A DNA stretch of 48,129 nucleotides, filler included, from Basidiobolus ranarum (taxonomy: Eukaryota), in NCBI GenBank assembly GCA_040143965.1. It is 2 parts of 2 records of this genome, joined end to end, with 100 filler letters (N's around TTAATTAATTAA, not from the genome) between each part and the next. Parts side by side here need not be neighbours in the genome. Positions count along the whole stretch, not along the records: positions 24,146 to 48,129 come from JASJQH010007034.1; 1 more part is not named here. One strand, 5' to 3'. The notes under the pieces are model-generated. The model was not told where the DNA came from and did no database searches. It was given only the letters and a program-made list of their open reading frames with translations. Positions 1 through 48,129 of this stretch are shown here, piece after piece. The first letter of the stretch is position 1, and the number at the start of each line of letters is the position of its first letter. The position numbers and the translations under genes were made by a program.

Positions 1-1517
1 TAATCCCCCTGGGATAGTGGACTAAGAATGGGCGAGCGATTTGATTACAGTTGACGCGCATTTCCCTCAGACATCGCCCGCTACCAATTCTTGATTTGGC
101 CATTGGACCGATGATTCGATGTATCCTTGCCATGGCTGACCGGCCTACCCTAACAGATGCAACAGCGAATACAAGAAGTATTTCACGCGACTATAATAAC
201 AGAAATTTACACGTCTTTTTGATATACAGTCGTATTTTAGTATTCATTTGCAAGTAATATTTTGGGTCACCTCCGTAACCTTGAAGGCTGGCAGACCCAA
301 CAGTTCTTTTGATCTTAAAGGTTAAACTGTAGTCATTAATATGCTACGCGTTTCGAAGATACTCGTATTTTCAGAAAGTGATTGATATTACCTCTCATTG
401 GTTCATCTTGTTTATATTTTAGATTGTACCCTCAATGATTGGATGATTTGGACTGATTTGTTAATATTAACATATCGCAGAGTAAAAACTCAGAATGTAT
501 GATTTCAGCCCCAATTAATTTCAGTAGAATGTTTACCAAACGGTTAGCAGTCCAGTTGAAACACACTATATTGATTATCCTATTACAAAACCATGAATCA
601 TTGGTTTGTGTTACTAGATGATAATTTATTACGAATTATGGATTGCCCTCTAGGCACCTCATAATGATCAAATTAATGTGAGATAACATTAGAAGTACAC
701 ATTGTTCTGACGACAAGAGGCAGTAATTATTTCTTTAGGCAAAGATAGGTGTTGACTGCATCATTTTTCTTTTTTTAGCATTCCGAGGTGAATTTTTATG
801 GCACTTCTTTTAATCTAAAGCAAAATGGTGGTTTTGTATACAAAACAACAATTCATGAACTTTAGCAGTGGATAGGAGCGCTTTGGCATGGCTCGTCTAA
901 CGTTGGCACCCCTTTCGCAAGCCTAAGCCAAGCAGGCCTGGCGTCCAGCAGGTCCAAAACAACTCGAAAAAAATGGGATTCGATATGGTTTAGTATATCA
1001 CATAAGCCTTTTTAGAGAAATGGATGCCGAATTAGGTTTTGAGTTTTTAGTTACAATTGTTCGACTTATACACTTATCCCTGTAGATGCTTAAGTTGCCC
1101 AAATATGGAAGCGGCGATTCAAGACCTTGGTTACCCAGATTGTTTGATTTTATTCCCACACACTGAGTTGATCACTCCGCGATTTTTCAAGATTATCAAT
1201 TGACATCCCTTAAATGCCGAGGGTTGGCTGTTGTGATAACAAAACGCTCTACTCCTTATGCTGTCAATATCTTCAGGTTTGAGCCTACTCTGGATATGCT
1301 TCAGGGCATTCTACGTCATAAGAGATCACTCCATCTTAGTATCTGAGGGCTCCTACAGCTGTGCCTCTAGATGTAACTTGCAATAGAATATTGCCTTGGA
1401 GACTTTGATTTTAAGGGGACCTCCCTTTTTTCTCATCTGAATATTGGAATCGATGCACCAGTAAACCAAATTCATTTCAATTTGATCGCAGTTTTGAAAT
1501 GCAATCATGAGACATTG

Positions 1518-1542
1518 TTAGGGTTAGGGCCAGAGCTTAGGG
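1518..1542 (+). repeat. Short interstitial TTAGGG telomere-like motifs (TTAGGGTTAGGG, 7-nt gap, TTAGGG)
   Basis: Read directly at 1518-1529 and 1537-1542, about 290 bp upstream of the AlkB start. Function unknown. Confidence 0.35.
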
Positions 1543-1829
1543 TGATATATCTTTTTACTGCTAACACCCCTCTGACTACACGGCGAGGAATAGTCATCAA
1601 GTAATCACAGATCGGAGGATTCATACACTACATCTCCATCATCCAATAGTATGTGGTATTTACTCTGCTTAGCTCAATAGCAATCGGATTTCTGCTTATA
1701 ACTCACGATTGATTACAAGAAATATAATTCCGCAGTCATTCCCACTATCATTGGTTCAATGGCACTATATAAACTGTTGAGGGTGTTGAGGTTGCAAATT
1801 TTATACTTGAACTCCACACTATACATACT

Positions 1830-2534
1830 ATGGTAAAACACAAGTCCTTGGAACCTTTAGACTCCTCACAGAAGCTCAAGAAAATTAAACAGCAAGATGA
1901 CATGCTGGAGTCGGAGCTAACGTTGCCAATAGAACCAAAACTTTTAGTTGAGCAAGATGGAGTCGTGAAGTACTATCCATCAGTATTCGGTGTTGCAGAA
2001 AGTGGTAAATTGTATGATAGTCTCACCACACTAGAGTACTGGAATCGTCCTCAACTTAAAGGTTACGGTCATGTGAAAGCCCAGTCTAGATTGACCTGCG
2101 CATTTGGCGACGATCCCAATATTGAGTATAACTATTCTGGTACTACGGCAAAAGTGGCTTCCAATTATCCAGATACTGTAATCGAGATTAAATCCAAAGT
2201 GGAGAAGTTGATTGGAACTAAATTCAATTTCTGTCTGTTGAATTTTTATACTGATGGAAATGAGTACATTGGTGCACATTCCGATAATCAGGCTGGACTA
2301 GTGCCTGGAGCACCAATTGCTGCAGTTAGTTTAGGAGCTGAGAGGTTTCTGGATTTCAAGCACAAGAAGAACAATCTAAAAGTCAGAGTAACTATGGAGA
2401 GTGGGTCATTATTGGTGATGGCTGGTGATACCCAATCTTATTGGAAGCATATGATACCTAAGCAAAAGAAAGTAAATGCTGGAAGAATCAGCTTAACATT
2501 TCGAGTTGTAGAGTCAAACCCCAGTAAGAGTTGA
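1830..2534 (+). CDS. AlkB-family (ALKBH2/ALKBH3-like) Fe(II)/2-oxoglutarate dioxygenase, alkylation repair; intronless, 234 aa
   Basis: FNFCLLNFY..GNEYIGAHSD (HxD iron ligands), IAAVSLGAER, GSLLVM.G.TQ..WKH (distal His), RISLTFR (RxxxxxR 2OG motif); TATATAAA at about 1766. Confidence 0.93.
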   Translation: MVKHKSLEPLDSSQKLKKIKQQDDMLESELTLPIEPKLLVEQDGVVKYYPSVFGVAESGKLYDSLTTLEYWNRPQLKGYGHVKAQSRLTCAFGDDPNIEYNYSGTTAKVASNYPDTVIEIKSKVEKLIGTKFNFCLLNFYTDGNEYIGAHSDNQAGLVPGAPIAAVSLGAERFLDFKHKKNNLKVRVTMESGSLLVMAGDTQSYWKHMIPKQKKVNAGRISLTFRVVESNPSKS

Positions 2535-3593
2535 TAGAGCACATGTTGAATGTTCTTAGTAATCTTGTATCCAAAGCATGAGAAAAAATAAGTATTTTAC
2601 CTATGATGTTTACACTCGTTTAACTATTATGCACTTTACTATAGTGATCCCCTGAATGTACAAATTAATCGTTTTGTGTTTCAATAATGGTAGTGTCTAT
2701 CTAAGCCATTCCGCCTATGCTCCTAAAAGAAAGAGTTTCCTTCCATTTCACTCACATTTGTACACTTGACGCTATCTAAATAAACTTGAAGTTGATCAAG
2801 TTTCGGTAGTACTATTGTGTTGAAAATCTCATTTATTTATTATATAAACACTCGGATTTTATTGTATATTTGTGTTGGTGACTTTGATATGCTCTTAACA
2901 ATCTATCCTTAATATATAAAAATAAAAATACTTATTGTTTAAAGCTTGTCAGCATCCTGTGGTTAGAGTTTCTATATATCTTCGACGAAGTGGGTGTCGG
3001 GGAAAGGAATTTCAAGCACTCTCAACTGGTGTATTGATGGGGAAATACAGAACGGGCTTTATAAAAGAACATTTATGTTTAAATATACTACTAACATACC
3101 TATTTATATTAAAAATTATATGCCTTCGTGACACCAGTACTCATTTTTCAACATAAAAGATGTTGAAGGTAAGCAAATTGTTCACAAGTACCATATCATA
3201 CGACAGGTCGAATTTTTACGAACATCTCCACATAATCAAAGTTCTCAGAAAGAGTATTCCGAAGTTTGTCTTTCATCTTGAGTAATTACCCCTGTATGAT
3301 GTATTAGCAATGGTTTCTTATGGTGAACGCATTCTAGCAAAGCGTTGATTCAGATAGTGACAACGCTTATATATATAATTTTGATGGCATGGAGCGTAGG
3401 GATATGCAACTATAAGCACTGTTCATCTAGTGGAGTAGTTTCGGTTTGTGAGTGTAATGATATTTTAATTGAGTTTGCATTAATCTTGCTTCAGTCAGTC
3501 TCATGTTTGCAAATATGACTTGAAGGTTACGGTTTTCTGCTGGATGGTTTATAGCAATTAATAAGGATGTTAGAGACAATGGAACCAGTTGGG

Positions 3594-5165
3594 CTATTCT
3601 TCATCGCTGTCATCAAGGCCTAGATCTGGCTCGCGAAGATCTTTTGAGTACATTTTCCTGTTCGCCATTTCGAGAAGCGCCACGGCATCAGCATTTGTAT
3701 CCATAGCGGATCTCTTGGGAGGCAGGAGATTAGGGTCCCTCTCAACTTCCTTGACGCAAAATACTGAGTTTCAAAAGAAATGTGTTAATCAATTTGTGGT
3801 TCTCGAGATTTTAGTAAACACTGCACTCACCTTCAACTTCATCTATATCGAAATATTCGGAGCGTGACAACTGAGTACTATTGTAAGTCGAGCAGAACGG
3901 ACCAGCCTTCGAGTGACCCGTTTCAAAATCCGAATTAATCCATAATCCAAAATAGTCGTATTGTCCACCCATACCGAATCCTGTTGCATTTATGGTGAGT
4001 AGTGTGTTTGACTATAATTTTCTCAATTCATTGCTTACCATTGGGTAGTGTTTTGGTTCCAAAGTTGAAATATTGAAAGTTTTCATTATATCTGCTTGTC
4101 GAGTAAACTCTCATATTGGGATTGATGGTGAACAAAAAGTTATCCGAGCATCCATAGAACTTTGGTTTAAGTTCCAAAGGCTCGTAAACAAAACCTCCAA
4201 ATATATGCTCACTACTGCCTTTTTCTTTTATGACGATAAGTAGCGATCCCATACCCTCGATTCGACTTTGAAAGGTGCTCCAACTTTTACCATCAACTTT
4301 GCTTGAAAATAATAGGTCCCAGCGTTGTCGGCAATCGATGGGCATGTTTTTATTTAAAAACCACATATCACTCGGTTTTAGAAGGTGACTTTTACAGGAA
4401 ACAGCCGGAATTATGAGGTTTTTACTACGAGTTTGAGCAATGATATCAGGAGCCGCATTACTAATTGCGGCGGGATCGTGAATGAAGGTTTCTGTCAAGG
4501 CTACTTCAAGAAGCCTTTGAAAGAGGCCGTTCTTCTGGAACCACGAGTACAAAGAGTCGTACTCTAAAGAACCCTCGCAACGAGTTAACCAAGTACCTTG
4601 TTCAGTAGCATCTTCGGGTTCACCAAGTTTAAGAAAAGGATACAATAAGATATAGTTGACAAAGTGTTCAGGAGTCATATTTTTGGGATTGATTGTGAAA
4701 GATTTTTCCTGAGTCCAGAAATGTAATGCCGTTAAACTTATTGTCTGCACGAAATTCTTGAGAGAGATTTGAGAATGAGATAGTATACTATGCATGGCCT
4801 TGCATTTCTCGTCTACTGAAGATCGCAAAAGTTGATGAACACCGTTGATAAAACTCAATTGGGTGATTTTCCCTTTTTCTTTCTCTTTTAAGTGACCTTC
4901 AGTTTTGAAAAAAGTAGATAAGCTCTCTCTGAGTGGGCTGAGGATGGAAATGTTTTCTTCCTAAATACGAAGTAACTATATCGTGAACATTTGTTTACAT
5001 TTATTACTGAAATACACAACTATGTACCCGATTGTCTAGTAGCTGTTGGCCTTGGCTGTCAACTATTTTTTCAAACACTGTGTTAAGTCTCTCGCGTTCC
5101 ATAGATGAGAACCCAGAAAGCTTTTCTTGAAGTAGGGCACATTTTTTGCTACTCTGATTTCCCAT
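3594..5165 (-). CDS. TLDc-domain protein, MEAK7/TLDC1-Rtc5-like, 4 exons
   Basis: Spliced by hand: ATG at 5165 (MGNQSSKK, Gly2 myristoylation-type start); introns at about 5027-4961, 4039-3981 and 3830-3764. TLDc motifs WDLLFSSKVDGKSWSTF, IFGGF, FYG.SDNFLF, NFQYFN, GFGMGGQYDYFGLWI, STYNSTQLS, FDIDEVE. The tail SAMDTNADAVALLEMANRKMYSKDLRE resembles the MEAK7 C-terminus. TAG at 3594-3596. Confidence 0.87.
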
Positions 5166-8068
5166 GTTTATAACTAAATTTCGAAAGAAAGAGCTATTGT
5201 TCGGCTAGAAAGCGGTACTACAGCTTTACTATATATCCAACGTCACGGTCAATATCTTAACCGTAAATCTTATTTTTTCTAATTCTTATTTTGTCCAATA
5301 ATATAAACTCGTTACACTTCACGATTCAGGATTGCTGAAACTAAATATAATTTGCATGTTAGAATGACGATATGATGACCACATCTATATTATTGCTTGA
5401 AAATGCGTAGATCTTAATCATGAGTTAGATGTTATATTAAAAGCTTCATCGTAGTTTTGAATGTTGGATAGCATAACTTGTAATATGGTTTACATCAAGG
5501 TATGTATCTGTAGCCATAGATAACAAATATAATAACAATTTAGGCAATATAAGATTTTAAAATCTCTTGGGAGCGGGCTCTCCATGACATATTTGGATAT
5601 ACTAAAACTTGGAGCGGAATTCTAACAAACCTAGCATTCTAGAAGGCACATATTTAGTTGATTCTATACATAGATGGTAAGTAGGCTTTTGATATGGATC
5701 AACTGTGATAATGCTGAACTACAATTTTCTATGCTTTATGATCATTGAGTCCAGAGACCTATGCTGATTATATGAATTTTGAAGTGAAATCTGACAATCA
5801 TGCCGGCTTAAGTACTAATTAAAAGAATATTGTCCTGCTTCTTTTGACTCCTGTGAACTCAACTTTACATCCTCAGCATATATAGTAATTAGTCCATATT
5901 TCCTAATAATATTAGATGTTTCTTAGCGTATCTGCATTAATTGTCACATGGTAGAAGATATGCCAATAACGAATAATTCCATCTCAAAACTGATAGTTGT
6001 GTCGGCTTTAATGCTGAGAGTTTCATTTGTTGGACAGAAGCCTAAAGTTGCCTATATTGCTTTGGTTTTTAACTTTAGAGTGGTCAAAGCCAGCCTCATT
6101 GGTAAATATCTAATCGGTATTATCAACATATCTTTCAAAGCACAAACACTACCGATTGCAGTCTTGGCATATGCACACATGGTAAGAGTGCAACCAATTT
6201 CTACTTTTTTAAAAGATCGTTCACTAATGATCTATAGTTCATCCAAGGTGTAAGTTTTGATTTCTCCTTGGTGTCACAAATGGAGAATGGCCATGAAATA
6301 TGCCGTTGCTTTGACTCTATTAGGAAGTAAAAACCCTGTTTTATGTTTTTCAATATAGTGTGCCTATTTTATGACGACTTGTATGCCATTTCACGCAGGT
6401 AAAGGATTAAACAGAATCTGCTACCGATAATATGTATTGTAGCAGATATACAAAACAGATGGCAAAACCAAGACTTGGGATTGACAGGATGAAAGGAATC
6501 CTTAGAGTCTAAATCTGGAATGAATATGTTGTATAATATTAAATTCATATGCATCATTCAAATATGGTGATTTTATTATAAATGATTTCCCTACTCAAGC
6601 AAGGTGAAATTATTGAATGCAGAAATTCATCAATTCTCCCGTAACTGAGGAAAATTGAAACATGCGAGTTTGGTTGATAAATTATGGCTATTGATATGGC
6701 AAGTATCTCAATTGATAGAATTATCGTACAATTGAAGCATCCAGGTTGAACAAACGTATTGTAAAAAGTAAGGGGCTGTAATTCATAACGTACGCTGCCC
6801 AAATTAGGTAAGCACCATATCGTCAAGATCAACACCAGTAGAGACGCGTTTCTTTTAGGGCATCTACATATCTTACTTTTCCTAAAAGAGTGGCAAGCAT
6901 GAAGCATATATTGCAAGCATAACGTATAAACAACATGCAACAATTTCAACACTGCGTCCTATTTTACCCGTCTAGAATCAGTTATGCAGAGGTTTCTTTT
7001 TTGAGAAATGTTAATACAAGCCCAACATTCGATAGGAATCTCTAACGTCCAATTGCAACCACTGACAGTTACTTTCTTAATCAGCACACATATTTTATTT
7101 AATAGAAACATTCATTACCTCTTCCACTGAATCTGAAGAAAACAAACAGTGTAGAAAACCGATTCAGAACATGCGGTTGGAATATCAATTGTTGACCACA
7201 ATCTTCAGTGTGGAACATAAATAGTAGCACGTGAGTTGTAAGGCCAAGGCCAACGTAAATTGTGGAAAGCAGATGCTGCCGAGATGACTAGGTATAATGA
7301 TCAAAAGGTTATCCAAGGCTAAGCAGTAAGCTCACACATTTAATCCTGGGGCGATGACTATGTGTCAGGTAGAAACCGGTTTAGCCTTTGCCTCGATGTG
7401 TTGAGTCTTTATTCTGCACCCGGAGGTAACTTGATTTTGTGTCTCATGTACCAGAAAACATTAAGGAAACAGATGATTTCATATGCAAAAAGTATTGCAG
7501 CACCTCTCAATTGGTGGGTATGGGGTCACAATACCTCCTTCTGTTGGTGTTACGTGTGATTATTTTCAAATGTAGCTTAGTAGGTCATGTCATAAGGATT
7601 TTCTTTTGAAAGCTGATTTAGGCCTCAAAAAAATATTCACTCGAGCTTATCCGCAATTACCTGAGGTCCGAATTAACATTTCTTCGTTTCAACTTCAAGG
7701 TGATAGCCATTGGCCATGGTGCAACCGTGAATCGGAAAAATATACCAAGTAGCATTGTATTGGATGCCCTATATAAAAAAATTCAATATTTTTAAGACTC
7801 GCATGTAGTACAATCATTATTTTCGAATGGACATAGGATTTGCAAGGTTGTTTGATTTGCTCTATATCTCTTTTTATTTTTTAACTCAAAAGAGCACCCC
7901 AATCTAAGCTGATTCAGTGAGTGTGACAATTCTGGTGGGAATGTCTGGGAAGCATGATTGGTGACCAATTGGACAAATTGTAAGCCAGATGTTTTTGTAA
8001 GTATAAAGAGGACATCGCCGGCAATTAAAAGGAACCGTTTATTCAGTGTCTATGATTTACTAAGCACA

Positions 8069-9337
8069 ATGGAAGTAATTTGGATCACTCTGGTTGCATT
8101 CTGTATTTGGTTTCTTATCACTTTGGTTTCTCTATACTTCTTCATACAATATCGCCATGAGCCAACAATACAACATCGCTCAGTTAGCTTAACATGTATG
8201 TTTGCGCTGTTCAACTCAATATTAATTGGATACCTTCTATACAAGCTCGCCAAGCCTGTCACCTCCTGTGTGGTTCGACTGTGGATTCCCTCAGTAGTCT
8301 TTCCTGCTTTAGGTCTTACTGTACTTGCCAAACTTATTCGTTTGACGTTTCTCGGAAGGTATCATAAGTCTATATACTTGGAAGCAAAGCTGGAGTCTTC
8401 CACTAAGGAAGATGAAAGCGGTTATGAGATGGAATTATCGGAAGAGTCATTTGTCGGTATAAGGGGTAGTAACAATTTCAGAGAAGCCTGGTACTACAAA
8501 TATCGCCATCTTTTCACGACATCGCACATCCTAAAGACATTGTCTGCCTTTATGTTGTTTCACGTAGGTGTAACTGCGATAACCAATGCTATTTCTCCCA
8601 TGACATCCATTCCCGGCCAAGAGTGCCCTCTTGGTTGGGAGTTCTACCCTTTTATCGGGTTTTTAATTATCTACCTCTTTTTGGGAGTTCCTGTGTTGCT
8701 GTACTGGTTCTGGGGTGTTGAAGACGTGTATGGAATCCGTAAAGAATTGATTTCAGTGGCAATTATCGCAATGGTTGGATTCTTACTTTATTTAATATTC
8801 CTATTTCTCCCCTCTTTGCGTATACTGGAGAAATCATTTGCTGCCTACGTATGGGGTGCAATTGTACTAGTCTTAACTCACATCCTTTTCGTCATTTACC
8901 CCATTTACGAACTAAGAAAATCTCGACAGGTTCGAGCCAATGCCAATAATACCCAAGTCTTCGATCAGATTTTGTCAGATCCAGTGCTATTTGAAGACTT
9001 TAAGGCCTTCACTATTAAAGACTTCAGCGTAGAAAATCCATTGTTTTACGAACGCTGTAGGAAGCTAAAAGCCACACAACCACGGATTATCCGCATTCCA
9101 GGGAAAGACTCGTTGAGTGCCAAGTCTCGCAATGAACTCCGTTCAATGTATGAGACCTTTATCAACCCGAAATCAGAATTTCAGGTGAACCTTTCTTCTG
9201 CAACCATTCAAGAATTGACGAGACAGTTTGAGTCTGGTGAATTATCATTGACTATGTTTTCAAGAGCCGAACGAGAGATTCACCTCCTAATGTACCAAAA
9301 TACCTTTCCACGATATATTAGGTACACAGACTTATAG
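8069..9337 (+). CDS. Seven-transmembrane protein fused to a C-terminal RGS domain (GprK/AtRGS1-like architecture); intronless, 422 aa
   Basis: First ATG at 8069, downstream of TATAAA at about 8002 (the ORF-track start at 7958 is a TTG). Seven hydrophobic segments are followed by the RGS signature FDQILSDPVLFEDFKAFTIKDFSVENPLFY...MYETFINPKSEFQVNLS...MFSRAEREIHLLMYQNTFPRY. Confidence 0.88.
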   Translation: MEVIWITLVAFCIWFLITLVSLYFFIQYRHEPTIQHRSVSLTCMFALFNSILIGYLLYKLAKPVTSCVVRLWIPSVVFPALGLTVLAKLIRLTFLGRYHKSIYLEAKLESSTKEDESGYEMELSEESFVGIRGSNNFREAWYYKYRHLFTTSHILKTLSAFMLFHVGVTAITNAISPMTSIPGQECPLGWEFYPFIGFLIIYLFLGVPVLLYWFWGVEDVYGIRKELISVAIIAMVGFLLYLIFLFLPSLRILEKSFAAYVWGAIVLVLTHILFVIYPIYELRKSRQVRANANNTQVFDQILSDPVLFEDFKAFTIKDFSVENPLFYERCRKLKATQPRIIRIPGKDSLSAKSRNELRSMYETFINPKSEFQVNLSSATIQELTRQFESGELSLTMFSRAEREIHLLMYQNTFPRYIRYTDL

Positions 9338-11135
9338 TTCAAAATTTCGACGATATGTTGAGTATACTTAGATTTACCTTATGAAGTTTTGCTTTCTGGC
9401 CTGCTTTCTTTTGTACTTGTATCTTATAATTCATTCAACGTTAGTTCTTCACCAGGGTCACTTTGTACAAATGTAAAGCATAATCGAGCTTATGATTTAT
9501 CATTCCTCTTTTCTTGTTAACCATCAATTGTTGAGTATCTACCATAATTTTAACTCTACGCACGCTCTAACTATTACCTATAAAACCTTGAATTCTAACA
9601 ATATTTACGAAGGATGCCTCTAAATCGGTTTGTCCCCAGGCATAGTGCATGGGAATTTAGCATATGATGGAGTCTCAAGATAGAGCCAGGAATGAAATAG
9701 GGCAAGTAGAACTTGTGTGAAACTTGGAACCCTCCAGATTCAGGTGTTAGAATTCAAGTCACAGTCTACGGTTATTGTACCAGTTTTATTAGCAGGGATT
9801 TCTAGTACCGAAATGTATCAGATATTCCAAGTAACTGTATTTACTGGAATTATATGGGACTTGTATCCAGATTATTGTAGCTAGCATTTATCAATGGCGG
9901 ATAAATATATTATATGTGAGGTGTTGGGCATCCAATTATTGATATATACATCAACTTTGGGGCGATCATTCCTAATGATTGCTACGAGTACAAGAAAACT
10001 AGTAAATCACGTTATGCAGAAGTGGCAAATCAAGGGCTGTCTTTGCTGTCTAATGTCTTATTAACCATTGGTTTGGTTGTGATATTGATTACGTCTTTAA
10101 CACGTGGTAACATTGGTAGTTCGGTTATTATCCGATGTCCACCCAAATATTCGAAAAAAATTCCTAAAAGGATAAGCTAATTTTGGCCTAGCTAATTGGA
10201 ACTCTTAAAGGCGGACAGGTGATATTCTCGTGATGGGGCAGATTGCCAATACAAGGGGACTTTTACGTAAGCTGTGGCTATTGAAAACATCGAAGATGTC
10301 ACGAGATACTCAGGTACTACCTCATTTCGGTTTAAAGCTAACAGTATGAAATTGAGGTTTTCTTTGATGTACAGTTGTTCTCTGGTGTTGGATGAATGCA
10401 GTTAAAAAACTCCATTTAGTAAGTGTCTTACTGTTGAAATGGTCCGAGAGTAAATAGATTTAATGAGTCTTGGATGGGAGTTTCTACCAGTACTCACTTT
10501 AGTTTGAGATAATTTCAATGTTACTTACAACTTCAACATTCACCCATTAATTAATTGTGTTAGTCAAATGATGACTAATATCACCATATAATCATTATCT
10601 TCTGGTCAAGAAAGGTTGGTTACTATATGTGTCCTTGCATTCATTATATTGTAGTATAAGTGGTATTTGTAATATTGATCATATGGAAACTCAGCAGAGT
10701 AACAGGTTTTCTGCCAAGCTTGAATTGAATTCCCTTATTGTATGTCCATTTTATACTCTCTCTCTCTAGAGATTCCAATTCAAGGCTATATATCATTACA
10801 TATTGACCATATGTTTGAGAAGTAGAATATCAGACTTGACAGTTTAGATTGAACAGCTTGTACCGTTATACAATCATAATAATGGTTAATGCGAAAACAA
10901 GATCAGTACATAAATCTCCAAATTATTTTGCTCCTATTATTGTTGACAATTAGTTAATACCACTTCAAACATTATAACTAACAAAATAAACTTAATTCGA
11001 TAATTTAGATGAAAATTAGGCTTCCATAAAGTCAAGTGTGGTGTTATTTCCAAATTATTATAAAAATAATCAACTTAGTAGTATTAGTTAATTCACCTAT
11101 CTTTTAAATACCACAAACCACTCACCGATAGCTAA

Positions 11136-13160
11136 ATGAAGCCATTAGAGTTGGCGCAACAATTCAAGAGAAGAGGTGCTTTTGACGAGTTAAGAAAATG
11201 CTTATTGAATGACTTTAAGAGCAACGTAATCTATTTCTCTACCTCTTAAATATTCATTTCATGTTGATTCGTTTATTTAAAACGCTCCTTTTGATTGACT
11301 CAAGTATTTTATGTACTTCCCAAATCTAGGAACGTGGAAAGAAATTCCAAGAATCTATAGTGAAAATGCTTACAGAACTTACCACCAACGATCCTTCTCT
11401 ATTCAGGAAAGATAGATTCGCTTTTCAAACTGACATGATGAAGGAACTGGAAAAGTGAGTTGTTTTTAAAAGATACCCCTACTTCTAATGTCCTTCTAAT
11501 ATTCTACTTTATCAGAAAAATTTCTCTTACCGAAGTCGAAACAGAGACCAAACGATTATTGGAAGAAACCACTACATATACTTCTAAAATGGAAAACGAA
11601 ATACGCGCTATACTTCAGAGTTCAACAGAATTACCAAAAGGTACCAAAGATTGACTATATTATTCGCTTTTCACTCACCTACATTATAGTCACTAATCAC
11701 AAAAGTATATAGCTAATCAACAGGAGAGTTCGAGACTTGAAAAAAATAGAAATGAAGAGCCGAAAAGTACGGTAGATCCCGTCACTCCATTGTCTTTACT
11801 CGATTCCATTCTTGGTTTTTCCAATTCAACCACCAGCTCTAATGAACGAGCAAAGAAAAAAAAATCCGAAAATCTAGGGAGTATTTCTCGTCAGAATTCT
11901 TTACAAAAGACGCCCAGTGGTAGTATGGATTCAGTACGCAATGGTAATTCTTCACCAAACAAAACTGAACCTTTTAAAGATTCGGCATCACATGGATACT
12001 CGCCACCACGCCCAAGGAGGCAGTCTAAAGATAGTGGCTTACAACGAAGTACCATCAGCGGTGCCACAGAGGATCATACTTTTGGTGAAAATGACAGTGA
12101 GTTGTATTCTGTTAATACCTGGAGAACCAATGGCGATTTAATTTGGTATTACTATTAGAAATTGCCGTCAAAAGACCAAGTTCGTCTCACAAAGATGGAG
12201 AACATAAAGATTCCGACGATAAGGCTGACCGAGATAAAGATCGTAAAGTAAGTCCGTACTCTTATGCTGTATTCTATTTTACATGTTACAAATGAGTTTA
12301 TTTTTGAATATATTAGCCACGGTTTGGGATAGACCAAAGGGTTGCGGCATTCGTACCTGATGATGGCGATCTTAGAGAGAAATGCTATGTAGTCATAATT
12401 CGCAAATATGATCCCACAACTGACAAGTATTTCCTCTGGTATATATATCAATAATGTAGCACATCAACTCAACTTTTTTTTGTGTAGATACATTGTGAGA
12501 GATCCAGAGGCGATTGCTGGAGAAAAAGACACCTGGAAGATTTCCGAAAATAAAATCTACGACTATAAGCGGAACAAAAAAATTGTGGAACGAGGGGAGA
12601 ATCCTTTCTCTGTGGGTGATAGGGTCTATTCGTTATACAAAGATCGTGAGACAGACGAAACAAGCACAGAGTTTTATGAGGCTGTCATCGACAAGATTGG
12701 GAAGGTAAAGTTCTAAATGTCGGGAATAGACTTTGCCATAATATTGAATCAATTCTCTTGTTGAAGCATACTGTACTTGTCAAATTCTTGGATGATAGTG
12801 GCGACACCTCACGTTTATGTTACGACGAGCTTTTTAAGGTAGATAAGATATTTCACTTGTTATAACAGCAATAACAACAAGGTTCCTGATGTGATATTGC
12901 GTCCTCAGCGAGATACCTCTACTTATGGTGAGCTGCGAAAAGGGTGTTCGCTGCCCAAAATCAAGCTTAAGATAAAGAAGGAGACTGTAAATAGCAGCAG
13001 AGTCACAAGAAAATCGTCCAATTGGTCAAGTGATGAGAACGAACGTGAGGGATCCAAGTTGGAGATAGTGCAAGAGTCTAGTATAAAGAAGCAAAAAAGA
13101 AGAAGACTGGTTGCTCTGCTTGACGATGATGATGAAAATGAGGATTACAAGAATAAATAG
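11136..13160 (+). CDS. Multi-exon chromatin protein: N-terminal COMPASS Shg1/BOD1-like domain, Ser-rich linker, SGF29-like tandem Tudor domain, basic/acidic tail
   Basis: Nine exons joined in frame at GT-AG sites. N-terminus MKPLELAQQFKRRGAFDELRKCLLNDFKSN-ERGKKFQESIVKMLTELTTNDPSLFRKDR (Shg1/Bod1-like FKxxGxFDxLRK). Later QRVAAFVP...YIVRDPE...FSVGDRVYSLY...TSTEFYEAVI...VLVKFLDD, matching Sgf29 motifs FEVRDPE and GTKVLARYPETTTFYPAIV. NLS-like KKQKRRR near the end. Confidence 0.72.
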
Positions 13161-16100
13161 TAGATTGCTAACTGAAGTCCGTAGAGATTACTGTGCTAGT
13201 ACTTGAGAGTAGCAGCTGTTGTAGTATATATGATTGTTGAAGACTTTCCAGTATTATTTGGTGTCGAGCTATACATAACTTAGTAGCTTGAGTTTCTGAT
13301 TAAGATATTTCTGTGATGAATTATCAAGTTGTTTCATAAAATGTTAAAGTTCAGATTCCACTTCTCAGTAGCGCTTAAAATGGCAGACTTTGTATTTTCT
13401 ATTTCGTTTCCCTACAATTGTAGTGCTAACTTCGATCATCCACAAATAAATTCCGGTTTCGTGCCTGGTCACATGGGGAGTTTGGGTACCTCCCGAGTGG
13501 TTCAAACTTGATTACGAAATGCTATTTTTTTGTAGTTGTATAGAAATTGCATCGGGCTTTGTATTGCTATTAGCAACGGACAATTCGGTTTCCAAATTAA
13601 GGAAATATCCCTGTATGTTGGGTGGGCTTAAGCCTGGACTCAACAGAGTAACAAATCCCGATTCAGGGTTGACTTGTCTTACTGGGTGCAGTGTACTTGC
13701 GGTAGAACATGGCTCCTTGATTCTGATGATACCAACTGAAGTTTATCTATATGAAACGTCATTATATTGGCAGTTCATTTTTTGGTCCCTAACTATCCAA
13801 GTAACTAAGCGATTGGCTGTCAGATGGTACTTTTCAAATACCAATTAAACATGTTTCAGGCTCTAGGAGACAAATTAATCCGTACTTTTAAGACCACTTA
13901 AATCAATATTGGCAAGAAGATTCAGGGAAGATGAAAGGCATTTCGAGCTAGTTTTCTTACTCTAGACGTATAGGAGTGTGTTGTAAACCAAGTTTGCTCA
14001 CTCAGAGGCAAAGTGAAAAGGGGATAGATATTGAAGAGCGTAACAAATTAAGGGGTACTGCAGAGAGTGAGTAAAGCACAGGGATGAGTTCGAGTTGGCT
14101 AGTATTGAGTTTCAATTTGTTCTAAGTGGTAGATAGACGTAGGAAGCTTCAAAAGCCTAGGTATTCAGAGAGGATACAAATACTCTTGTCTAGCATCTAA
14201 ATGTTTTCATCGTGTGTGCACTCCACAATGCCGAGCACTGACCATTCTGTTCGTCTTGCGCTCGTATAAATCTAAAGCATATCACTCGGAAACGTGTGAA
14301 CTCTTGGCCTAATTTGAACGGTATAGCCATGGTAGGAATCTCTTTGTTACCTAGGTAGCAAAAGTTACTGTTTTTCAGGTTCGAAGGTGCGAAATCCCAG
14401 TAACGTATTTCTTGTAAAAGCCTGATCCGTATTCTGATCAGTTTCTTAATGATTTCGTACCTTTGTTAGTCAGAGGTTGATGTGTTCAACTCTACTTTGT
14501 AATTCCAGCTTAATGATTCCCAAACGATTTTGGATATTATTACGGGTTATGAAGATAATTCGCCATCGCACGTTTATCATGCTCAGGCTTGTCAACTCTC
14601 AAACCGTCGATGTTCTGATTATTTCTGCAGGATCCGCTCCACGTAGATTTCATTTGCAATCAAGTGTCCACAGATGTATAGCTCTAAGTGAGGATGGAAA
14701 CCCATGATTTCATTAGAACGCTGTGAATATGAATCGATCAATACAGAGACAAAATTATTCTTAAACATCCCCTATTTGTTCGTTTTCCCTATTCCACTCA
14801 TGTACTGAATGACTCCATAATTGTAAGTATTCATATCCACCGCTCATCTCCTATTTTGTGGTTGACTATATTGAATGCAGTGTAACTTAAGAACTAATCC
14901 CTATTGAGGTTATACAAAAGCCAACTGTGCCTGAAAATAAAGCTACTGTTGTAGAGCCGAGATGTCGTTTTAAGTATGATTAGTTTAATAAACCCAGGGG
15001 AGAGCGCTTTTCATATGCCTTTATATATACGGGCATTTGTTCAACCAGCTTCGATAGTGTGCTGAAAAGCAAGTGGTTGAGTGGATGATTCTAGTGTATC
15101 AAAGCCCTTGCCTGAATAATCGAGTAGTAGATGAAGCAGATGAATACCAAATCTAAGGTGACCAAGTCAATATCTTGCTTGTGTCTCAGCATGATAGATC
15201 TCCAGATTATTGTCATCAAGAGCTGATCAATCATGCGATCGGCCACAACGAAAATCGTGACCTTATTGAGATAATGTACAAGTACAGATTTCTAACGTAT
15301 AACAGTTGGTACTAATATCAGCTCAGCTGAAATCACTGGCCATGCGATTACCCAAGCCTAAAGTAACTCTGTTGAGTTAATCTGACTGGAGGGAGTATAA
15401 GGCATGGAGAGAATACTAGGCTTTCTTGCTTAGTATCCGCCGTATCGCTTCGGCTAATAAAACTAAATTACGCATCCAGCTTCTATAAAATTGATTTCTG
15501 CCGGGTGTTTCGGATCAAAGAGCACATACATGTTCAGTGTATTCCAGATGAATGGGTGGCCGTATTTGTCGTTCCCTTAGTTCAGCGATTCAGATTTATC
15601 ATCGATATTGATCTAAAGATATTATGGAAATCTCGTGATGTACTCATCGATCTATTTTCTTGGGATCTCTAAGGGTGGAAGCTGACAGCTTGTCGTAATC
15701 ATGGACTATGTCACAGGTTTGTGGAGTCGTAATGAAAGGGTAGGAGGAAGGGTGATTGTGTGGCTTCGACAAAATTACTATAATCTGATTTAAGATTAAT
15801 ATCACTTGCCTGCTATGCCACTGATGTTTTGATATAAACCTGAAACCTATTTCTCGTACTTCAACAACACCGAAGCGACAAAGTGAGAATGGTATTAGAG
15901 TACACTACTTGTTGTTTATTTTTTGGAAACGGTGATAAATATGAAATATAGCGAAATGTCAGCGAAAAACTCAGAATTACTGAACGAAGTATATACACAA
16001 AAGTGATAATCACCATACGTTGTGTGATCGAAGCTAGATACAATGCAAAGGCAGATCATAGATCTTTTTTGGGGGTGTTGTGTGTACTAGTGTATTTTGG

Positions 16101-16195
16101 AAGAAAAGGTGTGCTGACACTCAAGGATAGGGCACTTGATGGATTAAGGATGTATGACTTGTATGATAATAATAGTATTTCGAGTATGTGTGGAT

Positions 16196-17179
16196 CTAAG
16201 ACGAGGCATTGTCGTAGGCTACACGACATTTCTCTTCCACTCTGTAATGGCGACTTAGAGCATCAGATCTTGGAAAGCCTTTGCAACATGCAATGCATTC
16301 ATAAGGGCGGCTCCCAGTGTGAAGACGAGTGTGACGCTGAAGATCATGCTTTCTGGCAAATGAGCGAGGACAGAATCCACAAGAATATGGGCGCAGATTT
16401 GAGTGACTACGCATGTGTGAAGTCAAATTATACTGTCGACTAAATGATTTGGGACAACCAGGAAATGCGCACTTGAAGGCATGCGCCTTTTGAAAGCCTT
16501 CACTGCTAATATTTTTGTCGGAGATGCTCTGTTGAAGAACTTGTTGTGGGTATGCCATTGTTGGTTGCGATTGAGAGGATGAGTGCGCAAGTTTAGGCCC
16601 TTTGTTGGAAGGTTCATAGACAATGAACTTAAATTGATCCAACGATTGATTAGGCGATACAATCTCAATTTCATTGTCAGTTGCGATCTCGTTAAACTTC
16701 AGAGTATTTAGTAGTAAGGTGGCCCAGTCCTCATCAAATGGAGTATCACCGGAAGATGTAGTGGATACGCTAGAGCTTCTTGAACGAAGGGCTGGTGGAG
16801 GTGAGGTAGTACCAATCAACTGAGTAACATCATAATCCAAAAGAAAATTCATCTCGTTGGTTGGAGTAATTGGTAAGGGAATCAACGATTCACATGTAGA
16901 GAGATCTCTATTTGAGGGAGTTAAATCCAAATGAAACTCTAATGGGGTTGTCAACGTATCTTCGTTGGATAGAAAGGTGCCATTGAGTAAGGCATCATCA
17001 AATTCAAACTTCATTCCTGCAGAAGATGTGAGTTCAGCCTCTAAAGAGTTTGAAAAAGTGTATGGAGTGAATCCCTCTAAAAGTGAAGAAGCATTCAAAT
17101 CGGAAAGTAAAAGGTCAGGGAAGAAGTTGGAGTCCAATAGGTGATTTCTCACAAAACTGCCATTGTTCGTGATTGACAT
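16196..17179 (-). CDS. C2H2 zinc-finger transcription factor with Crz1-like finger array; intronless, 327 aa
   Basis: Acidic Ser/Thr-rich N-terminus. Three fingers: CAFPGCPKSFSRQYNLTSHMRSH, CGFCPRSFARKHDLQRHTRLH-TGSRPY, and CIACCKGFPRSDALSRHYRVEEKC (C2HC-type end). TATAAAA on the minus strand at about 17276-17282. Confidence 0.9.
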   Translation of the reverse strand: MSITNNGSFVRNHLLDSNFFPDLLLSDLNASSLLEGFTPYTFSNSLEAELTSSAGMKFEFDDALLNGTFLSNEDTLTTPLEFHLDLTPSNRDLSTCESLIPLPITPTNEMNFLLDYDVTQLIGTTSPPPALRSRSSSVSTTSSGDTPFDEDWATLLLNTLKFNEIATDNEIEIVSPNQSLDQFKFIVYEPSNKGPKLAHSSSQSQPTMAYPQQVLQQSISDKNISSEGFQKAHAFKCAFPGCPKSFSRQYNLTSHMRSHSNLRPYSCGFCPRSFARKHDLQRHTRLHTGSRPYECIACCKGFPRSDALSRHYRVEEKCRVAYDNASS

Positions 17180-20100
17180 GCTTGCTATTTCTTAGGGCTC
17201 TTAGTGTATGTAAAACTCGTTGCCAAAACGCTATTGATAATTGAGATGATGCTGGATGAGTATCTGATGCCTCACTTTTATATCTTCGTTTTTACTTGAA
17301 TCTTCAGCTGTTGCGATGTCCATAATTAAAAACCAACGCATATTGAGAAATATCAAGAGATGCTCCGATATGGACTAGGTAAGACTATGGACGAGTTGAA
17401 CAGGTCAGTATATTTATTTCAATGCAAGCTACATTTACCTCTCTCTAACTGGTACTTGCACAGTCTTGATTTCCCATTCCTAAAATAACAGCTATGATGC
17501 TGACTCTGGAAACGCCTTAATAACCAACAATCGGCATTTCATATGCCTGTGTGATGTTGGCCAAGAAGTAGGGCTAATCTTGGGAATTCACTATAGTGCC
17601 TGGTGTTTAAATGTATGACTATAGTCAATCGTCTTACTGTAAAATACTGTCTTGCATTCCTTGTATTGTGGAGACAGCGAACAAATAAGGAAAATCCCCT
17701 AGCAGGTTTTGTGGCGTGAACGTATACCCTTTTGAGTCAGTCTACACATTTGGGAATAAGGTTAAGGCTTTGATGTGTATTGCTATATTTGACAGAGACA
17801 ACTACTACCTCCATCAATCATTACCAGGTGCTTTGGATCCACTAGTGACTTTGAAGGTTGCGTAAGAAATTGTTATCGGTGTTCATTAGAAATGGGCGAG
17901 AGAAACTACCTCACAGCTCGGCGCCACAAGGGCTTGGAAGTACAATTTCCAAAAAGGTAGCAATTATCTAAATTAAGAATTAGAGATGTAATCGTAAATG
18001 GATAGATCAAATTTTTGACCGATGTGAGTCCGTCATGACAAGCAAATGATAAATGATCCACATTCAGTACTGTATATTGCTTTGAACACTCCTTACTACC
18101 AGTCTTAAGGAAGAATTTATCTGAGATTCTTGAATCATTTCGTTATCAGGGTCTATATACCATGTGGTCTGGTATTTATGAATGTGATTACATTCCATTT
18201 ACCGGTAACTTTCTGATCTTATCTCCCACACGAGATGTACCATGTTTCGTTGAATTTGGAAAGTGCGAATGGAGTTAACAAGTAGACGGACTTCAATAAA
18301 GGTAAAATAGACGGATATGGAACTTACTAACCTCACAACAAGCTACCCAGCAGTAGTTCACCCTATCCATTTGAACATTGATGAGTTGTTAGTCAACCGT
18401 CATCTACTTTTTGACCGTAAACTCTGCCCCTTAAACGGCTTATCGGAGCTAACAGAAGGTGCTGAGCGTTACTTTAGTGACTCTGCTAGAATATGAATAA
18501 ACCATTCTTTGTATGACGCCACACTAAACACACTCCTTAGTTTTTTCATTATCTAACTGAAATTAGGCTTTAAAAGTGAGTAATCCAACTGCGAAGATGC
18601 TCTGCTGATGGTTGTGTATAAAATATTTAGTATTTTATACATATTTAAGGTCTCGGAGCACCAGGTGGCCAATATTAATATGATGTAGACGCTCCTTAAG
18701 CACTAATGGAGGCATTAAATCCCATAGTTCAGGTGCTTAAAATGTTGGCTTAGCTCTCAAATACTGTTATCACATGCCTTGAGATAGCCATACTTTCAGC
18801 AAGTCCACACTTGCTTTTGATGAAAGCAGCTCAAATAAATCTTAGTTTAAAGGAACAGACCACGTATTTTTAATGATTAGTTCTATGTAAAATGGGTGGC
18901 CTCGAGAATACCTCCCGTTCTGAATACAGTGGCAATTTCTTTTAATTTTAACTTGTACTTTCATAAGCCTCCAGCTGAATCAACTTTCCAACTTTGATGG
19001 GTTTGGTAAGAAAATATCCCCGAGCGGACCAAGAATGTACATCGAGATTCTGATAGGGTATTAATGGTTTCTAAGTTACAAGTAAGGAATTCCCATGGAC
19101 TCTCTTCTTTTTGGCCATTGTTGCTCCCGATAATCGGGTATCCCAGGCCGTCAAGAGCCTTGCCATCCGCAAATGGGGTACATTGGATTGTTAATACAGT
19201 TGTGATTTGCCTTGCATCCCCATCTCATGACAAATAAGATAGCTTTACAAGTGGCATGAAAATATTTTCGTCAGAGGTTTCAGTTGAACTCCATAACTCA
19301 AATAGCAAGTTCGATATTTTCCGAGGCCTCTCAATCTCTCCCTTATCATGGAGAAAACATATGCACGAAGTCAATCCATCAGCTCGACTGCGGAGCAATG
19401 AATAACAACTGCACTAAATATCAAAACTGAATTTCAAGTGACTTGGAGACAACCCATGTCTTGCTTCTTCTCTTTGATGCAATAAGCAAATGGTATGGAG
19501 TTCGCTCGAGGATTCCTCATAACTTTGACATTATAAAAGCATGTTCAATATTCTATATATATGTATGTATGTATCCAAAGAAATATCGTAGATATAACTT
19601 TGACCTGATAGAACCACCACTATTTCATATATGTACTCTCCATGTCGTGTAATGGTGACTAACTTCTTCATTTACCTTCTTCGCGGATCATGAGTGAGAA
19701 GTACAAATTTGATACCAGCCATCTCAGGTGGCTTGTCAGGATCTTCAGGTTTGAGGATTACCCAGTGGAAATCAGCGCGAATGTTAAGCAAAGGTCATTG
19801 GTGATATTTATCAGAAGTGAAATAGGCTTAATGGAGGATTCGTTTTCGAAACCCCGCGAAGTACCAATTTTCCAGTGACCTAAAATTTGACTCATTCACG
19901 TGGCATAACTTAGATCAAGGTGCACCAAGTTCCGACGGGTGAAAAGGTTTCTTAATATATAACATTGCCTCTTCTAGTGGCTCAACATATTTAACTTAAA
20001 GTAGACTATTAGATGTCAAATTTGTTCATACTACAAGAAACCCGCACCTTTACCAGAAAATTGGTCCTTTTCCAAAAGATACCCAGAATATCAACTTGAT

Positions 20101-21236
20101 CATTTTGTTTTACGGGCTTACCGGTGAGACACTGAAATGAATAATTCTATATTGATCAGGAACACGACTACTTCACAATGTAGTTGAACTCAGCTTAACC
20201 AACATGCTAAACAAAAGGCAATGGTGATAACAGAGGTCTCAGGTAATACTCATCACCCTTGTCAAACATCACCCAGTTAGTAAAGCAGTGCTGCAAAACT
20301 GCCCCCATGATATTTATCATGTTGTCTTTAGACGAGGTACTCTTTTAATGATAGGGTCGAACAAGACCAGCTTCTCGTATTTCATGAGCGACATTGAATC
20401 TCCACTGAGTACGAGATAATTATCAGAATTTGATATGGTATTACATAGTGTAGTGTCAATCGACAGAGGAAATAGAGCAGCAATTGTAATTCTGTACTTT
20501 TTTTGGAAGTAATCGAGTTAAGAGAACTCCACATGGTGAGGCTTAGAGAGACTACATAATGAACTCAATTCTACATTGAATTAACAGTCTCACCAACGAC
20601 ACATCTTCATCTCCTCGGCCTATGAGGGTGTCAAGGTGATTCAAACATATACGAGAACCCTTCCCAGCTAGTATTGATTATATTATACTTCCCAATAGTT
20701 TTGTTATCTCGCAATTAATATCACTAGATATCTTCAGTTTACGAATCATGAATCTGGGCAATGGGCTGATGAATATCTAGACACACCAAGGTCTCAAATT
20801 CAAGTTCCTTTCACATCGCCCATTATATTTTGCTTTAATTTAGCCTCTACATTGTTCATTTCCTCCTCAGTTTAACCGAAGCAAATAAAGTGTTATAGAT
20901 AACTGGCATGTAACTACCCTTCATATTCTCCCTTGACTGTTACTGGTAACTACTAACATTTCGTTATATACCACTTGAACTCGGTACGATTCTGTAGTTA
21001 AATCTCTACAAACTTGGAGGTCAAAACTGTTGGCATTCATATTTTTTATCTTCACCTTATATAAATCTATCACTTTAGATTTCGAACTCATTGTAGCCGC
21101 CGACAAATTGACCGAATCAATTCGGCTCAGTCAATACTTTAATACCTGTATCAATCCTTTATTCATTAATCATACTTACTGGACAAATATAGGTACTTTA
21201 TCAAATTGAATATAACAGATTCAATGATCTACTCTT

Positions 21237-21716
21237 TTACCGAGTATAATCTGAACGAGAAGAATGGAGCGGGAGACGCTCACTATCTGGCGAGGAATTC
21301 TTTTTGCAAAAGAAGAATAAAATAGCTATGATGATACTGATGAAAATAACACCAAAAAATGGCTCTATGGGTTCGGGTGACCTGTGGTGTACACTAGAAA
21401 AGTAACAGATACCGTCATGATATTTCTCCCATTTCTCACAGTCTTGCGGACCGTCCACTTGTTTCTCAATTTTGTCAGGAAATTGACAGAAAAAAGTGTA
21501 CACATCATGGATACGAACAAATAAATGTTTTTCTCCTAGACAATCAGCATCTTCAGGATCTCTTGGGAAACAAAACCCATTGTTTTGACAAATGTATTCT
21601 GGCAGAGGACAACCAGCTCTAATGGAGCAGTGATACCTATTATTGGGTATAATTTTCTTTAACTGGAATGTAGTTCCATTGTGCACGGTACTTTGCTTTT
21701 GAATATGGCTGGACAT
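21237..21716 (-). CDS. Hypothetical small Cys-rich single-pass membrane protein (possibly 5'-incomplete or degenerate)
   Basis: 159-aa ORF with 8 Cys in the N-terminal domain, then a TM segment FFGVIFISIIIAILFFFC, a basic stop-transfer KK and a short tail (ERLPL). No signal peptide is visible and there is an in-frame stop just upstream of the ATG. Confidence 0.5.
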   Translation of the reverse strand: MSSHIQKQSTVHNGTTFQLKKIIPNNRYHCSIRAGCPLPEYICQNNGFCFPRDPEDADCLGEKHLFVRIHDVYTFFCQFPDKIEKQVDGPQDCEKWEKYHDGICYFSSVHHRSPEPIEPFFGVIFISIIIAILFFFCKKNSSPDSERLPLHSSRSDYTR

Positions 21717-23136
21717 AAGAACGATAAGAATGCTTTACAAAGAAACATCAACCATGCAATAAAATAGTACTCAACACGTCAATACTAAGAAAATCCAAGG
21801 TAGCTATGATATCATTGTGACAGCCTAATTACCTATCAAGAAGCTATCCTTTAACAAATTAGGCTCATATATATGTATCACCTTTTGGGATTGTATTGGT
21901 TACGGATAGGAACCCTAAGCACCTGAAAGATCTAAAACCTATGTCTTTTACTTTGAAATACTCATTCTAATAAATACACCCCAACCCTAAGTTTGACTAG
22001 CATTTCGAGAAGATGAGATAAGTTAGTATACTTGGTAATCAACGATTGTTAACAATATTTTAAAATTATTTACATCGGAAATATATGTTGTGAACTTATG
22101 ATTCGACTTACGTCTCATTAGCAATATATACATGATAGCAGAGAAAGGGAGTGAAAGTCTCTAGAACATTTTATTGTTAGTGGACTATATATATTGTATC
22201 TGCATTGAATTACAAGTGTTCAGGATAATTAGAAGAAATAAGTGATTTGCACTGATTGTTTTATTGAATTGAAAATTAGTATCTATACTTATGTCGGGAA
22301 TGAAGGGCAATAACAGATATGTGTTCTTAGGGTGTTCAGGAAGTTAGGGCCCAAGATAGGGGAGTTTTGGGTGAGTTAGTAACTTTTTTGACATTTATCA
22401 AATATATGTGAAGATTTTGCTCTATGAGATATTATATAATATTATATATATTAACTAAATAAGTAACAACTATGCAAAGCAAGATATATGCATAGTCAAG
22501 TGCTAATTCTAATATTTCAGTAATATATACATGGTGTAAGTATTTAATAAACTTCCACTATGTCCAGTTGGTGTATATATACTTCTGCTGGTAATCAAGA
22601 AAAATCAAGAAGGTACCTGTATGATGCTAAAAAGCAGATGGAAATATTTGAGCAGTTTGAAAAGCTACCATTGCATTATCTACTGAAATTACAAGACTAA
22701 AATTGAAACATGTTTTTGATATATTTCAGAAGCACATTACTTTTGAACACCTACATACTCATTCATTCATCTATATAAGTATTCTAGAAGCCTGGTGGAG
22801 GTGGTTTGGAGAACTAGAGAAATTGGTGGCTTACACTTATTGATTTATTGAGTAGAAGGTTGACATTTATAGTTTTGTCAAGATATAAACAAGTTAACAT
22901 GGAGAATGTGTTAAGAAAGGTCCTACAAACATGTGTGTGGAGCTTAGGGCTTCTAGCACAAGTTTGAAAAAATCTATATATCTGGGAACTTCTGAGTAAG
23001 TGTCAATATTCCAAGCAAATTCCAATTCAGAATAATGGGTAATATCTTAGTGAAATATAAGATAACTAAGTACTGAGCTATATATAACTATATAGGTGTT
23101 TAGGCAATGCTAATTTCAACAATATTTAACCAAAAC

Positions 23137-23436
23137 TGCTAAAATTAATCCAATTGAACTAAACTTTGCTACAGGAGCAAAAGTTTCTGTATAGTCTATT
23201 CCTGGTGCTTGGGAATAGCCTTTGGCCACTGGTCTATCCTTGTACCTTTCTATACTGCCATCAGAGTTGTATTAAACTTCAAACACCAGTTGACAGGCAA
23301 TGGATATTCAAGCATCAGGTAAGTTGGTTAAAATCCAAGTTTGATTATCAATCAAAGCCTGAGACTCATCAGCCATTACAGATCTTCAAAATTTTGTGTG
23401 AGGGCAATTCAGGGCCTCTTTTACAGTTTGGGGTTC
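23137..23436 (-). mobile_element. Degenerate Ty1/copia LTR-retrotransposon reverse transcriptase fragment
   Basis: Minus-strand translation [97 protein letters not shown] matches the copia RT (RVT_2) N-terminus and has three internal stops. It is not in the ORF track. Confidence 0.92.
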
Positions 23437-24045
23437 ATGTACATAGCTGAGCAGGAATAGGCCTAATTTTGGGCCATATTGATTAAAGTCCATCTATAGT
23501 GAGAATTGCCTAACTTATGCTGTCGCTAAGCAACATACTTAAGTATCCATTTAGTTGATCACTATGATTAAGTAGTTACCTGACTTTATCACATGACTAT
23601 ATCCCTATTCTCATTTTCCTTCTAACAAATCATGTGACCCATCACATGATCATTATCCAATCAGTATTACCCACTGAGCTATCTGCCAAGACACAAGTCA
23701 AGATGAGTCACAAGAATCATAACTAATGATCTTTCACTGCCAACACTTCAGCAATGCATAACTTGTTAAAGTATTTGGGAGCCCATTGGAAGTGATTTGG
23801 AGGATTAGAGGAATTGGTGGTTTTGTTGGATAATTAATCTTTATTCAACATCATAGGCAACTTTAGTTATGATATATATATCAGAAACAGAAAGCAATGT
23901 ATCTATAGCCCCTATATTCTAAATAGGAATATCCCTATATCTATATAACAAGTATGTCTTATTACCCCCACTTATCTATTATATCTTATTACACAAACTC
24001 CTGAATATCTCAAACAATTGATTTACTTTTCTACTATATGAGTCA

Positions 24046-24145
24046 NNNNNNNNNNNNNNNNNNNNNNNNNNNNNNNNNNNNNNNNNNNNTTAATTAATTA
24101 ANNNNNNNNNNNNNNNNNNNNNNNNNNNNNNNNNNNNNNNNNNNN
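24046..24145. other. Artificial contig-joining spacer (44 N + TTAATTAATTAA + 44 N = 100 nt)
   Basis: Symmetric N runs around a palindrome that places stop codons in all six frames; typical concatenation linker. Confidence 0.95.
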
Positions 24146-24241
24146 CAGCAATATAACCAAGGTCAACAACAGCAATATAACCAAGGTCAACAACAGCAAT
24201 ATAACCAAGGTCAACAACAGCAATATAACCAAGGCCAACAG
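24146..24241 (+). repeat. Coding tandem repeat, at least 4 x 24 bp (CAGCAATATAACCAAGGTCAACAA), encoding QQYNQGQQ
   Basis: Three identical units plus one variant; truncated on the left by the gap; in frame with the metacaspase. Confidence 0.95.
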
Positions 24242-25667
24242 CAGCCACAACCCTATAATGACGGCCAAGGTCATTCCATTGCTCCCACGAATACAAGTTT
24301 TGTACAAGGAGGTAATCAAGGTGGAGCTTATGTAGGGAATGTTAATGGCGAAAACGTTTCCGTCTCTGATTGCCGGTAAGTGCTTATAACAACTAATATT
24401 GCCTGGTTATTTTTTATTAAACCTCCTTAACAAAGTGGTCGAAAGAAAGCTCTATTCATCGGAATTAATTATTTCGGAACCGGTTCAGAACTAAGAGGGT
24501 GCATTAATGACGTTCAGAATGTCAAAAATTTCGTATTTAGTCGATTTGGCTTCAGTGAGCAAACTAGCGTCGTCTTAACAGATGACCAACAAGACCCAAG
24601 TAAAATACCCACTAGAAATAATATTATCCAAGGACTTCGCTGGTTGGTAGAAGGTGCCTCTATGGGGGATTCCTTGTTCTTGCATTTCTCTGGTGATTAG
24701 CATTTAACTAGTAATATTCTTTTCATTTTCCAAAGCTTACGATTTGATTATTATCTAGGACATGGTGGATCTATTGAGGACAAAGGTATTTATTAGTTTC
24801 GAGAGAGACTCAGCAAGAGTAAATGCAGGACTCACCACCTTCACTCTTATTTTCATAATAGATGGTGATGAAATTGATGGCTCTGATGAAACCATATACC
24901 CAGTGGACCACGAACGTGCTGGCGTGATTGTCGATGATGTTAGTTTTTGGAATAATCCGAAGTTATTTCGATGCTAGGGCATATCCATATTAATCTTGTT
25001 TGTTTTAAGGAAATTCATGCCATCTGTGTTAAGAATCTTCCATCTGGTGTCCGCCTTACTGCTATTTTCGATTGTTGTCACAGTGGCACTGTAATGGATC
25101 TTCCTTTCACTTACAAATGTGATGGTGAAATCGAAGTGATCTGTGAAGATAACCGTAAGGAAGCTGCCATGGCGCTCTTAAAAGCTGGTTTATCTTATAG
25201 CAAAGGTTAGTTTTTCTTTACCAGACATCCAATGGAAAGTGTGCTGACGACCAGTAGGTGATACGGCAAGTGCTATTGGGCTTGTCAAAGAAGGAGTATC
25301 ATTCCTCTTTAAACCACCGGCCAACCAAGAGGCTAAGAAGAAGGCTGAAGCAGAAAAGAAATCCAATGCCGATGTTATCCAGTTCTCTGGATGTCGAGAC
25401 AGCCAAGTAATATTTAAGACAGAGATTTCGTTGAACTGAACATAAACTTAACTCATCAATTTGTAGACTTCAGCCGACGCCATGATCGACAATAAGGCTA
25501 CGGGAGCTATGAGCCATGCCCTTATTACTGCTCTAACACGGAGTTCCAACTTGACCTATACCCAATTGTTGCAGCAACTCCGGGACATCCTCAAAGGAAA
25601 ATATTCACAAATTCCACAGATGTCTACTGGGAGACCTATGGATATGAATACTCTATTTGTCATGTGA
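24146..25667 (+). CDS. MCA1: Type I metacaspase, 5' end lost in the gap, 7 visible exons
   Basis: Spliced: Q/N/Y/G prodomain, SDCRGRKKALFIGINYFG..ELRGCINDV, DSLFLHFSGHGG (catalytic His), DGDEIDGSDETIYPVD, RLTAIFDCCHSGTVMDLP (catalytic Cys), ADVIQFSGCRDSQTSADA, GAMSHAL, YSQIPQMS. Stop at 25667. Confidence 0.96.
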
Positions 25668-25769
25668 GTAAAATGCAATTAACGCTAATAAATTAACTGA
25701 TTTAACGAATTGGTCCATCCCGAACCCTTATTTTATTCCCAAACAGACTGCCAGAGTGATACGAAATGC

Positions 25770-25838
25770 TTTTCTAATTCTGATTACATTTGCATTTTCT
25801 AATTCTGCTTGCATTCTCTAATTCTGATTACATTTGCA
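25770..25838 (+). repeat. Three imperfect direct repeats (TTTTCTAATTCTGATTACATTTGCA-like) between MCA1 and the carrier gene
   Basis: Units at 25770-25794, 25795-25813 (internally deleted) and 25814-25838. Confidence 0.75.
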
Positions 25839-26056
25839 AATCACATGAAAGGATTTACGAAGTCACTTGTAATCCCAGCAATTTCATTTTCCTCGCATTC
25901 CCATCTCATTTCTCTCAAAAAGTAATATCGTTACTAAGCGTATACAAAAAGTTCACGTGCTGTGATTCATGGTCCTCGACTAATATTTATTTCTTATTTA
26001 ACTTGACCTTAGCATTTCTTTTCTCTTATTCTTTGGTCCTGAAACTCACTATAATC

Positions 26057-27319
26057 ATGTCGGATAACGTTGTTCACGCTTTAGCTGGTCAGTATAGGGT
26101 TCATGCAATTGGGCAATCATAAAACTAACTTATGGACTGTAGGTGCCGGTGGTGGTATTATCTCTATGTTGCTTACCTACCCTTTGGTCAGCATCAGCTC
26201 ACGCCTTCAGGTGCAAAAAGATACCACTAGCCCAGATTCCTATAAGGTGCCTTTTTAACAGGATATGGTCCTCTACTCTTTACTAAATATTGCTTTGATG
26301 AAATGAAGGATGGTGTGGACGCCTTTGAAAAAATCGTGAAGAAAGAGGGTATTCCTGGACTTTACTCGTAAGTGGCTATGCTCACCCTCAACAATTTCTG
26401 AATACTTACGTTATCCTAGTGGCTTGAACTCAGCTCTTTTTGGCATCGCTGTCACAAATGGTATAGGAGATTATTAGAGTTCTCAAATGAAAATCAATGC
26501 TGATCCTTGATTATTTTTTTAGGTATCTACTACTTCTTCTACGAATGGACTAAATCGAGCTTCGAAAAAACTGCCAAGAGCAAGTCCTTGACCACTGGTC
26601 AGAGTATGATTGCTGGTGCCCTTGCTGGTAAATATGTGGTCCACTATACGATCCATCAGATCCAAAGCTAAGATTGTTTGTTTTTGCTAGGTGCCGCTAC
26701 TTGCATTACAACCAACCCTATCTGGGTAGTGAACGTAAGTACTTCCCTGGCTGGATGGCTATCACTCCGCTCCCCCACTAATCGCAAATATTACTACTAG
26801 ACTCGTTTGACTACCAAAAAATCTTTTACCAATGGTGAAAGTGAATCACGTCCGGCAGGAACTATGGAAACTTTAGCTCGTATCATCAAAGAAGACGGAA
26901 TCACCTCATTGTGGCAGGGCCTCGTCCCCGCTCTTTACCTAGTCGTGAATCCAGTGATCCAGTACACAGCCTTTGAGCAGGCCAAAAATTGGTTGGCCAA
27001 ACGTAAGGGTGCGCTTGGGAATATTGACTTCTTCCTTCTCGGAGCCTTCAGTAAACTTATTGCCACAAGTCTTACTTACCCATACATCGTTATCAAATCA
27101 AGAATGCAATTGAAGCAATCTAGTGATGACTCTCAAAGATACAAATCAGTCTTGGATGGCTTTAGAAAGGTGTTGAAGCACGAGGGCGTGTCAGGACTCT
27201 ACAAGGGTTTGTATTATAAATTAGTTCAAAGTGTATTGACTGCAGCTTTCTTGTTCATGGCTAAAGAATCTCTCTTCAAATATACTTTGAGAATCCTGAT
27301 GTTAGCTAAGGTGAAATAA
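26057..27319 (+). CDS. Peroxisomal carrier of the mitochondrial carrier family (PMP34/SLC25A17-PMP47-like), multi-exon
   Basis: MSDNVVHALAG|AGGGIISMLLTYPLVSISSRLQVQK, GIAVTNG|IYYFFYE, AATCITTNPIWVVN|TRL, LWQGLVPALYLVVNPVIQYTAFEQ, LIATSLTYPYIVIKSRMQ, KLVQSVLTAAFLF. It has three carrier repeats with PMP34-type signatures. Confidence 0.9.
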
Positions 27320-27667
27320 TCGACATACATGCATTATTTTAAAATAAACCAATCATTCTTTTCACTTTTCGACAAGCCACTCCCTTAACATTCTGTTACG
27401 TAACCTAAACCAACTTGAGATGGTTAATTATAAGTTTGATTTAGAAATCAATGTACTAATAGGGGAAGCGACAATTAGGATTGGATCTGGAACAACATGG
27501 ATTTCCATAGTCTCGCCAAGTCAAGCTTTGGGCTAAAATAGTAAACTCAGCGTAGAGTAAACAACATACTGAGAGTCATTATACCCGCTTCACTTAATAT
27601 TTCTCGGTTAGAGACTTGATCCAAGTGAATTCTACCTCCTTCTCTTTCACTTATATAATCGTTCATT

Positions 27668-30600
27668 ATGACTGACGGTCCCCTGTCCATGAATGAATCT
27701 GTAATTTCTAGCGGAGGTACGTAACACCAACCCTTCAATAGAGAAACCTATCTCCTAAACTGTTACGGGAAATTTGTAGAAGAACTCTCTGAGAGATATC
27801 AGAAATTATTCCACGAATACTCAAGGTTTGAATGTAAACTAAAACATTTTCCAACCGTTCAAAAATAACGTTTGCCTACCATTTTTATAGAATAAAAGCA
27901 CAACATTCAGTACTTAAAAAGGCTATTTTAAAGGTAAAAGTGCCACATTTCTGTTGGTTAGATGGACCGAATTTCAGTTTGTAACGAAGGAGAAACGAAA
28001 AATACTCCAACCTTTCCTTCTTTTTTACATTCTGAAAGAGACCTGCTTTGTCTTGAGGGCCTCTCTCTTTTATTCCTTAATTCTAATATATGATCCTTCA
28101 GGAACAAAACCAAAATGTCGCCTTAGCTGTGGATAATAAGTCGAAGGAGCAAGAGCTTCGTAAAGTAAGAGATTTTCACGTTCCCATTATTTTTACTTTT
28201 GACAAGAAACTCAAGTTTATTTTCACCAATTCTACCTGGCCTTTTTCTTATATATATAGATCTTACAGCAACTAGATACTTTAAACTTTCACAACCAACG
28301 ACTCACTAAACGCATAGAAGACTTACAAAAAAATGGTTCTCCAGTACGAGATTAATCATATATCGACATTAACTTGTATTCTTTTTAAAATCTCGATTTT
28401 CCCCTTTCACTATATAGAAATTATCTGGTCAATGGTTATTACGTGCCTCGGCTAAAAAAGAATTGGAGAAACAACGAATAACCTTGGAGGCAACTACACT
28501 CGATCTTCAAAGTAAAATTGAAGAAAATGGTATTCACTAGTTTAACTTGGATAGTTCATCTTCGTTGAGTTTAAATTGGGTTGAAATCTAGAGAATTTGC
28601 ATAAGGAGATATACGAGATTCATAGCTTATATACCGAACAATTGAACGTTTACCAAAAGAAAGTGGACGAATTGGAGAAGGAGAGAAATAGTTTGAATGT
28701 AAGAGATGTAGCGCACGTCAAACAGAGTAATCGTGCTAACAGGACGTCTATACTTAGGAGGAGATAAATCAATCCCAAATGATGAATGAAAATTCCATTC
28801 TAGCATTGAAAAGTCAGAAGAAAGACGCCGAGCTAGAGATTAAGAAGATCAAAGAGGATTTAGATAGGTAGACACTCAATCCTTCACACTCTTAGGACCT
28901 TACTTATCATGAGTGTCTCTGCTTATATTAGGACTAGAGAAAATCTAACCAGCGTCAAAGAGGATATAATGAGGAGATCAAAAATGCAAATAGAGCAGGT
29001 GGTGGTCGTAAAGCAATTGATCGTCACTCTAAATCAATACGATCAGCTCTACCAACAGCTGTTTGCACACAGCCCGAAGGTATGTGATTAATATAATCCA
29101 CAGATATCCCTCACTAACGCGTATATATGTTGTGCAGCCTGGTTATAAAGCGATATTCTACCAATGCTCCAGTCTATGGACTAGCCTAAGAGATTCATCG
29201 CGACTCGTTCAAGAGTCTCTTGATCCCCAGAATAATATGGTGAGTGCTTCCTTACTTTTCTATTGGGTTGATTGTATTCCGAATTAATGATTATTATATT
29301 ACTCAGGGCTCTGAAAACTCCACATTCGAAGAATATCTTATCAACGAACATCTTTCAGTTAGTCACGACGACCAAAAGAATTCGATGGATGTAAGTCTAA
29401 GAGTTTGTTACTTTCGGAAGTTATCGCCCAATTCTGATGGAATTTTAGGTTTTTTGTACACCTGCGAATGTCCTTTTAGCAGTTCAATCTGTGCTGTCCA
29501 TATATGATAAGTTGCTTAGAGTCGCATGTGAGAAGTACGTATTTTTTGCTGTATTTGGTGTCTGTTAGCCCAGCACTCAAATCGTATGAATTGTTAGCCT
29601 CATAGAAGCGACTATCTTGGACTGGCAGAGCGGCAACTTCGAGAGGATCTCATTGAAGTGTACGAGTGACGAATTTTCTGAGCTTGCCCGGGAGATTAAC
29701 AGCAAAGGTTTGAGCGGAAATAAACAAATTAGATCATTAGCATAATAGTAAGATAGATGGTGATTTGATAGTGAAGGCTGGTGCCGGCACAATAGCAATC
29801 GAAGATGAAGAAAGAGTGAATCTAATTAGAAAACTAATAGCAGTTCGAATTGATGTTGAAGGTAAGCCCTACAACAAATTGGTTATTCCGGAACATCTTT
29901 TCATATCATCTCTTTCTAGGTTACATTAAAAGTATAGAACAGAATCCAGACGAGGTCAAAGAAAGTCCACACTACACACTGCTAAAAGTATTGAACGAAA
30001 ACTCAGGTAAGAGCAAAGGTTTCCGATGTCACGAGGACGCTCATCTTATAAATATCTTAGAACATTTAAACGGGATTGTCCAAAGTATTCTCCTAGCCAA
30101 CTTCAATCCAGTCGAAACTAATGGAAAGGTAAGCAAAGAACGCACCTCACTTTGCGGGATTCTTTATTTCCCTAAACGCTTTACTTATCAACATTCACCT
30201 GGTCTATCTAGAATCACACTTCCTCTCCAAGTATTGGTAAAGGATTTGAAGAGTCGTTTGAAGAATGCTTGTCCTATCATCATATCCTAGTATCAAGATT
30301 ATCTGTGCTTCAAAGTATGAACTTGAGAGTAGTATTCACCAAGCACATCCATAATTCTAACCGTTATGAAATTAGCGGAAGTATCTCAACTGATTAGCAT
30401 CAGTCTCGATTTGCACCGAAAATACGATCAACTTCAACAGGATTCTACCATTCAAAGGGACAAAAACATCCAACTAGAATCGGAGGTGAATAACCTCAAA
30501 TCCATTATAGCGAATTACGAGGTAATGATCATGGATCAGATGGAATTCGAAACTTTACCTTTAACCCCCTTTCCTTTAAGAACCCTGAAAGCCCTGATCA

Positions 30601-31524
30601 AGCCGTAGAGCCCGAGGAGCAGATAGAACTAGTCACTGTTGAAGCATCCACTCAAACCACTGAGGTATCCCAAAATGACGAACTCCAGTCAGCTGAGGAA
30701 GTAGTTACCAATGGAGCAGAGGAAGAGTCAGTTCTATCGACTGACTCTAAGCCAAAGGAGATCGAGACCGGAAGTACTCACACACCTTCTCCGGAAAGAC
30801 AGGTATATTCTACAGTTCAATTGATGCTACACTCATGAAGCTCACAAATGCACCATTTTTAGATTGAACTTCCGGAAAACTTAGCGGAAAGTAAAGTGGT
30901 CAATGGATCGCTACCAACTATGGCATCCAATGATTTGGTAAGTTCCACAAAGCACCTTTAATCCTTAATAATTCGATCAAGGATGTCTAAATCACCTCAT
31001 TCGTTGTAGAATCCCGATCAGATGTCTAGAGAAGACCTCATCAAACGGCATTATGAAGGAAAATTGGCACAACTTTTGGAGCGGGTATGTCATTTAAAAT
31101 GAAGTGCAATGCGGCAATTTAGCCGAGTAAATTAACGCAACTCCGTTTAATAGACACAATACGCCGATAGCCAAGCATTGAGAATGCGTAAAGTATGTCA
31201 AGATCTAGCCAAGAAGTTAGAGGCCTCTGAATCCGAGAAGAAAACCTTACTCGAAGAACTCAATCAGGCTAAACAACAAATCTCTAGAGTTCAGGTATGA
31301 CTTTGCTTTATCCTTACATGATATGATGGATTGTTCATAGAATTATGTCGATTAGGATGAACTACGCACAACTGAGGAAAATTACAAGTCACAGTTAGAT
31401 ATGATGACTGAACGTAAGCCAATGCACATCTCTTTTATCTACATGAAGCTTATTGCTTACATATTGCTCATGAATTATAGACATCGCCCAGCTCAGTGCC
31501 AACGTCGAAAACATCCCTCAATAA
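27668..31524 (+). CDS. PPP1R21: PPP1R21 (KLRAQ / FERRY subunit Fy-2) homolog, long coiled-coil, about 20 introns
   Basis: Spliced N-terminus LSERYQKLFHEYSR|IKAQHSVLKKAILK|EQNQNVALAVDNKSKEQELRK|ILQQLDTLNFHNQRLTKRIEDLQ matches the KLRAQ domain. C-terminus REDLIKRHYEGKLAQLLER|TQYADSQALRMRKVCQDLAKKL...ISRVQ|DELRTTEENYKSQLDMMTEH matches the TTKRSYEDQ domain. TAA at 31522-31524. Internal exon boundaries were not all verified. Confidence 0.85.
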
Positions 31525-32845
31525 CCACAATATATCCCTATGTTATGAGCAAAAGCCTCATTCTTCACGTAGTAAGTGAAAGAAAGGCTCAATTTTGAGA
31601 AAATATCTACCTTTTAATATATGTATTCCATCTAGTCCCTTATTCAACACGTTTGATGAACACAAGTAAATTAATTGGTCGAGTTGTAATGAAAAGTAAC
31701 CAATATATCCCTCCTATTTTGTTCAATAAATATGGGTAACATCATTTTCGAGATGTTTCTAGGATAGCATTTACTTTTGATACAAGTGTCTACAAAAGAT
31801 CCGAACTGAAGTAAATCTCAAGCAAATGTTAGCATGAAATATTGCTCTAGTGTCCGTGGTTCGAACCCTCTGCATTTGAATCATTGATTGTGCTAAAATA
31901 GATAATAATAATAATACTACTAGTATGTATATAGTATAGTATACACCAAAGTCGTTTTATGCATTATGAATAACGATCAATCAATCGATCATAGCATATC
32001 ACAATCAGTACAATCAATGCTCCAGTGTTCAAATATTATAGATCAGCTTCTTCTGGAATACTTGGATCTTCCAATTTTGTAAATGGCTTTCAATGACCTA
32101 ATAATATTTTTCAATTGACTTGAAATTTCTCTACGTAAATTTAACCAATTTAGAAACATTCATATTCACCCATATATTCGCCATACTATAAGCTACTATA
32201 CATTGTCACCATTTATGACTGCAATAATCTCCACACATCAAATACACATTTAGTAAGAAGTATTTTTAATCCATTAAAATAACCATGCTCTAACTTTACT
32301 TCAAGGGTTCCATTTGGTCCTATTTAAAGCGACTACATGAATGGATCCAACTGAATGTGATAATAGAACTATTCATCTTGATTGCCATTAGAATGATATG
32401 ATTGTCTTCTAAATATTTTCCAATAGAGTTAGAAGAACTTATATCAACACAAAAGCATCATCTCTAATAACATTTAATGTATTGTACACAAATATAGCTA
32501 TGTTGAACTCTCTCCAAAGGGGTGAGACCATTATTGGAATAAGAGAATACATATAAATCAAGGTTTCAATAAAAGTCACATAAAATCTTATCACAGTGAC
32601 AGTCCAAGAATAAGCAGTTCCTCCAGTATAGAGAGCCAATATAACTCATTTTAATTCCGAAAATTATTGGAGAATTCGATAGTTTCTGAAACTACGGTTT
32701 TGTCTTGCTTAATATACCCAAAGGTGAAAGAAGCCTATTACTTGACAAATATTTGGCATGGTGATTTCTAGTTGGATTAGGCTAAGCACTGAATTTGTTC
32801 ATTCTAATTGTCAATGCGATTATATCTTTATTAAAGAAAAAATAT

Positions 32846-33700
32846 TTAGGCATTATTAGTTTCTGGAGGGCATTCATTGGGTTTGGTTGTGCACTTTTTG
32901 GGCTTTGGTATGCACTTTGTAGGTGCAGAGATAAAGGTAGGACTAACGGTTACAGTGGTACCGTCTCTGGTCATCATAACAGTTGCTGTAGATACACTTA
33001 TGGAGACAGAGCTTGTGGGTGTGTAACTCAAAGTACCCGTACGAATAATGGTGGAGGTATCTGGAGCAATGTTACGAGTAATCCTAGTTTCCCCCATTGT
33101 TTCCACAATGGTGACAGGATTGTCATAATGAGTACTCAATACACCATTTTCTGTGAAGGTTTCTGGATCTTGATCAGCAACGGTATAGGTTAATGTAGGT
33201 CCAGGGATTGTTCTGATCACTTGGCGTTGGTTAAAACTTTCTATGATCGTATAGATGTAAGAGTTTCCAAAAGTAGGACCAGTAACAGTGTAATAGTCGA
33301 GAGTTTGCCCACTCGTCAGTGTGTAAGTAGCGGATTTCTTTTGAATAGTTTCAGTAGCAGTTAAATACCAAAGTTCTCTAGTAGCAGTTTGTACTGGTAT
33401 AGATTGTATGATGGTTATATCGGGGTTTGATCTGGTGAGAACAGCCCCAGGTACGGTTCGGGTGATACCTCCATCCATCTCGGTCAATGTTGCAGCCATC
33501 AGAGTATCAGTAGTAACAAATCCTGGCACTGTATCCCTCTGTGTATGAGCTGGAATAGTCGCAGTGGCTAGCTCTGGATCTATATACAGAGTCAAAGTCA
33601 TGAATGGATACTCCACAGTTGCAGTGGATTGACTACGCACTGAAGCACTGAATGAGAGGGCTAATAAACACCATGTCAACTTCTGAACTTTGTAAGCCAT
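32846..33700 (-). CDS. Secreted Thr-rich protein (adhesin/mucin-like); intronless, 284 aa
   Basis: Signal-like MAYKVQKLTWCLLALSFSASVRS; very high Thr content with recurring (T/I)RT(V/I)PG-like motifs; short Cys/Lys/Pro C-terminal tail; no GPI-type hydrophobic end. Confidence 0.75.
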   Translation of the reverse strand: MAYKVQKLTWCLLALSFSASVRSQSTATVEYPFMTLTLYIDPELATATIPAHTQRDTVPGFVTTDTLMAATLTEMDGGITRTVPGAVLTRSNPDITIIQSIPVQTATRELWYLTATETIQKKSATYTLTSGQTLDYYTVTGPTFGNSYIYTIIESFNQRQVIRTIPGPTLTYTVADQDPETFTENGVLSTHYDNPVTIVETMGETRITRNIAPDTSTIIRTGTLSYTPTSSVSISVSTATVMMTRDGTTVTVSPTFISAPTKCIPKPKKCTTKPNECPPETNNA

Positions 33701-36618
33701 GTTGTTGGGAATGATAGAACTTGTTTGTTCAAGTGGGCCTCTTTCTGAATTTTATAGATTCTATGTAAAGATAGCTAGGTGGCTATTTTTATTGACAGAG
33801 TGGAATGAGGCTTCTGAATCGAAAATTGGTCAGAAAATAATCCACATTTCCATCAGTCGAAAGTTCTTAATTCTACTTTGATCCTTTCTTCCTATAGAGG
33901 ATGAAGGAAGAGCATAGTTTGGACAAGTCATACATTTCCTGTAAAGGCCTTATTGTAATGAAGTAGATGATCGAGAGGTTGGGTTTGACTTGTTAATTTT
34001 TTGAGTGATATTAATTGTTGGTTGGCTGATTAAACCAATCACGACCAAGTCATAGGTTATTAATAGTATAAAATAGCATGTTCATAAATAGATAATCTAG
34101 ATATGGTAGATGTTGGTCCGTGAGTTACTCATCCTATTGGGATATGGTTATTTACTTGAAACTGAAATTCGAAACCATAGCATTGACTACCCAAAGAATT
34201 TCATGATGGGCTGATTGCGATTACTAACCATTCGTCAAGTGGTGTAAAAACATATTTTTAGTGATTACTCAGTCAGTATGCCGTAGCAAAGCAATCCTCA
34301 ACAGTTGCGAATTTATTAGAAAATCTCATTTTCACTTCATTACTTGCTTGGATTTGTGAGTTTTTTTTACAAGCTGAAGTGGTTAGGTAACTCTAGCATG
34401 TTACCTCAGATGATCCATTCACCATATATTGCATATAAAACTATATAGTTAATATGATACAGCTTGTTACTATTGTTAGCAATATAGAGTAAATTGTGAT
34501 AGAGTCCAGTTATAATAGTGACAGTAATAGCAAAATCATGAGTGTCGCTTCCTACCTTGTTTATTAATAACTTATGGACATTCGAAAGAAGAGTCAAATG
34601 TGATATACTGGTCAAAATAGTCTGCGTAAATCAGTCCATTTGATCAATAGAGCTACTTCTGGCATACAAACTTCTATTACAATATAGTCAAGAAGGTATA
34701 TTGCAGCTCTGGCAAGATTCGCAGAGTAATAACTATTGGATGCAGATTTATTAAATCGCTATTACATACTTTCTGAAGTTCAAGATAAATTCGAAGTTAC
34801 TTGTACCAAATTCTTTTTGCGAACCAACGTATCATCAAGTTTTGGCATGCTAAACTCGGATCCAAATTTCATTACTCTCAAATATCATTTCTGGGAACTC
34901 TTAATCTCTAAAATAGTGAACTTGTAGGAGTCAACCTACTCTTCAATTTACACTGATAATATCAATTACTGCAGTATCATATTCTCAAATGCAAATTCAA
35001 ATCCGAGTAATGTTGAGATAATTGATAAGAAAATGAATAGCTTGTGTAATTCTGCTTGTAAACACTGGAGTTTCCCATGTACCACGTTTCACTATGCTCA
35101 TCAATAGGTACCATTAGAGCACTATAGATTAGAAAGTTGGACTACATTTGAAAGCAAAAAGTAGGGACCGAATACCTTCTCCTACGGGTTCAATTCATTT
35201 CTTCGCCGTATAGTTTGGATACAAATCAAGAAGTTAGGTAACACCTAAAAATATCCACATGGAAAGTACCAAGGGTTGGAAAAGGGGTACATGGAGCCAG
35301 GTTTAAATTCTACCCCTAGGTTATGAGAGTATTATGAAATAAACTTCTTAATCTATACTCAGGGTACGTATAGCCGAGAACTTGCTTGTATCTCTTTAAA
35401 GTAGTAGATGGGAACACAAGAGGTGTAACTTCAAGATGTGGTTGTTTACTTCAGTGTATTGCAAATACTTTTCCCTCCGCCTTCGTCACATCATTTCATG
35501 TAATACTATTACTCCTTTAGTCCAAATTTACAATTTACAGCCCATTCATCCATTTCAAGCTCCAAGATGCCACAGAAAACCCAAAACTTGGAGTAACTCT
35601 AGAAACCTGGATTTGTAAATTGGGCACCTCGAATACAATCTGATAATACCATATCTGAGATGATCTGATTAATACGATCCGACAATAGTTACAGAAGTAT
35701 TCCCATGTGTGCGACTACATGAGTACGAGCCTTGTGGTATTCCCAGCCCCACTCACTCCGAAGAAGATTGCCAATCAGAGTACGATTAAATTTTCGACAT
35801 CTTTGCTGCTTAATCTTTGGCGCCTCAAATCAGCTAGGGCTACCCCTACTTACCGTATTGAATTACGATGGAGTAACAGTGTCATGAAGTTAAAGATGAT
35901 CAACTTAGCCATTATGCCAAGGATACGACAATAAAATTCAACACTGAATGTGACGATTTGATTATTTTTTCCTCTACTACTATTGGTTCGTTAATAGGTA
36001 GAACTCCCGGAAAAAAGTTTCTGGAGCATTGATTATACACAATTTCGATAGTTATAGAATCTCTACTACTGCCGTTGACGAGACCATGGTCTTTTTTAAA
36101 TCCAAAGTTTTTTCGAAATCTGTCAAGTTATAACAATCCAACAGTGTCTAACGACTATCTTGGAAATTCTCTAAACTGGAAGGAACAAGTAGAAACCATT
36201 GCTGGTTCTTGTTATCCTGGTTTGTGCGCTATAATTTCACTCCCATGAACAAATTTGGATTTCGGTCTAGAATTAAGACACACATCATCCAAAAGCCAAT
36301 CCCCAAGTTTGGAAATTTCATCGAAAAAGGTATCGTTTAGTCCAAAATGGGGTTATTATTATTAGCTTATACATATGTGTATATAAATATTTCAAGTTGA
36401 CCAGAAATAATGCCAGTTTCACTTTTATGGCAATGATTGTAAGTAATTCGGAATGTGAGATCGAATCTTGATCGATAAACCGTCGTGTGACTAAATTTCT
36501 ATATACGATAGTTTCCTGGATCCATTGATTGGGGAGAAGAAATTTCGATATTCATGGATAAGTTAATAATGATTGCGCTTTGATATTTATTGAAATTTTG
36601 AATGAGATGAAGATGTAA

Positions 36619-38556
36619 TCATGTGGATTTGAGAGGGGTAAAAATCATTTGGGTTATAGGCATTCTAAGGAAAGTCTCTCTAAACAATTCAACTTTGGCT
36701 CCTGCTGGTTGTGAAATTTGATAATTCTTGACAGATAAAGCTAATACCGCTCTGACAACCTTCTCACCATAAGGTTGTCCTAAGCATTTACGTGGTCCAA
36801 GGCCAAAACGCCAGAGGGAATAACGATATTGAGCAGGCTTTAGGTCGTAGAATCTTTCGGGTCTGAAGTTATGACCATCACCTTCCCACACGGGGGCATC
36901 GTGGTTGAGTGCTAATGCGTCAATGATAACACTTGTCTGATTGATGCTCAAGATTAGAAAAAATGATACATTAATGTAGGTATTTGGGGATTACTTACTC
37001 CTTTAGGTATTCTGTACCCAAGAATGTTTTTCTCTTCATTAATAACTTCCGGGAGTGTATAAGCTGCATTTTTGAAAATATTAAGTAAATGTAGAAAAGC
37101 GTGAATATATTGAGTACTTACCTGATGTTGGTCTCATACGGGAGCTCTCAAGCATTACGTAGTGAAGGTAAGTGTTGGATCGGCATATGTAATCTTGGAA
37201 TTCCTGGGAATGTATGTCATCACCACAAGCTTCCATCTGTTCTAATACTTCCTTGCGAAGTTTCTCTTGAACATGAACATTTTCGGAGAGTGAAAGTAAT
37301 TGCCATGCCAGAGTTGAGGAAGCGACATCAATATTGGTGAACAAGATCTCATCAATTGTTTGTAAACACTTAATATGTCCAGTAAGTAGAGTGATTTAAC
37401 ATGATCAAAATAACTGACTCAACGAATACCTGCATCATGGTAAGTTTTCCCTCTTCAACAGCTTGGTACATATGAGAGGCTGGCGTAGCTTCACCGCTCT
37501 ATATGATAAAAGTATTAAAAGTAATTCTAGTTTACTATTAAAGCACTGCTCTACCTTCTTTGAGGATTCTACCATACGATGGTTGAAATCAGCCCACTCT
37601 TCGTGAAATTTATCCATTCGGCGGTTATTAACAGTAGGGAATAGTCTATAGAGTTTCAAGCGAGGTAGTCTCTCGGTGAAACATACGCCTACTAGTTTCT
37701 CATGATCTTCATTGGTGTCAATTAGAAATTGAATATCCTTTTGGGTTAAGCAATTTCCATACAATAGTTGAGCCACAAGAACGAAGGGTAAATGCTTGAT
37801 GGAATGAACAAGCGGGAACTCAAAGCCATTATCTGCAGTTCTTTTATCAATTAATGGACAGGTAGGCATATCATGAACCCAATCATTGACACTCTTGATT
37901 ATATTGGGAACCGTTGCATTGACCGCTTTATTATGGAAAAATGGATCCACTACCGATCTCATTTGCTTCCATTTCTCCCCGTGAATGAGCCCAACACATT
38001 CTCCAAGCATCATGTAGAAGAAATGTCCGATATTCAAACTTTGCTTCTTGGAGTGATTAAAGCCATCCTTGTAGTAAAATGCCACATCTTCTGGCTTAGT
38101 GAGGACCCTAGTAATTAATAAATGTCAATGACAACGGCGCCGTATCAACACATGTATCACTGTCTTACAATTCAGGATCGAAGCCATCCCATATGCGATA
38201 GATTCTCCCATAAGCCTTACGATAAGCAATACTGAGATCATAGCCATCCTGAAGACGAGTGTACCTATCACCATCAGGTAGATTTGGACGGGGCCCGGGA
38301 ACAGCATTTCCTTCATCGTTGATCCAGCGGTATTTATGAATGAGATACTCCTATAAAAACATATATCTATCCTTGAGAACGAGTTCAACTTGGCCAAGAA
38401 ATAAGATTGTCCTACCTCAGCAATATACTTCAGTATCTTCCATAATGACGGGAGAAACACTGGAAGAGTTACTGCAACCGCGACCAGAGAAATAACCCGA
38501 GATTGGTAGAATGTGCTCGAGGATTCAGCAAAGAATTGCAAGAGTGATGCGATCAT
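36619..38556 (-). CDS. Cytochrome P450 resembling GliC/SirC-type diketopiperazine-modifying P450s, multi-exon
   Basis: N-terminal TM anchor; spliced YGRIYRIWDGFDPEL|VLTKPED, MLGECVGLIHGEKWK, HLPFVLVAQLLYG, LQTIDEILFTNIDV (I-helix), ESSRMRP (ExxR), IIDALALN, FRPERF, RYSLWRFGLGPRKCLG (heme Cys). These blocks match my recollection of GliC (YRIWSG, LGxCVGLISG, LQTLDExLFANLDV, RYxxWRFGFGPRQCxG). The P450 call is firm; the subfamily call is less so. Confidence 0.9.
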
Positions 38557-39258
38557 TGGCTCAGCTACTGGTGTGAAATCAGTATGCTGTTATGGGTTCT
38601 GCTAAGGTGTTTATATACTAGTGCCCTTTCATGGATCACTCTAGTACCTTTTTGTACGCCCTTTAGTACGGCGTTAATAACCAATGGATTGTTTGCTAAC
38701 ACACGTTTCGTATTCAGATGAATGCTTTATTAATCGGGGAAAATGTTATGCGAATATTTTGAAAAAATAGGGGACTAAAGATGGATTGTTCATTTGCAGT
38801 CGATACTCGCCAATTAGTCATATATTTCCTTAATAGCTCATTGTGTAGTACCCACCATGGCAGAGTGCCATGGCTAGTACTTGAATTCAGCCAATGTCAA
38901 TACAAAAAGCTGCACTCATGGCATAAGGTACTGCCCGCAAAAGGAAAACATATGGTAGCATTCGACATCAACCGAGGGTTGGTACCGATGTATGCAAAAA
39001 AGTAGAAGAAAGACAATAAGACACTTTGGAAATTAAATGAAAAATGCTTAATGGGGAAACTTTGGTGGAAGTCCTTTTTTTATTTTTTACAGGTTTTTGA
39101 GAACGGTTGAGCTGAAAACATACCGCTATAACTGCCATAAATTGCCCTATTTCCTCAAACTAATCTTCAGACTCCTCGAGGCTTTTGTGATCCAAGTGGC
39201 AGTGCCAGAATTGACTTTTACAGTACCAGAATCTTTTCTCTATAAGCATACTTCCAAA
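38557..39258. promoter_or_regulatory. About 700-bp divergent promoter shared by the P450 and the unknown gene
   Basis: Head-to-head ATGs. TATATAAA on the minus strand at about 38610-38617 and TATAAG at 39241. A 35-bp dyad lies at 38847-38881, and there are eight GTAC cores. Confidence 0.65.
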
Positions 39259-40726
39259 ATGTCACTTTATCTATACTTGACCGAGACTGACCAACTCCGT
39301 AATATGACGGTTCGCCGTAATACCTACTCTACGCAAATAGAGACTCTGGAGCGTGGTGTTGGAGAGGCTCTAGATGCTTTGTCCCTCTTTGTGGACATCT
39401 GTAATGGCACCCAGGAGTCTGGATTGAGAAGCTACGATTGCCATGTTGCCGACTGTGGTTGCCATTATCGTGCTGATATGCTCATATATCTCATCCAGCA
39501 TTATGGCGGCGACAGAAATAAGCTCATGGAGATAGAAAATTATGTTTCCCAACTTCACCAAGTTTCGAAGCGTATTTCAGAGGTCCAAGAGAAGTTCAAA
39601 ACCATGACCAATCCTAGGGAGATGTGTTCTGCCCTGGGTATTGATGTACATGCTGAGACTGTTGAGAGTCTTCATACAAAGCTTGGCATTCAAGTTGATA
39701 GCAATGGTTGGTATAACAATTCTACTGATACCTGGGATCCAAATAATCCTTGGATGGTATGTAAATTTCTTACCTTTGCTTATGTACTTCGAAAGTACAT
39801 GAAGATAACGATGATCGATGGAAATCTCATTGGGCGTCTACATATCAAAGAACTTGGTGGGAATCGAGTTAGAAAGGAGTTCTTGGAGATGCAAAAATGC
39901 GTGTCTGGACTGTCGATGTCATATATACAGTGTATTCACGAAGAGTTGCAACTCCCTCCCATGATCAAAAGGTAAGTTCAACATCTTATTATTTGAATCA
40001 ACTAGCAGTATTCTAAACCCCTTTTTTTGCAGTTTAATTGAGAAAACTATAGCCAAATCTCCTAAAGAAGTCACAACTTGCTCGACATACGTCGGCTTTA
40101 TGCCTCTCGCATGGAGATGGCAGTTACAGAAACAAAATATTTTAGTTCACATTCGTCGTTTCTGCCAGGAAGGATTTCACAATAACTACTTTGTCCTTCG
40201 CTCACACTACCAGCCAAAGAATCAAAAAATGAAAGGACACAAAGGAGAAGGAAAGCAATTTCCTCCCTGGTCGTGGGATTTCGAGCAGGTGGATCATCAA
40301 GAATTGATTGCCCGTCGCTCATATCATGGCTCATCACTTATTATTGCTGGAAACAGTTTCGATGGCTACATTGATGGCTATCTTCAGCGCATGGCCGATA
40401 CCAACTGTCGTAAACATGACGAAGACTGTGAGGAGAATACTAACCATTGCAAACAACTTTTGAAGCGTGACTTCACTGATATATTGCTTCATAATATCGC
40501 ACAACACGAACCCTATCCATTTCAATATGACGAGGAGAAATGGGAAACGACATTGCGCGATCATTGTGGAGAGCAGTTTGAGGAATACAAGACGTATGCT
40601 CGAAACGCAGATAGCCTGGGTTGTGGTAGAAAAATGGATCTGTTTACTATCCAACACATCTCTGCTGAGAATGCTGTATCATACGTCAGTCTCATGCAGA
40701 AGATGGAGAAGGCCGTCTCTCTCTAA
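39259..40726 (+). CDS. 468-aa soluble protein of unrecognised family (candidate biosynthetic core enzyme), 2 exons
   Basis: ATG at 39259; exon 1 39259-39971; 61-nt intron GTAAGT...CTAAAC...TTTTTTTGCAG at 39972-40032; exon 2 40033-40726. Splicing joins ORFs 39097-39975 and 40100-40726 in frame (1407 nt). No signal peptide or TM segment. Cys/His-rich motifs YDCHVADCGCHYRADML, HIRRFCQEGFH, NIAQHEPYP, LGCGRKMDLFTIQHI. Confidence 0.82.
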
Positions 40727-41709
40727 GTAAACTGCATTTAACATACAACGTCAATTTCTATATATATTAGTCTATCCCATTTTAAATATATACATTTGCA
40801 TATTTTACTCTTTCACTTGTTATGAATAAACGGAAAACCATTTTATCTAACCAATTGGAAGTCGTAGAAATCCTTATCGATCATATATTAAAGTTAACGA
40901 TCAAAACTCAAGGCGCCTGTCACCAAAGTTGTCCGCAGAAAATATCGAAAACATCGAGAAGCACGCGACAACAAATATGTGAGAAAAATAAATATAGAAT
41001 ATATTTGCTAATCCAATTTAAGTGCTGAGTGTAAAGCACCAATTTTAGCCCTAACTCTAAGCAGCAGATAGTTGTGTAATGTTAATTTGTTTGTTATCGT
41101 TGCAATCTGATAACAACCCTACCCTATATTTCCATTTACTGATAGTGGTACAAGTGGTTTCTAATTGTAGACAACTGTACCACGGAGTTCTATATGCAGA
41201 CGCTGTACGAGTAGTCGTTAGTCATACATGCTGTAGATCTATACTTCATATGCAATTGTCCCCAACTCTTACCTGATCCTCCACTGTTTCGAGTATTGGG
41301 ATTCTTTCTCACGCCCATAGTGAGAGTTTAGATTGAAGTTAGGGTGCAACTGGGTATATATAGGGTGCACTCTATGGTTCACCCGAATGCTTATGTACGC
41401 ATGTGAAAGGGTAAACGGAAAGAGTAGGGATGAGAAGCACAAAATGATCCAACTGTCGTACATGCTTTGTTTGAGTCTCTAATTTAGAAACAGTTACTAC
41501 TTGAGCCCGAGATTGATACATTTAGTAATGGCCTCTACATGCTATGTTCCTATTAATTCATTTAGCAAGAATTTCTTTTTCTGTGTTTGCGCATTTGCGT
41601 TACAATTAGCTTTGGGTAAAGGTCTTGATTGCTGGCGATTGGCTAGTAGATTATGCAGAAATCTTGGATAAATACTCAACGGTCATCTCTAGACAGTATT
41701 CGTTTCACA

Positions 41710-43624
41710 ATGTCAACCGAAATGTCTGGCAAGTCTTCGATCAAATTGGAGGATATGAAGACTTCCTCGGGGGAATGTCAGAACCCTGAACTTGGGGCGC
41801 AAGAAAAAGATACTGAAGATACCTTGCCGTTAGCTAAACTAATCACCGTTTTAGTTGGGTAAATATACGTTGGCTTGGCCTATCAAATTATAATCCTCGT
41901 TCTAATGGCTTCTGTGTAGGCTATTTTTGACCATGTTTTTGTCCGCTCTGGATCAAACGATCGTTGCCACAGCTATGCCAACTATTGGCTCTTCCTTTGA
42001 TGCCATAGATAAAATATCTTGGATTGCTACTTCCTATCTACTTGCTTCTACCTGTGTTCAGCCTTTAAGCGGTAAACTGTCCGATATCTTTGGAACCAAG
42101 GTGACCGTAATTGCTGCAACTGTAGTGTTCGTCGTTGGTTCCGTACTCTGCGGTGCTGCCCAGAATATGGCCATGCTGATTGTTTTCAGAGCGATATCTG
42201 GCATAGGGGGAGGTGCCATTCTTGCTTTGGTTTCAATCATTATTTCACGTGAGTGATTTTTCAAACATCTTATTGTCTGCTTTGGTTTGTTCATCCTTTA
42301 AACTTGTAGAGCTCGTCCCAGAGCGTGATCGTGCCAAATATATGGGTATGATGGGGTCAGTGTTCGCTTTATCCAGCGTCTTAGGTCCCATACTTGGTGG
42401 TGTATTCTCCCAGTATGTCAGTTGGAGGTGGGCATTCTATATAAATTTGCCTATAGGAGGTATCGCTCTGGCTGCAACAGCTATTTATCTGAAGAGTGCC
42501 AAATCTGAAGGCTCCTGGAAAACCAAAGTTCGTCGTATTGATGGTTTGGGAGCTTTAGCATTGGTCGTCAGTACCATTTGCCTTTTACTTGCTGCTGACT
42601 GGGGGAGTCATGAGCCTTCTACCTACAAAACAGAAATCATCGTTACGGCGATCTTGGCTGCGATTTTCTTGATCGCTTTCATTGGAGTGGAATGGAAGGT
42701 ATCACCTGAGCCTATTATTCCACTTCGCTTCTTTAAGATACGTAATGTTATACTTGTTACTATCGCATACTTTTTACTTGGATGCACATTTTATGTTGCA
42801 GTATACTACTTTCCGGTTTTTTTACAGGTAAGAATCTTTTTCGTTCATTGTATGGTACAGTATGGCTAATCATTACTCAGGCTGTTCAAGGACAATCTGC
42901 TACAGAAGCTGGTATACAACTTCTTCCGCTCTTACTCAGCCTAGTGCTGTGCTCTATCATCGTAGGGATGTTGGTCAGTCGTCTTGGAACATATCGCTTT
43001 TTTATTTCTGGCGGTTTCGCTGTTACTTCAGCAGGCTTCGGATTGGCCAGTATGCTAAATCAACATTCTAGCCAAGGAGAAAAAATCGGATACTTCCTTA
43101 TTATTGGAGTTGGAACTGGAATGAACTTGCAGACATTACTAATGGCAGCTCAACCAGCTGTTGAGAGTAAAGGTAAGATTCAGTAGAGAGTATTTATGTT
43201 GAAATAAGAGTGAAACTCATTCAATTCTATCATCTTGAAGATGTCGCCTCAGTTACCGCACTATGCACCTTCTTCAGAACTATAGGCTCAGTCATTGGAC
43301 TTGCCATTGCGCAAACTTTAATGAACACTAGAAAGCAGAGTTTCCTCAACAAGAATTATCCTATGTTTGCGGTAAGCTTATCCTCTCGTGAACATCCTTG
43401 GGATCTAAGGAACTGATATCATGACTTTATTTCAGGATCTGGCTACTATCTCGGTGGATAAAATCAATCTATTATCAGCAGATAAAAGAAATGCTCTTGT
43501 TGGAGCCTATACAGATGGGTTCAAGTTGGTATTCATCGTCCTAGCAGTATTCTCAGGAGTTGCATTCATTGCTACTCTTCTGCTTAAACATATTCCTCTA
43601 AAATCGAAGTTGGCTAAGCGTTAA
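41710..43624 (+). CDS. MFS drug:H+ antiporter, DHA2 14-TM type (GliA/Azr1-like efflux pump), multi-exon
   Basis: MFLSALDQTIVATAMPTI (motif D1), WIATSYLL, GKLSDIFG (motif A), LIVFRAISGIGGG, LGPILGGVF..YVSWRWAFYINLPIG, EPIIPLRFF, FFRTIGSVIG. GT-AG introns link the ORF pieces. Confidence 0.95.
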
Positions 43625-46463
43625 ATATAACTATTGTATTAGTATTTGGGAAGTGCAGATAGAAGTCTTTTGTTGAGTCTGCTTAGATATATTAGGCCAC
43701 ATCGTTTTTTTGACTTTCTAATTATAGTATTTGGAATATATAGTATTTGGAATAAATACGTCTCGGAATGTTTCTGCTTAATTTCAACTATAAATACTCA
43801 CCGGTAGTAAATATCGAAGTTGTACCGAACAATCATGACTATTCGAGGGATAGTACAAGGATTAGAATTCATGATACAGTCCCAAGTATTACGTAGCCAG
43901 GTTCTTCAAAACTAGCGTCATTGGGTATATTACCAGGATAGGATCAATAAGATTCAACAGGTTTGATGCCTCCGTTGAGTGTCTTTGTAGCCATGGCTAA
44001 CACTGCTAAGGTGAATGCAACTCTGATCAGCCTGAATAGCAACTGTGGAAGTATCTGGCTGGTATAGTGTCCCGAGTGTAACCCAAGAGTTGCCGTAGTG
44101 TGGAAGGAATGAGTGTCTCAGATTACGGTCAGGGTGTGTTCCATTCAGGAATTGGAAAATGCTTACAATGACAGCATAACCAGTATAGCAGCAGAAGAGG
44201 CTAAGTTTGTGAAAAGAAAGCAATATTGATCGTGTTTCTGCCGTTGTTTCGGTGCCATTCGCGATGTGTTACCTCTTAGACACGAACACAAAGCTTGGTT
44301 ACTTGATCGTTAATGTGCCAAGCTCGTAATCAACCTATGTATTCCTTGTGGGATCACTTATTTTGTATTAGTCATGCTTACTAACCACATTCTCTCAATA
44401 CTGCTCATGTTTGATAGCCACATTCCCTCTATCTTATCAAGTAGCTCTACTAAATGTTTGTGAGTGTATTCGTTGCTGGTACCTTTGTAAGACGTATGGA
44501 CTTGGACTAAAGAAACAATATCCAATCATATAGAAATACTGATCTTAGATAGCTCAAACTGGTACTTAGTTAGCCCATCATACCCCAAAATAACAATTAC
44601 TCTACGTTATTACGGTCCATTGGTATGCTACTTTAACACCATCAAGCACATCTTGACATTAGGTTTACTTCATCTCATGATGTAGTACAGCAATCTAATC
44701 AGATGTTTAGTGATTGTGTTTAGTGATTACAGATCCAATTTACCTGAAACATTCTTACATCAATAGCTGGTAGATTGCTGCAACTTACACAATCTGGTGC
44801 ATAGGTGAGGGCCCTAACCCTTGAAAATGCAAAGGAAAGAACTTGTTTATGCCCAGGCGCAGAATAGCCTCTAGAACTCGGCTAATAAGAGAAAGAAAGA
44901 CTACCCCAAAGATTAAATAGTCACTTGATTATATATTGCTGTGAAGATATTGCTGACCCTTTGTGTTAGTCATGTTATTAACTTAAATTCTAAAAATAAA
45001 TCTGCTTCCAAAGGTAGTATATTGTATATATAATAGTGCAAATGTCTTCAAGTGAAAATATTTCCATATTTTGCTTGTTTGTCTAGTAGATATTTATCAG
45101 CATTATGCAGGCAGTATGACTAATTTGAATATTGGCGCAGTTACACTGCTTTTCTTTCTCAGTACTTCAGAATTGTCACTCGACTCTGAAGATATGTATA
45201 TGTACAAACATTTGAATACAGATCGAAATAGTCAACTTACTCCACTTGGCCGCGATCTTTGTATGTGTAATGTGATTATCATACATCGCATAAAACTCAG
45301 AAAAATATACATATTGGATGCAAGATTCCCCATTTAAGCAGAAGACATAAATCTAGCAATCTTAATACAAGCACATTACTAATCAGCATATCTGCTGAGT
45401 TGCTTATTTGTGTAACTACAAGAATTCCCACTATGAATCAGATTACCATAAGATTGGAGCTGGTATTATAAAAGATAGGCCAAGACATGTGGTATGCAAG
45501 TGTGAGTTCTTGAACTGTACTATTTGCTGTGCCATACATGTTTGGTGTATCTTTACGGACACATTTACAGTACACATTGAAATAAATGCAAGTGTGGGTA
45601 TTGTGCCTGTGTTGTTGTGGCAATATGTAGAGACTTTCATTACACTGCTAGATATGATGGTATCGCATCATCATTAGCATATCTATCATTCACCCTTGTT
45701 AAAACCTAAACTATCTCATCCTTGGTAGGCATCAATATACTGTCTTGCTATTTATATCACAGGTTGTATTCGAGCTCATATGTGGATATATAAGGTGCAA
45801 TTAATATTACACTTACTTAGAGCATTGTACATTTGACTTGTGATCAAACAATTCTTATCTGATATTCTTTTTTTCCTTCCAAAATTCCCTGATTTCTTTT
45901 GACAAAACTCCTTCCACATGCTTCAAACTTTGTTTCAAGATCCGGTTGGTAACTGTCATGAAGTACATCATGTATCCTCTTAGATTGCGGACATGACTCT
46001 CGATATAGAGTTATGGGTTTTAATTTGGCCAGTTTTGCTAGCACATTTGGATCGTGATTGAAAGATTTATGTACTTAACATTATTTGGCTAGGGAAGGAT
46101 GGACAACCAACAAGGACTACCACATAAATCTCCATGTAAAGTTGGGGGAATTGAGTGTAGAGCTTGATCTCCTTAGATATCTATATGATAAGGCAATTAT
46201 ATTTTCGCCAGTAGTTTTTAGATCCTGGATAGAAATAGCATCTTAAAAAGTGTGCTGATGGTAGTTCAAACAGCAATATAAACTAACATAAGCCTTATGG
46301 CCCGCTCCTATATTTCAATTTTTTATTTAGTTTAGTGGCTGATATCGTTCTATTTTGCCAGTTGTATTAACTTGATTTGGGATTTACAAAGCGGCTCTAT
46401 TTGTATTGGTAGAATTCTTGACATGTCTATGGTATAGTCTAAAAATGAATATATTCAATGAAC

Positions 46464-47003
46464 CTACTCATGCCAGATGAATGATACTCCTTCCCCTGGA
46501 TAGAAGTTGACGTATGTAGTAATGTAGGGACCTCCTTCCCCATCGATGTAGTAGTTCCAGTCACTAGTGTAGACACTACCATCATCATTAATACTCTCCA
46601 CCACCGCAACATGTCCATATGAATCACAGCCTTGATAGCCTGGTTGAATAGCAATGATAGAAGGAACGCGTGGCTCATCAGAGACTACCCAGCCTTCAGT
46701 ATTCATAGCACTTTCTGGCCAGGTCTTGGCATTACCCCACCATTGGGTGTGGTAGCAGGTAAGTTGATAGTAGCGAGCATCAGCCCAATCAGTACATTGG
46801 CCGTTATCAAAGCGAAACTGAAGAGGGCAAGCGTAGAGGTCTGTAAGTCCCGGGAGTGCACCTTGTAAGTCAGCTACTGCAGTATTGTTCAGTGTCGAGG
46901 AGTTTATAGATTTCTCCGAAGTTGGAAGAGCTTGCGTGACCTGACAAAAGAAGCTAACAGCAGCCAAAATGGTGCCAGGTAATACTGAGGTGATTTTAAC
47001 CAT
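46464..47003 (-). CDS. Secreted CHAP-domain (Cys/His amidohydrolase/peptidase) protein; intronless, 179 aa
   Basis: Signal peptide MVKITSVLPGTILAAVSFFCQVTQA; FDNGQCTDWA (catalytic Cys), WWGNAKTW, PRVPSII, YGHVAVVE (catalytic His), VYTSDWNY. TATAAAT on the minus strand at about 47059-47065. Confidence 0.92.
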   Translation of the reverse strand: MVKITSVLPGTILAAVSFFCQVTQALPTSEKSINSSTLNNTAVADLQGALPGLTDLYACPLQFRFDNGQCTDWADARYYQLTCYHTQWWGNAKTWPESAMNTEGWVVSDEPRVPSIIAIQPGYQGCDSYGHVAVVESINDDGSVYTSDWNYYIDGEGGPYITTYVNFYPGEGVSFIWHE

Positions 47004-48025
47004 GATTTCGAATGTTGAGTAAAACTATTGATGCTGTGATGCCAGTCCAAGGTTCAATATTTATACACAATCACCTCCGTTATTCATTTCAATCCATCAT
47101 TTTCATTTGATATCATATTTCGGATTGTATTACTAAACAAAGATAGAATCCACCATAATAGGGCATGTTGGTCTAGAACAGTATCCTATATGAAGTAACT
47201 ACTTCTTAGATCGCATCTCTTTCCTATTTTAGATGAGGTTTGAAGAAAGAGGCACATGTTACTAATCAAGATTTTCGTTTCTAGCAGTATAACAACCCGT
47301 GATTGGGGATATAGTCGTCACTTATTAGCAACAGGAGGCTATATCGCTACAATATCTCAACAATGTAGCTTCAATCATACTCTCATTATTAGAAGCCACC
47401 TCAAACTCGTCTTTAACCGATATGGCTGCATCTAAGTCTCAAGCTTTTGTATGGTAATATCATACATCGATAAAATCATTATACTTACAACTACTTGCTA
47501 AGCGTGGCTTAGTAACGATTGAAATCCATATCCATTGAGGAGCAGAAGTTACAATCTATCGTCTTTGGAATGCTACTATGGGATTTTCTTTATTAAATAA
47601 TACATTCTTTTTCGCCCAGAGTATATATATCAGTTCTCTATATGAGGCAACTTTCGGTTAACCGACAGTGAAATACTTGGGAATTTCTGTGGATATTGCA
47701 ATATTGGACGTTACGGGACTTTGCCAAGAGCATCCACATAATAATCACTTCGTCAGCTTCTACCCTTGATTCGCATAAAATACTATGATGGTCACTTTGT
47801 TAAGGCACTGAGTTGTATAAATTTCTATTTTAGCTAAACCTGATTTAAAATTTTTTTAATCCATTTTAGGCATGTGTGATTTATTTCCTGTAAGTTTTTA
47901 TATTTAACAGATATGGTTTGCGTTGGTTACGTAACATACGATTGACGATCTAACTTGTACTGATTTGGCGTTTGATTTATAAATATATCTATAGTGTAGT
48001 CTAAAAATGAACATCTTTAATGAAC

Positions 48026-48129
48026 CTATTCATGCCAGATGAATGATACTCCTTCCCCTGGATAGAAGTTGACGTATGTAGTAATGTAGGGACCTCCTTC
48101 CCCATCGATGTAGTAGTTCCAGTCACTAG
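48026..48129 (-). CDS. Second, tandem copy of the CHAP gene (3' end only; runs off the window)
   Basis: 48026-48129 matches 46464-46567 except for one synonymous GAA/GAG change and encodes SDWNYYIDGEGGPYITTYVNFYPGEGVSFIWHE*. Offset 1562 bp. Confidence 0.92.
   Translation of the reverse strand, partial: SDWNYYIDGEGGPYITTYVNFYPGEGVSFIWHE

Follow-up and report, generated by a model that had tools for sequence, protein, structure and literature searches.

Three tightly linked genes lie within positions 36619-43624 of the window (the whole 48,129-nt stretch of Basidiobolus ranarum DNA analysed), where the first-pass annotation had placed them: a P450 gene, a gene for a 468-aa protein and an MFS gene. 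The P450 gene (K7432_004550; 36619-38556, minus strand) contains several introns and encodes 524 aa, with its annotated product (P0076) running from 38556 to 36622 on the window. PF00067 matched three minus-strand exon ORFs (E = 3.6e-6, 2.2e-6 and 4.9e-11), each scoring 26-42 bits (cut-off 22.8). The translation contains the haem motif FGLGPRKCLG (FxxGxRxCxG type) and an ExxR motif, here ESSR, and the haem-thiolate motif is encoded in the final exon (WRFGLGPRKCLG). K7432_004550 is a cytochrome P450 on the strength of these matches and motifs. Its translated N terminus forms a hydrophobic anchor, its I-helix motif (DEILFTNIDV) is clade-specific, and N327, D329, E389, R392 and C470 were invariant in the alignment of the P450 clade (A3).

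The start codons of the P450 and the 468-aa protein are separated by a divergent intergenic region of 702 bp (38557-39258), matching the claim of a divergent promoter of about 700 bp and presumed to be a shared promoter. The 468-aa protein (K7432_004551, plus strand) is encoded by two exons, the first at 39259-39971 (residues 1-238, a mainly helical N-terminal part) and the second at 40033-40726 including the stop (an alpha/beta part), separated by a 61-nt intron (39972-40032; GTAAGT...CAG). After intron removal the product was identical to the public model P0001. A gap of 983 bp separates the end of this gene from the MFS gene (41710-43624, plus strand; probable ATG at 41710, an approximate position, and stop at 43624), in keeping with the DHA2 exporter noted earlier about 1 kb downstream. 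This TRI12/DHA2-like gene has several introns, and four plus-strand ORF pieces (41906-43621) were scanned with Pfam. MFS_1 was matched in three of the four (E = 2.9e-19, 2.4e-15 and 1.5e-4), Sugar_tr was also matched on the exon ORFs, and one piece additionally matched TRI12, a borderline result (E = 2.9e-5) with a score of 23.2 bits equal to the cut-off of 23.2.

The gene-poor flanks of 2.8-2.9 kb described previously were also observed, the stop-to-stop ORFs reaching at most 81 aa on the left (33752-36618) and 104 aa on the right (43625-46463), lengths at which small intron-rich genes could escape on either side. The ORF scan of the whole window returned 25 ORFs of at least 110 aa, the longest being 459 aa, and no NRPS, PKS, terpene cyclase or DMATS, again as claimed. 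Ten of the window's ORFs outside the three-gene locus were scanned with Pfam; seven matched families (AlkB-like 2OG oxygenase, TLDc, GPCR-RGS, C2H2 zinc finger, mitochondrial carrier, CHAP) and three matched none.

Family and predicted structure of the 468-aa protein

The 468-aa protein had been described as unclassifiable; it belongs, however, to a family found across fungi. A phmmer search with P0001 against 1.84 billion cluster representatives gave, query included, 56 matches at E<=1e-3, 25 at E<=1e-10 and three at E<=1e-30. Names were examined for 30 of the 55 other members, of which 22 were named, and these comprised 21 fungal proteins (Chytridiomycota, Calcarisporiellomycota, Gigaspora, Ascomycota and Basidiomycota) and one from a rotifer. 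The protein matched no Pfam or NCBIfam family, 25 family members had no Pfam family in common at E<=1, and a pattern scan of 185,579 prokaryote genomes found no relative.

Conservation was counted over the members covering each position. Near-invariant polar residues were D60, H62 and C68, part of the exon 1 motif D60-x-H62-x-x-D65-x-x-C68, and C282, H287, S346, H366, C370, H396, H446 and E450 in exon 2, so that three Cys (C68, C282, C370) and five His are nearly invariant. Judged from sequence, this set resembles a catalytic or metal-binding site. The AlphaFold2 model (pLDDT 91.8, pTM 0.92) contains seven beta strands, with the conserved polar residues located where strands end and in the loops that come next. 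Foldseek comparison of the model with PDB folds gave no matches at E<=1e-3 (best E = 0.37, TM <=0.19), and a profile search against the PDB gave nothing better than E = 0.8.

Linkage and co-inheritance with the P450

The species that supplied the closest relatives of the P450 also supplied relatives of the 468-aa protein. Nine species were named in both match lists; the pair members were on equally long contigs in seven of these and, by an adjacency read from names and not from DNA, within two locus tags of each other in five of the seven, Basidiobolus ranarum included. Pairing the best P450 relatives with 468-aa family relatives of the same species gave the tags K7432_004550/004551 in Basidiobolus, M1836_001931/001930 in Candelina mexicana, HDU87_006668/006666 in Geranomyces, N7457_002461/002463 in Penicillium paradoxum, HDU85_005850/005843 in Gaertneriomyces and VTP21DRAFT_1588/1589 in Calcarisporiella (JGI-style numbers that need not follow gene order), while both Leucogyrophana genes were on a 56,052-bp contig.

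Two metagenome contigs display the pair at the DNA level. On L003, which has shorter flanks, the P450 is divergent from the 468-aa family gene at a distance of about 1.9 kb. On L002 the P450 is 4.6 kb downstream of the family gene with an O-methyltransferase in between, and a FAD-binding oxidase follows about 1.8 kb past the P450. A Chaetothyriales gene model (P0099) is an O-methyltransferase fused to a P450 of the same clade. In total, two of 23 metagenome loci carried the P450, and among the 14 loci flanked by 4 kb or more on one side L002 was the only one. These loci are not independent, as many come from similar samples with an identical alignment pattern. The recurrence beside this kind of P450 that the first-pass annotation had put forward as a check was found in unrelated genomes but is not universal, the P450 being absent at 12 of a further 13 metagenome loci whose flank reached 4 kb or more. 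The linkage was conserved for the P450 only, and no MFS gene like that of the window was present near any relative examined.

The two proteins also share an evolutionary history. Across the nine species their pairwise identities correlated (Mantel r = 0.87, a value reached in 0 of 10,000 permutations), with identities to the Basidiobolus proteins of 21-32% for the 468-aa family and 33-49% for the P450. Both gene trees recovered a Basidiobolus, Gaertneriomyces and Gigaspora group (support 95 and 100), an unexpected Geranomyces and Leucogyrophana group that is absent from the species tree (84 and 86) and a group of the three Ascomycota (99 and 100), and the P450 partner has travelled with the 468-aa family through at least five fungal phyla. 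Adjacency of the three genes by chance, with unrelated functions, would agree with the MFS linkage being seen solely in the Basidiobolus window and with the 702-bp spacer and the region upstream of the MFS gene having no common motif beyond chance. Such a coincidence is scarcely credible, and very unlikely for the P450 and the 468-aa protein, given recurrence of the pair in seven of nine comparable species and on two metagenome contigs and the congruence of the gene trees. Because of the recurrent linkage, the two metagenome contigs and the agreeing trees, the pair very probably works together.

A working partnership could also mean that the 468-aa protein is not a scaffold maker and acts as a later tailoring enzyme or assists the P450 without catalysis of its own, for instance as a partner that binds metal, a carrier of substrate or a regulator. 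The nearly invariant Cys and His residues would also suit a structural metal site, and lasting adjacency is common for proteins in contact. This role nevertheless appears distinctly improbable, as the conserved set also includes Ser, Asp and Glu at strand ends, as in active sites, family members exist without a P450, which would be unexpected of a dedicated helper, and the N-terminal anchor of the P450 is of the kind that a general reductase would serve.

Yeast DIT1-DIT2 provides a precedent for a divergent arrangement of genes for a soluble enzyme and a P450, and the pair here may likewise serve a conserved cell function, such as making a component of the wall or of spores, or a signal used internally, with the MFS gene incidental. 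The family is ancient, with members in chytrids, Gigaspora and Dikarya, many members have no P450 beside them and sit among ordinary genes (trehalose-phosphate synthase, F-box, laccase, Myb and kinase genes at two such loci), and the MFS gene is near no relative; a family of this reach, some of whose members stand by themselves amid housekeeping genes, might just as well perform a basic cell function. Against this, the distribution looks patchy, with 56 representatives among 1.84 billion, which suits an accessory pathway more than a core function, and the O-methyltransferase of Ascomycota loci and the FAD-binding oxidase of L002 are typical of secondary metabolism. We regard a conserved cell function as rather improbable. 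Since the two genes are found side by side again in distant fungi, their products probably act in one small-molecule pathway, a function assigned from genomic context.

A proposed two-gene cassette

Our main reading, to which we assign a probability of about 50%, is that the genes for the 468-aa protein and the P450 are an ancient pair, inherited together as a cassette, whose products make or modify a single small molecule. Under this reading the 468-aa protein would be a soluble enzyme of undescribed fold, with an active site that is probably metal-dependent or Cys/His-based and formed from the near-invariant residues between D60 and E450 listed above, together with D65. It would most likely make a substrate that the membrane-anchored P450 would then oxidise. 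In Basidiobolus the downstream MFS pump would export the product, if the product is secreted and the pump belongs to the pathway, and in some Ascomycota an O-methyltransferase would join the cassette in place of the MFS protein. The earlier proposal of a core-less pathway is a fair reading as regards the P450, whose pairing recurs, but its extension to the MFS gene, found near no relative, was not supported.

More tentatively, the 468-aa protein may possess a new fold and represent a new class of scaffold-forming core enzyme, separate from Pul1, RCDPS, CDPS and ABA3; the pair would then be among the oldest biosynthetic pairs kept in fungi, preceding the split of chytrids and Dikarya, and would yield an undescribed metabolite. 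By analogy with the Pul1/Pul2 and RCDPS clusters, the product could have a scaffold derived from amino acids, for instance a cyclodipeptide, but we consider this doubtful.

Core-less fungal pathways escape standard genome mining, and the solved core-less systems (Pul1/Pul2, RCDPS, ABA3) each brought a new enzyme class. The 468-aa family combines a sharp conserved-residue signature with a confident model lacking a known-fold match; its pairing with the P450 provides a ready target for heterologous expression, and the residue list can be used for mutagenesis. If the family is related to Pul1, the origin of pulcherrimin-type chemistry would move to the base of the fungi and the first clues to the mechanism of Pul1 would be obtained; if it is unrelated, it would constitute a new biosynthetic enzyme class. 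Either outcome adds a detection rule for cluster-finding software.

Comparison with known systems

The P450 and MFS genes had been labelled GliC-like and GliA-type, and no relative among the matches listed was named as either. Gliotoxin-type (ETP) clusters do resemble the locus in having a P450 (GliC) and an MFS exporter (GliA) close together. However, the window, with a longest ORF of 459 aa, contains no NRPS (GliP) or other ETP genes, and the P450 here belongs to a clade that its partner defines and that has members in chytrids.

The suggestion that the 468-aa protein is a cyclodipeptide or amide synthase was a guess that the comparisons did not bear out. Structures of the bacterial-type CDPS family (AlbC, YvmC; PF16715) are present in the PDB. 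The 468-aa protein had no sequence or fold match in the PDB, 25 family members had no Pfam match at E<=1, and a bacterial-type CDPS was rejected; the likeness is confined to the proposed role of making a P450 substrate, as in YvmC/CypX. The RCDPS enzymes AnkA and AvaA are core enzymes of core-less clusters and, like the 468-aa family, are Pfam-less 'hypothetical proteins' widespread in fungi (PMC11610942). In AvaA, C193, DDXXE, Y392 and Y515 have been reported to be essential (PMC11610942). Compared by these reported motifs only, DDxxE occurred in three of 25 aligned 468-aa family members and in three different columns, so this signature is not conserved and an RCDPS assignment is not supported. 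As to Cys and Tyr, the family has the near-invariant C68, C282 and C370, and the best-conserved Tyr columns of its own alignment, 257 and 399, contained Phe or Trp in seven and six of 25 members, respectively.

ABA3 (BcABA3, PDB 8ZAC; also 8ZAD and 8ZAF) is a fungal scaffold enzyme without classical motifs beside P450 genes and has a zinc site with Cys ligands (PMC11695735). It is all-helical and has bacterial homologs. In contrast, the 468-aa model has seven strands, no relative was found in the 185,579 prokaryote genomes, and neither profile nor Foldseek searches matched 8ZAC, 8ZAD or 8ZAF; an ABA3-type terpene cyclase was thus rejected.

The PUL genes, whose Pul1 proteins include KLLA0_C19184g of K. 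lactis and MPUL0C04990 of M. pulcherrima, are said by Krause et al. (2018) to be ancestral to budding yeasts. The pair here could be an early-fungal counterpart, in which a distant Pul1 would form cyclo-Leu-Leu and a Pul2-like N-oxygenase and an MFS transporter would lead to a pulcherriminic-acid-like iron chelator. This is unlikely. No budding yeast was present among the 22 named 468-aa family members or the named P450 relatives listed, the cassette lacks a Pul4-like zinc-cluster regulator (none at 33.7-46.4 kb, the sole zinc-finger gene found in the window being of C2H2 type at 16196-17191), and the O-methyltransferase at Ascomycota loci is foreign to the PUL scheme. The PUL cluster comprises Pul1, the P450 Pul2 (CYP5251), the transporter Pul3 and the regulator Pul4, and Pul1 and Pul2 together are sufficient for a product (PMC12342472, PMC6851878, PMC6723986). 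The likeness is one of architecture and lies in a domain-less protein beside a P450 and a transporter (PMC12342472, PMC11610984), Pul3 there and a TRI12/DHA2-like MFS protein here. Pul1 should be about 450 aa, as deduced from a top identity of 99.78% in PMC12342472, compared to 468 aa for the protein across the 702-bp spacer. In both systems the domain-less protein has diverged more than the P450 beside it, with identities between K. lactis and M. pulcherrima of 31% for Pul1 and 50% for Pul2 (PMC6851878).

Gene organisation of the P450, 468-aa and MFS genes

The window is low-GC eukaryotic DNA (G+C about 38%) with spliced genes, and Basidiobolus ranarum is placed in the Basidiobolomycota in the NCBI taxonomy. 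The P450 gene (K7432_004550; P0076, 524 aa) occupies positions 36619-38556 on the minus strand, with Pfam p450 matches on three exon ORFs and the haem motif FGLGPRKCLG in the translation of the last exon. The gene for the 468-aa protein (K7432_004551; P0001) is divergent to it on the plus strand, with the two start codons 702 bp apart, and was read from the sequence as exon 1 (39259-39971), a 61-nt intron of the form GTAAGT...CAG (39972-40032) and exon 2 (40033-40726). The spliced model equals the public protein P0001 letter for letter. An MFS gene (about 41710-43624, plus strand), with a Pfam MFS_1 match and a borderline TRI12 match, begins 983 bp beyond the stop of the 468-aa gene. The flanks of the three genes, about 2.85 kb each, contained no stop-to-stop ORF longer than 81 aa on the left side or 104 aa on the right, and the remainder of the window held ordinary genes only, with no ORF of NRPS or PKS size in the ORF survey. 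As the genes (by Pfam, splicing and public models), their spacing, the flanks lacking long ORFs and the absence of an NRPS or PKS were all confirmed, the first-pass annotation, which had described a candidate core-less cluster of a P450, a 468-aa protein and an MFS pump, was correct in its description of the genes. The two putative promoter regions (38557-39258 and 40727-41709) shared seven 9-mers (8.6 expected) and one 10-mer (2.1 expected), giving no signal.

Three further ORFs were observed in the window. A 179-aa ORF (46464-47003, minus strand) carries a CHAP domain (Pfam E 1.3e-16) and an N-terminal hydrophobic stretch resembling a signal peptide. CHAP is a bacterial-type peptidoglycan amidase/peptidase domain, found here in a fungus, so this gene may have been acquired from bacteria, which would fit reports on Basidiobolus (PMC7466969). 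A second ORF (7958-9337, plus strand) joins an RGS domain (E 2.7e-14) to a class-C GPCR-like 7TM region, the latter a weak match below the Pfam cut-off. The third (32846-33700, minus strand) is a 284-aa Thr/Ser-rich ORF matching no Pfam family, with a hydrophobic N-terminus resembling a signal peptide, and is probably a wall or mucin-like protein.

Distribution and predicted fold of the 468-aa family

The 468-aa protein has relatives and is no orphan. P0001 matched itself alone in a word-based search restricted to longer proteins, and 1.84 billion cluster representatives scanned with HMMER yielded 56 proteins at E ≤ 1e-3 (including the query), 25 at E ≤ 1e-10 and three at E ≤ 1e-30. Names were examined for 30 of the 55 other matches, comprising 22 named proteins and eight unnamed metagenome or read-assembly proteins. 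All 22 named members were labelled as hypothetical, uncharacterized or unnamed products, and 21 of them are fungal, with taxonomy verified for five species. The family was found in the chytrids Gaertneriomyces, Geranomyces and Spizellomyces, in Gigaspora and Calcarisporiella, in Ascomycota including Penicillium, Talaromyces, Coccidioides, Candelina, Xylographa, Lentithecium, Macrophomina, Purpureocillium and others, and, among the named matches, in the Basidiomycota Leucogyrophana and Dendrothele. The other named member (P0055, 434 aa) is from the bdelloid rotifer Adineta steineri; it keeps nearly all signature residues in the aligned span, with a gap at the C282 column, and may have reached the rotifer by transfer from a fungus or may be an assembly contaminant. 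Among 185,579 prokaryote genomes scanned by pattern, 31 matches were obtained and none was confirmed as a relative, which argues against a bacterial origin of the family. No Pfam family was common to 25 members scanned at E ≤ 1, and NCBIfam gave nothing meaningful for the four members tested. Searches of the literature by locus tags and by RCDPS (fungal arginine-containing cyclodipeptide synthase) or Pul1 themes, with supplements and subscription journals outside their coverage, found no paper on the family, which therefore appears undescribed.

Twelve positions were near-invariant where covered by the family alignments: D60, H62, D/E65, C68, C282, H287, S346, H366, C370, H396, H446 and E450. 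The first four sit in the motif [FY]D[ASC]HxG[DE][TC][AGS]C and S346 in a GNS motif. With three Cys and five His alongside Ser, Asp and Glu, the set points to a putative catalytic or metal site. An AlphaFold2 model of P0001 built on a 55-sequence alignment was confident (mean pLDDT 91.8, pTM 0.92), comprising a helical N-terminal region and a seven-stranded alpha/beta region, and its secondary-structure string places the conserved residues where strands end or in the loops just after them. A Foldseek search of PDB entries up to April 2026 returned no match at E ≤ 1e-3 (best E 0.37, TM-scores at most 0.19). TAF11, the sole PDB match of the family profile, was rejected as noise (E 0.8). The ESM Atlas model of P0001 was poor (pLDDT 0.33) and gave no usable feature match.

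Linkage and probable co-inheritance with the P450

The closest relatives of the P450 come from species that also have a 468-aa family member, the two proteins having neighbouring locus tags and lying on contigs of identical length. Pairs (P450 and family member, respectively) were seen in Basidiobolus itself (K7432_004550 and K7432_004551), Calcarisporiella (VTP21DRAFT_1588 and VTP21DRAFT_1589), Candelina mexicana (M1836_001931 and M1836_001930), Geranomyces variabilis (HDU87_006668 and HDU87_006666), Penicillium paradoxum (N7457_002461 and N7457_002463), Gaertneriomyces sp. JEL0708 (HDU85_005850 and HDU85_005843) and Leucogyrophana mollusca (both on a 56,052-bp contig). This makes seven of the nine species named in both match lists, with adjacency in public genomes read from tags rather than DNA and JGI-style numbers that may not track gene order; for the other two species, Coccidioides and Gigaspora, the P450 and the family member belong to separate assemblies and are not comparable.

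Linkage at the DNA level was seen among 23 metagenome loci, all carrying true family members by the family profile. At locus L003 a P450 of the same clade lies divergent, about 1.9 kb upstream of the family gene, and at L002 a clade P450 is located 4.6 kb downstream, separated from the family gene by an O-methyltransferase (L002:7440-7925, minus strand). A FAD-binding (PF01565) oxidase (L002:13193-14872, minus strand) follows about 1.8 kb past that P450, after a Saf4/Yju2 splicing-factor gene. A Chaetothyriales gene model (P0099) fuses an O-methyltransferase to a clade P450. Some Ascomycota may have a cassette of more genes. No P450 was detected (tblastn E ≤ 0.05; clade profile E ≤ 0.01) at any of the 13 further loci whose flank reaches 4 kb or more on one side (L004, L005, L008, L010, L011, L012, L014, L015, L017, L018, L019, L021, L023), and at L012 and L019 the family gene is surrounded by ordinary genes. 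Similar samples account for many of these loci, which share identical alignment patterns and so possibly represent few lineages. Linkage to the P450 is not a general rule across the family. The expectation that homologs would recur beside both P450 and MFS genes was borne out for the P450, if not at every locus, and was not for the MFS: no metagenome locus had an MFS gene like that of the window, thus the MFS is tied to the pair solely by its position in Basidiobolus, and its role in the pathway is one we infer.

Pairwise identities of the two proteins were correlated across nine species (Mantel r 0.87; none of 10,000 permutations reached this r), although part of this correlation would be expected from common species history alone. 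The agreement of quick maximum-likelihood trees of the two proteins is more telling. Both trees grouped Basidiobolus with Gaertneriomyces and Gigaspora (SH-aLRT 95 and 100), Geranomyces with Leucogyrophana (84 and 86) and the three Ascomycota (99 and 100), and the sole difference was the weakly supported (56) position of Calcarisporiella. The second of these groupings parts two chytrids of the same order and unites one with a basidiomycete. Since the same three groups appear in both trees, the two genes seem, from these sequence comparisons, to have gone together, whether by inheritance, duplication or movement. Both genes are clearly different between Gaertneriomyces (P0074/P0077) and Geranomyces (P0021/P0081), at 21% and 38% identity, and each version groups with other phyla in both trees. 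Either two old lineages of the cassette or a transfer of the pair could account for this divergence.

The I-helix of the P450 clade (alignment A3) reads DEILFTNIDV(T/A)S, with N327 and D329 invariant, compared to the usual P450 motif (A/G)Gx(D/E)T(T/S), and this divergence may reflect unusual oxygen-activation chemistry. An ESM Atlas search with the P450 found generic P450 clusters only. Complex prediction for the P450 and the 468-aa protein scored 0.00, with alignments unused and the partner's own fold uncertain, so this score weighs neither for nor against an interaction. Overall, the comparative evidence lends good support to the proposal that the 468-aa protein and the P450 are partners in a core-less pathway, and we can only infer the order of its steps and its chemistry.

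Comparison with known systems

The extension of the P450 clade to chytrids, together with the lack of an NRPS in the window, argues against the ETP-type context implied by the label GliC-like. AsR6-type humulene synthases, whose structures are present in the PDB, were set aside as a precedent, the 468-aa model having no PDB match. Bacterial CDPS and ABA3 were likewise excluded, since no match was obtained in Pfam or to a PDB sequence or fold, and ABA3, all-helical in its PDB structures (PMC11695735), differs from the seven-stranded 468-aa model.

The core-less logic of the pair is that of known core-less fungal clusters. The RCDPS AnkA and AvaA are core enzymes which, like the 468-aa protein, have no known domain, and the residues reportedly essential in AvaA are C193, DDXXE, Y392 and Y515 (PMC11610942). 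DDxxE occurs in only three of 25 family members, at different columns, and the conserved Tyr columns of the family tolerate Phe or Trp; compared by reported residues alone, the AvaA essentials do not appear to map onto the family. In budding yeast, Pul1 (without known domain, of unknown mechanism and, we estimate, about 450 aa) and the P450 Pul2 (CYP5251) suffice for pulcherriminic acid, and the PUL cluster also includes the transporter Pul3 and the regulator Pul4 (PMC12342472, PMC11610984, PMC6723986, PMC6851878). The likeness to PUL is one of architecture and divergence rates rather than of sequence comparison: Pul1 diverges faster than Pul2, and the 468-aa family likewise diverges faster than its P450.
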